Shown here: positions 1 to 64,000 of the stretch, one piece after another
Position numbering within the stretch: position 1 is the stretch's first letter
Layout of the letters: each line of letters begins with the position of its first letter
IMG/VR virus record: IMGVR_UViG_3300035698_022190
Span: 146,209-210,208 of that record
DNA: 64,000 nt
Reading direction: 5' to 3' (one strand)
Program-made: the position numbers and the translations under genes
Notes under the pieces: generated by a model
Seen by the model: the letters and a program-made list of their open reading frames with translations, nothing else
Databases searched by the model: none
What the model was told of the DNA's origin: nothing

Positions 1-324
1 GGTGGGTTGGCCAGCCCTAATATGCCCTCTTTTGGGGGCATTTGTGGGTAACTGACATTGTTGGGCAGTTAAACTGAAGTTAAACTGTAGTTAAACTCTG
101 ACGTGACCTGTAAGTTTCTAGATAAATTCTCTAAGCTGGTCGCTGGGGTATGTAGCTATCAATTAGGAACTTAGACAGTTTAGTTAAAGTGCGGGTAGTT
201 TTACCCACAAAAAAAACGTTTTTTGTTGCTTAAAATGTTCTCTGAACACTGTTAATATTGAAAGTATCACTTGAAGTCTTTTTAGGTTAAGTTGTTGGTA
301 TTGTTAGAAGTTAGGTTGTTTTCT

Positions 325-746
325 CGACTACCGTAACTACTTTTTCGACTACTTTTTTGAACAGCATGTAAATGTCTGATAGATAGAGAGATAGAGAAGT
401 TCATTCCGTTTTCGACTACAATCAATTGTAGTCGTGTTAACTTCTTATATAATAGTATGTTAGATAGGGTAAATCAGTCGTAACTACCAAAAGCGCACAT
501 AAACCCCCTGTACAGATACGCATTTCGTTTTTAAATTAAAAATGTGAAATATTCAGTTACATAGGGGTCTTATACGGCTTTTTGGTAGTTAGGGGTCGTT
601 TTTGGCTGTAAGTCTTGATATTGCTTGATTTGTTCGACTACAATTGTTGGTAGTCGTGTTTTTGAAAATCTCTTGTAAGTTATTGATAAATAAGGTAGTT
701 GCTCGACTACAATTTTTTGTAGTCGAAACGGCTCTTTTTGTAGTCG
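325..746. repeat. Iteron-like CGACTAC/GTAGTCG repeat array (putative origin or packaging site)
   Basis: Nine heptamer copies; three CGACTAC-N8-GTAGTCG palindromes (413-434, 635-656, 704-725); IHF-consensus site at 676-688 (minus TATCAATAACTTA); non-coding AT-rich context. Confidence 0.7.
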
Positions 747-903
747 AGATGGCTTAAGTACTGTGTTATCAATATGATTAACACTGTTCAGAAAATTTAA
801 GTAAGAAAAAACGCTTAGCCGTAGGCAATGAAAGTGCCATAGCAAACAAAAAAACGTTTTTTCTATCTTATTCTCAAAGATTTTTCCAGAGACCCCACTC
901 GAC

Positions 904-1020
904 CAGTAGAGCATAGATGGACAATTGCTAGAAGGAGGTAGCCCAACCTCATAATTTATATGTGCCATCGGTAACCGATCCTACCCCTGCGGGAGCCGGT
1001 TATTCCGAATAGCTATACTG
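904..1020. ncRNA. Putative multi-stem structured RNA
   Basis: Closing stem CAGTAGAGC/GCTATACTG enclosing GATGG.CA/TG.CCATC, GAGGT/ACCTC and TAACCG/CGGTTA helices. Confidence 0.35.
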
Positions 1021-1022
1021 CT

Positions 1023-1364
1023 TTACTGACCTATTTTACTTATTAGATCAAGTGCTTCTTCATTAGCAGCTAGTCTATGTGCGGCATCAACTTTTCTCAT
1101 ATCTTGTCCACATCCACATGGACACTCAAAGAATGTAGCCCATACTTCAGGGAAACACCTTTGACAAAAACTATAGCCTGTGTAGATCCTACGTACTTCG
1201 TCGTAACCTCGCTCGGTAACCTCATGATCTTGATCATGAAGTCTCCGGCCACAACAGGTCGTGCCTAAGTGATCTTCATCTCTACTTAGCATTGTAGCGG
1301 GCGTAGATTTATGTACTTTTCTTAATCCGAAAGGTATCCAGAGTCTGTCAAGAGGTTGCTTCAT
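1023..1364 (-). CDS. Hypothetical Cys-rich (zinc-binding) phage protein
   Basis: CxxC, CPCGC motifs; start overlaps upstream stop (ATGA). Confidence 0.7.
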   Translation of the reverse strand: MKQPLDRLWIPFGLRKVHKSTPATMLSRDEDHLGTTCCGRRLHDQDHEVTERGYDEVRRIYTGYSFCQRCFPEVWATFFECPCGCGQDMRKVDAAHRLAANEEALDLISKIGQ

Positions 1365-1618
1365 AATGGCAATCTATTCTTTTGATATTCATCATAGCTC
1401 TCTTTCCATCCTAAGGCTTCTTTAGTAGTTTTAGCCTCCAGGTAAGTATTAAGGAATGATTCAATATCTTGCATCAATCCTGATTCGCCTTTAATGTCAT
1501 CTTCGAAACCGCTCTCCATAACTATATGAAGGACACTCTGGTTATTTGTGGAGAGCATTAAGTTATATATGTCTATGTGATCGATATTAACAAATGTGCC
1601 GGCTAAGTTAACTATCAT
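1361..1618 (-). CDS. Hypothetical protein (TGA stop in ATGA overlap)
   Basis: RBS-like GGAG upstream; coupled to both neighbours. Confidence 0.7.
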   Translation of the reverse strand: MIVNLAGTFVNIDHIDIYNLMLSTNNQSVLHIVMESGFEDDIKGESGLMQDIESFLNTYLEAKTTKEALGWKESYDEYQKNRLPL

Positions 1619-1973
1619 CTCTTAACTCCTTCAGCAGCATATCTGTAATGTTAATAACATCTCGTCTCTCTGCGTCTACATATATAATTTGATGTTCCAT
1701 CTCAATAATGCTCGGACAAGTGAATTGTAGTATACCAAATCCTTTGTCTACCATTTCTTCAATATCTTTGACCGAGAACCAGGATAATAGGCCAGCTTTA
1801 TCAGCTACTGCGGTTTTCCAGTTCTTGCCATCAGTTTGGTGGATTGGATCATAAGGCATTGGCAAATTAAGCAATCTGTCATCTGACAACTGCTCAAGTA
1901 CCAGTTTACCATCAATTTTTGTAGTCCACATTCCATTTGATTCATCTAAATGTTCTATTCTACACAACCTCAT
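1608..1973 (-). CDS. Hypothetical phage protein
   Basis: 121-aa ORF overlapping both neighbours in an operon. Confidence 0.7.
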   Translation of the reverse strand: MRLCRIEHLDESNGMWTTKIDGKLVLEQLSDDRLLNLPMPYDPIHQTDGKNWKTAVADKAGLLSWFSVKDIEEMVDKGFGILQFTCPSIIEMEHQIIYVDAERRDVINITDMLLKELRDDS

Positions 1974-2328
1974 CTCGTAATTCCTTATATTTACCGGCTA
2001 TTACTCCTAAGCGTTGCTTTTCAAGAGTAAAGCCATGTTCAGCAGGATTTTCTGTCATATATGTAGCTGCTAACTGCTCAGTAGCAAATACCTGAAAATC
2101 TGTATCTATTCCGTCCCAGCCCATATCAATATAGACTAACCATACTTCTTGGTGATAGGCTAATTGATGACTAGCACCAATTAATGCTACGTTTAGGCTG
2201 GATAAAGCTTTATCTTTGGCGTCTTTTAGTCTTTTATCACTCATACATTTTAAGCAAAGATCTTCAGACCACCACACTGCATTAGATATTGTACTGCTGC
2301 ATTCTCTGCAGATCTTTTCTTCTGCCAT
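1960..2328 (-). CDS. Hypothetical protein with N-terminal CxxC..CxxC; start reassigned to 2328
   Basis: AGGAGA RBS before MAEEKICREC; the longer ORF overlaps a tRNA-like gene. Confidence 0.7.
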   Translation of the reverse strand: MAEEKICRECSSTISNAVWWSEDLCLKCMSDKRLKDAKDKALSSLNVALIGASHQLAYHQEVWLVYIDMGWDGIDTDFQVFATEQLAATYMTENPAEHGFTLEKQRLGVIAGKYKELRDEVV

Positions 2329-2348
2329 TTGCGTCTCCTTTAAAATTG

Positions 2349-2414
2349 CTAAGTATGCCGGAATCGAACCGGCGTCACTCGTTTGTGAGTATATTACCCC
2401 TCTACCAATACTTA
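2349..2414 (-). tRNA. Minimal/degenerate tRNA-like RNA, no assignable anticodon
   Basis: Acceptor TAAGTAT/ATACTTA, T-arm GCCGG-TTCGATT-CCGGC, D-loop with GG; anticodon arm only ACTC-ACAAAC-GAGT; followed by CAA. Confidence 0.65.
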
Positions 2415-2462
2415 GGTTCATCTGGTCGCGAACCAGAGTCTTCTTTGACGTCAGTCAAAATT

Positions 2463-2578
2463 TTACGAGCATGCAAGTATGTGTTGGATCAGGGCACATT
2501 TAGCCGACATCCTAGGTCTCGACGTATTCTATCCGATGCACCTTGGATACATTGTATCCACGGCACTTGCGCCCGTAA
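2463..2578 (-). ncRNA. Structured RNA, unknown family
   Basis: Long closing helix TTACGGGC.GCAAGT/ACTTGC.GCTCGTAA with internal hairpins. Confidence 0.4.
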
Positions 2579-2600
2579 TAAGGCTATATTCCAAAATTTG

Positions 2601-2766
2601 TGACCAGTGGAGGATTTGAACCCCCGATTATAGAGACTAGTGAGTTTCGCTCTATTAGCCTGCTGCTTACTACGCAGCGCTACACTTGAATACCCGGCTC
2701 ACTACTATCGAATATTACCGTGCGAATGTTTTAAAGAGTCTCGCCCTCTAAAACATAAAACTGGTC
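2601..2766 (-). ncRNA. 166-nt expanded tRNA-like RNA
   Basis: Perfect acceptor GACCAGT/ACTGGTC, discriminator A then CAA; T-arm GGGGG-TTCAAAT-CCTCC; 13-bp hairpin in the D-arm position; branched interior. Confidence 0.7.
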
Positions 2767-2777
2767 ATTGCAATGTA

Positions 2778-2999
2778 TTATTTCTTCGGAGGAAGTCCAA
2801 GACTATCTTGACGCTCAAGATAATGTTCAAGGGCCTCCGTTACTACCCAGGAGAATCTTTTTGTGGTAAGACGTTTCCATCCGAATAGTCTCTTTAAAGA
2901 ATTCTTTAGAGCAGGCTCAATAGTACATTCCCACTCAACGAAGTCTCCATCGATCTCTACTTCTTTGATAATTTTAAAACTTCCTAACTTTTTCTCCAT
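2778..2999 (-). CDS. Small hypothetical protein embedded in the RNA cluster (possibly ribbon-helix-helix-like)
   Basis: AAGGA RBS; C-terminal SWVVTEALEHYLE helix. Confidence 0.6.
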   Translation of the reverse strand: MEKKLGSFKIIKEVEIDGDFVEWECTIEPALKNSLKRLFGWKRLTTKRFSWVVTEALEHYLERQDSLGLPPKK

Positions 3000-3033
3000 A
3001 TGAATATCCTTTAATTTAAAGTATTAGGAATAA

Positions 3034-3142
3034 GGCTTAACTTTTCACCGGCGACTTTCAGGATTCGAGTATGAAATGTCCCGCCCGACTTAGAGGGGCC
3101 TCCTTGCAATGATCAACCTGCACGAGCTATCTGGGTTAAGCC
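3034..3142 (-). ncRNA. 109-nt structured RNA, unknown family
   Basis: Terminal stem GGCTTAAC/GTTAAGCC, GC-rich interior, AT-rich flanks. Confidence 0.45.
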
Positions 3143-3162
3143 ATAAGTTCCTACGAAATTAA

Positions 3163-3431
3163 TTGAGACTGTCCCCGCCTGTCGGTCTTGGGTACAGTTG
3201 GACCGGCCTAGTTAGTGGCTAACTCGTAATACAGTATCGGCAATACCCCATCAGGGGTATCTGCTCTCTTCGGGTTCTCTATATAGGCTCAGTGTACAGC
3301 TATCTTCCGGACTCTGTACTCGATTACTCTATATATTTCCATCCCCGTCCTGTTAACTGAACAAAGGGGATCTGCACTAGGTTAGTATCTTACGGCCAGA
3401 TTCTGTTAGGCTACAATGCCTACAGTCTCAA
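3163..3431 (-). ncRNA. 269-nt structured RNA, unknown family
   Basis: 10-bp terminal stem TTGAGACTGT/ACAGTCTCAA and several internal helices; abuts the tRNA-Gln-like gene. Confidence 0.6.
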
Positions 3432-3436
3432 ATTTG

Positions 3437-3528
3437 ATGAATAGACAGGGTTCGAACCTGCATAGTACCGTTCAAAGCGGCGACATTTCCGAATGCACCT
3501 GCATAGTGCCATTTTATGCTACTATTCA
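3437..3528 (-). tRNA. tRNA-Gln(TTG)-like with an extra hairpin between D and anticodon arms
   Basis: Acceptor TGAATAG/CTATTCA (U1-A72); D-stem GCAT/ATGC; loop CT-TTG-AA in GCCG/CGGT; T-arm GCAGG-TTCGAAC-CCTGT; insert GCATT-CGGA-AATGT. Confidence 0.7.
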
Positions 3529-3531
3529 TTT

Positions 3532-3608
3532 TGGTATATGGGCCGCGTTGCAACCTCATGCATGCATACATGTGTATCCAAGCACAGGGACACATCCTTA
3601 CATATACC
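3532..3608 (-). ncRNA. 77-nt tRNA-His-like mimic lacking canonical D and T arms
   Basis: 8-bp terminal stem GGTATATG/CATATACC; hairpin GTGTCC-CTGTGCTT-GGATAC presenting CT-GTG. Confidence 0.4.
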
Positions 3609-3690
3609 GAGTTCGGGGCAGGCATTGAATGGACGAGTCCACTCTTACCGCCTCCACCATTCTCACCGAAGTGAAAATTTATTTGTAAAT

Positions 3691-3875
3691 TATTGTAGTG
3701 GGCAATCTGAGCTGCTCCGCTGTCACGGACACAGGCATATAATGTTCAGGGTGAATAATATACCAACAGGGTCTTATCCTATACTATGACCGACTCCCTT
3801 AATGAAACCGGCTTTTGTCCGCTGCAGAGTTAACTCGTTGCGGTTCTTGGCGGAAAATAGATTGACATTATAATA
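3691..3875. ncRNA. 185-nt structured RNA, unknown family
   Basis: Long closing helix plus TCCGCT/GGCGGA, CGGACA/TGTCCG and CTGCA/TGCGG; G-U pairs favour the plus strand. Confidence 0.4.
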
Positions 3876-3962
3876 TTGCTAGGGCACAACCCCTGCAGCT
3901 CGTACGATCGCTAGGAAGAGCGGCCTGCCGTTGGCCTATGAAGGTCCATTAATTGAATAGCG

Positions 3963-4120
3963 GACCCGCAACTGGGATCGAACCAGTGTCTCTCTTTTGA
4001 TCGGAATGACCTTTTGTGAGTTATTACATTCCTGATCCCATTTTCATGGGTGTCTCATCCTGCTCTAGTCACTAGGATAATGCTGTCGGAAGCAATTCCC
4101 AACATTTTGACTACGTGAAT
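3963..4120 (-). ncRNA. 158-nt expanded tRNA-like RNA
   Basis: T-arm ACTGG-TTCGATC-CCAGT; weak acceptor ATTCACG/TGCGGGT; D-stem TAGTCA/TGACTA with inserted hairpin. Confidence 0.55.
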
Positions 4121-4548
4121 TTTGTTTCCATATTAACATCCGTAGGTTTGTTCCTGGGCACGTATAAGTTTTACAAAATATACAGTGATTTGATGTTGCT
4201 CCTATTAGTGCGATACCTTTTACGCAAAGCGCCATGTTAATAAAACTATTCTTGATGAGATACGCTCATCTATTCTTTCTAACGTAGTAGTTGGTAGCCC
4301 GGTATACTTAATTGCTTCCAAGTTTGAAATTGTTCGCGAGGGCGGATTGATTCCCGAAGGGGTCACCGCCAACCTCCACCTCACCATACAGTCGCGTGAA
4401 CTGTACTTATGGTAAGACTTTGGATTCAAGTCGCCACCTGAATGCATGTGCTGCACTAGTTTGTTGCCAGCCAGCTTCTGCTTCTCACTTACGTTTAATA
4501 AAGGTTTTGTTCCGGTCTGTTGTTCAGTAGACATTATGGAACAGTTTT

Positions 4549-4556
4549 CTTATACC
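4549..4556 (-). promoter_or_regulatory. GGTATAAG motif heading the RNA operon (one of 17 copies, 4549-28537)
   Basis: Plus-strand CTTATACC/CTTATCCC at 4549, 6236, 6503, 7449, 7523, 8496, 15410, 18535, 20361, 20775, 21331, 23315, 24484, 27226, 27552, 27682, 28530. Confidence 0.75.
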
Positions 4557-4632
4557 AAAAAGAGCCCATAAAATTGAAAAACCCACTTCTAAGAAATGGG
4601 TGAAAGGAGGTCATTTTATGGGCCCAATAAAT

Positions 4633-4821
4633 CTAATGTTGTATAAGTTGATCCATAGTGAACTCGGTGTGGTGTTCACAGGTTCCTGCTTGTTTGCAGC
4701 TAGGGGGCAATGGAACTTTGCAATCCTTTGTAGTACATCTCAAACGACGTTTAAATTCTGCCTGTGTCATTATGTATACTATTACTTTTTCTTTCGGTTC
4801 GTTTGTAAATATATTAGTCAT
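4633..4821 (-). CDS. Small Cys-rich hypothetical protein
   Basis: 62-aa ORF with four Cys. Confidence 0.5.
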   Translation of the reverse strand: MTNIFTNEPKEKVIVYIMTQAEFKRRLRCTTKDCKVPLPPSCKQAGTCEHHTEFTMDQLIQH

Positions 4822-4843
4822 TCACTAGTGTTGATTTGTCTGT

Positions 4844-5245
4844 TTATATGTTGCTGAGAACTTGGTTACTTGACTCTGGTTGTAATAGAGTTTCTGTAAT
4901 AGGTTTATCATCAACTACGCCGACCTTGACTTTAGGGCCGGATTCTTTTAATTTTGCCTTCGAAGCTGTTTTAGTCTTCTTAGCGTCACGCTTTGTAATT
5001 AGATTGTCAAGAAAATCATTTATGTTAACTCCTTCTTTCTTTGGAGTGCCTAAAGTTTTGGCACGCCATTTATCAATAGCAGCTTGCGTGTGTAGATTTT
5101 GCGTGTCTTGACAGTTGAAACACAGCGTATCAGAAAGACCCATGGGTAGGGGTGATGTACACCCCGGTGCAATACATATATCGCGATTCTTGAACTCTGT
5201 CTGTGTCTCCACGTTAATTAATATGCGTTTTGGCTTATCGCTCAT
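4844..5245 (-). CDS. Hypothetical protein with N-terminal zinc finger
   Basis: CIAPGC..CFNC; AGGA RBS. Confidence 0.65.
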   Translation of the reverse strand: MSDKPKRILINVETQTEFKNRDICIAPGCTSPLPMGLSDTLCFNCQDTQNLHTQAAIDKWRAKTLGTPKKEGVNINDFLDNLITKRDAKKTKTASKAKLKESGPKVKVGVVDDKPITETLLQPESSNQVLSNI

Positions 5246-5307
5246 TTTCCTGTTTCCTGTTTTATAATTATTTGTTTCCCAATACTAAATCTGGATGTGT
5301 TAAAAGG

Positions 5308-6054
5308 CTACTTAGACTTACGCTTGGTCGTGGGTCTATCTTTCCCCACGTCGTTAGTCCTGGTAGTTGTTTTAGCGTTGCTGCTATTATTACTCCTTCT
5401 TTTATTGGAATCGCTTGCCACGGAATTCCCTTTCGTCCTTGCGCTTTTCGACACTCGTTTATTTGGTGTCTTATTAATCCTATCCTCTTCCGAGCGTTTC
5501 CGCACTCTGGGCAATACTTTGCGTATGGTCCCTTCTTTTGACGAGGGCACCCTCTTGCTTCGCACAATGGGCTTCCTTTTTTCGCCTGTCTTTGTCGGCG
5601 TTGCTCTCGAAGGTATGCTTTTGCGCCCTTCTTTGATCCGAATAGTGCCATTATTGTTTTCTGGTTTATTTGTTGTCGATCGTTTGTAAGGACTACGCTT
5701 AGTCCAGCTGCGATCATATCTATTTTTATAAGGTTTCTTCTTTTTATACTTAAAGTAATGGTTATCATACCTATTGTAGGTGTTCCAATTGTAGTAACTT
5801 GAGGAATACCAAGGATAATTCCAGTCCCAACCATAATAGTTCACATAATAATAGCCATAGTGAGGGTTAAACTGGTAATAATTGTATGAATATCCCGGAT
5901 TAAAAGATAACGTAAAAGAATAGGACCCCAAATCGTAATCGACATAGTCATAGTGAGGTTTCTCTACGTATAGTCTATGTCGTGTGTTCATATTAGTGTA
6001 GCAACCCGTTAAAAACAGTATTGCCATCATAAGTGTAATTAGTCTGTATTTCAT
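5308..6054 (-). CDS. Lipoprotein, Tyr/Asn-rich with basic disordered tail
   Basis: Signal peptide ending in LTGC lipobox; sigma54-type motif upstream. Confidence 0.7.
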   Translation of the reverse strand: MKYRLITLMMAILFLTGCYTNMNTRHRLYVEKPHYDYVDYDLGSYSFTLSFNPGYSYNYYQFNPHYGYYYVNYYGWDWNYPWYSSSYYNWNTYNRYDNHYFKYKKKKPYKNRYDRSWTKRSPYKRSTTNKPENNNGTIRIKEGRKSIPSRATPTKTGEKRKPIVRSKRVPSSKEGTIRKVLPRVRKRSEEDRINKTPNKRVSKSARTKGNSVASDSNKRRSNNSSNAKTTTRTNDVGKDRPTTKRKSK

Positions 6055-6090
6055 ATATATGTGTCCTGATTTATATCATAATATACTATA

Positions 6091-6111
6091 TATAGTACAA
6101 AAACTGTGCCA
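6091..6111 (-). promoter_or_regulatory. Sigma54-like -24/-12 promoter
   Basis: TGGCACAGTTTTTGTACTATA, identical to 30228-30248. Confidence 0.6.
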
Positions 6112-6517
6112 AATACTTAAATATAATAATATCAGTATATTCAGATTAAAATTCCAAGATTAGTGTCTAAATAGTATACATTAAATTGTATACTAAGTAA
6201 ACAGTGACGAATTTTAACGAGATTAGTGCGTACTTCTTATACCGGAAAGTGTAAAAAAATTGGCGTGTAATAACAAGTATTACTAATGGCTTATCTTGTA
6301 TCAGCCCTCTTACTCTAGTCGTTACCTCATAATAATAAGAACCCCTTCTTATTAATTAAAGTAATATAGCTCCTGTATTAAGGGAATTATATGACTGGAA
6401 AGATTGTTCTCCTTCGTGGAAAACAAGTCTAGTTGTTCTTCGTGTTTATCATCCAAGACGCCACCTGATAATTTTGAAGGTCGTTAACCTTCTTGCACAA
6501 TTCTTATACCAGAATAC

Positions 6518-7156
6518 CTACTTTTTACGCTTTTTTGAGGGCTTAGAGGTGTTGAAGACTTTTTTCCACCAATTATTGGCGTATCCCCGTCTTCTGTGGA
6601 AGGGCGTGGGTCCCACTGTGTTGAGGAGCTTCTTGTCATGAGCCCTGATTAACCCTTTACTAAAGTTGGGCGCAAAATCAGGGTAAAGTGCGGCAAAGCC
6701 ATGAAACAGGGCATCAGCGGTTACTTTAGCATGAATTGATGCTGCCCATACCCAAGCATCTCCACCGGTTATGCTTTTTACGCTGAAATTGGGGTGAAAT
6801 TCGCTAGAAAAGGGTTTAGCTAAGGATTCATCAGCATGAAGCTCTATTTTGCCCGTACGAAGCCGCCTAGGCAGGGATTGAATAATTCTACGTACTGCTT
6901 CAGCTGCAGCCTGATTACGAGCGCGATATACCCCGAATCGCTCAATATCTGAGGGCATTGCTAAAGAAATTACATAATGACCTATTTGAGTAAGGCTATT
7001 AAATAATTCTACTCTAGCTGCTGAGTTGATAGCCTTTGAGTCTCTGATGTTTGATGGAAGTGTGGTGCGAGTTGGACGAAGGATATATGCCGCACATACA
7101 CAGGGGCCTGCCATAGATGGGCTATAGTTTGCTTCATCGAGTCCTATAATTACCAT
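6518..7156 (-). CDS. rnhB: Ribonuclease HII
   Basis: IIGLDEA..AGP, RDSK, AASIHAKV, GPTPFHRR motifs. Confidence 0.85.
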   Translation of the reverse strand: MVIIGLDEANYSPSMAGPCVCAAYILRPTRTTLPSNIRDSKAINSAARVELFNSLTQIGHYVISLAMPSDIERFGVYRARNQAAAEAVRRIIQSLPRRLRTGKIELHADESLAKPFSSEFHPNFSVKSITGGDAWVWAASIHAKVTADALFHGFAALYPDFAPNFSKGLIRAHDKKLLNTVGPTPFHRRRGYANNWWKKVFNTSKPSKKRKK

Positions 7157-7204
7157 ACCTAAATATAAGTTAAAAGAATAGTATTACCTATTCTTTTTTA
7201 GTCG

Positions 7205-7414
7205 CTAGGTGAGGTCTAGACGTCGAGAAGGCTTTTGCATATACTGCCATACATCTGGCGTAGTGTGCTTTACAGCCCCTTTACAGTCACAACATACTTT
7301 AGCATCAGACTCACGAGTAAAAAAGGGTGAATCTCCGCTACACACTGGGTCCGGTTCTTTATAAAACGGTTCTCCGCAAGATGTGCAGATATTTACTTTT
7401 GTGTTATTAGCCAT
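7205..7414 (-). CDS. Small zinc-ribbon protein
   Basis: CTSCG..CCDC; AGGAG RBS. Confidence 0.6.
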   Translation of the reverse strand: MANNTKVNICTSCGEPFYKEPDPVCSGDSPFFTRESDAKVCCDCKGAVKHTTPDVWQYMQKPSRRLDLT

Positions 7415-7558
7415 GGGGAAAACTCCTTTACTAGTTTAGGTTACTGTTCTTATCCCAAATTTTAAGCTAAAAGAGTCAAGTTCCCAGAGGGAATTATGTG
7501 ACTTACGTTCTACGTTATTGTTCTTATACCAATAACTTATATGTAAGCCACATAATAA

Positions 7559-7978
7559 TTAACTTGAGAGCTTTTCCTTTTCAACGTCCCATTTATGCTT
7601 CAACACAATCTTATAATGGTTAAACTGTTCATGACAATATGTACCCAGATTCATAATACCCCACCCTAAGAAAGGCCAGACACATGATCCTATAACTAAT
7701 AACATTATTAACGCTAATGTTAGGTCCTCTACCCTGTGTGAATGTAGGCTTGGATCTGTGTTTATTTCGATCATCTTAGCTACGCCCCAAATAAAAACTA
7801 GACCCGCAAAAATTCCACCAAAGGCTGTTCCTGTTCGCATATTGCGTTGGTCTTTGGAACCTCTCTGGTAGTTTCCGTCAGGCTTCCAAAGCCAAGCATG
7901 AATAGTGTGAAACCACTCTACCACAAGGGTAAGAGCTAAGTTCTTTGCTACATCTGTATTAGTCGGAGTTGCTGTCAT
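7559..7978 (-). CDS. Two-TM membrane protein
   Basis: Two hydrophobic segments; architecture like the adjacent gene. Confidence 0.7.
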   Translation of the reverse strand: MTATPTNTDVAKNLALTLVVEWFHTIHAWLWKPDGNYQRGSKDQRNMRTGTAFGGIFAGLVFIWGVAKMIEINTDPSLHSHRVEDLTLALIMLLVIGSCVWPFLGWGIMNLGTYCHEQFNHYKIVLKHKWDVEKEKLSS

Positions 7979-8342
7979 GGAAGCTCTCCTTTAACTTTTC
8001 CCAAGACTCTTTGGCCTCGTCCCATTTACGTTCGCACCACCATATAAAACGTCCGGTAAGAAAGCCTATAACTCCCACACAAAACATAAGCAGCATAGCT
8101 AAGCATATCCATAGACAGAGGGTAAATATTCCCATTATAAATCCTGCCCAGTTAGGGATATCATTAGGAACTATGCCAAAGACAATAGCCCCAAAGAAGG
8201 GAAGTGATATCAATAGACCAACAACACCACCAACTGCTCCTCCTTGGTCTTCAAGATCTGAAGAGCCCCATTCATATACTATACTATCCCAGAAGTTACT
8301 TAAAGCATGCTTTAGAATTGCACCTGTTTCTGATTTATCCAT
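7959..8342 (-). CDS. Two-TM membrane protein
   Basis: Two hydrophobic segments; Trp-rich with no in-frame TGA. Confidence 0.7.
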   Translation of the reverse strand: MDKSETGAILKHALSNFWDSIVYEWGSSDLEDQGGAVGGVVGLLISLPFFGAIVFGIVPNDIPNWAGFIMGIFTLCLWICLAMLLMFCVGVIGFLTGRFIWWCERKWDEAKESWEKLKESFHDSNSD

Positions 8343-8551
8343 CTTTCTTCTTCTTCCTTATATGTAGTAAGTGTAAGTTATACTTACGTTGACTTAAGCG
8401 TTTACGTAAGGGAATCAGCCCTCTACCATTACGCTTAGAATTATTATGCATAATATCTCCTTTAATTAATACTTAATATTAAGTATACTAGATTTCTTAT
8501 ACCAAGAATTACCTTTGCTATTTGCCAAGGAAATGCTTATATTTAAGTGTT

Positions 8552-10438
8552 ATGAAAAAACGTAATGTATATTCTCCTTATTTAAAGGATAGTTTGGGCG
8601 CCAACATATCTCGAGTATTTAGAGCTGTTGTAGTTGCCATACCAAAAGAAGAGGGCACAAATCGTCGCACTATCAAGGTACGTGATCTGTCTTCGACTAT
8701 TGGACAGCTGTCTGAAACATTTACAGCATACCCCCCAAACCCCATACCGCACTCTGATACAGGGAGTGGTTTTTACTCTGTACCTGATGTAGGAACAGAA
8801 TGTGTAGTCACAGACACCCATGAAGACGGGATAGTCCAAATTTTGACATATACACCACATACGAAGACAAGTGCTTCAACCCCCCAAGGCGTTCGCCATG
8901 CTGAGAACACAGAGCCAGGGGATTTCTATTTAAAGTCAGGGGGACATATTAAAGGGGTATTGCAGCTTTCACGAGGGGGTCTTGCGAGTTTATTCGCTGG
9001 GCATTTTGCACGCTTATCTGTGAATGGCACGGATAAACTGGTTACAATAGGAAATAAGCGGTTTAAACACTTTAGTGCTGTAGGCAGGCATCTTAATACA
9101 TACCAAGAGTCAGATGATTATACCGGAGAAGATGAGTTTACTACTCACGAGGCTAGTTTTGCACGGACATTTGAACATCCGGGAAGTAGCGATCTTGATT
9201 ATGAAACTGAGATTCAACCTAAAATTATTACTACCAAGTATGTAGACAAAGCATTAGTGCGTGCCGGCGGTATACCAAACCGTAATCACGCCACAAAGTT
9301 TTACCCACAACATACTTACCAGATTGAAACTCGTCAATCAACTGGCGAGAACCCTCAAAAGAAAGATACTATAACCATCTTACGTTTAGGACACCAGGCA
9401 GGCCGTAATTTAGGAGTTTATAAGTACGGTACAGATTTATTCAACCCACCGGGGACCATGGTCGAGCTAGAAAGTAAGCGGGTGACAGCGTCTTCCTCTA
9501 GTTCGATGCTCTGGAGGTATGGAAAGTTTACAAAAGATATACAAACACGAAACCCTGATTTAGCAGCAGGAGCACCAGGCACTGACACAGATTATGTGAG
9601 TGGTGAAGTATTTCGTCATCAAGTATATGAAGGTATAACTCCGGGAGGGGGGTCCGTCTTAAACCCAATGGCAGACTCTAAGCATTATGATTTTGAATTC
9701 CCCAAAAATAAGGCTACAGAGCAACTGACTACCAGTTTCGGCACATTAACTAGTAATTTTGCGTCCGCAGATTTAAAAGGCAGTATTTGGCGTAAGCATA
9801 TTCATAGATATGATACCCCACTCACTGCAGCACCAAAAGGTTTGTCGCGAACGGAAATCTTAGGAAGAGCCTCTGAAGAATACTTGTATTCTGATGTAAT
9901 TTCACATTCACTGGGGACTACTACAGTAGATTATGAACATTATATAAAAAAAGATTTATATCAACGTATATGGACACGAGTAGCCGGGGGAACATCTAAG
10001 CTAAAGGAACAGGTGTCCGGCACAGATGATATTACTTACACCCTTACTCGATCGGACGATGACAATAGCGAAAAAATTACCTTAGAGAAGGATAAAGCTT
10101 TAATAAAAGTATTAACTAAGAGCACTACATATTTAGTTAAGCTGAATGAGGAGGCATTGACCATTTCTATTGAGGATGACACAGATAGTGGGTCAATAGA
10201 GCTAACATCGGGCGGAATCACCATAGACGCTGGAACTAGCCCTGCAAATATTATTAAGTTAGGCGGATCAGGTGGAGAGCAGCAATTAGTAACGAAGTCT
10301 TGGGTAACCAATATATTTATGAAACACATGCATCCAACAGCAGCAACCGGACCACCCTCTACACCTATCCCTTTGCCAGCAATAACTATTCCAGACTCAT
10401 CTAACTCACCCTATACTAAACAAACCAAGGCTGAATAA
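8552..10438 (+). CDS. Baseplate central spike (gpV/gp5-like)
   Basis: N-terminal OB-fold-like GFYSVPDVGTECVV, beta-repeat C-terminus, apex HMHP motif; start set after the TATATT promoter. Confidence 0.7.
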   Translation: MKKRNVYSPYLKDSLGANISRVFRAVVVAIPKEEGTNRRTIKVRDLSSTIGQLSETFTAYPPNPIPHSDTGSGFYSVPDVGTECVVTDTHEDGIVQILTYTPHTKTSASTPQGVRHAENTEPGDFYLKSGGHIKGVLQLSRGGLASLFAGHFARLSVNGTDKLVTIGNKRFKHFSAVGRHLNTYQESDDYTGEDEFTTHEASFARTFEHPGSSDLDYETEIQPKIITTKYVDKALVRAGGIPNRNHATKFYPQHTYQIETRQSTGENPQKKDTITILRLGHQAGRNLGVYKYGTDLFNPPGTMVELESKRVTASSSSSMLWRYGKFTKDIQTRNPDLAAGAPGTDTDYVSGEVFRHQVYEGITPGGGSVLNPMADSKHYDFEFPKNKATEQLTTSFGTLTSNFASADLKGSIWRKHIHRYDTPLTAAPKGLSRTEILGRASEEYLYSDVISHSLGTTTVDYEHYIKKDLYQRIWTRVAGGTSKLKEQVSGTDDITYTLTRSDDDNSEKITLEKDKALIKVLTKSTTYLVKLNEEALTISIEDDTDSGSIELTSGGITIDAGTSPANIIKLGGSGGEQQLVTKSWVTNIFMKHMHPTAATGPPSTPIPLPAITIPDSSNSPYTKQTKAE

Positions 10439-10701
10439 TGCAGACAGTAACAGAAGATAAAATATTTGAGACCTTTAAGTCTTTATATGAGTCCCAAAAC
10501 CATGAGGAAGAGGTAACGATATCGCACACCTTCAATGATGAGACGGGACAAATAACAGATGAGACAGAAGTTCAGGCATTTGATGTAAATGCAGATCTTG
10601 AAGCATTAGTACGCTCTATTATAAAAGCAATGCTAAGTGAAATTAGAAAGAATGGTATAGCTATGGGTGATTCAACTGCTACGAAAATTGAGGTCGGTTA
10701 A
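10438..10701 (+). CDS. Hypothetical baseplate-associated protein
   Basis: TAATG-coupled between spike and tip genes. Confidence 0.6.
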   Translation: MQTVTEDKIFETFKSLYESQNHEEEVTISHTFNDETGQITDETEVQAFDVNADLEALVRSIIKAMLSEIRKNGIAMGDSTATKIEVG

Positions 10702-11114
10702 TGAAGAGCTATATAGTCCATGGAGATAAGATTATATTTGAGCCTATGGCTGGGGCAGCAATAGTTACAGCCCCTCCTGCAGCATTTATTGTTACCAGCA
10801 ACATTGGGGTAGCTATGGGTAGTAAAAAGAATTTAGCAATAGAAGATGATTTAAAAAATGTAAAGGTAAGTGCTACATATATTAGTTCTGCCTTTGTTGG
10901 GGGTACGGGATTAGTTACTTTAATTAATTGGCCCAAAGTATCTAGCAAGACGACTAAGAAAAAGAAGGGGGTACTGACACATGGAGGTAAAGGAAAGTAT
11001 AAACTTAGTGTTGTAACGCCGGCTATCAATCCTTCGGGCGTGGTTGATCCAACACCTATATATAATGGGTCATTTACATCCGTTCCATCACAATTTGTAT
11101 TTACTGAGAAATAA
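10701..11114 (+). CDS. PAAR-like spike tip protein
   Basis: Position after the spike; Gly/Val/Pro-rich, VHGD start. Confidence 0.5.
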   Translation: MKSYIVHGDKIIFEPMAGAAIVTAPPAAFIVTSNIGVAMGSKKNLAIEDDLKNVKVSATYISSAFVGGTGLVTLINWPKVSSKTTKKKKGVLTHGGKGKYKLSVVTPAINPSGVVDPTPIYNGSFTSVPSQFVFTEK

Positions 11115-11209
11115 CTTGACTAAAAGGTCAAACAAGGATATATTTAGGTATAATGAAACAATTAACATCATATAACACGAGCACACGTTCATAAGGCTGG
11201 GAGACGCAA

Positions 11210-13390
11210 ATGAATAACTTATTTCTAGACAATGTTGAGTTTGAAAAGATCGGGGAGCTGATATACTTAGACAAAGATTCAACTAAGTGGATTAAAACAA
11301 TAGTAGGTGCATTCTTGGAACAATACCCAATGATGCAAGACTTGCCTATTACCCTTTCTTGGAAAAAGAAAGATACTAATAAGGGTTACGGCGTTGGTAC
11401 ACTAAACATAGCAGGAGCACAGGTTCCCGTTATTGCAAACCAATGGCAGGTATCACCTTTTGATATCATTCTTGTTTCTGGACAAACATATCCATTAAAC
11501 ACAGACATCTTACAAACTTTAATGACTGAGGCTTCACCTTTTAAAGGTGTTGCTGGGTCTGGAAAGAAACAATCTATGGCTATCTTTGGAGAACAGCTAC
11601 AGATTTCACCACAAGATGTAGGACAAACACCTATTAAATATGCGTCAGCCAATTCTTTTATTGATGCGATAGAAAATGTAGATAAGCAGGCCGTTATAAA
11701 TATTCTTAGAACTGTACAAGATAATCCTACAATTAAGCAAGGCTTTGTTGATAATGACACATATGACATAATTGAGAAAATAGCTACAAAGAAGGTAACT
11801 GACTTACAATCAACGGTGGACACATTTACTCGTGGATTAGAGATGGATCGCCAATTTGTAGCCTCAGATGCTTATGGCAATAAAATTTTAAAGCAAGCTA
11901 ATTCAGCAGTGGATGTGACATGGGATACATCCATTACTCCAGCCGAGGGTGAAACTTATGAATTGAAAACAGCTACACTACCAGAGATTGAAGATGTTAA
12001 GGTTAAAAAACCTGTCGCTATCTTTGGAACGGATACAGACACAGTCTTGCATATATATGAAGACAGATCATGGGAAATAAAAGAAGCAGAATTAAATGAA
12101 GAGCTGGAGAGTACACTTGAAAGTGATCAGCCACACACCGGTGACTTCGGAGTTTGGGCACTACATAATAAGGTAACTGCTCCTTTTGAGGTTTCTCGTA
12201 TTTACAAAACAGCTGAAGTTGATGCTGTAAATAAATATCATATTACAGATTCAGATGACTCTCTATATTTAACAAAAGAGGGTGAATGGTTCAGAACACA
12301 GGAAGAGCGCGAACAGCCACTAACATCTAATTTTGAAGCTGAAGGTGTCGACCCCAAAGTTCATGACTTTGGTGTATGGATCACTAACGATAATGTTACT
12401 GAGCCTTTTGAAATAGTTTCAATGGAAAAGATTGCTGAAATTGGTCAGTGGGAAATCACCGGACATTCAGGTCTAAAGATGACACGTTACTATCCCATTC
12501 GTACCAAGTCGGAAGAATTAGTAGAGAAAGAAAAAAATGCATACTACGTACCAGGAAATGCTAAATTTGTCAAACTAGGTGCTCAGGTAACTGAGGCTGA
12601 TACTGCAGATGTATATAAACAAGCAGCGGAACTAGCAGCTGAAACTAGCGCTGTGTGTATTGAAGGAACAGCTGATTTTCGCAAAGTTTCTTATTATCTT
12701 GAAAAAGATTGTGAGAATAAATCCTTTGTGAATCATCAAATGTATCTGGATGCAAAAGTCGTACCTGAAAAGGCAAGGTTCATTAAATTAGGCGAAAAAG
12801 CCACATATAAATTGCCCAATAGAATAAAAGAAAATGTACACAATATCCATAAAGATTCTGCAGGGCTATACAGATTAAGTGGTAGAGAGTTTGATAAATA
12901 TGCAGATAAACACGAAACTCGTGATCTGAACCATGATAGTGCTTTTTGGGCAATGGTTCACTGTGGAGTAGCCAAAGAAGATCTTCGTAAAATAGCATCA
13001 ATGCACAATGGAGAGACTATTGCGTTGATATCTAACCCAAAAGCTCCATTATCTGTAAAAGATGTGGTTGGCGCAGTAGAACGCAATTATGAAAAGCATG
13101 CAGAAACTATTGGTAAGCTAAAGATCAATTTAGTGAAGGAAGCTTCTGTGTTAAATAATAAAGGTAGTGTAGATGCTGTATTATCTTTAGGATTACTAAA
13201 GAAAAGTAATGCATTAGAATATTCTAACCTTGTACCTCAATATGAGAGTGTAATGTCAGATATGGCAAAATTACTATTAGCCACACGTCTGGGAATGCAG
13301 CAAGTTCCAGAGGAAGCAGTAAAGACGGCTATGTTATCTCTAGCTGATGTAGTGGCGGTATTAAAACAAATTGGAGCCGTAAATAAATAA
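11210..13390 (+). CDS. Large putative head/virion protein with many K-x-A motifs and an internal repeat
   Basis: EKIG, KYAS, EKIA, KTAE, KQAA, KIAS, KEAS; duplicated DFGVW..VT.PFE module. Confidence 0.65.
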   Translation: MNNLFLDNVEFEKIGELIYLDKDSTKWIKTIVGAFLEQYPMMQDLPITLSWKKKDTNKGYGVGTLNIAGAQVPVIANQWQVSPFDIILVSGQTYPLNTDILQTLMTEASPFKGVAGSGKKQSMAIFGEQLQISPQDVGQTPIKYASANSFIDAIENVDKQAVINILRTVQDNPTIKQGFVDNDTYDIIEKIATKKVTDLQSTVDTFTRGLEMDRQFVASDAYGNKILKQANSAVDVTWDTSITPAEGETYELKTATLPEIEDVKVKKPVAIFGTDTDTVLHIYEDRSWEIKEAELNEELESTLESDQPHTGDFGVWALHNKVTAPFEVSRIYKTAEVDAVNKYHITDSDDSLYLTKEGEWFRTQEEREQPLTSNFEAEGVDPKVHDFGVWITNDNVTEPFEIVSMEKIAEIGQWEITGHSGLKMTRYYPIRTKSEELVEKEKNAYYVPGNAKFVKLGAQVTEADTADVYKQAAELAAETSAVCIEGTADFRKVSYYLEKDCENKSFVNHQMYLDAKVVPEKARFIKLGEKATYKLPNRIKENVHNIHKDSAGLYRLSGREFDKYADKHETRDLNHDSAFWAMVHCGVAKEDLRKIASMHNGETIALISNPKAPLSVKDVVGAVERNYEKHAETIGKLKINLVKEASVLNNKGSVDAVLSLGLLKKSNALEYSNLVPQYESVMSDMAKLLLATRLGMQQVPEEAVKTAMLSLADVVAVLKQIGAVNK

Positions 13391-13400
13391 CGGAAATATT

Positions 13401-13694
13401 ATGAGTGAATATACAGTATACAGTAAATCAGCTACGCGTTTAAATTCTTTAGACTTAAACATAACTTATATGAGTAGCCCGGGATATACTACTAGTGGGT
13501 TACTTGAACCTGACACTTATGTTACTGAATACTCTGGTAATGTAGTAGCTACCTTCGATACTAATCTAGAAAGAGAGAATTTAACTATCCGAAAAGATTT
13601 AATGCCATTTCTTACATCGGCAGAGAAAGCAGGGATAGTTGCTATTATAACACGACTAAAGACATTAGCCGAAGGAACTATAGACAATGGGTAA
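13401..13694 (+). CDS. Hypothetical protein
   Basis: 97-aa ORF in operon. Confidence 0.6.
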   Translation: MSEYTVYSKSATRLNSLDLNITYMSSPGYTTSGLLEPDTYVTEYSGNVVATFDTNLERENLTIRKDLMPFLTSAEKAGIVAIITRLKTLAEGTIDNG

Positions 13695-13855
13695 ATTCTT
13701 TAAAAAAGTCTGGGATAACGTTAGTGCCAAGAAAGTCTAGCCAATATGAACCAGGATCTGCGCAGAGAGACAGAATTTCAGAATCTTCTTCATTTTACTT
13801 AAATTAATTAAGCAAATTAACCAATATACCTAAAATATTTAAGCACACACAAAAT

Positions 13856-14203
13856 ATGGCAAAACTTAATGCTAACCCTCCTCTAACAATATCAAAAGAG
13901 GCACATCAGGTTATAGAATCCACCCGATTGAACGCTCACAAGAAGAAAAGTGATTTTTTGCGTGTTAAGGCTACTGTTAGACCTGACACACCCACAGTAT
14001 CCTTCGATATGTTCTTCGATGATGTACTTATGAAGGGAGATATGGCATATAAGACAGAGGGAACAAAACTTTTGTTGGATAATGACACTGCATACTTACT
14101 TGTAGGGTCAAAGCTAGTCCAACTAGACTCAGGAGAGTTAAAATTCGTACATTTAGACACCACAGCATGCTTTGACATGACAGATACACCCATTATGAAC
14201 TAG
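13856..14203 (+). CDS. HesB/IscA-like protein lacking the cluster-binding Cys motifs
   Basis: TISKEA..FLRV..FDMFFDD..GD....EGTKLLLD....L.GS pattern. Confidence 0.5.
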   Translation: MAKLNANPPLTISKEAHQVIESTRLNAHKKKSDFLRVKATVRPDTPTVSFDMFFDDVLMKGDMAYKTEGTKLLLDNDTAYLLVGSKLVQLDSGELKFVHLDTTACFDMTDTPIMN

Positions 14204-14316
14204 ACACAGACAACATATTCCTTCATAAGGCCTAGACCTAATAAGTTTAGGCCTTTCTGTATCTAGACCTTACTATATTAGGCAAATACCCAAGTTTTTC
14301 ACGGAACAACAACCCA

Positions 14317-14520
14317 AGCCTCCGGCTTCGGCCTTCGGCCTCCGCCTCGGACGGTAAAGCACCGTCCTCGGACTGCCTACGGCACCGGGGGACCGTCGCG
14401 TGTGTGCAATGTGCGCAATGTGCGCTGTTGAGCGGGTGTGTGCTGTTGAGCGGGTGTTTTACCCGCGAGAGTTTTTCGAGCTGTTGCGAGCTGTATGTGC
14501 GAGCTGTGTTTTACAGCGAA
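14317..14520. repeat. GC-rich non-coding stem-loops and short tandem repeats
   Basis: GGACGGT-AAAGC-ACCGTCC; TTCGGCC x2; GCAATGTGC x2; GCTGTTGAGCGGGTGT x2; CGAGCTGT x3. Confidence 0.6.
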
Positions 14521-14860
14521 GCTTGGGTTTTATGGTGCTTATGGGCAACATTAATTGCCAATATGACGCATAACAGTGCTTATAGCCAACATGCTAATAA
14601 CCAATATATGGCCGGTTACGTCATGATATAGGCCTTAACAACCAATAAATTACCTATTAACAATCCAAACTTTTCGACAAGGATGTAGGGTCCCCTATCG
14701 GCCCCCCATAGAGTACCTAGATGTGGCCGACAAAATTACCAGGGTACTTGGTATCGCAATCTGTGATCTCAAATTTTTTTAATTTAAATTTCACAAAGGT
14801 CTCTATAGAAATTTTTAAGCTAAAGAAAAGGCTTCTTAAAATAAGCCCTTTCTATAAATG

Positions 14861-15367
14861 CTATAGAAATTCCATTTTTGTTTGTACTGATTTGAAACGG
14901 TTCCCCAGTACTTGTGCTAGCCATATTCTATTACTGAAGAATTGGTATTCATTATAAACAATATAATCCACATCTATATTTCCAAGACGTTGCGCAGCCT
15001 CTACAAACATACCAGCAACTTCAAAAATATCATCTGTAGGGATGGCTGCCCCTGTAACATATTGTCCAATTAGTAGTACACGATCACCGGGTTGGTGCAT
15101 ATCTTCTACAATGCGGCGTATCTCGGGCACGCAACAGCTGTCCAGATGGAAGTTACCCAGGGTACCACATTCAACTCCCTTTCCCATTTTTCGAGCAACA
15201 AGAGTGGCTACAGTATCTTCGGCGAAATCCGGCTCAGTAAAACGTCTGTGTAAAAAATGACGCACAGCCTTTTCTGGCGTAAGTGAAGTTTCTCCCTCAA
15301 AGGAAGCTAGTAATGGCACATTTAGATCTAAAGCTTGTACAAATCCATGTAATTCTTGAGGATTCAT
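14861..15367 (-). CDS. Hypothetical protein, possibly degenerate phosphoribosyltransferase fold
   Basis: PGDRVLLIGQYVTG resembles a PRPP loop without the DD pair. Confidence 0.4.
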   Translation of the reverse strand: MNPQELHGFVQALDLNVPLLASFEGETSLTPEKAVRHFLHRRFTEPDFAEDTVATLVARKMGKGVECGTLGNFHLDSCCVPEIRRIVEDMHQPGDRVLLIGQYVTGAAIPTDDIFEVAGMFVEAAQRLGNIDVDYIVYNEYQFFSNRIWLAQVLGNRFKSVQTKMEFL

Positions 15368-15489
15368 TTTTTGTCTCCTTTTATTTAGTTAGTAAATTAA
15401 GTTACTGTTCTTATACCTAATTTTTTTAAGATTTTGAAGTTGCCCTTTTGATTTTTTTACCTTATATTTAAACATAACCATAAAATTAT

Positions 15490-16842
15490 ATGCCTGAATC
15501 ATTTGATCTTTTTAAAAAAGAAGTCACAGAATGGCTTCTAGACAACGTTCCACAAAATGCTCGAATCCTTGATGTAGGTCCTGGTAAAGGAACCTATAGT
15601 CAGCTCCTTAAACCATATGGCTATCGCCTAGATTGTGTAGAAATATGGCAACCTTACATAGACAAGTATGAGCTATCCAGCCAATACGATCATGTATATA
15701 ATCAAGATATAATGGATTTTGAGGGCCTAGCTTTATATGATTTCATAATTCTAGGGGACGTCCTTGAACACATACCTACGATGCAGGCACAGCAACTTAT
15801 AAATAGTATAATTCAGAAAGGTATAGGATGTCTTGTAGCGGTACCATATAGTATGGAACAGGGAGAATACGATGGCAATATTTATGAGACACACCATCAA
15901 CCAGATTTAACAGAAGATGTTATGAACTATAGATATCCGAGCTTGACGCTTATATATGGTAATCAGTACTACGCATACTACACTAACAAATCTTGGAAAT
16001 ATGAAAAGGCATACGTACTCTTTACAACTGAGTCCTACTCTGATCTGGCTGATATATGTTGCCAATCAATTCGGGCTGTTAGCAAACACCCTATACTTGT
16101 ATATATGGCAAATTCTGATAAACAACTGGCGTCAGCTACCGAAACTATTCGGTGGGATTGTGATGCTAAAATTTTAGTTAATCGAGATGATTTTATACAT
16201 CGTCGAGATAAAAATATATATTTACTTCTGAAAGAAAGACCTTCAATAATGTTAGATGCTTTAAAGCGAACTGAGGTTGCAGCATATGTTGATACGGACT
16301 CTATTGCTAGTAAGCATGCGGATAGAATGTTTGCTTTTTATGATCCAACAGAGGCTTACCCCCATTTTACTAAAGGGATTTATGAGTTTCTGATGGTTGA
16401 TGGAAAAGGCGGGGTTGAGAATAGAGATGAACTTCACAAATCCTTAGAACATAATGCGTGTGATTTGTTTTCTATAGATCAAAGCACACGAAAAGATTAT
16501 AGACAAACAGGTTATTTTGTGTGTGGACAAAATACTACAGGCTTTCTTAAGGAGTGGTATTGGATGTGCCTACACCCGACAATTTTGGGAAATACTTTTA
16601 AGTATTGTCCTTTTCATGAAGAGACCATCGTAAATGTCTTATTATGGAAATATGACCTCACGTGCGGGCTCCCCTTAGTTTATGTAAACGGACTCCATAA
16701 GGATCTTACTTTTAATGGACAAGAACAGCTTTTAGAGGACTGGGTAAAGATTCCAACGCATGAGGAAAATTTACTATTCTACCATGGCGAAAAAGATATA
16801 AAGAAATTAAAGAAATTTCTGCAATATTTGAGGACTTTTTAA
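15490..16842 (+). CDS. Class I SAM methyltransferase fused to a GT-A glycosyltransferase
   Basis: ILDVGPGKG, DVLEHI; C-terminal YVDTD (DxD), FYHG. Confidence 0.8.
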   Translation: MPESFDLFKKEVTEWLLDNVPQNARILDVGPGKGTYSQLLKPYGYRLDCVEIWQPYIDKYELSSQYDHVYNQDIMDFEGLALYDFIILGDVLEHIPTMQAQQLINSIIQKGIGCLVAVPYSMEQGEYDGNIYETHHQPDLTEDVMNYRYPSLTLIYGNQYYAYYTNKSWKYEKAYVLFTTESYSDLADICCQSIRAVSKHPILVYMANSDKQLASATETIRWDCDAKILVNRDDFIHRRDKNIYLLLKERPSIMLDALKRTEVAAYVDTDSIASKHADRMFAFYDPTEAYPHFTKGIYEFLMVDGKGGVENRDELHKSLEHNACDLFSIDQSTRKDYRQTGYFVCGQNTTGFLKEWYWMCLHPTILGNTFKYCPFHEETIVNVLLWKYDLTCGLPLVYVNGLHKDLTFNGQEQLLEDWVKIPTHEENLLFYHGEKDIKKLKKFLQYLRTF

Positions 16843-16879
16843 TAGTTGCTATTCTGGGTTTTTTTAGTTATATTTAAAC

Positions 16880-17488
16880 ATGAGTTATATACTACCAAAA
16901 CACGAATCCATCTTTATTCATATTCCGAAAACAGGTGGAGGAGCAATCAAAAGATGGCTTGCATCGGAACTTCCGGGTATCCAAGTGCAAAACCATGATA
17001 CACCAGAATCACTGGTACGGTATCAAAAAGTAAGTAGAGATCTCGTTGCAGAATATTGGACGTGGGGAGTAATAAGAGACCCTTGGGCACGATTTGTTTC
17101 AGCCTGGACCTCTCGAAGTAGCACCCCAAATTTGGAGAGATATAAAAGAGGAGACACTTTTGAAGAACATCTTCTTAGTTGTTATGAAACTCCTATGGAC
17201 GAACTAATTCGGTTCGACATAATCCTAAAACCACAAATTGACTATATACGTTCTTTAGAGGATTCAAGCCTAGATATGGACTTTCTTATCAATCATGAGA
17301 ATTTTACAAAAGGTTTGAAAAAGGTAACCGATCACTTAGACATACCATTTCCAGTATTACCGAAATATAATGTTTCCGCCGATCCGGATAAACACTTTAG
17401 TACATATTACACCCCTGAAACCAGAGACATGATTGCAGAGATGTATGCTGAAGATATAGAATACGGAAAGTATACTTTCGAAATTTAA
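16880..17488 (+). CDS. Sulfotransferase (Sulfotransfer_2-like)
   Basis: FIHIPKTGG, IRDPWARFVS, YAED motifs. Confidence 0.85.
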   Translation: MSYILPKHESIFIHIPKTGGGAIKRWLASELPGIQVQNHDTPESLVRYQKVSRDLVAEYWTWGVIRDPWARFVSAWTSRSSTPNLERYKRGDTFEEHLLSCYETPMDELIRFDIILKPQIDYIRSLEDSSLDMDFLINHENFTKGLKKVTDHLDIPFPVLPKYNVSADPDKHFSTYYTPETRDMIAEMYAEDIEYGKYTFEI

Positions 17489-17526
17489 AATAAAAAAAGG
17501 GAACTAATACTTCCCTTTTTTCTTCT

Positions 17527-18147
17527 ATGCCTTTTATAATGCCAAAACAAAAAGCAATCTTTCACCACATACCAAAGACAGGTGGAACTAGTATTCGTGC
17601 ATACCTAGAAAATTATACCCATGGCAAAGATGTATATCGTCACAGACCCCCGAGCAAATGTATAGAAGATGGGCGTATCCATCCAAAATGGTTTTTCGAA
17701 TCTTTTAAATTTGCCTTTGTCAGAAACCCATTTGCGCGGGCCGTATCAGTCTGGGAATTTCGAGGACGAACGGATATTAAACGTCGGCACAACTGCGCAA
17801 CTTTTGAGGAATTTATAAAATACTATTACCCACATATGCCACTACAAGATTGGGATCCAGTAGAAGCAACTATGTGCCCACAACATCATTTTGTGATTAA
17901 TAAAAAAGATTCTCGCCTAAGTATGGATTTTGTGGGATATTATGAAAATTTACAGAAACACTTTAATAAGGTCTGTACCCGCTTGAAACTTCCTGTAGGA
18001 ACTTTAGAACACCGCAATAAAGCCTGGTCTTTAAAAAAGTATCCCCATTACAGTACCTATTACACTACAGAACTAAAACAAATGGTTACGGAAATGTACG
18101 AAGAAGATCTAGATACTTTTAAGTACACCTTTGAAAATTTAAGTTAA
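17527..18147 (+). CDS. Sulfotransferase (paralog)
   Basis: FHHIPKTGGTS, VRNPFARAVS, YEED motifs. Confidence 0.85.
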   Translation: MPFIMPKQKAIFHHIPKTGGTSIRAYLENYTHGKDVYRHRPPSKCIEDGRIHPKWFFESFKFAFVRNPFARAVSVWEFRGRTDIKRRHNCATFEEFIKYYYPHMPLQDWDPVEATMCPQHHFVINKKDSRLSMDFVGYYENLQKHFNKVCTRLKLPVGTLEHRNKAWSLKKYPHYSTYYTTELKQMVTEMYEEDLDTFKYTFENLS

Positions 18148-18177
18148 AAGAAGGGTTAACCCTTCTTTATATTTTAC

Positions 18178-18507
18178 CTACCATTGTTCGTGAGCGTGCT
18201 CTTCTGCGTAACGCATTAGTTCTTCATCAGGCCATTTGTCCATTTGTGAAAAGCGTTGCTCTTTTAATCTTTTAAGCTCTTGCTCCTCTAAAATAACTTC
18301 AAGCGCATCTCGGGTTGACATACTATGGCTAAGTATGTGTAGGTCTTCATAAACTTTGGGATAGCTATAATCAATATTAGCATTCAATATGTGGATAGCA
18401 TGTGTATCGCTAAACAATTGAGGCCCATAATTTATGAGTAGCAAGGTAAGGAAAAGGCTGCCTATAAAAGCAACCCCAAAATGTTTTCCCTTTATCGATT
18501 TGTCCAT
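18178..18507 (-). CDS. Membrane-anchored hypothetical protein
   Basis: N-terminal TM; AGGAGA RBS. Confidence 0.65.
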   Translation of the reverse strand: MDKSIKGKHFGVAFIGSLFLTLLLINYGPQLFSDTHAIHILNANIDYSYPKVYEDLHILSHSMSTRDALEVILEEQELKRLKEQRFSQMDKWPDEELMRYAEEHAHEQW

Positions 18508-18593
18508 AAGTTTTAATCTCCTTTAATTATATTTCTTATACCTTTTTCGGTATTAAAACTTGCTTTTAATACCTTTAAACGCTATATTTAAGT

Positions 18594-19256
18594 ATGATAA
18601 ATAAAAAATTTCGAGAAAATTACTTTCAGAATATAAACACTCAGAACAAGGGCTATCATCTTGGCTGGATGTATGCAGATGGAAATGTAGCAGCAACGAG
18701 TAATCAAATAGGTTTTACTATAAACCCTAAAGATATAGAACAAGTTGAAAAATTTAAGGCTGATATGGCTATTTCAAATAATCCAACTTTTCATCGTAAA
18801 GATGACAAATATGATATGGTAAGTTTTCATTTTAGTAGTAAAATTATGCGTGGAGATTTAATTAAATTGGGGTGTACTCCAAAGAAAAGTCTTACGCTTC
18901 AAGCACCCATAGATATGGATCCCCGACTTAGGCGGCACAATATTAGAGGTTATTTTGACGGAGATGGGTCAATAGGATATATGGGCAAGAATAAACAGCC
19001 CCAGGTAACTTTTGTCGGTACGGAGAAAATGCTAAAATGGATTCAAAATGAATTACCGGTACCCTCACACATTTATGCTTTTACCCATGCTCATGTAAAT
19101 ACACGCAGACTTGTTGTTACTAAACAGAAAGATGTTATAGATTTATATGACTATTTATATAAAGGAGAAACACGTTCTCTATCTCGAAAGAAAAGTAAGT
19201 TCGCAGAAATTAAGACCGACTTACAAGCTCGACACCGTAACAAGAAAAATTCTTAA
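18594..19256 (+). CDS. Free-standing LAGLIDADG homing endonuclease
   Basis: LGWMYADG and IRGYFDGDG motifs. Confidence 0.88.
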   Translation: MINKKFRENYFQNINTQNKGYHLGWMYADGNVAATSNQIGFTINPKDIEQVEKFKADMAISNNPTFHRKDDKYDMVSFHFSSKIMRGDLIKLGCTPKKSLTLQAPIDMDPRLRRHNIRGYFDGDGSIGYMGKNKQPQVTFVGTEKMLKWIQNELPVPSHIYAFTHAHVNTRRLVVTKQKDVIDLYDYLYKGETRSLSRKKSKFAEIKTDLQARHRNKKNS

Positions 19257-19260
19257 TATA

Positions 19261-19290
19261 AAAAGAGGCTTTAATCGGCCTCTTTTTTTT
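19261..19290. terminator. Bidirectional intrinsic terminator
   Basis: AAAAGAGGC-loop-GCCTCTTTTTTTT between convergent genes. Confidence 0.7.
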
Positions 19291-19397
19291 GTCTTTTCAA
19301 TGAAGACATGCATTGTCCACCCAAGTTATAACTGCTGCAAAGATTAAAATTAATACACCAATTATGTAGGGCCTACGTTTTGGAATCGACCAAAGTT

Positions 19398-19901
19398 TCA
19401 ACTATCTACCCAAGTAATCTCAGTAGGATCCGGTTTAACAACAATAATTATAGTGCTTTTCTTTATCAAGTTGCCCCATAAGAAACTTTTTTGTTGTTCC
19501 TGTTTTTTACTCACTTTATAATTGTAACTGTCTACCCTTTCATGTAAGCTGCGAAGGGTAGTGGTCATAAACTGATCAGTCGAATCCACTGCGGGTGTAA
19601 ACAACACCCAATGTGCTGAATCTGGTTCGAATAGCATCGAATCGTCGTAACTGCTTTCTATACTCATGAACTCCATAGCTAGGTTATTATCGCTAACGTT
19701 TGATAGTCCCGAAACACCTAGTACAGTAAAACTACTTACGATTAACGCTATTAGTAACACAAACTCAAAACCAAAGAACCCCTTGCTCCACGATCTAGGT
19801 TTGTCAAACATTGCAGCACCTGCCGAGTTATCGGTTACAAATCTATATATCCACAATAGTGTTGCAAAGCTCATAATGACAAATAGTGTAGTTAATATCA
19901 T
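19398..19901 (-). CDS. Membrane protein (ends at TGA)
   Basis: Two N-terminal TM segments. Confidence 0.65.
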   Translation of the reverse strand: MILTTLFVIMSFATLLWIYRFVTDNSAGAAMFDKPRSWSKGFFGFEFVLLIALIVSSFTVLGVSGLSNVSDNNLAMEFMSIESSYDDSMLFEPDSAHWVLFTPAVDSTDQFMTTTLRSLHERVDSYNYKVSKKQEQQKSFLWGNLIKKSTIIIVVKPDPTEITWVDS

Positions 19902-19924
19902 GTTAATTTCCTTTTTCTAGTTTG

Positions 19925-20323
19925 TTAATATCGATAAAGTCGTATTGACCTTGTGGACCAATTTGCTGAGGATAGGTCTACCGTGTCTCTGTCTATCCTT
20001 CGAACGGCCACTGCTTCCCGCATAGTATTGTCGTTTGTAGTAAGGGTGAATATATAATCACCAGCGCTATGGGACTTCCATGTTCCTTTTTTACATACAG
20101 GTACATCACAATATACGTTTTGCCAGAAACCTCTATCATCTATAATGATTTTGGTTTCCCAACTAATTGGTTCTGACATGGCGTAAAAAGTCATGGTTGG
20201 ATATCCCACACGATCGGGATTAGCATACCATGAACCTATTAAATAGTTCTCTATGTCTTGGCCAAACAGTGGTACTAACATTATTGTCAGTAGTACAGTA
20301 AAAAACATTTTTTTGTTTTTCAT
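19925..20323 (-). CDS. Secreted lipocalin-like protein
   Basis: Signal peptide; LIGSW and KGTW motifs. Confidence 0.55.
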   Translation of the reverse strand: MKNKKMFFTVLLTIMLVPLFGQDIENYLIGSWYANPDRVGYPTMTFYAMSEPISWETKIIIDDRGFWQNVYCDVPVCKKGTWKSHSAGDYIFTLTTNDNTMREAVAVRRIDRDTVDLSSANWSTRSIRLYRY

Positions 20324-20448
20324 GTGTTTCCTTTTTTTTTAATTAGATTATCATACAATTCTTATACCTCAAAAACACCTTCAAAACTTAAGCTAAAAAA
20401 GTGCTTAAGTAAACTTAAGCTAAAAGAAGACCGAAGTCTTCTTTGTGT

Positions 20449-20733
20449 TTACGGAGCTATATTCCTATTTAGCTCAGGCAAATCCCTGATATGAATCTTT
20501 TGATACATTTTTTTAAGCTCTGCGCGCTTAACGGGAGCAGTGCCGACCCAGGGATGACTGGTTAAGTGCCAATGCTGACAATACTTGCACCAGTAGTAAA
20601 ATAAGAAATGTGTATGTAGTTCACCGTTTCTTGTTTGATAAAAAATGGCGTCCTTTGCATCTTTTCTATTTCTATACTTTACTTTTGTGCAAGTGTCAGT
20701 TATTTTTTTAGGAATATAATTTTTTGTAATCAT
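20449..20733 (-). CDS. Phage zinc-ribbon protein (CxxC..WHLTS)
   Basis: YWCKYCQHWHLTS; paralog of 21787-22023. Confidence 0.7.
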   Translation of the reverse strand: MITKNYIPKKITDTCTKVKYRNRKDAKDAIFYQTRNGELHTHFLFYYWCKYCQHWHLTSHPWVGTAPVKRAELKKMYQKIHIRDLPELNRNIAP

Positions 20734-20861
20734 AGTATTCCTCTTTTAGTTAATTAAAAATTACTTACATATTACTTATACCAATTCTTAACCTAAAAGA
20801 GCGCTTAAATAAATTTAAGCTAAAAGAAAGACCAAGGCCTTTCTTTTTTTAGTAAACCTGC

Positions 20862-21305
20862 TTACAGAATGCCAGTATCACTGAAGCTGTAGTAACCATT
20901 CTTACCGGCTATTATGATATGATCATGTAGCATAACATCAATTGCTCTGCAAGTAATTGCAATTCTTGTTGTAGCATTAATATCATCCTGAGAAGGTTCG
21001 GTTGAATTGCTTGGATGGTTGTGTCCAACTATTATAGCGGCTGCATCTAGTTCTAGAGCTCTCTTGGCTATTTCTCTTGATGAAATAACAATAGAGGTTA
21101 AACTTCCTTTGAACATTACTTGACTAGTAATGATACGATTTTTAGCATCAAGAAAGATAACTGCAAATTGTTCTATATTTGTATCGCCGGATAGCACAAC
21201 TCTTAAGTGCTTAGATGTATCTCGAGATCCTACCAACTTATCGCCATGTAGCTTAAAAACTCTTTCTGGATTATCTTGAGGTAACGATTGAATATGTTGT
21301 TGCAT
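20862..21305 (-). CDS. radC: RadC-like JAB/MPN domain protein
   Basis: EQFAVIFLD, HNHPSNSTEPSQDD, LHDHIII. Confidence 0.9.
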   Translation of the reverse strand: MQQHIQSLPQDNPERVFKLHGDKLVGSRDTSKHLRVVLSGDTNIEQFAVIFLDAKNRIITSQVMFKGSLTSIVISSREIAKRALELDAAAIIVGHNHPSNSTEPSQDDINATTRIAITCRAIDVMLHDHIIIAGKNGYYSFSDTGIL

Positions 21306-21628
21306 GTTAACTCCTTATTTAGTTATTCTTCTTATACCTAAAAACCTCCCCAAAAGCTTCTCAAAACCTATTAATTTTTAAGCTAAAAAGCTCTTATTAA
21401 AAAACTAGCAGGGTAGCTTATACTTCCTACCCTGCTCTCGGTTTGAATAAACATGAAAATTTTATTTTTAAAATGAGCAGGGCGGATATTGTGGTCTACC
21501 CTGCTCGGTAACTAGTAAAAAACATTTTTGTTTTTCTTAGCTTCGTTAGTTGTCCTAGTAGTGAATTAACTGTATGACAGTTCTAGCTAGCCCCCGTGTA
21601 AACAAAACTGTTTTTTCGTCGTTAAATT

Positions 21629-21757
21629 TTATCTGCGTCTTCCGCCACGTCCGTTGCCATGCCCGTCTTTACGATTTGGCTTGTCGTCGCCTTTTTTACC
21701 AGTGCGTGGATTATCTCCACAGTCGCCTTTTTTAGGCGTTTCTTTTTTGTCTGCCAT
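21629..21757 (-). CDS. 42-aa basic Gly/Lys/Arg-rich peptide
   Basis: AAGGA RBS; MADKKETPKKGDCG...GRGGRRR; below ORF-track cutoff. Confidence 0.5.
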   Translation of the reverse strand: MADKKETPKKGDCGDNPRTGKKGDDKPNRKDGHGNGRGGRRR

Positions 21758-21786
21758 GTTTATAGCGTCCTTTTTTTATTGATTGA

Positions 21787-22023
21787 TTACAGTCCTCTTT
21801 TTCTTTTTCTTTTCATTGTAGGCTGCTTGGTATGGTGATAGTTATTTTTTTCCCTTTCTGGGCTTCCCCATGGGACTGATGTTAAATGCCACAATCCGCA
21901 GTGTTTGCAATGATAAAAAAACATTTTTATTCGTCTTTCACTCCTATGAGCGTTGTTGTGTTGAAAAAGAATGGTAGCCTGCTTAGCCTTTCCAGCTGAG
22001 TTGTATGGTATCTTATAGCACAT
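21787..22023 (-). CDS. Phage zinc-ribbon protein (CxxC..WHLTS)
   Basis: YHCKHCGLWHLTS. Confidence 0.7.
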   Translation of the reverse strand: MCYKIPYNSAGKAKQATILFQHNNAHRSERRIKMFFYHCKHCGLWHLTSVPWGSPEREKNNYHHTKQPTMKRKRKRGL

Positions 22024-22058
22024 TTTACTTCCTTTCTTTTAAAAAACGTTTTTGTTGT

Positions 22059-22250
22059 TTACATTAAACTAATACCTTCTGACATCTTTAATTCAACAAT
22101 GAGTGCAATGGCTACAGCCATTTGACAAATTAAAGCTATTGCCAAAAGCATCATAACTACCTTCCAATATTCACCGTCCCATTGATCCCACATTACAAAC
22201 CCCAGCGCAAGCAAAACAGCAACTAGGGCAATTACTGATATTATTGCCAT
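22059..22250 (-). CDS. Small two-TM membrane protein
   Basis: Hydrophobic throughout. Confidence 0.6.
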   Translation of the reverse strand: MAIISVIALVAVLLALGFVMWDQWDGEYWKVVMMLLAIALICQMAVAIALIVELKMSEGISLM

Positions 22251-22649
22251 TTAAAATTCCTTCCCGTCGCTTTCGATCCAGCGTTGATTGCTCACAGCAG
22301 CATGCCGAACTATAGCTTCCTGAGCTTCTTCACGGGTATTATAACGCACTTCATCAACAGCGTTATTAGTATATTTAACTAATACCTTAAAAGTACCGTT
22401 GCCGAATTCATGTATGCTATACCCGTTGACGCTACAGTATGATGGTCGCTTTTTACTACCTTCGTTAACCGGGCCTTTTAAAATCCTGTGTACAGGATCA
22501 TTTACAGGATCATTTACAGTATCCTTTACAATATTATTGGGTTTATTAAATCGTCCGCTGTTGCCCTCGAAACCAGTAGGTGGTCCATAAAACAACATTG
22601 TTAGTCCCATTATTGCAAGCATTACAATAATCACTGTGCTTGTTTTCAT
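22251..22649 (-). CDS. Membrane-anchored hypothetical protein
   Basis: N-terminal TM; ATGA overlap with upstream gene. Confidence 0.65.
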   Translation of the reverse strand: MKTSTVIIVMLAIMGLTMLFYGPPTGFEGNSGRFNKPNNIVKDTVNDPVNDPVHRILKGPVNEGSKKRPSYCSVNGYSIHEFGNGTFKVLVKYTNNAVDEVRYNTREEAQEAIVRHAAVSNQRWIESDGKEF

Positions 22650-22849
22650 ATAGTTTTTCCTTTCTGTAGTATGCCATGTTTTTTAGCTAGGTTTAAAGCT
22701 TCGCCTGGACGAAACCGGGCCAACCGACTAACTCTGCCTAACAAATTTCGATTCAAATCATATTCATAGACCCTTCCATCGATTGAAAACTTAACGGCAT
22801 CTAGACCTAAATTGTGTTTTGCGGTGCCTATTAATACTATCTTAGTCAT
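22646..22849 (-). CDS. Hypothetical protein (TGA stop in ATGA overlap)
   Basis: AGGAGG RBS. Confidence 0.65.
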   Translation of the reverse strand: MTKIVLIGTAKHNLGLDAVKFSIDGRVYEYDLNRNLLGRVSRLARFRPGEALNLAKKHGILQKGKTI

Positions 22850-22994
22850 AAGGCCTCCTTGTTATTTTGTCAGTTCTGAAATAGCGCGTTCATGACGTAA
22901 ACGTGCGATCCCCCGCTCTTTTGGTGTAAGCTTCCAATTAGTCATGCGTTTTTTATTGTCACGCATTTGCTTCATTAACCGTGCAATTTTTTCC

Positions 22995-23249
22995 CTAGTC
23001 ATGTCTGTCCACCATTTCCAACTTTACATTACTTAAAACTCTGTTTGTATCTTCCCCATCAACTAACACACAAACGCTAAAGTATCCATCGCCTTTGTCC
23101 CGATAAACATTTCGGACCAAAGCTTCTTTCCCAATTAATCCGGTGCGTTCTGTATTGTTGGAAACATCTTTTTCTTCCAGTACTAAGAGAATAGCCTTAT
23201 CATTTCTTTTCATGACTAGTCTGTTAAAACTGCAACGAGTATTATACAA
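22995..23249 (-). CDS. Hypothetical protein
   Basis: ORF in operon; true start probably slightly upstream after AGGAG. Confidence 0.55.
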   Translation of the reverse strand: MYNTRCSFNRLVMKRNDKAILLVLEEKDVSNNTERTGLIGKEALVRNVYRDKGDGYFSVCVLVDGEDTNRVLSNVKLEMVDRHD

Positions 23250-23400
23250 AGTATAATTAGCATTATCAATTGCATATTTGCTCCTTTTGCTTTTAATTAA
23301 AGTTTCACATGTTTCTTATACCTAAAAACTCTTTAAATCAACACAATTTTTAAGCTAAAAAAAAGGACCGACTAGCGATCCTTTTTTAAACTAAAATTAA

Positions 23401-23742
23401 TTAGTAGCGGCTATCTACACCACAAAGCCTGTTGAACTCGGCAATAACAATTTTCTTGCCGGCGAATTCGCGTGCTTCTTCTAGGTAACCTTCAACGATT
23501 GGAATATGGGAAAGCATATCTCTTGAAAGAGGTATCGTTGTATAATTCAATGCACCCTTAATATTGAGGGTAGGTAGCTCTTCAATTTCTTTTGCAGCAT
23601 ACCAGCTTTCGATATCACGGGTTGACAGCTCACCACTGGAAATTCTCAGTGCGTCTGATAATACGGTGTTTTCACCTTCGTCTAGGTGTCCGAGGTAAGT
23701 CTTACCACTTACTTCGACTATAATAAGATTTTTTTTGGCCAT
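23401..23742 (-). CDS. Hypothetical protein
   Basis: AAGGA RBS; terminator downstream. Confidence 0.65.
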   Translation of the reverse strand: MAKKNLIIVEVSGKTYLGHLDEGENTVLSDALRISSGELSTRDIESWYAAKEIEELPTLNIKGALNYTTIPLSRDMLSHIPIVEGYLEEAREFAGKKIVIAEFNRLCGVDSRY

Positions 23743-23768
23743 CTTATATATCCTTTTATTTTATTGTT

Positions 23769-24443
23769 TTAGAATGTTTGTTTTCTAGGCGGTCTTTTGC
23801 TACCGGGCCTAGTTGGTCTTTGTTTGATGTCTCCTGCGAAGCGTATAGTATCGCGTGGCGCAATTTTCATGTCAAGTAGATGATCAATGTCTTTTTTGCA
23901 ATAAGCTTCCATAGATTCCATGGCAGCTCTACTTGGGCTTGGTGGATAGGGCATTCCGTCCGGATCCATTTCAAATCCACCAGCATGCTTTTGTAAAAGT
24001 TCGAAAGAATTTTCGCCAATAAAGCCGCCGTATTCGCCTGATTTAGAGTTTCCTATTTTAGGGGTTACTTTGTATCCGGGCTGTGAATGTCCCCCGAATC
24101 CTCCATTGTACTCACCGCGACATACAATCCTAACTTGAACATTAAAGTCCCTGCTAGCAATGCCTGAGCCACCATGCATACCCCTTACAATATCTCCTAC
24201 TTCAAACTCATAATCCAAATCGGGCTCATTGTTACGGCCTATAGAACGTATGTGCTCTTCGGATACGTAGAAACTATCATCATCATCATCTTCCCGTACT
24301 CCGTTTGAATCGCATGCATAACAAAGGTATTCGTCGTCTCCGTCTTTTTCTTCATTAATAATAACGAAATCGCCCTCATAATATATCTGATCATCATGTT
24401 CCTCAATGACCTCACAAACATCTCCAATATCAAATTTATCCAT
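23769..24443 (-). CDS. Acidic protein with two SH3/KOW-like modules
   Basis: FDIGDVCEV and FEVGDIVRG repeats. Confidence 0.6.
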   Translation of the reverse strand: MDKFDIGDVCEVIEEHDDQIYYEGDFVIINEEKDGDDEYLCYACDSNGVREDDDDDSFYVSEEHIRSIGRNNEPDLDYEFEVGDIVRGMHGGSGIASRDFNVQVRIVCRGEYNGGFGGHSQPGYKVTPKIGNSKSGEYGGFIGENSFELLQKHAGGFEMDPDGMPYPPSPSRAAMESMEAYCKKDIDHLLDMKIAPRDTIRFAGDIKQRPTRPGSKRPPRKQTF

Positions 24444-24588
24444 ATGGTTTTATCCTTAATTTAGATATTAAATAGATACTTTCCTTATACCCTAAAATTT
24501 AAAATTTAGTATAGGATACCTTAGACATTTTAAGATCCCGTCTAAGCTAAAAAACGGGCCAACTTCGACCCGTTTAATAATGATATCC

Positions 24589-25095
24589 CTAATGTAAGGG
24601 GAATGGCGATACAACAATTTCTGGTTCTAAATAAACTAACCGTGGGTTACTCTCGGCATCAAGCATCATCAACCAAGTTGCACTAGAGCTCGTTGGCATG
24701 AAGAGCCCATTAGGATCGGCCTGTGGTAGTATTTCAAAACCACCCTGGTAAGATCTTTTGGTTCTCATAGGGTTTGTGAACTGCGCGGAGAAAGGAACGC
24801 CATATCCTAGGCATTTACCAATATACATAAGTTTTCCCTGGTAATCGCTTTTGATATAAGCATAGCAAACTATATCTTCTTGATCTTGTAATTCATAGAT
24901 CATTTTCATTAGTTTACGTTGCTGGAAATTTACAATATTTGGCATCCCAATCTGACGTTGAGATTCGGCAAGTAATAATTCTGTTGCCTCTTCTTGGATT
25001 GAATCTGTATCTGAACTCATTTCGCATGTTTCTGCAGTGAATACAAAGTAACACAGTGTTACAAGCAGTACTGCATATAATGGACGTACCCTCAT
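24589..25095 (-). CDS. Conserved phage exported/lipoprotein-like protein
   Basis: Signal peptide; QADPNGLF..SSSATW..YLEP.I.VSPFPL. Confidence 0.7.
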   Translation of the reverse strand: MRVRPLYAVLLVTLCYFVFTAETCEMSSDTDSIQEEATELLLAESQRQIGMPNIVNFQQRKLMKMIYELQDQEDIVCYAYIKSDYQGKLMYIGKCLGYGVPFSAQFTNPMRTKRSYQGGFEILPQADPNGLFMPTSSSATWLMMLDAESNPRLVYLEPEIVVSPFPLH

Positions 25096-25427
25096 TAATA
25101 GCCTCTTGTTTTTACTAAGAAATCTCTTAGTGTTTCATTGGAAATGTCTTCAGCGTTTACATCTGCAATTTGCATTTTGATTGTCGCTTCAATGGCTTTC
25201 TTGCCATCATAATCAGTATCTTGCCATTCGCCATATAGCTTTCCTAGCAATTGTTGCTGACCATGAACATATGATTTTGTATTTTCGAAAACTTCTCTAC
25301 GGATGTTTTCTTTCTTTGGAGCATACCATTTAGTAAAACTTAGGTCCATGGCTCCTGAAATGAATAGTATAAGAAATAGGCCTACAATACAAAGTAGGAC
25401 AATTACCGTGATTTTAAACGGGCTCAT
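25095..25427 (-). CDS. Membrane-anchored phage protein coupled to the next gene
   Basis: N-terminal TM; RREVFENTKSYV; TAATG coupling. Confidence 0.7.
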   Translation of the reverse strand: MSPFKITVIVLLCIVGLFLILFISGAMDLSFTKWYAPKKENIRREVFENTKSYVHGQQQLLGKLYGEWQDTDYDGKKAIEATIKMQIADVNAEDISNETLRDFLVKTRGY

Positions 25428-25660
25428 CTATTTTCCTTTTTAATTAAGTTTCTTTTTGCACCTTCACAGAAAGGATGGTCTTGATTGCCGTGACACATTA
25501 CCCGCCAGAAACTGTGCGGATAGTCTTCATCATCCTTCATGTCTATTAATTTACAATAACTTCCTGCACCATCTCGTAGATAGTGTGGACAGCTCTCTAA
25601 ATTTAAAACTTTAGGCCGACGACCACCGGCCCTACTGTTTAAATTCCTGTGGTTTCCCAT
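25424..25660 (-). CDS. Small Cys-containing hypothetical protein
   Basis: GGAG RBS; four Cys. Confidence 0.55.
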   Translation of the reverse strand: MGNHRNLNSRAGGRRPKVLNLESCPHYLRDGAGSYCKLIDMKDDEDYPHSFWRVMCHGNQDHPFCEGAKRNLIKKENR

Positions 25661-25667
25661 AGTTCTC

Positions 25668-26204
25668 CTACTTTATAGTTATTATATCTTTTTCTAATAA
25701 TTCTTTCTGATACATCTTTACTCGATCATCCATCTTCCATTTGTCATATCTTCTGAGATAACTACTATTAAGCTGATTAGGCCCTATCTTTATCTCGGAA
25801 GCCACTACCACCTCTATATAATTACCAGGAATCATATATCCTTTTGTATGGCCCCCACGATAGTCGACGGCCAGGATATAATATTCTAGATCTATGCGTC
25901 TTAAATTTATCCAATCCTCGGCATCCTGTACATTAGTAAATATATGCCAACCCATCGGGTATTCAAGTTTTGACAGAAGGACGTCTATAGTGCTTTTTTT
26001 GGAATTAGCATTGGTTCTAAAATCTTTTTCATGTAGCCACCGTTGTATAAAAAGGGGCTTATTTATATCATAGTAAATTTCTGGAAAAGGTCGACCATGA
26101 CATGACCAAAAGACTTTAACACCAAAACCACTTATATTCATTCTGGTTTCAGTAATACTTTTTAAACTCATTTTATTTCCTATGAAATGCGGCGCCCACA
26201 TCAT
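25668..26204 (-). CDS. Hypothetical protein
   Basis: ORF in operon. Confidence 0.55.
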   Translation of the reverse strand: MMWAPHFIGNKMSLKSITETRMNISGFGVKVFWSCHGRPFPEIYYDINKPLFIQRWLHEKDFRTNANSKKSTIDVLLSKLEYPMGWHIFTNVQDAEDWINLRRIDLEYYILAVDYRGGHTKGYMIPGNYIEVVVASEIKIGPNQLNSSYLRRYDKWKMDDRVKMYQKELLEKDIITIK

Positions 26205-26223
26205 TGACGTAAGCGCCTGTTAA

Positions 26224-26658
26224 TTAATTAGTTATGATTTTACCGCCACGTACTAGATCAAGAAAATCTACGCTCAAGGGCACTTCCCCGGGATAGTCTT
26301 CCCAACGATCGGCCATTAAGGTAAGATGCTCTTCAGGAATATCGTGAACTCCTTGAAATTGTCCGGTACATTTCAAAACTTTAAGATTTGCATCATACTT
26401 TTTAGCGAGATCAATATATGTCTGCATTTCCCAAATTCTTGTAAAGGTGTTTGACACTACTACGTCCATATTAAATCTCAGGGCGGTTTCACAGGCCACG
26501 ATGCAAGCTTCTGCAACGTCTTTAATCTGTGAAGGGTCGAATTCATAAACACCGTCTCTGATAAAAAACATGTCCATCTCTAAGTGTAAACATTCAAAAG
26601 ATTTAGCCATTGTAGTTTTTCCACTACCAGATAATCCCCTGATGAGTGATAACTTCAT
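26224..26658 (-). CDS. P-loop kinase (AAA_33-like)
   Basis: IRGLSGSGKTT, VVVSNTF, HDIP..M..RWE. Confidence 0.85.
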   Translation of the reverse strand: MKLSLIRGLSGSGKTTMAKSFECLHLEMDMFFIRDGVYEFDPSQIKDVAEACIVACETALRFNMDVVVSNTFTRIWEMQTYIDLAKKYDANLKVLKCTGQFQGVHDIPEEHLTLMADRWEDYPGEVPLSVDFLDLVRGGKIITN

Positions 26659-26791
26659 GCAACCTCCTATGCTACAAAAGGTCCAAGAAAAAGCTTAGCG
26701 GCTAATATTATCAATCCCACAATTGTTACTAGAATCATAATATCTATAAAACCACGCCACTTTGTTGATTTTGGTTGTCCCACATATCCTC

Positions 26792-27199
26792 CTATTTTCT
26801 AATCATTGCAAAATATACTTTTATTTCATGTTGAAATATTTCAATTTTTGTAACAACATGGCCTTTATTTTTTATGTTAGCTAAAGCTCCAACATCTTCC
26901 CAGCTCAGTGCTTTGGAATAATCTCCATTAGTATTAAAGAGATTTGTCTTACAAATTACTTCACCAAGTTTGGCAGTTTTAGCAATTTCAATTTCGTCCA
27001 GGCTCGTCCATTTTCCTTGAAAATATAGCCCAAATAGGCCACATAGAATGGCAACACCCATGCCCCACCAAAGTACTGCAGGAAGCGGAGTAAAAGAATT
27101 TTCTACATGTGTCCAAACATATAAGATTATTCCAGTTGCTATGGCCACCATCGTTCCAATAAAGATATATTCATATTTTTTATATTGCTTTATAGTCAT
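26792..27199 (-). CDS. Two-TM membrane protein
   Basis: Hydrophobic segments. Confidence 0.65.
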   Translation of the reverse strand: MTIKQYKKYEYIFIGTMVAIATGIILYVWTHVENSFTPLPAVLWWGMGVAILCGLFGLYFQGKWTSLDEIEIAKTAKLGEVICKTNLFNTNGDYSKALSWEDVGALANIKNKGHVVTKIEIFQHEIKVYFAMIRK

Positions 27200-27274
27200 T
27201 TTTATTCCTTTTTTGTTATACCATTCTTATCCCAATTTTTAAGTTAAAAAAAAGGGAGCGAGGCCCCCTTTAAT

Positions 27275-27523
27275 TTATTGTTCTTCTTTGGCTGCAGCTA
27301 TTATTTCTTCCCTGTTTTCCCACATGATTGGTGCCCAGGTTAAAGTATATCTACAAAAAGTTCTTACAAATTTGTCGATACAGTTCCATCTTGTTTGTTC
27401 AATTCCACATTTTACCATTTCTCTGCGCACTATGGATCTCATGGATTTTTCGGATTGAAGCAACAATATCCAACCTAAGAGGACGTAAAGTATTACTATT
27501 GATAACAATATGTGTATTATCAT
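27275..27523 (-). CDS. Membrane protein; start reassigned to MIIHILL
   Basis: AAGGA RBS; the longer ORF overlaps the GGTATAAG motif. Confidence 0.55.
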   Translation of the reverse strand: MIIHILLSIVILYVLLGWILLLQSEKSMRSIVRREMVKCGIEQTRWNCIDKFVRTFCRYTLTWAPIMWENREEIIAAAKEEQ

Positions 27524-27708
27524 TTTAATTTCCTTTCTATTAAGTATTCTTCTTATACCCAATCTTAACGTAAAAGAGAGCATCACTGCTCTCTTTAATT
27601 TGTAAATATCTCACCAATATTTACAGAGTTCCCCATAATAACAAACAAAGACTATATATAACTATATAGCTTTACATAATTCTTATACCTAATTGCGGTT
27701 AAAAGTGT

Positions 27709-27855
27709 CTAATGAAAATAAAAGAAATATACAATAATAAAACTCAGGAGGGCGCATACCAAACATGGTAGAAGATGGGTGTATATAAATTTACGTCGGT
27801 CCCCAGTTCGGCGGCCGAAGTGTAAGTCAATGAACTTACATAAATAGTTCTTCAT
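27709..27855 (-). CDS. 48-aa membrane peptide, apparently leaderless
   Basis: TTGCTT-N17-TATATT-N5-ATG on the minus strand. Confidence 0.45.
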   Translation of the reverse strand: MKNYLCKFIDLHFGRRTGDRRKFIYTHLLPCLVCALLSFIIVYFFYFH

Positions 27856-27946
27856 AATTTAATATACACTTTAAATAAAATAAAAGCAAGTTTAAACGTT
27901 CTTAAACTAAAAGAAGAGTTTAACCTCTTCCTTTAAGATACATCTT

Positions 27947-28228
27947 CTAAAGTACTGGTGCATTACAATCTGGGCAGTGTTTCTTTGTCAAGCCCAGTCC
28001 AGATAGCCCATTCAAAAACTTATGTGTTTTTTCATGTTTTACCGTAATGGGCTGCCATGCGGTCGTACATAGCGTGCAAAAGAAAGCGTTTGCTCCCCTG
28101 TTAGTTTTTCTTGTACTCGATTTATTTTGTAAAATAGCCTTTGATGTGTTTTTCATACTTATAAGAAATTGACAAATTGTATTATTTGTGTCTACATTTT
28201 GTGGAAAGTGTTTTGCTTGTAAAGCCAT
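27947..28228 (-). CDS. Zinc-ribbon hypothetical protein
   Basis: CTLC..CPDC; GGAG RBS. Confidence 0.6.
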   Translation of the reverse strand: MALQAKHFPQNVDTNNTICQFLISMKNTSKAILQNKSSTRKTNRGANAFFCTLCTTAWQPITVKHEKTHKFLNGLSGLGLTKKHCPDCNAPVL

Positions 28229-28243
28229 GTTATCTCCTGTTTG

Positions 28244-28492
28244 TTATTTATGGGCAATTTGCTGTCCCGGACTTAGTTTTAATTGGGAAAGCTTTTCTTG
28301 TAACTTAATAAATTCTACATCTGTGAGATGGATATCTATCTCTCGATCAGCGGTAAGAACTGATAAAACAATGGCCGATCCTGTTACTTTGCAAACTTCT
28401 CGGCTGGTATTAATCTTTATTTTGTCAGCACAAATCAGTTCTTCTTTTCTTGTAATGACAGCACTTGGGGATTTTTTCTTGGACATAGGCAT
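28244..28492 (-). CDS. Hypothetical protein
   Basis: AGGAG RBS. Confidence 0.6.
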   Translation of the reverse strand: MPMSKKKSPSAVITRKEELICADKIKINTSREVCKVTGSAIVLSVLTADREIDIHLTDVEFIKLQEKLSQLKLSPGQQIAHK

Positions 28493-28601
28493 GCTCCTTT
28501 TAGGTTAATTTAAATGACTAGTTATAATTCTTATACCATTTATATTTTAAGAAAAAATAAAGAAAAGTTGCTTTTAAAGGTATTGTATGCTATATTTAGG
28601 T

Positions 28602-28793
28602 ATGAAACCATCAGAAAAAATTTATAACGATTTGATTCGAGAGTGGAATGCCTTTGAATTAGATTACGAAAAATACTTAGAATTTGGTAACCAAGCAGCA
28701 GCACGACGTGCACGACTCTCTTTAATCAGGCTGAGAAAATTGGTGACCCCTTTTCGTTTAATAAGTGTAGCTGAATCACAAAAAAAGGGTTAG
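28602..28793 (+). CDS. Histone H1-like (Hc1-type) small basic protein
   Basis: GNQAAARRAR..L..LRKL...R..SV motif; start set after the promoter. Confidence 0.7.
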   Translation: MKPSEKIYNDLIREWNAFELDYEKYLEFGNQAAARRARLSLIRLRKLVTPFRLISVAESQKKG

Positions 28794-28794
28794 A

Positions 28795-29601
28795 ATGAAT
28801 TCATCAAAATATAAGCTTACATTAAGAAAATCTTTATTAGATTACAGAGATTGGCGTGCTGAAACAATATATAGTGCCGGACCGCTTCCTACTAAGTTTA
28901 GTTTAGAAAAGACCTTATCAAGAATAAAAGACCAAGGTAGTTTTGGGACCTGCGCAGCACAGACAGCTGCCTGCATAAAAGAAAGTCAGGAATATATAGA
29001 AGATGGCTTACTTGAGGACTTTAGTCCTATGTTTGTTTATGCACACAGAACTCCAACCAGCATAGCCGGGATGTACCCTAGAGATGTAATGAAGATTATG
29101 CAAAACTTGGGGGGCGTTGCTGAACAAGATTACCCCTACAAAGCGGCTAATAGAAATAAACAAAATATCACCACCGCTATTTACGAAGACGCCAAAAATT
29201 ATACTATTAAAAGTTATGCAAGCATATCAACAATCGATGCAGTAAAAAGAGCTTTAATAGCAGATGGCCCTGTCTTTGTAGGGCTCCCAGTATTTAATTT
29301 TGGAAATACTTTCTGGAAGGCTAATTTTGGTGACGATTCTCTTGGAGGGCATGCGGTTGCTATAGTTGGGTATGATAAAAAAGGATTTACTTTACGCAAC
29401 AGTTGGGGAACTTCTTGGGGCGATTATGGTTACGGATTCTTTCCTTATAAAGATTGGGGTGTACAATGGGAAGCATGGACAACAATTGATGACAGCTCCT
29501 TTATTATAGATAATTATAAATATAAAGCCAGCCAATCAGAGAATACAAAAAACTTTGTTTTGTTAATTCTTGAATGGATCCTAAACATTTTTAAAAAGTA
29601 A
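28795..29601 (+). CDS. Papain-family (C1) cysteine peptidase
   Basis: DQGSFGTC, GGHAVAIVGYD, RNSWG.SWG. Confidence 0.9.
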   Translation: MNSSKYKLTLRKSLLDYRDWRAETIYSAGPLPTKFSLEKTLSRIKDQGSFGTCAAQTAACIKESQEYIEDGLLEDFSPMFVYAHRTPTSIAGMYPRDVMKIMQNLGGVAEQDYPYKAANRNKQNITTAIYEDAKNYTIKSYASISTIDAVKRALIADGPVFVGLPVFNFGNTFWKANFGDDSLGGHAVAIVGYDKKGFTLRNSWGTSWGDYGYGFFPYKDWGVQWEAWTTIDDSSFIIDNYKYKASQSENTKNFVLLILEWILNIFKK

Positions 29602-29879
29602 TGAAATTAAAAAATATTAAATTAAGATATTTCTTTCTTCCTTCAATAGCTTTTATCGTAGCACTTTGGTTTGTTCCTACCCAAGCACATATGGCCGTGG
29701 GACCTGAAATAGAAGTTATGGAGATGCGCTCCTTATCTCCAGATGGAGAAGAACCACAAGTGGTTCATTTTGAAACAGAAGAATTTTCCTGGCAAAAATG
29801 GATTACTTGGATAGTAGCTACTGGTAATGGTTTATTGGGAACTGCTGTGCAAATAAAAAGAATTAAAGATAAAAAATAA
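29601..29879 (+). CDS. Small membrane protein (holin-like candidate)
   Basis: Two hydrophobic segments, basic C-terminus. Confidence 0.45.
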   Translation: MKLKNIKLRYFFLPSIAFIVALWFVPTQAHMAVGPEIEVMEMRSLSPDGEEPQVVHFETEEFSWQKWITWIVATGNGLLGTAVQIKRIKDKK

Positions 29880-29892
29880 CCAACTAATATAG

Positions 29893-30171
29893 ATGAAACG
29901 TACTAGAGAAGAAGTATATGCATTAATAGACCAAGAAAGGGCATATCAAACAAAATGGGATTTGACCAATTATCCCGGCAGGGTAAAAGATGCCGATAAA
30001 GAGGTTGAATCTTGGCTATCCTCTATGAGAGTATATCTCAGAAAATCAGAAGAAGCTGCGCTTTCAGTTGACAAAACAGAAGCATTAGAAAATATTAGAA
30101 AAGTTTTAGGTCTTGGGGTTGCTTGCTTAGAACATCACGGCGGACCATCACGAGAACAACCTGTCATATAG
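29893..30171 (+). CDS. All-alpha NTP-pyrophosphatase (MazG-like) protein
   Basis: ER.YQ..KW ... RKV..L.VACLE.HG. Confidence 0.5.
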   Translation: MKRTREEVYALIDQERAYQTKWDLTNYPGRVKDADKEVESWLSSMRVYLRKSEEAALSVDKTEALENIRKVLGLGVACLEHHGGPSREQPVI

Positions 30172-30227
30172 ACAGACCAAACTTTTGAGTAATAAAAAAC
30201 TGTGCCAAAATGACAATTCCTGGATTC

Positions 30228-30248
30228 TGGCACAGTTTTTGTACTATA
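30228..30248 (+). promoter_or_regulatory. Sigma54-like promoter of hsp20
   Basis: TGGCAC-N5-TTGT; inverted partial copy just upstream. Confidence 0.6.
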
Positions 30249-30276
30249 ATAAGCAACTAATTACATAAACAATAAT

Positions 30277-30633
30277 ATGGAGATACAAAAAATGTACTAC
30301 TTTTCAGAACTATTCGAAAACCGCGGTTTTGATTATGATTGGGAAAGCCGAACTAGTATGTCGGTAGAGACCCTTGATGATCATTTCGAAGCATATATAG
30401 CATTACCAGGGATAAAGAAAAAAGATATCAAGGCAACAGTAGATAATAATCTTTTGACCATTGAAACAGAGCAAAATGAAAAATATAAAATTAATACAGC
30501 TTACAAAAAAACATGGCGCCTTGGCGATAGTATTGATACGAGTAAAATTGATTTAAAACTTGATGCGGGAATTCTTATAATCACATTACCAAAGAAGGAA
30601 GAATCCAAGTCTATTACATTAACTGTTAAATAG
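30277..30633 (+). CDS. Small heat-shock protein Hsp20
   Basis: LPGIKKKDI, GILIITLPK alpha-crystallin motifs. Confidence 0.9.
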   Translation: MEIQKMYYFSELFENRGFDYDWESRTSMSVETLDDHFEAYIALPGIKKKDIKATVDNNLLTIETEQNEKYKINTAYKKTWRLGDSIDTSKIDLKLDAGILIITLPKKEESKSITLTVK

Positions 30634-30653
30634 CCGTCAGTTTTTTTTAATTT

Positions 30654-30685
30654 AAAAACAGGGAATGTTGGTTCCCTGTTTTTTT
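30654..30685 (+). terminator. Intrinsic terminator
   Basis: ACAGGGAA-loop-TTCCCTGTTTTTTT. Confidence 0.7.
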
Positions 30686-30734
30686 ATGCCCGAAACCACT
30701 TGACTTTCTGCAAGTAAAAACGTTATATTTAGAT

Positions 30735-30944
30735 ATGACTAAAGCACAGAAAATATTTTTTAAGTATGCCCAAACAGCACCTTTAAAAACCATAATTAAG
30801 GCAACTACAAAAGTTGTACAAAAAGGTGTAGGGACTGTTCCCCCAAAAGGAATTAAGAGTGTTGGTTTTAAAGGAAAACACTTGCCCAATAAAAATGCTT
30901 TTGAAGGGGCAGATAAAATTGGAAAAGGCGCTCCACGCCCCTAA
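30735..30944 (+). CDS. Small basic protein with FFKYA leader
   Basis: Leaderless start; K-x-A leader. Confidence 0.6.
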   Translation: MTKAQKIFFKYAQTAPLKTIIKATTKVVQKGVGTVPPKGIKSVGFKGKHLPNKNAFEGADKIGKGAPRP

Positions 30945-30946
30945 GT

Positions 30947-32302
30947 ATGTCGTCTAAAGCCAAAGGCATTCCCGATAGATCTAAGTATCTACAAATGCCG
31001 GTTACTAAGAATAATGAGTGGCTTGGCAATATTCAGTCCCACAAGGCAAACAAGGCAGGGCAACATTTTGATTTACGTATAAATGATCCAAAAACTTCGC
31101 ATGCATATTCTTGAGCACTTCGTAGTTTACCAGAACCTGGACAAAAGGTATTAGCCGTTGAACAGCCCACTCATACAAAATCTTATATGGGGTGGTCTGG
31201 TATAATAGAATCCGGCTACGGGGCAGGGACAGTAGAAAGTACTTTTCATGATAAAATAGAAGTGCTAGAATCTGGCACAGATAGAGTCACCTTTAATATG
31301 TATGGACCGGGACAAAAAGTACATCGTTATATGCTTATGCGGATGGATAACAAAGATTGGCTACTTTATAACTATACTGCTACAACAGACACACCATTAA
31401 TACCAAAACATAAACGTTCTTATAAAGAAATATCATATGATAAAGTTGAAACTAATAGAGATAATGAGTGGATGGCGCCCAAGATGGACGGTGCCCACAA
31501 TACAGTTCTTCTTAGACCTGAAAAACGCATTGACGTATATTCTCATAGGCTAAGTAAAAAAGGCTCAGAAAGAATTGATCATTCATATAGAACAGATTTA
31601 TATAAAACGAAAAGTCCTAAGGAATTAGGAGTAACGGTAGTTCGTTCTGAATTATATTTACCAAAACAAGATAGTTCTATAGTAGGAAGTTTGTTGACTC
31701 CTACTGTTTGGAAATCAAGACTAAAGCAAAGAACTCTTGGTAAATTACAAAATGTTATTTTTGATGTGGATCGTTATAAAGGACAAGACATGACTGACGC
31801 GCCATACAGTGAAAAATGGCGAATATTGCAAAAAATTAATAAACTTATTCCTGCGCTACATTTACCCGAACTGGCTAAAACTCCAGAGCAAAAAAAAGCT
31901 ATGTTAAGATCGGTTCGTGATAATACCCATTCAGAAACAGGCGAAGGTATTGTTATTTATAAACTTAACAAATCTATTCCTATCAAAGCAAAAGCTGTAA
32001 GTGACTACGATGTAAAAATAACCGGAACTTATCCAGCACTTCCTGGATCAAAATATGATGGAAAAGCTGTTGGAGGTTTCACGGCTACCCCAGAGTATGA
32101 CAGCAATGTTGAGATTAGAGTGGGTACTGGCTTAAAAGATGTAGAACGAATGGAAGTTTATAAGCATCCTGAAAAATATATAGGCCAATGGGCTAAAGTC
32201 CAGGGACTAAAAAAAACGAAATCGGGCAAGATTAGAATGCCCGTATATAAAGGACTTCGTTTTGAAAAATATCTTGGCAAATTTTTTAACCAAAAAACAT
32301 AA
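30947..32302 (+). CDS. LigD-type 3'-phosphoesterase fused to ATP-dependent DNA ligase (1 TGA=Trp)
   Basis: HFDLR..YS*A..LP.PG..LAVEQPTH; KMDG adenylation motif, EGIV, OB domain VGTG; TGA at 31112. Confidence 0.85.
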
Positions 32303-32754
32303 TGGAAAACATAGCAAACTACTTTTATTCTGAAATGCTTGCAAATATGATATCACAAGCACGATATACTGTTAAAAGCTTAAAAAAACAGAACTATTTA
32401 TATTCCCCATCTTCGGCGGCGTGGGAGTATCAAACTATTCACTTTGGAGGGATGCGCGGATCTGGCCATAACACAGCTATGGAAGCCTTGTCCCATGTTT
32501 TTAAATGTGAAATTGTTTGCGCAATCGCCGCACATACCAAGCTTTTTCCTGAGGCAAAAAAAGGTACGTCAATTACTTGGCTTGACCATGTGCTACAGCC
32601 GGGAACTCATAGACATAAATTTGAAGTAGTGTTTCTAGATAACTGGGCCACCATGATGTTACAGGCATACCCAGATGTGGAAAGCATGATTCACCAACTA
32701 GAGCCCATATATAGAGCATACACAAATAGCACTATTTTTGTATTAATACACTAG
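32302..32754 (+). CDS. Hypothetical protein with degenerate P-loop
   Basis: GGMRGSGHNT, VVFLD. Confidence 0.55.
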   Translation: MENIANYFYSEMLANMISQARYTVKSLKKQNYLYSPSSAAWEYQTIHFGGMRGSGHNTAMEALSHVFKCEIVCAIAAHTKLFPEAKKGTSITWLDHVLQPGTHRHKFEVVFLDNWATMMLQAYPDVESMIHQLEPIYRAYTNSTIFVLIH

Positions 32755-32773
32755 AGGATGAAATAAAAAATAT

Positions 32774-34936
32774 ATGAGTTTTAATTTAAATAAAGTTGAG
32801 TATAAAGACCATTTAAAAGGGTTTTGAGCGGGCAATTTAATAGCTAATTGGAAAGCGTTGCCGAGCGAGTTCAAGAAATTTGAGCCACCATTTTTTACCA
32901 CAAAGGATGATATACTGTTTCCCTATAACTGGCAAGTGAACTGGAAAGCTGACGACGACAATGATATTGAGTATATGTATTTACACTTAATGAATAAACA
33001 TAAAACATTGCAGCTGTCAGCAAATCAAATTCGAGATGGATGATTAGAACATATAAACGATGATTATTTGTGGGTTGCCAATCAGCGTGCTTATGATTTA
33101 ATGAAAACAGGCATGGTTCCCCCAAGCACAGGAATGGCGTGTAATAATGAGTTTTCTGACAAGATTGATGCCCAAATAGAGTGTGAAATCTTTGGTGTAT
33201 TTTATCCCGATGAGCCACACAAGGCATTAAATATAGCAGATTTGCCAATTAGAACAGTTGGCGAAGGTATTGCTTATCACGCCTCAAGAGTTTATGTGGC
33301 GATGTATTCTTTAGCTTTAAACAGTCAATCGCCATTAGAGTTGTTAGATAAAGCAATCCAATATGGGAATGATAAAACAAGTGAGATTTATAATTCAATA
33401 AGAGTAAGTTTCAAAAATAGTTATACTTGGGAAGAAGCGAGAGATTTCTTTTATGAAGAATATCAAAAGAACAACTCTGACTACGATTGGGCGTTAGATG
33501 CTGAGATTAATTTTGGTGCTGTTCTAATTGCTCTGTTATGGGGTGAAATGGATTACAAAAAGACTGTGATGATTGGTACTCTTGCAGGATGGGATTCAGA
33601 TTGTAATGCAGTTACAGCAGGGTCATTGGTTGGATATGTAAAAGGATTCAAACATCTTGAACAGGTTTTTGGTAGAAAGATTTATACTAATTATAATATA
33701 GCAAGAACTCGTAAGAATATGCCTGATTATTTACCTAATGTAAGTGGCGCTGAAGATACTTTTGAGTTCATGGCAGATAGAATGATTAATTTTATGACAA
33801 TAGATAATGGAGATAAAATGAAAAAAGTAATATTTTGTATTGGAGACAGTAGAACTGCTGCAGGACACAGTCCTTGGTACACACCAGCTCCCGATAGTTA
33901 TCCTTTTTTCTTACAGCAAGAAATGGGGAATGGGTATGATGTTAGACAGTGGGGACAAGGTGGCACTTCTGTAACTAAGGGAGTCCATTGGAGTATCTGG
34001 GATGGTTTTGAAGGTAACCCGGCTTTGTCTTTTCAGCATTTAAAAAATGTTCAGCAAATAGAGAGTTTCTGGGATAAAGCTTTTCCTGGAATGCCTTTTA
34101 ATGAAACTGAGATAATTAACATCGTCAATTATGGTACTAATGATGCGATGAATAATAGATGGCCTACAACTAAAGCGAACTTTAAAAGGGATTACAAAGC
34201 ATTAACTTGGCTACTAAAAGGTAAAACATACCTTTGTTTACCACAGCCAACTTTTGGTACAGGTGAAGACCATGTTTATAACTCGTCAATTTTAGAAGTG
34301 CACGCATTAATAAATGAGCTTTCCAAAGAAACAGGATGCCCCACAATAGACTTTTATACAGGTACAACAGCTAGTATGTCGCCTGTTGATGGGCTACATT
34401 TCGGAGCATTAGGCAATATGCACTTTGCTAATGCAGCAAGTAAAGAATTAAAAAATGACTCACCAATAATACCACCAATAATCGGAGAACCTATGGAAAC
34501 ACCAATAATTAAAATTGAAAATAATAAACTATCCGTAACTAATTTTGATCCAACTGTTACAAATTATAGCTGGCAGTATAGTAAAACATTGCATGGTTAT
34601 GATGAATGGCTTGGTTTTGGAACAGAAATGGACATTAAGCCGAGATTCCAAATAGATGGACATTATTTCTTTTGTTACGCAAGAGATAATACCACTGATG
34701 GTAGAACACCTGATTCTAAGAGGGTGATATATAAATCAGGCGCCCCGGCCCCAATATGCGGATGCACAGATTCGGAAGCAACAAATTATAATCCAAACGC
34801 CACAGAAGATGACGGCACATGCATATACTCTAACCCCACCAATAATGATAAAGTTGTTTTAGAGATGCGAGCACATCTTTTAACTGCTACAAATGCATTA
34901 ACTGCCATTGAAGACTTATTTGATGATATTGAGTAA
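32774..34936 (+). CDS. ADP-ribosylglycohydrolase fused to SGNH/GDSL hydrolase (2 TGA=Trp)
   Basis: GF*AG..IANW, ADDDNDIEY, IRDG*L, GWDSDCN; IGDS, YGTNDA, DGLH; GCTD..A.NYNP.AT.DDG.C repeat. Confidence 0.8.
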
Positions 34937-34949
34937 AATTTAAGGAGAC

Positions 34950-35225
34950 ATGATGAAAAAAATAGCTAATAGATTTGTGCCCTCAAGAGATTTCGTTAAG
35001 CTTTGAAACAGGCGTAGTCGTATTGCAGCACAGCTCACAAAACAGGTAGCTGAAATAGCAACTAAACGAGTAGCACCTGGACCAGAGCCATTGGGAAAAT
35101 TTATGAAAGCAATAAAAGTTCCAAGCCAACGAATCACAAAAGTTGATCAAGATATTTCTAAAGTCCAGTCAATAATAAATAAAAAAAGATATTCAAAATT
35201 ATACAAACAGTATCATGGAGCTTAA
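34950..35225 (+). CDS. Small basic protein with KKIA leader (1 TGA=Trp)
   Basis: AGGAG RBS; open to TAA under TGA read-through. Confidence 0.6.
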
Positions 35226-35568
35226 ATTAAAATATATTTTCACTACCGAGACAGATCGTCAAGAGGGGCTTATGCAGAAGGCCCCTCTTGCACAGAACGA
35301 AGGTGCTTTATTTATCTGGCAAAAGCCCGTTGTAAATTATGTTTGGAATAAGAACGTATCCTTTCCAATAGATGTCGGATTTTTTTCTGAATCACACTCT
35401 CTTATTAATATAGAGCATTTAAGAGCTTATCAAGAAAGTCCAGTATATTCAGTTGGGCGCTATCAATTTATCTTAGAAACCCCTCATAGTTGGTTTATTA
35501 AACACAAAATAAAAGTGTTTACCAACTTAATTAAACTTTTAGACCCTATACCCAAAGAATTATCTTGA
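35215..35568 (+). CDS. DUF192 family protein
   Basis: GLM...L....G.LF, NVSFPIDVGF, ILE...WF; would extend to 35586 if TGA is read. Confidence 0.75.
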   Translation: MELKLKYIFTTETDRQEGLMQKAPLAQNEGALFIWQKPVVNYVWNKNVSFPIDVGFFSESHSLINIEHLRAYQESPVYSVGRYQFILETPHSWFIKHKIKVFTNLIKLLDPIPKELS

Positions 35569-35598
35569 CAAACTGCTAAAAATTAACTATCTTAAAGT

Positions 35599-36096
35599 AT
35601 GTTAAATCCTGCGACTGATAAGACACAACCTTCCGAATATACGAAGGCCCTCAAACTAAAAAATAAACTTGATATTGCTATACGCAATAAAGAGCTCCAA
35701 AACATTTCTCATAATGTTCGAGCAATGGTTGATGGAAAAGAAAGTAACAAATCTTTTGCTAAGAGTGTTAGCAAACATACCGCCACAGGTGCTGTAGTAG
35801 GCGCTGCCGCTGGTGGGGTTGCCTCTGTTCCCCTATCTTTAATATCAAAAGGTTTTAGAGGTTTAAGACATAAGCCCATTGGCATGGCTACAGTGGCTGC
35901 CTCAACTGCAATCGGTGCAGTTGCGCTTGGCGGAAATCGCCTTAGACAGGGAAAACGTCCAATTCAAATTAGACAACACGACGCAGATTTAATGCATTTA
36001 AAAGGCTTAAGACAAGAATTAAAAAACACAGAATCACCTGCTTATACAGCATATGTTAAACATAACAGAAAGTTGAGCAGGACTGTGGATGTTTAA
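35599..36096 (+). CDS. Basic protein with Gly/Ala hydrophobic hairpin (putative virion cargo)
   Basis: TATGAVVGAAAGG; leaderless start. Confidence 0.65.
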   Translation: MLNPATDKTQPSEYTKALKLKNKLDIAIRNKELQNISHNVRAMVDGKESNKSFAKSVSKHTATGAVVGAAAGGVASVPLSLISKGFRGLRHKPIGMATVAASTAIGAVALGGNRLRQGKRPIQIRQHDADLMHLKGLRQELKNTESPAYTAYVKHNRKLSRTVDV

Positions 36097-36556
36097 AGTC
36101 AATGCTGTTTCACATAAAAATTTTTCAGAAATACAAAAAGAAGTTTTAGATCAAACGATTGTTAAGCTCGAAACGGTATTTAATAGTCAAAAATTTAAAG
36201 AACAAGTAGTAAACTTTAAATGTCCTTTAACAGGAAAGGAAGAATTTCTTGAAAATTTAGGACATTCAAATGAACAGTTGTATGACAAGTTGATGAGCGG
36301 AGCCACACTCCACGTAGAAATTGATACCGACCTACCCAGTCGCAGGGTTATCGGATATACATATCCCAAAGGGGTTACAATTTATACATATAAGTGGTGG
36401 TTTGATAAATATGCAAAAAAATATTATGCTGCTCATTTAGCGCATGAATGGTGCCATAAACTAAACTTTGACCATACAGCACGTCGTAAGAAACGGTGGA
36501 AGTATACTGTACCATATATGATAGGAAATATAGTAGAAGAGTTAACTAATGAGTAA
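36089..36556 (+). CDS. Zinc metallopeptidase (HExxH)
   Basis: IGYT, LAHEWCHKLNFDH, VPY.IG. Confidence 0.75.
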   Translation: MFKVNAVSHKNFSEIQKEVLDQTIVKLETVFNSQKFKEQVVNFKCPLTGKEEFLENLGHSNEQLYDKLMSGATLHVEIDTDLPSRRVIGYTYPKGVTIYTYKWWFDKYAKKYYAAHLAHEWCHKLNFDHTARRKKRWKYTVPYMIGNIVEELTNE

Positions 36557-39200
36557 AGCCAAAGATATTTGATCTAAGACTAAAAAACAAGTTGGACAGA
36601 AAGTCGAACAGATTGAGAAAAAAGATATAGCTATTGGTACTGGTGTAGGACTTGGCGCTGGGACAATAGCCCAGAAAATAGACAAACCTAAACGTTTGTT
36701 TGCCGGTGGAGTCCATCAAGGTAAAAAATTAGTCTACTATAATCCTTTTGTAGCAAAGTATCCTTTTAAAATACAAGGTAAGTTCAAAGAGACAAAGCGA
36801 AAAATTAATCGAGCAGCTACATTTATTTCCAGAAAAAAGGCTCAGATTAGACACCCCGCAATTCCCGTTTACACAGATTCCCAAAAAATACCAAAAGGCT
36901 CGGTCGCTTATAATTACTCTGAATTAGACCTTAAGGGCGGGGGCCCAAATAGGGCTCCTGTGCATAAAAGTGTATCTGTAATTAATAATATAAAAGATTC
37001 TTCTACCTTTACTGATAAGTATAATTTACAATCTAGTAAGGCTTTTTATTCACGGGGTATTTCAACAAAAACAGAAATGTTTGATGACTATGTATCACGC
37101 AAAGTAGGGAAACCCATAAAAGATATTAGCCAGCTAGAGGCTCAAAAAGTCTTTGAAAGTGCCTCTCACAAATTTGTAAAACCACGAGTCGGAACCATGA
37201 GCCAAGGAACTTATACTTCTGGTGAGAAACTTTTAACTGAATTTGATGAGACCATCGGAAAGGGTACTAACAAAAAATCAGGTAAACCAGCTTTCTTAAA
37301 GGTTTGAAATAATAAAAAGAATTTTATTGTACAAGACAAATTAGATTTTGCTGGCAAAAAAGAATATCGTATCCATGTGGGACCAGAAGGTGTAGAGCAG
37401 ACCGGTTTTAAACGTTTTGGAAGAAGAAACCCTGTAAATGCCTTTAAACATGTGGATCAAGAATTTTTAGGAAATCTTGGGGCTGCTCATAAAGAATTTC
37501 TGAAAACTAAGGGTGAGTCAAAGAACATGGTTATTGGTTATGACGTCGCGCAGACCAAAAAAGGATGGAAGGTGGTCGAAGGTAATATTATGTCAGACTT
37601 TAAAGCAGGCGGACACTGAAGAGCAAAAAATTTAAAATTTAGACATGCTGTAACAGGAAAAGGTCTTACAGGTAAAGCTATAGGTGTAGGAGCTTTAGCA
37701 GCTGTAGGCGTAACAGCATACTCTGCATTAAAGAAAGAGGCTGCAAAGAAACGGAAAGTTTCCGGAGAAACAAAAGCCACGGCATTAATGGCAGGCGGAG
37801 CAACCACTGCTGGAACATATATTCATCTTCGTAAGCCTGATTATCACACATCAAGAAACATAGCCGCACTTCAAAGAGAATCAAAAGGTAAAGTTACTTC
37901 TTTACATTATAATACTTCAAGTAAATTCCATCAATTAGCTAATAAGGCTGTATTTGGTGGATCTATGAAACATCTTGATTCTCATAAGCTGTGGTCCCAA
38001 AGAAAAGGACCTTGAAAAAAAGGAAAGAAAAAACAAATTGAAGGTACATTATATCTTAGATCACAGAAGGGGACTGCAACAAAATGAGTACCAGATGTGG
38101 GAATTAATTTAGATCCGGGACAGCACGCAAAAAAGGGCGGCAAAGGATCAGCCTGAGGTCGTTTAATAAAAAAAGAAACATTATCTGATACCCCTGCATT
38201 GAAAGGTCTGGCAGTTGAGAATTGAGATGCTGATAGGTTTCTTGAATCGAGAGGTACTACTCGAAAAGAATTTTTGTCAAAAACAAACGATGAGTGGGAA
38301 CCGCTATTTAAAAAGTGGCATAAAGAAAAGCCAGTATTTGTTAAACAAGACAGTTCCAATATGAAGGGAGTATATGGTGATTTAGATAAAATTAGACGAC
38401 ACCAAATGAAAGACATTGGGGGAAAGAAAGTATATACCCCAATCAAAACTGACAATTATGATATTCTTAGAAAGCAATTAACTAACCCACCTAAGGCAGT
38501 AAAAGGGGCTGTTAATAGAGGCACTTTCTTTTTTGGCGCAAAGATTCCAAAGGAAATGAAAGAATATCGTGTTCACACTCTTAATGGAAAGTTTTTAAAT
38601 GCTTCTCCTCGTTGGGGTGACAAAGCTCTAACAAAATGAGAAACCAATCCAGCTAAAATTAATGAAAAATCCATTCGACAGCTTGAAGCTGGTGTAACAA
38701 AGCTCCAATATGAAGAGCTCCCCAAAGAACTAAAAAAGCATAGACAGCATAAAAGATTTAAAACCTCGCCTGCTCGAATTCGTCACAAATATTTAGGGAT
38801 GGACGTTTTTATAGACCCATCTGGAAAGCATGCTCCAAAAATAGTAGAAATTAATTCTAGTCCTATGACTGCTGGTATGCCTATGACTAATTTAAGGAAG
38901 GATCAGGTAGAAGATATATTACAACAAAATAAAAGAATTAAAGGGCCTTTACCTGATACTAAAAGCAAAGCTTATAAAAAAATTGTGCGAAAGCCAAAAA
39001 ACTTCTTACTTTTAACGAAATCTCGTTTAGGTAAAATGAAAGCACAGCATAGTGAAGCAAAAGCTTTTTATACTTCTTTGACTGGAAGAAAAGAATTTAG
39101 AAATGTAGCGGTAGCCAAAGCTGGCGTAGCTGGTTTAGCAACAATTGGATTAACAGGAGCGGCAATTCATGGCCTCAAAAAAAGAAAAAAGAACAGATAA
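36549..39200 (+). CDS. 883-aa polyprotein with two RimK-like ATP-grasp domains (8 TGA=Trp)
   Basis: Five track ORFs share one frame separated only by TGA; FVKP..G, FIVQ, KEYRIH, GYDV..VVEGN; FVKQ, KEYRVH, GMDV..IVEIN. Confidence 0.75.
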
Positions 39201-40359
39201 TTTAATTTCTGCAGCAGGCGGCACGGGTGTGGGGACAGCTGCATACTTAGGTAGCAGGTCTATTGACATCTCAAATCACTCAGATGCGACACAGCAGCGT
39301 TTAATTTCTGCTCATAAAAAACGTGGTACAGGCATTGGTTTTAGAAATAAGCCTAGAGCCCTGCTAGCTAAAGTTATATATGAGCCTAAATTTAAGTATT
39401 ATACTTTAAAGTCACAGGTACGGAAAAACCCACCAGGGGTAATGTTTAGTAAATTACTTACTAAAACTGAGGGCGGTATTACTATTAATGGCCCTAAGTT
39501 ATTTAAATCTTATCGCAAAACTTTAAGTAATAAAAAGAATTACCAAAACCTTCCGCATATTGGAAAATATTTTCCGAAAACAATGGAAATGACGGATGCC
39601 TTTGCAGAAGTTGGTATTTCAAATGTATCTAAAACCACCGATAAACAGCTTTTAAAAGGCGTAGCTGATATTGAAAAGAAACACGGTAAGTTCTTTTATA
39701 AACAAAAACCAGACTTTGATAGAAATCTAGGGCACTCAATGCGTGGAGCATACGGCCATAGTGAGGATATACCTAAGGGTGTAAAACGTACAGATATTAC
39801 TCTTTGAGACCGCGTACGAAATAAAGATGTAAGATATAAAAAAGCTCCTGACATATTAAAAACAATTAGAAAAGAAGCCCCTAATGTACTAATCAGCAAT
39901 GATTGGGGAACAGGACACAAAGAATACCGTTTAGAAATTTTGGGAGATAAGCCCACACTTCTACACCGTTTTGGTCGTAAAAAAGGAATGAAGGTTAAGA
40001 TAGACAAAGAATTAAGTGAGTCTGGAAGAGCCGGGTTAAACACATTTATTGGTGACTATAAAAAATATTTAACCAACAAAGGGGCATACAAGCATCTAGA
40101 TGAAGTTCCTTTTGTTGGCGCAGATATAATTATTCCTAAGAAAGGAAGGGTAAAAGGAGTAGAGTTACAATGGAATTCAGGTTTCCCCTTCCATGCTAAG
40201 GCAATGAAACATATGGTATCTAAACCCTATGGATCAACCGGACGCATGGCCGAATATATAACGGGACGTATTTCACATCCAAAGGCATTAGCTATAGGAG
40301 GTACTGCAGCCTTAGCAGTTGGCGGCGGAATCAAAGCGTGGAGAAGACGTAACGATTAA
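39169..40359 (+). CDS. Third ATP-grasp protein (1 TGA=Trp)
   Basis: FPKT, FFYK, KEYRLE, VGADI..VELQ..SG; hydrophobic termini. Confidence 0.7.
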
Positions 40360-41246
40360 TGAAAACTTTAGTTAAATTAGGTTTTGAGGCTGCTAAACCA
40401 CGTACGCGTCTTAGACGTGTCACGGATGTAGGCACAGCGGCCTTTGCTGGGGCCTTAACGTCACTTGTACCCGGAGTCCCTATAGGAACCGGTATAGTAG
40501 CTGGGATAGCTCCTAAGGGCCATAAAACAGAAGTGGCGGCTAAAACAACAGCTGGAGGTATACTTGCCTCAGCACCCGCAGCAATGTATGGTGTGCATAG
40601 GTTAGCTAAAGATGTCAGTAATACTAATAAAGCTGATTATATGCGCTTAATAGATCGCGGACAAGAATTATATAAAGATGTAAAGACCGGGAAAGCAGGT
40701 AAGTGAAAAACGTTAAAGTATATGATGCGTCGAAGTAAAGGGGCAACTAAGAAAATGTATGCAGCCAACATTGCCTTAGGAACAATAGGAACTGGGCTAT
40801 CATATGCTGCAGCAACAAAAAATTATTATAAAAAAGCAGAACTAACTAAGCTTGGTTTCCATCCTGAGTCTTTTACGCAACCATCTCATGAAAAAGATCA
40901 GGCCTTTCTAAATTCTTTTTCGCGTGCGGGGATTAGTGGCAAAACAAGAAAAACTTTAAATAATCCACTGACTTGGGCTTTAGGTGGTATAAGTTTATTT
41001 ATGAATCATAAAAAACGTTCAGATAATCCAGAGTCAATGTGGCCTTATTTAACTGGTGGTTTGTTAGCAGCAATATCAATAAAAAGATGAAGCAACGCAA
41101 GCAAAAGAGAAAAACAAAAATTTGTAAAAGAATATAATGCTACAATGGGCACCACTTTTACTTTAAAGCATCCTAAGATGCAATCACTTTGGAATATGAC
41201 AAATGCCCATGCAAATAGGGTAGACAGGTTTAAAGGTAATGGCTAA
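40359..41246 (+). CDS. Modular basic/hydrophobic protein with KLG/KKA motifs (2 TGA=Trp)
   Basis: Continuous frame to TAA at 41244. Confidence 0.65.
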
Positions 41247-42048
41247 ATTTTTTAAAAAAGCTGAGTATGATCCAACTAAAGTACGTCAGGCCCCTGGCTA
41301 TGATGCCGGAGCTCAATATAAACATAATAGAAACACGCCTACATCACATGCTATTAGACAATTAGGGGCAGAGTGAATTTATAGAAAACCCCCAAAAGGA
41401 GTTTTTAAAGAAAGTAAAATTCCTGTAAATCAGGGATCCCATTTAAAAACAGCCGGGGTATGGGGAAAATTTACTAATGCCTTGTCAGAAGGTTTTAAAG
41501 AAAGCGACGCTGAATTAAAACAAAGTATGAATCATGGTTGAGAGACTTTAAAAGCTCATGGTAGGTATGGTAAGCATTTGAGTAAACATAAATTTTATGT
41601 TTATAAAACGGGTCGAGAGTATGGAACGCCTCGTATTCCTTTATTAAAGCACGACATGTCAAAATTTTTACCAAGTGAATGAGTTCCCTATACTAATTTT
41701 TGAGAAGGCCCTGAGGGAGTTAAAGGTACATCAAAATCTAGAACATTAAAAACTAGATATGGTCTAGCAGCTCCAGCAGTTTACGATCGTTTTCGATCTG
41801 CAGTAGACAAACATTATAGGCGTAATCCGCACCATTATCATAAAATTGGTAGAGAACGAGAACAAGATTTTAACACCAAACTTGAGATGATAGCGGATTG
41901 ATATAGTACAAGTAGGGGCATACACGAGCAAGCCTCAGATAAACCTTTTCCGGGATTTAGAGATTGGTATGGTGGAAGACGAGCGAGTTTAAAGATTGGT
42001 CCTGAAGTCATTGCTTATATTGACAATTATCTTCTCAATTCAAAATAA
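41239..42048 (+). CDS. DUF5662-like HD-type protein absent from the ORF track (5 TGA=Trp)
   Basis: MAKFFKKA leader; HDMSKFLPSE*VPY, HYRRNPHH, EMIAD*. Confidence 0.75.
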
Positions 42049-42099
42049 CTTGTAATTATGATTAAAAACATTTATATTAAATTAAAACGAGGTTAAAGT

Positions 42100-43059
42100 A
42101 TGAAAAAAGAAGCAGGAGTAGCACAAATCGCGTCAACCGCTGTAGGATCTTTAAGTGGTGGGATAGCTGGTGGTGCAATCCAAGATAAAAGATATAGAGA
42201 TTTAAGACGAAAAGGAATTATGGTTCCTCCGGAAAAGCATACGATTAAAATAATGCAAGGTATGTTGGCCGGTGGAATGGTTGGGGCCGGTGTAGGTGCC
42301 GGGGCTGCTTCTAAAGTAACAAAGGTAGTGGCAAAAAAAGTTTCTTTAAAAGCTTTGGCAGATACAGAAGATATGTTTAAAGGATTAAAATTCAAACAGC
42401 GTAAGATTGAAAAAGAAATTTTTAATACAGCTACGAAGCAATTTAGTGGTGTTTTTCCAGAAGTAAAGGATTATAAAATGAGTAAGAGTATTAAAATGAC
42501 TCCAGAAAGGATTATAAAAGATTTTACTTCGACTACTGGCGTTAGCGCAAAAAAAATGGAAAGAGAAATGATGAATGATTTTACTGACCAAACTCTCAGA
42601 CGTATCCAAAAGAATACTGCCTTATTTAGTAAGGGAGACAGAAAAAGGTCATTCAAAGCAGCACTAAAACATCAACGAATAGAAGACATAGACAATTCTA
42701 ATATGTTGACACACATTCAGGGAAGATCAAAAAAGATTTTTGGATTTGATAAAGTTGGTCAAATTACAGAAGACCAAATAATAGAGCTAATGGCTAAAAC
42801 TGCCGCACGTTATGGAGATCAAAAGTTTAAATCACAAGTACGGGAGGTTCCAGTTTCTAAACGTATTAGTAGAGCAGCGAAAACAGTTGGGATACCATCA
42901 GCAGTAGGAACAGCTGTTCTAAATACAGCCACACTTGGCAGACATTCAATAAAATGGGGTCTTGGGGTAGGTGCAGTAGCGACTGCTTTTACCGCAGCAG
43001 TAACATCGAAGAACCAACGTGTTTTTGTTCCAGTAAATGAAAAAAAGGATTTAAAATAA
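42100..43059 (+). CDS. Modular putative virion protein (KEAG/KVG/KTAA motifs, Gly-zipper segments)
   Basis: GAGG RBS; K-x-A/G motifs separate modules. Confidence 0.65.
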   Translation: MKKEAGVAQIASTAVGSLSGGIAGGAIQDKRYRDLRRKGIMVPPEKHTIKIMQGMLAGGMVGAGVGAGAASKVTKVVAKKVSLKALADTEDMFKGLKFKQRKIEKEIFNTATKQFSGVFPEVKDYKMSKSIKMTPERIIKDFTSTTGVSAKKMEREMMNDFTDQTLRRIQKNTALFSKGDRKRSFKAALKHQRIEDIDNSNMLTHIQGRSKKIFGFDKVGQITEDQIIELMAKTAARYGDQKFKSQVREVPVSKRISRAAKTVGIPSAVGTAVLNTATLGRHSIKWGLGVGAVATAFTAAVTSKNQRVFVPVNEKKDLK

Positions 43060-43466
43060 TGAATAAACATGTACAACAAGGATTTACCGCTGCACTTATA
43101 AAAGAGGCAGTAGATACAGTGAATATTTTAGAAAAAGAAGCCCAGAAAAAAAGTAAGGGTGTTGCATCAAGTGCAGCAACGGGCGCAGCAGCTATAGGAA
43201 TTCCTGCAGCAGCAATTATGGCAGGAATAGCTTTTAAAACTAGAAAGGGCATTTTACAAAAAAGTATGAAAGGCTTACAAAACATACGTAAACATACAGC
43301 TCATGGTGGTAAACTACGGGCAACACAAATGGCTGAAAGGTCAACTGCAAAAGCCTTAAAGAGCGAAACTAAAGCACAAGCGTTAGCACTTACAGCTAAA
43401 GCCGGATTAGCTGGTATTGGCGTAGGTGGGGCTGGTGGAGCAGCAATAGGAGCTATAAAAAAATAA
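43059..43466 (+). CDS. Ala/Gly-rich putative virion protein
   Basis: GFTAALIKEA and LEKEA motifs. Confidence 0.65.
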   Translation: MNKHVQQGFTAALIKEAVDTVNILEKEAQKKSKGVASSAATGAAAIGIPAAAIMAGIAFKTRKGILQKSMKGLQNIRKHTAHGGKLRATQMAERSTAKALKSETKAQALALTAKAGLAGIGVGGAGGAAIGAIKK

Positions 43467-43690
43467 TGTTTCTAATTATAGAACATTCCGGAACTCCAGA
43501 TCATTGTAAAGTCGCTGAGTATATCCAACGATATGCTGAGGATGAATATGGCCTTACAGTTCAACCAATTGTAGGCGATGAGTCGAGTCCCATAACTATA
43601 TATAAAGAAAATCTAGAAAAAATAGCTGAGTTTCCTAAATACCCGGACGAGACTGAATTAAGCTATTATCTAAACGACTTGGAAGATTAA
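43466..43690 (+). CDS. Small acidic hypothetical protein
   Basis: TAATG coupling. Confidence 0.6.
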   Translation: MFLIIEHSGTPDHCKVAEYIQRYAEDEYGLTVQPIVGDESSPITIYKENLEKIAEFPKYPDETELSYYLNDLED

Positions 43691-43691
43691 T

Positions 43692-43988
43692 ATGAAATCA
43701 GTAACAGTAAAAGACTTGGATATTAAAAAAGACGAAAAGGTTGAGACCTTTTTGAACTCAGATAGTGTATTTAAAGAAGCTTCTAAAACATATGACCTAA
43801 AAACAGATATGGGCTGTGATAGCCTTTTTTGTGACTTATATGAAGAATGGAAGCCAGAATCTTTTAAACACATGCAAGAGAAAGTTGCAGAAACTTTTGA
43901 TAAAAAATTAGACACTTCTTTTGATCGATGAACTAATCGTTTATCTTTAGATAGAAATAAACTAACTCAACTTACTCAGAACAAATAA
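43692..43988 (+). CDS. Hypothetical protein (1 TGA=Trp)
   Basis: KEAS and EKVA motifs; read-through at 43929 to TAA. Confidence 0.55.
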
Positions 43989-44018
43989 CCAAAATACGTA
44001 TGAAGTATTTAATGAACA

Positions 44019-44450
44019 TTGGCTAATGAAAAGTACCATGAGCATGGATACTCATATCTAACACAGAATCCTGACTTAATATTTTGGGATTACTCATACA
44101 ATATACATAAAAATAATAATGGCACACATTTTGATTTACGGCTCTATTGTCCCTCAGGAAGCTCAGTTGTCTATTCCTGGAGTGCACGAACGCATCTTTT
44201 GGACAAAAACAGGCCAATCCCACTTCGACGTACAAAGGACCACGATAGGTCGTGGCTAACTTTTGAAGGAGAATATATTTCAAATGCAGGTCATAAAAAT
44301 AGGATTAAAATAATTGAGCGTGACATGGCAGAACTTATAAATTTAGAAAAAGACGGTTTTACTTTTAAAACCACTCTACGTAAATTTAAAATTAAACATA
44401 TAAAGGGAAAACAGTATATGTTTGTGCCAATGGCGGGTCTTATAAAATAG
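44019..44450 (+). CDS. Stand-alone LigD 3'-phosphoesterase-like protein
   Basis: H..HFDLRL..YSWS..RTKDH..WLTFEG; start uncertain. Confidence 0.75.
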   Translation: MANEKYHEHGYSYLTQNPDLIFWDYSYNIHKNNNGTHFDLRLYCPSGSSVVYSWSARTHLLDKNRPIPLRRTKDHDRSWLTFEGEYISNAGHKNRIKIIERDMAELINLEKDGFTFKTTLRKFKIKHIKGKQYMFVPMAGLIK

Positions 44451-44457
44451 GATAAAA

Positions 44458-44874
44458 ATGCACAAAAATTTAGATAATCTACGACAAATAACTGAGAAGT
44501 TACCTGATATAAAAGAGTTATCAAGTCTAATTGCCTATGAGACTCCTACGGAAACCTGGTATAATTCTGAAAAAGGTGAAAAACTTTATGCTAAAATGTT
44601 GCACAACAATGGGTGTGGTGCTGCAGTTTTGTCTGAGATACCAAAAGGTACACGAATAAAACGTCATTCTCATGCTGCACCTGTTCGTGAATGGCTTATA
44701 GTTCTTAGCGGGGCTATTAAGTGTTTTAATGGCCAAATTGAAGGTAAAATTATAAAATGTGGTGAATCAATTTGTTTTGAAAGTGGGCAGCCCCACAGAG
44801 TTGAGGCACTGAAAAATACGGTATTATATGCAATAACGGTACCAGCAGATAAAGGATATCCCGATGGACGATAA
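44458..44874 (+). CDS. Cupin domain protein
   Basis: HSH..E.LIVLSG; G.PH.V.A. Confidence 0.8.
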   Translation: MHKNLDNLRQITEKLPDIKELSSLIAYETPTETWYNSEKGEKLYAKMLHNNGCGAAVLSEIPKGTRIKRHSHAAPVREWLIVLSGAIKCFNGQIEGKIIKCGESICFESGQPHRVEALKNTVLYAITVPADKGYPDGR

Positions 44875-45106
44875 TAGATTGCAGTTCCCTGTGAAAATAA
44901 ATGGAGAGGGTGATTGAAAAAAATGAGGTATGCACGTTTTACTTGAGCTTGAGCGTAATGAAAAAACTCACGAAAAGTTAGGGACTAAGTTAGATAAAAT
45001 TCACGACGACTTATTAATGTTAAAAACTAAAGCAGCAGTATGGGGTTCTATGACAGGAACTTTATTTGGTGTTTTAGGAGCACTGTTAATGAAAACATAT
45101 GGATAA
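44864..45106 (+). CDS. Coiled-coil plus C-terminal TM protein, holin/XhlA-like (2 TGA=Trp)
   Basis: AAGGA RBS; GD*KK*GMHVLLELER; fills the gap between neighbours exactly. Confidence 0.6.
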
Positions 45107-45108
45107 TA

Positions 45109-45927
45109 ATGCAGCTTCCCTATATTAAATATTTAGAGACATTGGTAGCTGGTAGACTATCTCCTAGCGCCATACACGATAAACTTCTGCAGGTAAATTT
45201 AAATCTTCCTTTGCCCGCAGTTCAGGTAGTATATACCACCCTATCAGCCCAAAAACCAGAATATTTTACTGATAAAACTATGCCCCCAGATATGGACTGG
45301 CTTATTGATTTAGAAATTGATAAGATGTATGGCTATATGTTTAAGGTCAATGTTCCTACTGGAATACTTGGCGTTAGTGGGGCTTTTAATGTGGTGGACG
45401 ACCCACTTATGTATCGCCTTATTACATCCTTAGCGATGGCACGAATTACCAACGAAGATATAGAATTAATAGTAAACGGTAAGTATAATATATCATATGC
45501 GGCCGAAGATATACAAGAATTTTTACATTACTTTTTTAATGTAAAAGACTGAGATCTTTCTGAGAAAAAAGAGTATGTGGAAACTATACAGGACAAACAA
45601 TTAAAAAGCTCGTACAAACTTGCCCTCAAGGGTGATAAAGATTATTTAGTTTGAAAGCTAGGAGCAGCGCCGGAAAAAAGTTTCACTAGTATGTTACGAG
45701 ACATGATGACAGATTCATATTTTAATTTCAAAGAACGGTCACGAATTGAGCCAGAGTTAGCTCAAAAATGGGGTACTCTTGCAATTCGTTTAACAGATCG
45801 TTTAGAAAAATTAGAGAAAGAGACAGAAGAAAAGAAAAATCTTTTTGATGATGTCCGCTTTAAAATACAAGAAATGACGGGAGAAGAGGACAAAAAACGA
45901 CATTTATCGGAGATAGAAAATGAGTAA
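45109..45927 (+). CDS. Helical protein, candidate small terminase (2 TGA=Trp)
   Basis: Joins two track ORFs; upstream of TerL; C-terminal coiled coil. Confidence 0.5.
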
Positions 45928-46177
45928 GTTTTTTAAAACAGCAGTTTCAATTGAATTGGTAGATCGTGCTGGTGTAGCAGCTGTAAGAAAAAGTAAAGCG
46001 GTTAAAACTTTAGTGAAGAAGAAAAAATATTTAGATCAAGCTTGAAGGTTTGAAGATGTTGTTAGACAAAAGCAATATAAAGCTTTTGAGAAGACCCATA
46101 ATGTAAAGCCAGGTCAGTACCATATGTCTTATCAGGGCAAAGCATGAAAAGCCTTAACAGGATCTTCAATAGCATAA
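45920..46177 (+). CDS. Small basic protein with FFKTA leader (2 TGA=Trp)
   Basis: Fills the gap to 46179 only with read-through. Confidence 0.6.
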
Positions 46178-46178
46178 A

Positions 46179-46976
46179 ATGTTCAATTTTTCTAAAATAG
46201 CAGGTTTATTAGATAAACCACAAAACCAACTGGCAGTGGATGTTTGGGATTCTAAGAAAAAACTTATACCACAACTAAAAGAGCATATACTTACAGAACT
46301 ATTCAAAATTTTACCAAAAAAGATAGTTAAGGCTGTTTATATTATTGGATCTATAACTGGATGGAAATACACCGATACCTCCGATATCGACATAAATGTA
46401 CACATCGACCCATTCGACGAAACAATGGATAAACAAAAATTAACCGGAGCAGTAAATGGTTTCTTGGGACTGGGTGGACGCCATCCTGTCAATTTCTTTG
46501 TGCAGCCATACAGAGAAGATACAGACTGGCAGGATGCTATGTTCGGTGTTTATGAAGCCCTAACAGACAAATGGATTAATGAGCCACCACAACGCTCAAC
46601 GGTTCGAGACCCAAAAAAACAGTTTGATGACGAAATAATTATGGCTAAAGCTGAAGCCAGAAGATTTGAAAGAAAAATTATAAAAGTTAAAAACGATTAT
46701 AAAAAGCTAAAAAACGTTTGTGTTTGTCCAGCACGTAGCTGGGAAATGGTATATTACCGTAGACAGCTCAAGCGTAACCTAATAAGAGATTTTCGTGATC
46801 TAGTGCGATTTGTAGATCGTGTAGAAAAAAACCGGAAAATGGTATATAGTGTTGGTTGGGGAGTGCCCCGACGCAATTACTATAATATAGTATTTAAATA
46901 TATTGAACATGGACCTAACGGAGATTTCTTCAAAAAACTACAACCACTCAATGTTGATGAAAAATTCATCCTATAA
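46179..46976 (+). CDS. Pol-beta-superfamily nucleotidyltransferase with FSKIA leader
   Basis: IIGSITG..TSDIDINV; HPVNFF. Confidence 0.75.
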   Translation: MFNFSKIAGLLDKPQNQLAVDVWDSKKKLIPQLKEHILTELFKILPKKIVKAVYIIGSITGWKYTDTSDIDINVHIDPFDETMDKQKLTGAVNGFLGLGGRHPVNFFVQPYREDTDWQDAMFGVYEALTDKWINEPPQRSTVRDPKKQFDDEIIMAKAEARRFERKIIKVKNDYKKLKNVCVCPARSWEMVYYRRQLKRNLIRDFRDLVRFVDRVEKNRKMVYSVGWGVPRRNYYNIVFKYIEHGPNGDFFKKLQPLNVDEKFIL

Positions 46977-47211
46977 AAAATACACGACCACTAAAAAAGA
47001 CGACGACAGACCACAAGATTTTGGACTAAAAGTCCATGTACATTATAACGATATTGGTGCAGTTGATGGGGCCTTACGAAGGCTTCGTAAACGTATGGAT
47101 ACAGAACTGGTTATGGAAGAATTTTATGAGCACACTTATTTTACAAAAAAAAGTACAAAAATACGTGAAAGTAGAAAAAGAAGCAAACATTTAGCTGGAT
47201 ATAAAAAATAA
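46957..47211 (+). CDS. rpsU: Ribosomal protein bS21 homolog
   Basis: KV.V....VDGALRRLRKR....V..E....YF.KKS..R..RKR. Confidence 0.75.
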   Translation: MKNSSYKKYTTTKKDDDRPQDFGLKVHVHYNDIGAVDGALRRLRKRMDTELVMEEFYEHTYFTKKSTKIRESRKRSKHLAGYKK

Positions 47212-47214
47212 TTA

Positions 47215-49884
47215 ATGTCGGATAAAAAAACTTTAGAGCTGCGTAGAAGCGATTTTGCGGAGAACTTTTTATACTTAGATGGTAGTTCATTTTCTTTAGA
47301 TGACTATCCACATATGCGTGCAATCTACAATGAGTCTGCAAAAAACATTGTTTTAAAGTTCAGTAGACAGACTGCAAAATCAACCACGTTGGCAAACATA
47401 ATGGTTGCGAACAGTGCGCTTATTCCCCATTTCCGAACACTTTATGTAGCGCCGACCGTTGATCAAACAAAAGTTTTCTCACGAGATCGTGTGTCCCCAG
47501 TATTGGAAACTTCTCCTTTAATGAAGCAACACTATATTAATAGTGCAATGCCTCAAAACGTTTTTATGAAGCAGCTTCTAAATTATAGCAAGATGTACCT
47601 TCGATATGCGCTTCTCTCAGCAGATCACCTCAGAGGATATTGCCAAACGGAGTCAGCTGAATATAATACCTTGCGTGGTTGGTTACCTGTGAATAGACTT
47701 ACAACAGATGATTATGTTTTAACAAAAAATGAAGAAACAGGCGAATTACAATATCAAAAACCTACAGATATTATTATAGACGATTATGATGGACCTATAC
47801 AGATTTACAAAACTCGTGGTAAACCTATTTTAGAAGTTACACCAAAACATCGAATTCACGCATCAATTTTAAAGCAAAAACATGTTGGAGCTCCTTACGG
47901 ATCAAAATGGACTACTGATAATAGATCTTATCAAATGCAAGATAAGAATTTCAGAATGGGTATAGGGGAGCAAGATGAAATCTTTTTTAAAGATGCTTCC
48001 CCTAAATATTTTGAGTTGCCTGGTTTAAAAACTAATATAAAAGCAAATGGGCTTCCCTACGCTAATGGAAAAATTAGAGAGTTTCCTAGTATTAAGTTGC
48101 CTATAAAAGAGTTTATGATTTTTATGGGCTGATGGCTTTCTGAGGGATGAACGAGTTTAGATAAGTGTAACTTAGGTGTAGCACAAGATAAAAAACACAA
48201 TTTAGAATATTGAAATGAAATAAAATCTATTTTTGACAAGTTATTTAAAAATAAATATACACTTGGAAAGGACAATATGTGTTTTAATTTAAATAGTGAA
48301 TGACGCACTCTTTATGAATATCTAAAGCCTTTAGGTAAATCTGGCGATAAGTATATTCCCAGAGAATTATTAACATATATAAAGTATCTTCCTGGCCTTT
48401 TAAATGCACTCTACAAAGGAGATGGCGATAATCCTTCTGTTCAAAAATTAAACCAAAAAGAGTATTTACGTTTAAATACTAAATCTAAAAAATTAGCAGA
48501 CACGACACAAGAAGCATGACTGCGTCTAGGTAAACTTGCAACTATAAACCACAGAGATCGTGAGTTCGGAAGGATATATACTGTTGAAGTGAAAACCTTA
48601 ACATATGTTAATTTTCTTTTTAATAAATATAAAAAAAATAAAGAGACACAATTCGAAGAAATTAAATATAAGGGTAAAATTTATTGTGTAACAGTGCCAA
48701 ACGGGAATTTTGTTACAAGACATGCCGTTACAAAATTACCTTTAGTTACTGGCAACTCAGCTGATTTTAATTTGTTTGACGAGGCACAAGATTTAAAACA
48801 AGATATTATTCCTGTTGTACAGGAAACTATGTCAAGATCCTTATATAAGCGGTCACTATATTCAGGAACACCAAAACGTACTAAAGGCACCTTAGCTGAT
48901 TTGTGGTACATGTCTTCTCAAAATGAATATATGTTAAAGTGTCCGCACTGCAATCATTGAAATCTTTTAGATGAAAAAAATATTGGCCCATACTTTTTAG
49001 TTTGTAATAATCCTCAATGTGAAAAGGAGCTTCGCCCAGAATCAGCACAAGGAGAATGGGTTTCCACCTATTCAAATTTAAGTGACAAACCTAATTTAGA
49101 AGGATACAGGGTTTGTTTATTACATTTTGCAACAGCCCCTTGGGTAAGCTGAGAAAAAGATGTAATGGGCAAAATGAAGACTTACTCAAAAGCTGCCTTT
49201 TATAATGAAGTTCTTGCTTTAGAATATGATCATGGAGTTGCCCCAATTACAAGAAGTGAGGTTATGGCATGTGCAGATACAGATTGGCCCATGCAAGAGG
49301 AGCCCACAGCTTTAGATAAATCTTATAAGTCTGTAATGGGCATTGACTATGGACCTGTAAATTCAACTAACTCTTATACAGTAGTCAGCGTAGTACAGCT
49401 TCGCGGTGATGGAAAATTTTACAATGTTTTTAGTAAAAGATTTGTGGGTAAAGATGCTGATTACGCTTTTATACACGATGAGATACCAAAGCTAATGAAT
49501 AAATGGGATTGTGATATTTTAGCAGCTGACTATGGAATGGGAGAAGCACCAAATAGCGAGATTCAAAAACGTATAGGTAATAAAGCTGTTATTGCTTTCC
49601 AGCACAATGCAGCACAAAAAGATAAAATGCGCTGAAATAAGGCTATGCCGGCATATACGTTAAATAGAAATCAAGCAATGAATGATATTTTTAGTTTAAT
49701 AAAACAACAAAAGATTGTATTCCCAAGATGGGAAGAGTCTCAGACTTTTCTAGAAGATATTTTAAATATTCAAACAGAATATAATGAAGAATTAGGCAAA
49801 AGTAAATATATTAATGTTGGACCAGATGACTTTTTGCACGCAACTTTGTTTGCAATTTTGTCCGCCCAAATGGCGTATGTTTAA
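47215..49884 (+). CDS. terL: Terminase large subunit (GpA-like) with intein (8 TGA=Trp)
   Basis: SRQTAKST Walker A, FDEAQD Walker B, GTP motif, CPHC, MGIDYG nuclease, PDD..HA. Confidence 0.9.
47641..48756 (+). mobile_element. Intein with LAGLIDADG endonuclease in TerL
   Basis: LRGY|CQTE ... YCVTVPNG..TGN|SAD; FMG*WLSEG, ALYKGDG. Confidence 0.88.
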
Positions 49885-49946
49885 CCTAAGTGTAAAAAAA
49901 ATAAAAAACTACTTGACAAAATAAGATAAGGAGACTATATTAAGTT

Positions 49947-50975
49947 ATGTTTACTGCACACGATTTGGACAGTCTGGGCAAAAAACTTTCTCAAGATTAT
50001 ACCGAACATAAGATCGAATTAACAGACAATTTGGCAAAGACGGCTACGGCACAAGGATTAAATCAATATCAGACGAGCCGTGTCGCAGAAGCAGCCAATG
50101 TTGAATCTTATTTAGTATTAATGAAGACGGCAGAAGATAAATATATCGACTTCCCCTTAGCAAATGCTAAAAAAGCTTTCGAACTCAGTCAGGGTCTTGA
50201 AAAAGAAGCCTCATCTGTCGTTTCCAACGATTATCAAAGACCTCTTGTTGAGGTTACTATACCAGAAGTATTCAACAAATTTGCAAGCTTAGAGGGGATA
50301 GAACGATCAGAAGATCAGGCAATTCCTAAAAGTGAAAGTGAATGACGTAAAGAAGCTTCTGATTATAAGGGCACTGTCCAGTTTTTAAAAGATGCCTTAT
50401 ATGAAGCTAGTGCCTCCTTTGAAACAAATTATTTAGATTTAAAGTATCACACAAAACAAGCTATGCTCCAAAATACATCGTTTGCAGATATAAAAAACAT
50501 TGTTTGTGTTGCATCCAATCCAATAGGCGAGCCTCTAAGTGACCAAATTCACACTGATTTGAAAGATGATTTAAAATTTCATGATTTCGAAAAAGAAGCT
50601 GAACACCACACATCTCCAAACCCAGAGTCCAAAATTTTTAAGAGTGCTTTAAAAACAGCCGAAAGTATTAAACGACACGAAGATATAGCGAATGCCATAG
50701 AGCATTACATCAATAAATATGAAACTCTCACGAAAGAAGCTGGTTTCAAAATACCTCAGATTATAAAAAGAGACCCTATTACCAGGACCGGTAAAGCCTT
50801 AAAAGGTTTTCTCAATTTTCCAGCCAATCATCCTATAGGTGCTGTAGCATTACCGGGAATGGTTGGAACTTACTTCTATGGAAAATCAAAAGGTAAAAAA
50901 GAACAGGGCGCTTTCTTAGCACAGGGCTATGCAAAATTAGGTCCTACAAAAAATCAACAAAAAATATTTAGGTAG
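49947..50975 (+). CDS. Head assembly/internal protein with K-x-A motifs (1 TGA=Trp)
   Basis: RVAEAAN; KTAT, KEAS, KEAG; one frame across TGA at 50343. Confidence 0.7.
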
Positions 50976-50984
50976 ATAATCAGT

Positions 50985-51470
50985 ATGATAAATTTGAAAG
51001 ATTTAAAAGGTTATTCTAAAAGTCCATTAGCAGTTGGTGCTATGATGGCGGCCGGCCTAACAATAAGTGCTAAAGCTATTGATGAAATAATTGCTTATGT
51101 AAAAGAGCGAAATATAAAAGCAAAAAGTACAAAATATTATGCAGAAATGTTAAACGCTCATCCAGAATTAAAAAAAGAGAAACCTATTGTAGTAGCACGA
51201 TACTGGGCTTCTCTTTATCATTTTGCTCCTTACATGGCACAAGATCCGTTAGCAGCTGGCGCTTTTATAAGACAGTCTTTAGCTAGAGGTCTTCCAGAAG
51301 AGTTTGGTGGTCCAGCTCCAGATACTTACAGTACTTTAACTGGTATAAATGAAAGTATCTTAAAAGCTAAAGGACAAAGTCCAGCAGGAATGGCGATGAG
51401 TGCTGGTTCTGCACGTGACACATTTGCTAACCAAGTAATTAAAGATTACATGGGTGCTAATAATAATTAA
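50985..51470 (+). CDS. Hypothetical head-module protein
   Basis: FAP.MAQDPLAAGAFIRQ; directly upstream of the protease. Confidence 0.7.
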   Translation: MINLKDLKGYSKSPLAVGAMMAAGLTISAKAIDEIIAYVKERNIKAKSTKYYAEMLNAHPELKKEKPIVVARYWASLYHFAPYMAQDPLAAGAFIRQSLARGLPEEFGGPAPDTYSTLTGINESILKAKGQSPAGMAMSAGSARDTFANQVIKDYMGANNN

Positions 51471-54371
51471 ATGATTGAAAAAACCCTAAATTATATTTAC
51501 GGTGATAATGACACGGAAGTCTTCTCTGTTATGGATAATAACATGGAGAAGCGCGCGTCGTACTCATCAGAGGTTCAAGACTATCTTGATAAGTTAGCTG
51601 AGTCTCCCGATAAGACGTATGCGCTCGTAAACGCATTGTCAGCAGGTGAATATTATGGGTCTAATCGTAATGGTGACTACTTCCCCGAAAAGGCACTAAA
51701 AGATTATCACAAAACATTTGAAGCTTTAGGGCATGTATATACCCACCATGTAAATAAAGATCCAAAGAAATCCTTAGGTTCAGTAAAATTTGCTCATTAT
51801 AATCCAACTATGAAAAGGGTTGAACTGGTTCTAGAATTAGATAATGCTAAAGCTAAGCCAGTTATTGAGCGCCTTGATAAAGGGGAACTGCCAGCAGTCA
51901 GTATGGGTTGCTTTCAAGCTGGTGTAAATATTATACTTAGCGATTTTTCAAAAAAACCCATTGAGGATATTCAAGTTGGCGACGAAGTACTAACACATAC
52001 AGGGGAAATACATAAAGTAACTGAATTGCATCCAAGAGATTATGCGGGAATAATGTATACTATTAATCCTGTGGGTAAATATAGGCCTTCAATTACGGCG
52101 ACCAAAGAGCATCCGTGGCTTGTAATTGAGCCAGACAAGTTTTTTGAAAAAGACGAAAAAGCTCGATTAAGACGAAGAAAAAAACTTTCGTTAGCTGACG
52201 CTGTATGAAAAGTATCTGAAGATTTATCTACACAAGACCACCTTTTAATTCCAAAACCTAAGAACGCGGACGTGATTGACATGCCTGTAGCAAAGGCTAA
52301 GCTTTTAGGGTGGTATTTAGCAGAAGGCCACACACATATTAAAGATAATGGAGTTGAATTTACGGTAAACAGGGCAGACCAAATAGTTAAAGATATAGAC
52401 TCTGTTTTAAAAACCTTAGGCTTACCAGAAACAGTAGTTATGGCACATAATGTTTCTAAAGAAGCTTTACGGCTAATAGTTTTCTCTGCAGATTTAAAAA
52501 AAGATGTTTTATATTATTGTGGAAAGTATAGTCATAAAAAAAGATTACATAGAAAAGTTTTTTATTGGAGTGATGAAGCTAAATTAGCATTTCTAGGTGC
52601 GTATATTTCTGGAGATGGTTTTTTTCACGAAAATCAAGCATATATTAGTTCTTGTAATCGTGAACTTTTAGAACAAATTCAGTGGCTTGGTTTTTCTTTA
52701 GGAATAAACTCAACACTTGGAAAAAATGAACACAAAGCAGGAAATGGTTTTTCTTTTGAAGATACAACAGAGTATATTTTAAGGTTTAGAGGAACACATA
52801 ATAGTATACTATCTAAGTATGCTGAAAAAATTTCAACTGTAAATAAGCAAGCAGTTGGTGGCAAAGGTGGACCTTTTGAATATGAAAATTTTTATCTTTT
52901 AGCCATTGAAGAAATAAAAGGAAATGAATATACAGGTCCTGTATATAATTTTGAAGTAGATGTAGATAATTCTTATGTGGTAGAACAATATGCAGTACAT
53001 AACTGTAGAGTTCCAAAAGATACATGTAGTATATGTGGAAACGAAGCAACAAAAATCGCAAATTATTGCGAACATTTAAAAAACAACATGAACAAAGTAA
53101 TGCCAAATGGTAAAAAGGTTTATGCTATAAATAACCAACCGAAGTTTTTTGACATTAGTGTAGTAACAATCCCAGCCGAAAAGACAGCTAGTTTTATTAA
53201 AAGAATATCTAGTAAAATTAAAGCATCTTTTGCCAAATCAGCAAATGAAATAGATGTCCCATTAACGTGGGCGCAAAGCATTGCAAAAACAGCATCGCTG
53301 GAAACACAAGCAGATATTAAAAAGAAAATAGACGTAAAATTAGATGCGGTTTCTGAAGACCCAAAGAAGTTAATCTTACTGTCACAAAAAAGGTTATCTA
53401 AAGAAACTATTGAAAAGCTATCTGAACATCCATTGGGCGAAGTATTGTCCACTTTAATTGGTTTACGAATAGTACCCGTTAAAGAAGATTTTCAAAAATT
53501 AGCTTTATATAGTATGGGGAAAGCAGAGGGTGCGGAAGAGTTAGCTGAAGCAAAAGTATGTTTTGAAGTTAATCCTAAATTACGTCCTATAATACCTGCA
53601 GACGTTTCTCTTGATTATTTTAATGAAAAAATTGCCGGGTTGTTAATAGAGGATTTGCCTGGAATGGCTTTAACAAAGCCTAATATAATCTCACGCAGCT
53701 TTTATAAAGCAGCACAAGTGGGATTTACAGAGCCAATCGCTACATCGGAGGAATTAAATCAGGCTTTTCCTGAAAAATCCAAACGTGAACGGAGCATGAT
53801 TAGCAAAGTTTTCTTTGGCCAACAAGAAGATCCAAAACTTAATTCTGTTAAAAGCCCAATAATTCCTTTAGGAGTATTGGGTAGTCTATATTACGGGTAT
53901 ATAAAAACATTTAACAATGTTAATACAGGAGAGTTTAAGAAGTTTTTAGCGCGACATCCATGAGTATTTACAGCTATGTTAGGTACCGCAGCCGGTGCGT
54001 CTATATTAGCTCAGAAGCGCGCTCACGGAATACATGCTTTAGATAAGCAGGCAGGATTAGTAGAGAATGCGGGACACGTGATAGGTGGTTTACTTATTAC
54101 AGTTCCAGGTTCTTATTATGCTGCTTCGTTCCCAGAACAAAAAGCACAGCAGGGGATTCCAATCTCATCTAGTCAGAATTTTTTGAGAAAACATCCCGCA
54201 CTTGTTGCTTTAGGCGCGTCCATTCTTGGCGTAACCGGAATTGGAACAGTGACTAAACAAATGAATAAATTAAAAACTTTGAATTCTAACTGACTTAAGT
54301 TTGCCAGCGTTCTAAATCGTTTAGACGAGGAAGCTTTAAATGTTATTTATAAGGATTTAATCATAAACTAA
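51471..54371 (+). CDS. Prohead maturation protease with intein and long C-terminal extension (3 TGA=Trp)
   Basis: NRNGDYFP, HHVN.D, VSMG|C, CSICG, FFDISVV.IPA; upstream of scaffold and capsid. Confidence 0.75.
51909..53003 (+). mobile_element. Intein with LAGLIDADG endonuclease in the prohead protease
   Basis: SMG|CFQAG..PIEDIQVGD.VLTH..T.EHP; LGWYLAEG, LGAYISGDG; VYNFEV..SYVV...VHN|C. Confidence 0.9.
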
Positions 54372-54386
54372 CGGAGGTATTACACA

Positions 54387-54965
54387 ATGCAAAAAGGTGT
54401 AAACATCGATCAAATTTTACTTGAGCTAGAGCAAGAGAAGAAAGCTGAAGATATCTTTAATGATTCCCTTCTAGAAGAGAAAAAGCCAGAAGAAGTTAAA
54501 GTAGAAGTTGAAAAAGAAGTAGAAAAAGAAGCTGAAAAAGAAGTAGAAGCTGAAGTTAAAGTAGAAGCTGAAGTTGAAAAAGAAGTAGAAGCTGAAGTTG
54601 AAAAAGAAGTAGAAGCTGAAGTTAAAGTAGAAGCTGAAGTTGAAAAAGAAGCTGAATTAACTGAAGAAGAAGCTGAAGTAAAAGCTAATCTTGAAAAACA
54701 AGGTCGTTATATGGCAAAGGGATTCTTAGCAGAATTAAATGAAGCCGCTAGTGATACTGTAGAAAAGGTTGCTGAAGAAGCTGAAAAAGAAGTAGAAAAA
54801 GAAGCTGAAAAAGAAGTAGAAGCTGAAGTAGAAGCTGAAGTAGAAGCTGAAGTTGAAAAAGAAGCTGAAGTAACCGAAGAAGAAGAAAAATGGGCAGCAT
54901 TAAGACCAGACCAACGCATTGTTCTGGGTTTATATGACCAATTTTTTCCAACGGAGGAAGAATAA
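54387..54965 (+). CDS. Acidic scaffolding protein with EKEA/EVEA repeats
   Basis: Low-complexity Glu-rich; G..MA.GF motif; position before capsid. Confidence 0.7.
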   Translation: MQKGVNIDQILLELEQEKKAEDIFNDSLLEEKKPEEVKVEVEKEVEKEAEKEVEAEVKVEAEVEKEVEAEVEKEVEAEVKVEAEVEKEAELTEEEAEVKANLEKQGRYMAKGFLAELNEAASDTVEKVAEEAEKEVEKEAEKEVEAEVEAEVEAEVEKEAEVTEEEEKWAALRPDQRIVLGLYDQFFPTEEE

Positions 54966-54968
54966 ATA

Positions 54969-55313
54969 ATGGCTAATCTATTAGAAATATATGATGACAT
55001 GGTTCAAGTTGAGCAAGAACAAGAAGCAGACGTTATCGAAAAAAACGCCGAGGCACAACTAACAACGGATCGCGTAGAAGTATTAGCAAAATATGCTACA
55101 CTTGCAGATAATATGTTAGGTGAAGAATACGGCGATGATTATAAAGAAGAAGATGTTCAAGAGTTAGCTAGCTATTTAATTGAAAATGACTCGGCTATTG
55201 AAGAACAACAAGAAAAAGTTGCTGAATATGTTCAGTTAGGAACAATCATGGCTAAAGCTTTTAAGAAAGAATTAGAAGCAGAAGCCGAAGTAGTAACAGA
55301 GGAAGAAAAATAA
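54969..55313 (+). CDS. Acidic scaffold/core protein
   Basis: EKVA..G.IMAKAF motif shared with the previous gene. Confidence 0.65.
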   Translation: MANLLEIYDDMVQVEQEQEADVIEKNAEAQLTTDRVEVLAKYATLADNMLGEEYGDDYKEEDVQELASYLIENDSAIEEQQEKVAEYVQLGTIMAKAFKKELEAEAEVVTEEEK

Positions 55314-55329
55314 CTCTTCTTTAATTATA

Positions 55330-55689
55330 ATGAGTGAACAAAGTTTAGAAAAACGAGCTGCTCTTGCTATTAGAGCTTTACAAACAGATTTGCAAGAAAG
55401 TGAACTAAGACAGCAAGAGCAGACCGCTCAGCTAGAGCACCAAAAACGTGCTCAAAAGCTGGCTACGTATTTTTTAAAAATTGGCCACATAACATTAGAA
55501 AAATTTGAGGACACAGTTGCGGACTTTTGCGAGCAACCCTCAGAACAATTAGATGTGATTGAAAAAGCAGCGGCTATGACGGAAAATGGAAATGGATCTT
55601 TTTTAGGCAAAGTTGCCGAAGATGTCGCATCTATATCACTGTCTCCAGAGGATCGCTTTATACAAAGAGCGTTGCTGGATGACGATTAA
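55330..55689 (+). CDS. Coiled-coil scaffold-like protein
   Basis: EKRA and EKAA motifs; position. Confidence 0.65.
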   Translation: MSEQSLEKRAALAIRALQTDLQESELRQQEQTAQLEHQKRAQKLATYFLKIGHITLEKFEDTVADFCEQPSEQLDVIEKAAAMTENGNGSFLGKVAEDVASISLSPEDRFIQRALLDDD

Positions 55690-55719
55690 TAGTAATAACA
55701 TTACTGGAGGAAAGTAATA

Positions 55720-56163
55720 ATGCTTAGAATGTTAACAAACTTGAATTTGGTACACCGTTTTGACGTAACAGCCGCAGCCGGCTTGTTGGCGTCAGGTTAT
55801 ACCGGAACATGGGTTGGTGGAAATACCACGACATTGGACTATATTGCCTCAGCAGGCGATTGGGCAATGGGTGTTGTATGGAACGAATCTAATCGTGACG
55901 GTACTGCGGGATTCACACCAGATACAAGAGCAGTAGCATCAGGTGGAACAGGTAAATTAACCGCTGTATACGGAAAATTCCGTGCACTAACAGATCAGTT
56001 TACAGGGACCCCCGCAGTTGGAGCCGCATTATATGCAGGCACTGACGGTACATTAAGTACCACATCAGGCAGCGGTATAATCGTTGCTTATTGTACAAAA
56101 GCAAGTCATTCAATTACTCACTTACTAACCGCCCATACTGTGATCGAATACGTTACAGTTTAA
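55720..56163 (+). CDS. Capsid decoration/cement protein
   Basis: Gly/Thr-rich, VG..LY...DG.L; immediately before the major capsid gene. Confidence 0.6.
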   Translation: MLRMLTNLNLVHRFDVTAAAGLLASGYTGTWVGGNTTTLDYIASAGDWAMGVVWNESNRDGTAGFTPDTRAVASGGTGKLTAVYGKFRALTDQFTGTPAVGAALYAGTDGTLSTTSGSGIIVAYCTKASHSITHLLTAHTVIEYVTV

Positions 56164-56179
56164 TAGGAGAAAAATAATA

Positions 56180-57076
56180 ATGGAAAACTTATCAGCAAGT
56201 ACTGTTAATGAGCTATTCATCCAGAAATTAGATTCTCCGGATGGATTAGAAAAAGTAGCAATGGAAGGATCTGCCTTTATTAGACAAAAGTTACGTGAAG
56301 TATCTTTTGCAAGAAAGGTTATTCAACCTCAGTATGTAACAAAAGCCGATTTAACGCGTTCAGTTAATCACGATGGTCTTGTAAAGATTGTTGATATTGA
56401 ACCTGATTCAAAAGCTATGACCGTTAACTTCCGTGGTGAACCCGACTGGAACTATATTGAAGGACCTCGTTATGAGATTCCTTTCTTTATGATCAGTTCA
56501 GAGGATTTCCAAAAAACCGAAGAAGAACTATTAGCTTACGAAATGCCTCTAACCGAGGTTATTGAAAAGAACTCAGTATTAGATATTCAAAAAATCGAAG
56601 ACACCTCGTTTTTAGCCCAAGTAGATGCAGCTGTTGAAACAGAAGCCAGCCAACTAGCGGAAGCTTATGGCACAGGTGGAATTATCAACAAAGAGGATTT
56701 CAAAGCTCTATTTGATGTGTTAGATGGTAATGAGTTACGTACCGAAATTATCTTAATGGATACAAAAATGTTTAATCGTCTGTTTTTATATGACGCTACA
56801 ACAGTCGGCGACGGCGTTGGATCAGAAACCCATGTAAATGGTTATTCTTATTCAACATTGTTCGGTCGTAGACTAATTGTATCTAATAAAGTTAGTTTAC
56901 TTGACAATAAAATCTACGGCTTCACAGCCCAAGAATTTATGGGTCAATTCTTAGTATTGAATGATGTAAAATTCTGGATCGAAAAGAAAAAGAATATTAT
57001 CTCATTTGCAGCCTATGAAAGTGTAGGTATGGGAATTGGTAATACCAAGTCCTGTGCTAGACTAACCTTAAGTTAG
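56180..57076 (+). CDS. Major capsid protein (HK97 fold)
   Basis: IRQKLRE.SFARK, IQK.ED..F, YE.VG..IGN; strong RBS; terminator follows. Confidence 0.8.
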   Translation: MENLSASTVNELFIQKLDSPDGLEKVAMEGSAFIRQKLREVSFARKVIQPQYVTKADLTRSVNHDGLVKIVDIEPDSKAMTVNFRGEPDWNYIEGPRYEIPFFMISSEDFQKTEEELLAYEMPLTEVIEKNSVLDIQKIEDTSFLAQVDAAVETEASQLAEAYGTGGIINKEDFKALFDVLDGNELRTEIILMDTKMFNRLFLYDATTVGDGVGSETHVNGYSYSTLFGRRLIVSNKVSLLDNKIYGFTAQEFMGQFLVLNDVKFWIEKKKNIISFAAYESVGMGIGNTKSCARLTLS

Positions 57077-57094
57077 ATAATAGTTACAGACTAT

Positions 57095-57127
57095 AAAAAA
57101 GGGACTTTTAACGAAGTCCCTTTTTTG
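57095..57127 (+). terminator. Intrinsic terminator after the capsid gene
   Basis: AAGGGACTT-TTAACG-AAGTCCCTTTTTTT. Confidence 0.85.
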
Positions 57128-57202
57128 TTTAAATGCTTGACTACTTTTCGGTAAAAGCTTATATTTAAGTATAATATAATTTAAATTTATAGGAAGATTA
57201 AA

Positions 57203-57685
57203 ATGGCCGACCCAATAGTACCAACGACATATCAAGCAAAAGTAGATCGTTTAAGACGATGGCTTGGAGATAATACAACTTTAAATCAATTATTAGGTGC
57301 TCAAGAAAGCTCAGATGTATTTTTATATGAGTGCATTGATGATGCTCTAGATAAAATTAATTATACCCCACCTAGCGACGGGACTACCTATACAATTTCT
57401 GATTTTCCCTCTTGGTCAACTTTAAAATTAGGAGCTACTTTACAAGTTTTAGTTGGAAAAGGAATTTTATCAGCACGCAATACCTTAACCTACAATGATA
57501 CGGGCGGCGTAACAATCCATGATTTTGACACTTATGGTCGATATATTAATTTCTTCAATGTTTTAGTTAATGAGTATAGAAGAGCTGTGCAAAATATGAA
57601 AATCGGCGCTAATATAGACGCTGTATATGGCGGAGTTGCTTCTGAATATTCTACTTTAATAGACGTGGACGAATACGATATTTAA
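57203..57685 (+). CDS. Head-tail adaptor (neck) protein
   Basis: LRRWLGD, RNTLTYND.GG; position after capsid. Confidence 0.6.
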   Translation: MADPIVPTTYQAKVDRLRRWLGDNTTLNQLLGAQESSDVFLYECIDDALDKINYTPPSDGTTYTISDFPSWSTLKLGATLQVLVGKGILSARNTLTYNDTGGVTIHDFDTYGRYINFFNVLVNEYRRAVQNMKIGANIDAVYGGVASEYSTLIDVDEYDI

Positions 57686-58890
57686 TGCTTATTTTAAACA
57701 GCCTTGATATCACATCTTATGATGTAAATAAATTAACTGTAAGTTGGGATCTTGATACCACCCCAGAAGCTTTGTCGGGATATTCTCTGAGTCTTTACAG
57801 ATCTGAAAATCCAGGTATTTCTGGAATTGTTGGTTTTGATTTAGTAGAATCGGGAATTGCTGCAACTACTTATCATTATGATGATTTTTCTGTTTCAGGA
57901 ATATGGGACCCACTAAGAACTTGGTATTATAAGATAAAATTTACAGAACTTGCTACTTTAGAAGAATCTGTACAACCAACTACACCCGCTTTTCGTAAAG
58001 CAACTACCACAGATAGAGCAGCAATTGAAATAGTTAGACGTAAAGGTATTGCCTTAGAAAGATATTCAGGCCGTGACTTTTTTGTTATTAAAAAACGTAC
58101 ATATGGAACACATTGTAGTGAGTGCTGGGATGCTACTTTACAAAGAATTGTAAATGATTCTTGCCCTATTTGTAAGGGTACTGGATGGGTAGACGGATAC
58201 TTTGGATCCATTTACTTAAAAGGAATGCTAAACCCAGCTCCGAAATATAACCAAATTACGATGTTTGGTGAATGGATGCCACACGATGCTTTATTTACGA
58301 TGTTAAATTTTCCGCCTATAAGAACTAGAGATATTATTATAGATGATCGGAACCAGAGGTGGATTGTAAAACAAATTAGAAAAACCGAAAAACTTGGTTA
58401 TACAATTGAACACAACGCACAATGTGCACTAATTTCATTTGACGATCAAATTTATGATTTGGAAAAAGATACTTTAGAAATTGCTTTAGCAGTTTTACAA
58501 ACTGACGTGGTTCAGGCCGCAGACCAACAAAGTGTATATGCGGTTGTGAAACAATTACTAGATAGCTATTGGTATGAATCAGATCAAGGAGAAACGGCCG
58601 TAGCGGTTCAATGGGTAAATAGTTTAAAAAGAGTAATCGGGAGCTACACGACAGCAAATACAGCAACTTTTGAAAATGTCAATATTACTGATATTTTTCA
58701 CAGCTATGGTACTGCAACCAATTTAAGTATGTGGTCTGTTTTTATTAATAGGATGGTAGCTACGAAGCAAACAATTACTTCTATTACAGATTCAGGTTCA
58801 AATATTGTAATAACTTTTAACAGTAATTTAGAATATGATTTAGTATCTGGAGATGAAATTGAGCTTTGGGGGCCAATTGATTCCTTATAA
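57685..58890 (+). CDS. Head closure/neck protein: FN3-like, zinc finger and duplicated C-terminal domain
   Basis: CSECWD..CPICKGTGW..GY; C-terminus paralogous to the next gene. Confidence 0.6.
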   Translation: MLILNSLDITSYDVNKLTVSWDLDTTPEALSGYSLSLYRSENPGISGIVGFDLVESGIAATTYHYDDFSVSGIWDPLRTWYYKIKFTELATLEESVQPTTPAFRKATTTDRAAIEIVRRKGIALERYSGRDFFVIKKRTYGTHCSECWDATLQRIVNDSCPICKGTGWVDGYFGSIYLKGMLNPAPKYNQITMFGEWMPHDALFTMLNFPPIRTRDIIIDDRNQRWIVKQIRKTEKLGYTIEHNAQCALISFDDQIYDLEKDTLEIALAVLQTDVVQAADQQSVYAVVKQLLDSYWYESDQGETAVAVQWVNSLKRVIGSYTTANTATFENVNITDIFHSYGTATNLSMWSVFINRMVATKQTITSITDSGSNIVITFNSNLEYDLVSGDEIELWGPIDSL

Positions 58891-59246
58891 TGCCTGATAA
58901 AATTAAGCATTTATTAGACGTATATTGAGGTAATCCAACAGAACAGGATACTGCAGTTTTAATTGAGTTTGTTGATTATATGACAAAGGCAACAGGCGGT
59001 TATACTAGCGCCGATTCGGCGACTATAGAAACTTATAATATTCATTCAGATTTTCATGTTAATGAAATTGCTTCAGATTTAAATTTATGGCACATAACAG
59101 TTAATAGACTCACCACTTTTAAAAATTGTATTGATTCCATTGCCAATGATGGAACAAATGTGATAATTACTTTTAATAGTAATTTAGGATATGATTTGAT
59201 AGCGGGAGATGAGATTGAACTATGGGGCCCTTTAGTAACAACATAA
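58890..59246 (+). CDS. Paralog of the preceding C-terminal domain (1 TGA=Trp)
   Basis: LLDVY* aligns with LLDSYW; shared ITFNSNL.YDL..GDEIELWGP. Confidence 0.75.
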
Positions 59247-59258
59247 CCAGTTAGCTAT

Positions 59259-60218
59259 ATGCAAACACTTTTATTTATTACCCCGCACCTTTCAACGGGC
59301 GGTTTACCACAGTATCTGCTTAAGAAGATTGAAACTTTAAAAAACGATTTTGTTGTTTATGTTCTAGAATACGCAAATGTAACAACAAGTTATCGCGTTC
59401 AGAGAGATCAGATAGAAGCCTTACTAGGCGATAGGTTTATATCACTGCCTAACGAAAATAGGTCTGCATCCTTTATTGAAGCTGTTAAACAAGTCGATCC
59501 CGACATTGTTCATTTAGAAGAACATCCCGAATGTTTCTGGTATTTCTATGAAGATGCGCCATTCATCTGGTTATATAGAAATGAACGAAAATATACAATT
59601 TTAGAAACCTGTCACAACTCTACTTTCAATGTCTCACAAAAAAAGTTTTTACCAGATCGGTTTATTTTTGTGAGCCAAGGACAAGCAGATCGATATAAAG
59701 AGCTTGATGTCCCATTTAATGTAGTAGAGTACCCAATTGAAAAACAAACTAGAATTTATTCTAAAAAAGAGGCTTGCATCAAGTTAGGAATTGACCCTCA
59801 AAAGAAAAATGCAATTACTGTTGGGCTGTTTACTTCAGGAAAAAATCAGGGGGCTATTTGGCCTATTGCCAAAGACATGATTAATGAAAAACTTCATTTT
59901 CATTTTGTTGGTAACTTAGCTGTCAATTTTGAAAAATACTGGAAACCCTTACTAAATGATTTACCAAATAATTGTACAGTATGGGGTGAAAGAACTGATG
60001 TAGATATATTTTATCAGGCCGCAGATATACTGTTGTTCCCCTCTATTCTGGAAACTAATCCCCTTGTTGTACGTGAAGCCCTATCTTGGGACCTTCCAGT
60101 GCTTATGCGTAACTTACTTATATATAATGATGCATATACATCATTAAAAAATGTTTATTATTTTGAAGCGGATATCGCAAAAGATATAAATCAAATAAAA
60201 CAAATCTTACAAAATTAA
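59259..60218 (+). CDS. GT4-type (GT-B) glycosyltransferase
   Basis: PHLSTGGLPQY, VGLFT.GKNQ, FPS..ETNPLV.REAL. Confidence 0.85.
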   Translation: MQTLLFITPHLSTGGLPQYLLKKIETLKNDFVVYVLEYANVTTSYRVQRDQIEALLGDRFISLPNENRSASFIEAVKQVDPDIVHLEEHPECFWYFYEDAPFIWLYRNERKYTILETCHNSTFNVSQKKFLPDRFIFVSQGQADRYKELDVPFNVVEYPIEKQTRIYSKKEACIKLGIDPQKKNAITVGLFTSGKNQGAIWPIAKDMINEKLHFHFVGNLAVNFEKYWKPLLNDLPNNCTVWGERTDVDIFYQAADILLFPSILETNPLVVREALSWDLPVLMRNLLIYNDAYTSLKNVYYFEADIAKDINQIKQILQN

Positions 60219-60219
60219 T

Positions 60220-63009
60220 ATGAAACATGAACTAAAAACTGCTTATAAAAGTACGAACAAAACTGAACGAAAAATAACTCTAAAATCAGCAGACATATTC
60301 TGTAATTTTTCTTTTATAGGAGGACCTAGAGTAACCTTAGTGGGAACTGGTATTAAAAAGTATAGAGTAACCTTTATAGATTTAGATAAAAATAAAATAG
60401 TGTTTGCTACTGAAATCGCAGCAGGAGAATGGGCATCCGCTAATACAAAATATTTTGTAAATTGGAAGATTGATGTATACGACGGTAGTACGTTAATTGA
60501 TTCGCATACTTTAAATTTAAAAAATAAGAATGTTTATATTCAATTTAATAGTAGTGCTCTTGGAGATACTCTCGCGTGGATTCCTTATATGGACAAATTT
60601 AAAGAAAAACATGACTGTAATTTATTTGTATCTACATTTAAAAATAATTTATTTAATAAACGTTATGTTGACTTTACACTCGTAGAGCCAGGTACACCTG
60701 TTGGGGATATTTATGCTATTTATAATATAGGTGTTTTTAGTGATTTAAATAAATCTAAAGTAGATCCCCGCACAGTTTCTTTACAAAGACTTGCAACAAT
60801 TATTCTTGGTCTCCCAGACGGAGAAGTGCAGGCACGAGTAAACCCTGTTGTGAGCCCCAGACCCATTGAAGAAAAGTATGTTTGTATAGCTCCATATGCA
60901 ACTGCCCAAGCTAAACATTGGAATAATGTTATAGGGTGGCAAGCAGTTGTTAATTATTTAAATAAGAACGGCTATAAAGTACTTCACATATCCAGCCAAG
61001 GAAGCGGTTATATGGATAACCCTAAGATAACAGGAACTGAGTATGTTGGAAACCTTTCATTAAAAGCACTAATGCCTTATATTTATCATGCTGAGGCTGT
61101 AATCGGCGTGAGTTCCGGGTTATCATGGCTCTCTTGGGCTTTAAAGCAAAAAACAATTATGATCTCTGGCTTTACAGAAGCCTGGTATGAGTTTTCTAAA
61201 AATTGTCTTAGAGTAACTGCTCCTAATGTCTGTACCGGGTGTTTTAATGACAAAGAGATTGATTTTGATAAAGGTGACTGGAATTGGTGTCCTAGACATA
61301 AAGGCACAGATAGGCAGTTTGAATGCTCTAAACAAATTGATTTTGTTAAAGTTTTACAAGCTTTTAAGGATCGCCAGAAGCTTACCTTTGAGTTCCCCAA
61401 AGGAAAAGAAAAAGATTTTGAGTATCTTTGGAACGAAATATGGAATAGAAAAGAATATTATCATGAAGAATGTCACATAGAAAAAAACGATGTTGTTGTT
61501 GATATAGGAGCAAACATAGGTGTATTTAGTGCGTGGGCCTTAGATCAAGGTGCTAAGCAGGTCTATTCGGTAGAGCCTGATATGCTTAATTATAAATCAT
61601 TGCTGGAAAACATACCAATAGGTTATAAATCTAATATTGCTATATCAAATAAAACGGGTATAGTAGACTTATATGTTGATGGAACAATAGGCGGTCATTC
61701 TATTCTTACACCACCAGAAGGCCATCCCACACAAACGGGGGACACTTATAAAGTAAAAACAAAAAGTTTAAAAGATTACTTTGCTACAAATAATTTAAAA
61801 CATGTAGACTTTTTAAAAGTGGATACGGAAGGAGCAGAAGTGGATATTCTTGCTGACTTAAATGATCTAGATACAACCATAAATAAATTGGCGCTGGAAT
61901 TCCATCACCCACTACATTCCGATGAAGTTTTTAATTCCTTTATTTCTAATTTAGAAAAATATTTTAATAAAGTTCATTTTAATCGAGGACATTATGAGTC
62001 TTTAGTATCTGCTTGGGATAGAAAAGAAAAGATAAAAATTAAAAGTATGGTGTCTGAAAATGGTCCAGTTTTAGTAGTAGGATCGCCAGCTATGGGCGAT
62101 TCTCTTTGTGCTACACCAGTTTTAAATAAACTATTTAAAGCTTATCAAGAGGTTATAACAGTATTTAGTTATGTCCCTGAGATTTTTACAAATAATCCAA
62201 GGGTAAAAGAGGTTTTTAATTTACATGAATATGAGGGGCAAAAATTGAATGATAAGTTAAGTAAATACCCAAGAAAATATGTGCATGAAACTTTTGTTGA
62301 TATATTTGATTCTAAAAATATGGTACATAACCTAACGGATATTCGACAATACCATGCCTCTTTTTTAGGGTTTTCTTTGCTACCAAATGAAATGACTTGC
62401 AATTTTTATCCTGAAAAAGATAGTAATTTAGATTTACCTGAAAAATATGTAGTACTTCATCCGGCAGTTACTTGGGACTCAAGAACTTGAGGTAGGCAAC
62501 AATGGCAAGAATTAGCTGACACTTTAGCTACCCAAGACATAGCCAGCGTTTTAATTGGAAAGGAAACTTCTGAAATATTGGCCGATAATAAAGGAACTCT
62601 AAATAAACCTTTAATGAGCTTAGATTTAAAAAAGGGCAAGGAGTATATAAATAAAACCTCCCTTTCTGAAACGTGGCACATCTTAAACAAAGCTGTTGCA
62701 GTTGTTACGATGGATTCAGGGATATTACATTTAGCAGGCACAACTAATACCCATATTATACAATTAGGAAGCTCTATTAATCCATTATTAAGAGCTCCAT
62801 ACAGGGGAGGTACACAAAGGTATAAATACTCTTATATACCCGGTAAATGTGATATATTTTGTGGTTCAAATATGTCTTATGGATTGGCAGAACATCAAGA
62901 TATAACAGGGGTTCCACTAATTTCTGAATGTTTAGAAAATAAACCAACATTTGAATGCCATCCGACTGTAAAAAATGTTGTAAATGAACTTAAAAAGGTG
63001 TATATTTAA
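60220..63009 (+). CDS. Autotransporter O-heptosyltransferase (Aah/TibC-like) + FkbM methyltransferase + GT9 domain (1 TGA=Trp)
   Basis: ALGDTLAW, SSGLSWL.W, C.GC..W.WCP..FECS; DIGANIG, LKVDTEGAE; MGD, WDSRT*, DSGILHLA. Confidence 0.85.
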
Positions 63010-63390
63010 ATGAAGATAGAAATTTCAAACGGAGAGCTAGTTGATAAAGTTTGTATTTTAAAAATTAAGCTAAAAAATATTAAAGATCCTGATAAATTAA
63101 TTAATATTCAAAAAGAGTTCGATATGCTATCGAGTAAAATGATTTCCTTTTTACCTATGAATGCTTTTCAAAAAGAACTTATAGATCTAGAGAAAGTTAA
63201 TGAAGATTTATGGGTGATTGAAGATAAACTCCGTGTTAAAGAAAAAGAACAAGAATTTGATCAAGAGTTTACTGAGTTAGCGCGCTCAGTTTATTTTACT
63301 AATGATCGTCGTTCTGATGTTAAAAAGAAGATAAACCTAATAACCAAATCAGAACTTGTAGAAGAAAAAAGTTACCAAAAATATAATTAG
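63010..63390 (+). CDS. DUF6165-like protein
   Basis: S.GELVDK..IL.IK, N..LW.IED..R, ARSVY.TND.R, EEKSY. Confidence 0.8.
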   Translation: MKIEISNGELVDKVCILKIKLKNIKDPDKLINIQKEFDMLSSKMISFLPMNAFQKELIDLEKVNEDLWVIEDKLRVKEKEQEFDQEFTELARSVYFTNDRRSDVKKKINLITKSELVEEKSYQKYN

Positions 63391-63398
63391 GAGATTTT

Positions 63399-64000
63399 AT
63401 GACACTTCCCAGAGCTGCACAGTTAAATATTGAAGTGCTGACGCACACTGAAGGTGATGCGGCATACAGCCCAAAAGATAATTTTGCTGGCCCTACTGCG
63501 CCCGTAGACCCACAAGATGGTTGAGAATGGTGGGATAGTGCTGAAGAAAAATTAAAAGTTTATAATGCCACAGACGTCCAATGGATACCTGTGGCTTCAA
63601 TATTTGTAGGAGAAGATCCACCTAATTTACCAAATGAAGGTGATTTATGATGGGACCCCGAGGACATATTAGGTGTTGGTAGTGGAACATCAGGAACTGA
63701 TGGTTCATCCGGTATTGGTGGTGGAGACGGCACAGACGGATCATCTGGCACTTCTGGAACATCGGGAACATCGGGAACATCCGGAACATCCGCCACAGAC
63801 GGAACATCCGCAACAGACGGAACATCAGGAACAAATGGCACATCCGGAACAGATGGAACTTCCGGAACAGATGGAACTTCCGGAACTTCAGGAACATCAG
63901 GAACATCGGGAACATCGGGAACATCCGCCACAGACGGAACATCAGGAACATCGGGAACATCCGCTACAGATGGGACATCAGGAACATCAGGAACATCCGC
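63399..64000 (+). CDS. Tail-fibre-like protein with Gly-Thr-Ser/Asp collagen-like repeat, 3'-truncated (2 TGA=Trp)
   Basis: GGAG RBS; P.DG*EWWD and EGDL*WD; GTS/GTD/ATD triplets to window end. Confidence 0.8.

What the first reader, a model, noticed from the sequence alone, without database searches (positions are those of the whole stretch)
59259..64000. Protein O-heptosylation locus next to a Gly-Thr-Ser collagen-like fibre
Seen: GT4, an Aah/TibC-like + FkbM + GT9 tri-domain enzyme, a DUF6165-like gene, then a fibre of G-T-S/G-T-D triplets with no Pro in the repeat. Known: Aah/TibC heptosylate Ser residues of autotransporters using ADP-heptose. Inference: dense O-glycosylation stabilises or camouflages the fibre. 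A TGA just inside the GT9 region makes the full-length enzyme read-through dependent.
Basis: partly seen in the sequence, partly recalled or inferred. Interest (0 to 1): 0.6.

Follow-up and report, generated by a model that had tools for sequence, protein, structure and literature searches.

The report
Phage collagen-like fibre glycosylation locus
A salt-lake phage carries sugar-adding enzymes, one a close relative of the E. coli protein heptosyltransferases TibC/Aah, next to a proline-free Gly-Thr-Ser collagen-like fibre gene; dozens of other phages show the same pairing, so these phages probably sugar-coat their fibres, and the in-frame TGA is simply how this phage writes tryptophan.

Summary
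Window 59259-64000 encodes a GT4 glycosyltransferase, a 929-aa BAHT(TibC/Aah)-FkbM-GT9 fusion, a DUF6165 protein and the start of a Pro-free G-T-S collagen-like fibre. All lie on one strand, tightly packed behind the capsid genes.

The BAHT domain scores 332 bits on the Aah/TibC equivalog model (cut-off 200). It keeps the catalytic Asp, the phosphate- and heptose-binding Thr/Lys/Trp and all four iron-finger Cys. It lacks the Arg that contacts adenine in TibC.

The TGA is not a special read-through signal. The phage reads TGA as Trp in many late genes: relatives have TGG at these positions, and the genome encodes a Trp-like tRNA(UCA).

The link to the fibre is supported by comparison. Of 51 non-redundant phage loci with a BAHT homologue, 29 carry G-[ST]-S repeat genes within 10 kb, against 0 of 28 control loci. 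Sixteen carry Thr-Pro mucin-like ORFs, and 44 carry the GT4 partner.

The fibre continues at the other end of the record. Two Thr/Ser-rich β-repeat ORFs follow it and are further candidate substrates.

Heptose as the sugar, and stabilisation or camouflage as the purpose, remain inferences. I found no description of this in the literature.

The parts
59259..60218 (+). GT4-family glycosyltransferase (319 aa), first gene of the glycosylation block
   Evidence: PF00534 39.9 bits and PF13692 38.9 bits. PHROG 2170 glycosyltransferase. A homologue lies within 10 kb of the BAHT gene in 44 of 51 non-redundant loci. BAHT+GT4 fusion proteins of about 695 aa exist.
60220..63009 (+). 929-aa tri-domain enzyme: BAHT (TibC/Aah-like protein O-heptosyltransferase), FkbM methyltransferase and a second GT9 glycosyltransferase
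   Evidence: ORF open under TGA=Trp. Domain matches. The homologue in the closest relative is a 936-aa uninterrupted ORF.
60301..61365 (+). BAHT domain (residues 28-382)
   Evidence: TIGR04414 332 bits against a cut-off of 200. TibC structures 4rap/4rb4 match at E 5e-64. Equivalents of D110, T226, K230, W305 and Cys339/342/358/370 are kept; the R286 equivalent is Leu.
61492..61905 (+). FkbM-type methyltransferase domain (residues 425-562)
   Evidence: TIGR01444 82.9 bits against a cut-off of 37.7; PF05050 64.7 bits. PHROG 8156 methyltransferase.
62062..63009 (+). Second GT9 (heptosyltransferase-family) domain (residues about 615-929) with a C-terminal four-Cys cluster
   Evidence: PF01075 94.9 bits; TIGR02193 77.5 bits, below its equivalog cut-off of 185. 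A weak alignment to WaaC keeps the N-lobe 'MGD' motif.
62488..62490 (+). In-frame TGA read as Trp757
   Evidence: Homologues have TGG here in 26 of 26 loci. It aligns to the Trp of the WaaC 'KHW' motif. It is present in contigs of three public runs.
63010..63390 (+). DUF6165 protein (126 aa), function unknown
   Evidence: PF19662 54.6 bits. Atlas clusters are all DUF6165, some sharing DUF4254. Present in 12 of 51 BAHT loci.
63399..64000 (+). N-terminal 200 aa of the collagen-like fibre: a 91-aa head with two 'WW' motifs, then G-T-S, G-T-D and A-T-D triplets from 63672. It runs off the window and the record.
   Evidence: PF01391. Composition. The N-terminus is 73% identical in the closest relative. 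The C-terminal 398 aa lie at the start of the same record, G000 3-1199.
63522..63524 (+). In-frame TGA (Trp42 of the fibre)
   Evidence: Aligned to W in the closest relative. Genome-wide TGA/TGG exchange.
63648..63650 (+). In-frame TGA (Trp84 of the fibre)
   Evidence: Aligned to W in the closest relative. Genome-wide TGA/TGG exchange.

Best explanation
This is a late-expressed virion-protein O-glycosylation module.

Proposed mechanism:
- The BAHT domain, a GT-B enzyme of the TibC/Aah family, transfers a sugar from a host-made nucleotide sugar onto Ser (and possibly Thr) hydroxyls. The sugar is most likely a heptose. The targets are the Ser/Thr-rich structural proteins encoded next to it: the Pro-free G-T-S collagen-like fibre, and probably also the two Thr/Ser-rich β-repeat proteins that follow it.
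- The fused GT9 domain and the neighbouring GT4 enzyme would extend this first sugar.
- The FkbM domain would O-methylate (cap) the glycan.
- The whole fusion is translated because this phage decodes TGA as Trp with its own tRNA(UCA).

Shown: gene content, family membership, conserved catalytic residues, TGA=Trp, and the recurrent genomic linkage.
Inferred: the substrate, the identity of the sugar, the order of enzyme action, and the benefit (triple-helix stabilisation, protease or immune shielding, or receptor binding).
For: 1. Family. TIGR04414 scores 332 bits against a cut-off of 200. TibC matches at E 5e-64 over residues 30-378. The catalytic Asp, T226, K230, W305 and the four iron-finger Cys are invariant in 54 of 54 phage-clade sequences. 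Their roles are taken from PMC4358343.

2. Enzyme next to substrate is the rule in this family. E. coli and Pantoea BAHT genes sit directly upstream of autotransporter genes.

3. Linkage.
- 162 IMG/VR contigs encode a relative.
- After dereplication to 51 loci, 29 have G-[ST]-[ST] repeat genes within 10 kb, at a median distance of 2.7 kb. None of 28 terminase-centred control loci do (Fisher p = 6e-8).
- 16 of 51 loci have Thr-Pro mucin-like ORFs, against 0 of 28 controls.
- 27 of 30 loci with full flanks have one or the other.
- In the reverse direction, 6 of 47 contigs picked only for a (GTS)5 DNA pattern carry a BAHT gene, including 4 of the 7 contigs of 90 kb or more.

4. The enzyme set is a conserved module. 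GT4 is present in 44 of 51 loci, FkbM in 26 and the second GT9 in 14. BAHT+GT4 and BAHT+FkbM fusions are common. One lineage has an eight-gene glycosyltransferase/methyltransferase cluster convergent on a 3,117-aa G-[ST]-S protein.

5. Late structural context. The genes lie on one strand, 0-12 nt apart, directly after the capsid genes, and use recoded TGA like the terminase and other late genes.
Against: - No experiment; everything rests on sequence and gene neighbourhood.
- The Arg that contacts adenine N1 in TibC, and is needed for its activity, is Leu here. It is Thr, Ile or Val in 51 of 54 phage-clade sequences but Arg in 4 of 4 bacterial ones. The donor may therefore not be ADP-heptose.
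- The phage encodes no GmhA-type (SIS), HldE-type (cytidylyltransferase-like) or NTP-transferase genes.
- TibC modifies Ser but not Thr, and acts on β-helices rather than collagen helices.
- Two phage contigs rated complete carry (GTS)5 repeats without a BAHT gene, so the enzyme is not obligatory for such fibres.
- 22 of the 51 BAHT loci show no G-T-S repeat within the DNA held. Many of those loci are truncated.
Confidence: 0.6

Rival explanations
1. The true or main substrates are the two Thr/Ser-rich β-repeat proteins encoded just after the fibre (G000 1199-1843 and 1843-2454), not the collagen-like fibre. Their 20-aa repeats form strand-turn-strand arrays, closer to the β-helical repeats that TibC/Aah modify.
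For: - The reading frame is supported. Differences between repeat units fall 115/102/285 on codon positions 1/2/3, and one unit has TGG where the others have TGA.
- The genes abut the fibre gene.
- A single-sequence AlphaFold model gives 7-residue strands and 3-residue turns with period 10, with block-mean pLDDT of 66-74 across residues 31-130 of the repeat array.
- TibC acts on strand-loop-strand repeats.
Against: - The recurrent partner across phages is the G-T-S collagen-like gene or a Thr-Pro tract, not this repeat type.
- No true homologue of these two ORFs was found in the other loci; the matches were low-complexity only.
- The model is low-confidence overall (pLDDT 56) and has no significant PDB match.
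- This reading does not exclude the main explanation.
Confidence: 0.15
2. The enzymes remodel the host envelope, adding or methylating heptose on the lipopolysaccharide core to block superinfection or mask receptors. Their position next to the fibre gene would then be incidental.
For: GT9 is the LPS heptosyltransferase family. The C-terminal domain's best named matches are WaaC/WaaF-type models. Phage glycosyltransferases are usually interpreted this way.
Against: - The GT9 matches to LPS equivalogs are far below cut-off (77 against 185 bits), whereas the protein-heptosyltransferase model is far above its cut-off.
- The genes sit inside the late structural operon and need the late-type TGA=Trp decoding.
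- Linkage to Ser/Thr-rich structural genes is specific, at 29 of 51 loci against 0 of 28.
Confidence: 0.1
3. The module glycosylates the fibre, but the first sugar is not ADP-heptose-derived. The phage clade has changed donor, for example to a GDP-activated heptose or another nucleotide sugar.
For: - The Arg that reads adenine N1, proposed in PMC4358343 to exclude guanine, is replaced in 51 of 54 phage-clade enzymes but kept in 4 of 4 bacterial ones.
- The phage clade is separated from the bacterial enzymes by a long, fully supported branch.
- The phage has no ADP-heptose genes.
Against: - The Trp that binds heptose O4 and the Thr/Lys that bind the β-phosphate are invariant.
- The position that sets D,D- versus L,D-heptose choice carries the Aah-type Ser.
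- The whole-domain score is well above the equivalog cut-off.
- A second GT9 enzyme is part of the module.
Confidence: 0.3
4. The TGA in the GT9 domain is a regulatory stop. It would yield mainly a 756-aa BAHT-FkbM product and a little full-length enzyme by read-through.
For: Under the standard code the ORF ends at 62490. Before the phage tRNA(UCA) accumulates, a truncated product would be made.
Against: - TGA sits on a Trp that is TGG in 26 of 26 homologues.
- There are 239 in-frame TGAs genome-wide in the code-4 gene set, including 8 in the terminase.
- TGA and TGG exchange freely with relatives: 12 and 22 cases, against 5 and 5 other codons.
- The genome has a Trp-like tRNA(UCA).
- The closest relative has the same fusion without any TGA.
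- A stop at 756 would cut the GT9 fold in the middle.
Confidence: 0.05

Closest known systems
TibC / Aah bacterial autotransporter heptosyltransferases (BAHT family, TIGR04414; PDB 4RAP/4RB4; PMC4358343)
   Same: About 38-40% identity over the whole enzyme, covering the N-terminal β-barrel, the GT-B core, the catalytic Asp, Thr/Lys on the β-phosphate, Trp on heptose O4 and the four-Cys iron finger. The gene is placed next to a repetitive, Ser-rich surface protein.
   Different: - Phage-encoded, and forms a separate clade.
- Fused to FkbM and a second GT9, with a GT4 partner.
- Lacks the adenine-contacting Arg286.
- The neighbouring candidate substrates are collagen-like or mucin-like virion proteins, not type V autotransporters.
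- No activity data.
Glycosylated collagen-like spore-surface proteins BclA (Bacillus) and BclA3 with the SgtA glycosyltransferase (C. difficile; PMC7157674)
   Same: A filament with an N-terminal anchor, a collagen-like region rich in Thr, and a globular C-terminal domain. It is O-glycosylated in the collagen-like region by a dedicated glycosyltransferase encoded nearby.
   Different: Those are bacterial, use G-P-T triplets, and use other sugars and enzyme families. Here the fibre is viral, Pro-free (G-T-S), and the enzyme is of the BAHT family. The resemblance is functional only. The C-terminal domain could not be modelled.
Mycobacteriophage virion glycosylation (Freeman et al. 2023, PMC10527164, as cited in PMC12619734)
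   Same: Phage-encoded glycosyltransferases that decorate the phage's own structural proteins.
   Different: There the targets are C-terminal tails of capsid and tail-tube subunits in actinophages, with unrelated glycosyltransferases. Here the targets would be long repeat fibres and the enzyme is a BAHT.
Stop-codon-recoded phages (TGA to Trp, 'code 4'; bioRxiv 10.1101/2021.08.26.457843)
   Same: Recoding is concentrated in late and structural genes, a suppressor tRNA is encoded by the phage, and other regions remain compatible with the standard code.
   Different: That work surveyed gut phages. This phage comes from salt-lake and marine samples. Its tRNA(UCA) carries an unusual long extra arm.
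Glycosyl-threonine-stabilised cuticle collagen of the vent worm Riftia (own knowledge, not checked here)
   Same: A collagen with little hydroxyproline, in which sugars on a hydroxy amino acid in the triplet stabilise the triple helix. This is a precedent for the 'stabilisation' idea.
   Different: That collagen is from an animal, carries galactose on Thr in the Y position, and includes Pro in the triplets. Nothing here tests helix stability.

Membership tests
BAHT (Aah/TibC protein O-heptosyltransferase, TIGR04414) | Whole-domain profile score above the curated equivalog cut-off | tested here: met
   332.4 bits against a cut-off of 200, residues 28-382. TibC PDB match E 5e-64.
BAHT (Aah/TibC protein O-heptosyltransferase, TIGR04414) | Catalytic base Asp110 and the donor-binding residues Thr226, Lys230 and Trp305 | tested here: met
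   These are D116, T228, K232 and W303 in the window protein. They are invariant in 54 of 54 phage-clade sequences.
BAHT (Aah/TibC protein O-heptosyltransferase, TIGR04414) | Arg286 contacting adenine N1 (ADP specificity; its mutation abolishes or diminishes TibC activity) | tested here: not met
   Leu284 here. The position is Thr, Ile, Val or Leu in 51 of 54 phage-clade sequences and Arg in 4 of 4 bacterial ones.
BAHT (Aah/TibC protein O-heptosyltransferase, TIGR04414) | Four-Cys iron-finger motif | tested here: met
   C338, C341, C357 and C369 are invariant. Metal binding itself is not testable here.
BAHT (Aah/TibC protein O-heptosyltransferase, TIGR04414) | N-terminal flattened β-barrel (PF21129 TibC_1st) | tested here: inconclusive
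   26.4 bits against a cut-off of 27. The pairwise alignment to TibC does run through residues 26-97.
BAHT (Aah/TibC protein O-heptosyltransferase, TIGR04414) | Adjacent autotransporter substrate with strand-loop-strand repeats | tested here: not met
   There is no autotransporter. The neighbours are a collagen-like fibre and two Thr/Ser-rich repeat ORFs, which have no match to the repeat models.
BAHT (Aah/TibC protein O-heptosyltransferase, TIGR04414) | Transfers heptose from ADP-heptose to Ser of a protein | not testable with these tools
   Needs mass spectrometry or an enzyme assay.
Collagen-like triple-helix protein (PF01391) | Gly at every third residue over long runs | tested here: inconclusive
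   The Pfam match is 107 bits on the C-terminal part. However, 16 of 96 triplets there start with Ala (A-T-D). Related loci have 91-100% Gly, partly by construction of the scan.
Collagen-like triple-helix protein (PF01391) | Forms a trimeric triple helix | not testable with these tools
   The triplets contain no Pro and no charge pairs. Stability is unknown.
FkbM methyltransferase (TIGR01444 / PF05050) | Profile score above cut-off | tested here: met
   82.9 bits against 37.7, and 64.7 bits against 22.7.
GT9 heptosyltransferase family (PF01075), second domain | Profile score above the family cut-off; membership of a specific LPS heptosyltransferase equivalog | tested here: met
   At family level it is met: 94.9 bits against 22. 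It is not an LPS WaaC/WaaF/WaaQ equivalog: 77.5 bits against 185 and lower.
TGA-to-Trp recoded phage ('code 4'-type) | In-frame TGA at positions where relatives have Trp/TGG | tested here: met
   26 of 26 TGG at Trp757. Our TGA pairs with relatives' TGA 16 times, TGG 12 times and other codons 5 times. Relatives' TGA pairs with our TGG 22 times and other codons 5 times.
TGA-to-Trp recoded phage ('code 4'-type) | Phage-encoded tRNA with anticodon UCA | tested here: met
   G000 65786-65883. It is most similar to the phage's own tRNA-Trp(CCA). Which amino acid charges it was not tested.

The most novel reading that the evidence does not exclude
A large, previously undescribed viral clade of BAHT-type enzymes has switched substrate, from bacterial autotransporters to the phages' own Pro-free collagen-like (G-T-S) and mucin-like (T-P) virion fibres. 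It may also have switched nucleotide donor, given the loss of the adenine-reading Arg. With GT9, GT4 and FkbM partners it would build dense, methyl-capped O-glycans that take the place of hydroxyproline in stabilising these giant fibres (up to about 3,100 aa). That would make them a viral 'glyco-collagen'.
Probability: 0.3. Interest if true: 0.8.

Novelty: new variant of a known kind. Interest (0 to 1): 0.62.

Why it matters
Protein O-heptosylation is known almost only from virulence autotransporters of Proteobacteria. Virion glycosylation in phages is known from a few actinophages.

If phages widely glycosylate collagen-like or mucin-like fibres with BAHT-type enzymes, three things follow:
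- It adds a new substrate class and a new biological setting for this enzyme family.
- It explains how Pro-free G-T-S 'collagens' could be stable and protease-resistant.
- It bears on how aquatic phages meet their hosts, because glycan-coated fibres may act as adhesins or shields.

It also offers compact, fused enzymes for glyco-engineering of repeat proteins.

The idea can be tested directly. A cultured relative exists (Microcystis phage Mel-JY01), and E. coli supplies ADP-heptose.

In practice, the locus is mis-annotated under the standard code. Recognising TGA=Trp is needed to call these genes correctly.

Tried and rejected
No result.
- **AlphaFold, single sequence, fibre C-terminal 119 aa:** pLDDT 39, unusable.
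- **AlphaFold of the first Thr/Ser-rich ORF:** only moderate confidence. Foldseek against PDB gave no match with E <= 0.001; the weak rows were generic β-helices.
- **Protein Atlas:** I did not send it to any other outside tool. It has only a PHROG unknown-function match.
- **ADP-heptose or other nucleotide-sugar genes in the phage:** PF01467, PF13580 and PF00483 are absent. The only Epimerase-family hit is a PseB-like dehydratase far from the locus.
- **Promoter and terminator scan of 54-64 kb:** no more sites than in shuffled sequence.
- **Genome-contig scan with the single BAHT sequence:** only two MAG contigs, uninformative for the host.
- **Low-complexity tblastn with the Thr/Ser-rich ORFs:** composition matches only, no true homologues.
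- **Literature searches** for phage with TibC/heptosyltransferase, collagen-like with glycosylation, and Mel-JY01: no description of this system.
- **Selenocysteine reading of the tRNA(UCA):** rejected. The Rfam tRNA-Sec score is below threshold (32.5 against 47), the acceptor/T-stem geometry is 7/5, and the recoded positions are Trp in relatives.
- **Minus-strand 'D-V-P' reading of the repeat:** rejected. The G-T-S frame alone is continuous with the non-repeat N- and C-terminal domains and with the operon's strand.
- **Joining the two record ends:** not done. They neither overlap nor meet in frame, so the fibre's full length is unknown.

Full report
**Where the window lies.** The window is the last 64,000 bases of a 210,208-bp IMG/VR virus record (G000:146209-210208). 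Near-identical sequence is held by salt-lake and marine metagenome runs. The record carries 25 ordinary tRNA genes, one tRNA with anticodon UCA, and a dubious tmRNA call.

**The observation.** Under the standard code, the region 59259-64000 shows these ORFs on the + strand:
- 59259-60218
- 60220-62490
- 62578-63009
- 63010-63390

A frame full of G-T-S triplets runs to the window end.

| Gene | Model | Score (bits) | Cut-off (bits) |
|---|---|---|---|
| GT4 | PF00534 | 39.9 | 26.4 |
| Aah/TibC domain, residues 28-382 | TIGR04414 (equivalog) | 332 | 200 |
| FkbM, residues 425-562 | TIGR01444 | 82.9 | 37.7 |
| Second GT9 | PF01075 | 94.9 | 22 |
| DUF6165 | PF19662 | 54.6 | 27 |
| Fibre | PF01391 Collagen | match | – |

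The genes are 0-12 nt apart and follow the capsid genes (major head protein 56180-57076). The scan found no promoter or terminator signal above chance.

**The TGA.** The ORFs 60220-62490 and 62578-63009 join into one 929-aa protein if TGA 62488-62490 is read as an amino acid. This is not peculiar to this gene.
- Reading TGA as sense merges many fragmented late ORFs. Examples are the terminase (8 TGAs, plus an intein), an 883-aa ORF (8 TGAs) and the fibre (2 TGAs).
- Coding density rises from 0.82 to 0.89 genome-wide, and from 0.67 to 0.99 in places. Other regions are unchanged or slightly worse, as expected if early genes still use TGA as a stop.
- The amino acid is Trp. At residue 757, all 26 homologous loci have TGG, and the codon aligns with the Trp of the WaaC 'KHW' motif.
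- Across the late region, our TGAs pair with relatives' TGA (16), TGG (12) or other codons (5). Relatives' TGAs pair with our TGG (22) or other codons (5).
- Within the Thr/Ser-rich repeat genes, one repeat unit has TGG where its sister units have TGA.
- The tRNA(UCA) at G000 65786-65883 aligns best with the phage's own tRNA-Trp(CCA) in the acceptor stem, D arm, anticodon loop and T arm. It carries an extra variable arm of about 22 nt. This is why ARAGORN and Rfam call it Sec-like, although it scores below threshold.
- Contigs from three public runs cover the TGA without a difference.
- The closest relative (IMGVR_UViG_3300028299_000364) has the same gene order. Its fusion is a 936-aa ORF without any TGA.

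The full-length tri-domain enzyme is therefore the intended product. 'Read-through dependence' is true only in the general sense that all recoded late genes need the phage's tRNA.

**The enzyme.** The N-terminal domain aligns with TibC over 350 residues. The functional residues are defined in the TibC structure paper (PMC4358343). I checked them in an alignment of 54 phage-clade sequences and four proteobacterial plasmid enzymes.
- *Invariant in all sequences:* the catalytic base (D110 in TibC, D116 here), the β-phosphate ligand Lys (K230) and the heptose-O4 ligand Trp (W305). The four iron-finger Cys are invariant too.
- *Nearly invariant:* the β-phosphate ligand Thr (T226) is Thr in all 54 phage-clade sequences and in three of the four bacterial ones; the fourth bacterial sequence has Ser.
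- *Stereoselectivity position:* it carries the Aah-type Ser, which in Aah tolerates both D,D- and L,D-heptose.
- *Adenine contact:* the Arg that hydrogen-bonds adenine N1 (R286) is Arg in the four bacterial enzymes. It is Leu here, and Thr, Ile or Val in 51 of 54 phage-clade sequences.
- *Tree:* a quick maximum-likelihood tree separates the four bacterial sequences from the 54 viral and metagenomic ones by a long branch with 100% SH-aLRT support. It was a quick search with midpoint rooting only.

The protein is thus a clear BAHT-family member that departs from the described enzymes at one donor-binding residue. The phage has no GmhA-, HldE- or NTP-transferase-type genes, so the donor must come from the host.

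The C-terminal GT9 domain is only distantly related to solved heptosyltransferases and to the BAHT domain. It ends in its own four-Cys cluster.

PHROGs holds no family that matches the BAHT domain. In the cultured-phage collection only Microcystis phage Mel-JY01 and three huge-phage metagenome records encode one. In Mel-JY01 it is the C-terminal part of a 1,226-aa protein that also has a GT4 domain.

**The fibre and what follows it.** In the window the fibre has two parts:
- a 91-aa head with two 'WW' motifs, each including one TGA-encoded Trp;
- 36 triplets.

The record's first bases continue the same repeat in frame 3. That part has 96 triplets, then a 110-aa non-repeat C-terminal domain, and a stop at G000 1199. 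The two record ends neither overlap nor join in frame. The assembly therefore broke inside the repeat, and the fibre is at least 598 aa long.

In the C-terminal part the X position is Thr in 85 of 96 triplets. The Y position is Ser in 69 and Asp in 17. There is one Pro. The first position is Ala in 16 triplets, always as A-T-D. Relatives rarely show such Ala interruptions. This is the only collagen-like gene in the genome.

Two ORFs of 214 and 203 aa abut the fibre's stop (G000 1199-1843 and 1843-2454). They contain 9 and 8 TGAs, and roughly half of each is Thr+Ser. They are built from 20-aa units with an aromatic residue every 10 residues. Differences between units fall 115/102/285 on codon positions 1/2/3, which identifies this frame as coding. 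A single-sequence model predicts 7-residue strands joined by 3-residue turns, with block-mean pLDDT of 66-74 across residues 31-130 of the repeat array and no significant structural match.

A 306-aa ORF follows. It has only a PHROG unknown-function match.

**Is the enzyme linked to the fibre?** In Proteobacteria the BAHT gene sits directly upstream of its autotransporter substrate.
- *Relatives found:* 162 IMG/VR contigs encode a relative of the BAHT domain at 39-53% identity. The protein database holds 884 relatives at E <= 1e-10. These include stand-alone enzymes, BAHT+GT4 fusions and BAHT+FkbM fusions.
- *Dereplication:* the 80 fetched loci, plus the Mel-JY01 locus, fall into 51 groups at 90% DNA identity.
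- *Partner genes within 10 kb of the BAHT gene*:

| Partner | Loci of 51 |
|---|---|
| GT4 homologue | 44 |
| FkbM | 26 |
| Second GT9 | 14 |
| DUF6165 | 12 |
| G-[STAN]-[STDNA] repeats of at least 6 triplets | 29 (median distance 2.7 kb) |

- *Effect of flank length:* among the 30 loci with at least 8 kb on both sides, 19 have such repeats.
- *Control:* none of 28 terminase-centred loci (388 kb) has them (Fisher p = 6e-8).
- *Size of the repeat proteins:* they are often giant (1,100-3,200 aa), Pro-poor (0.2-2.4%) and 35-58% Ser+Thr.
- *Mucin-like ORFs:* sixteen loci carry large ORFs with Thr-Pro tracts, against none of the controls. Together, 27 of the 30 full-flank loci have one type or the other.
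- *Reverse test:* of 47 contigs picked only for a (GTS)5 DNA pattern, most of them small fragments, 6 carry a BAHT gene. That includes 4 of the 7 contigs of 90 kb or more. Two contigs rated complete do not, so the enzyme is not obligatory.
- *An extended cluster:* one lineage (L016 and nine near-identical contigs) has an eight-gene cluster convergent on a 3,117-aa G-[ST]-S protein. The cluster holds GT9, a GT2-like gene, two FkbM genes and two GT4 genes, one of them fused to BAHT.

**Caveats.**
- The control set is small and phylogenetically narrow.
- The repeat detectors are simple regular expressions applied to all six frames.
- Many loci are truncated.

**Interpretation.** The most economical reading is a late-expressed module that O-glycosylates the phage's own Ser/Thr-rich structural proteins.
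- The BAHT domain would put the first sugar on the protein.
- The second GT9 domain and GT4 would extend it.
- FkbM would methylate it.

Family membership, the catalytic residues, TGA=Trp and the recurrent linkage are shown. The substrate, the sugar, the order of action and the benefit are inferred. Precedents for glycosylated collagen-like surface filaments exist in spores (BclA3/SgtA, PMC7157674). Precedents for phage virion glycosylation exist in mycobacteriophages (cited in PMC12619734). I found no paper that describes BAHT enzymes in phages or their link to collagen-like fibres.

**Rivals.**
- The Thr/Ser-rich β-repeat proteins are the main substrate. This is compatible with the main idea.
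- The module modifies the host envelope. This is unlikely, given the late structural context and the specific linkage.
- The clade uses a changed sugar donor. This remains open because of the missing Arg.
- The TGA is regulatory. I reject this.

**Not done, or not possible.**
- The fibre's C-terminal domain could not be modelled.
- The host is unknown.
- The two record ends were not joined, because no reference spans them.

Noticed in passing
G000 65786-65883 (+), outside the window: The only tRNA with anticodon UCA is 98 nt long. Its acceptor stem, D arm, anticodon loop and T arm resemble the phage's own tRNA-Trp(CCA), but it carries an extra variable arm of about 22 nt. ARAGORN labels it tRNA-SeC, and Rfam scores it 32.5 bits on tRNA-Sec (threshold 47). 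It appears to be a Trp-type opal suppressor of unusual shape.
   Followed up: partly
G000 1199-1843 and 1843-2454 (just past the window end, after the fibre's C-terminal part): Two abutting ORFs of 214 and 203 aa, roughly half Thr+Ser, are built from 20-aa repeats with a TGA-encoded Trp or a Tyr every 10 residues. The frame is supported by third-position variation. A low-confidence model gives a regular strand-turn-strand array.
   Followed up: partly
window 63672-64000 and G000 3-866: About one 'Gly' position in six in the C-terminal part of the fibre is Ala, always in the triplet A-T-D after G-T-S. Collagen-like genes in related loci show this rarely or not at all. Its meaning is unknown; it could be a kink, a register mark or a recognition site.
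   Followed up: partly
window 47215-49884 and 51471-54371: The terminase large subunit has 8 in-frame TGAs. The 966-aa ORF downstream is possibly portal-related. Both contain LAGLIDADG/Hint intein-like insertions.
   Followed up: no
window 32774-34936: A 720-aa fusion of an ADP-ribosylglycohydrolase domain and a GDSL lipase/acylhydrolase domain. It is open only with two TGAs read as Trp.
   Followed up: no
window 57685-58890 and 58866-59246: A 401-aa protein and the following 126-aa protein share a C-terminal domain of about 85 aa. Both are conserved, in the same order, in the closest relative, between the capsid genes and the GT4 gene. They match no family.
   Followed up: no
G000 about 22.2-24.2 kb (- strand), outside the window: A PseB-like UDP-GlcNAc 4,6-dehydratase (152 bits, below the equivalog cut-off) lies next to a weak PseH-like acetyltransferase. 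This is a second sugar-related gene set, far from the fibre locus.
   Followed up: partly
L029, L033, L039, L052, L053, L059, L061, L064, L074, L079 and others: Many phage loci with a BAHT gene carry large ORFs (up to about 1,900 aa) with Thr-Pro mucin-like tracts: 16 of 51 loci, against 0 of 28 controls. These often occur where no G-T-S gene is seen. This suggests the phage enzymes serve several kinds of hydroxy-amino-acid-rich proteins.
   Followed up: partly
window 63711-64000 (read laying): In four salt-lake and marine runs, summed contig depth over the G-T-S repeat is 75-980, against 0-9 over the neighbouring unique genes. Many other genomes in these communities therefore carry near-identical G-T-S repeat DNA.
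   Followed up: no
L005 (Microcystis phage Mel-JY01, PP395634.1) 4750-8430: The gene annotated 'methyltransferase FkbM' is a 1,226-aa protein with an N-terminal GT4 domain and a C-terminal BAHT domain (317 bits on TIGR04414). A G-[ST]-S repeat region lies about 5 kb upstream. There, the deposited annotation calls a gene on the opposite strand.
   Followed up: partly
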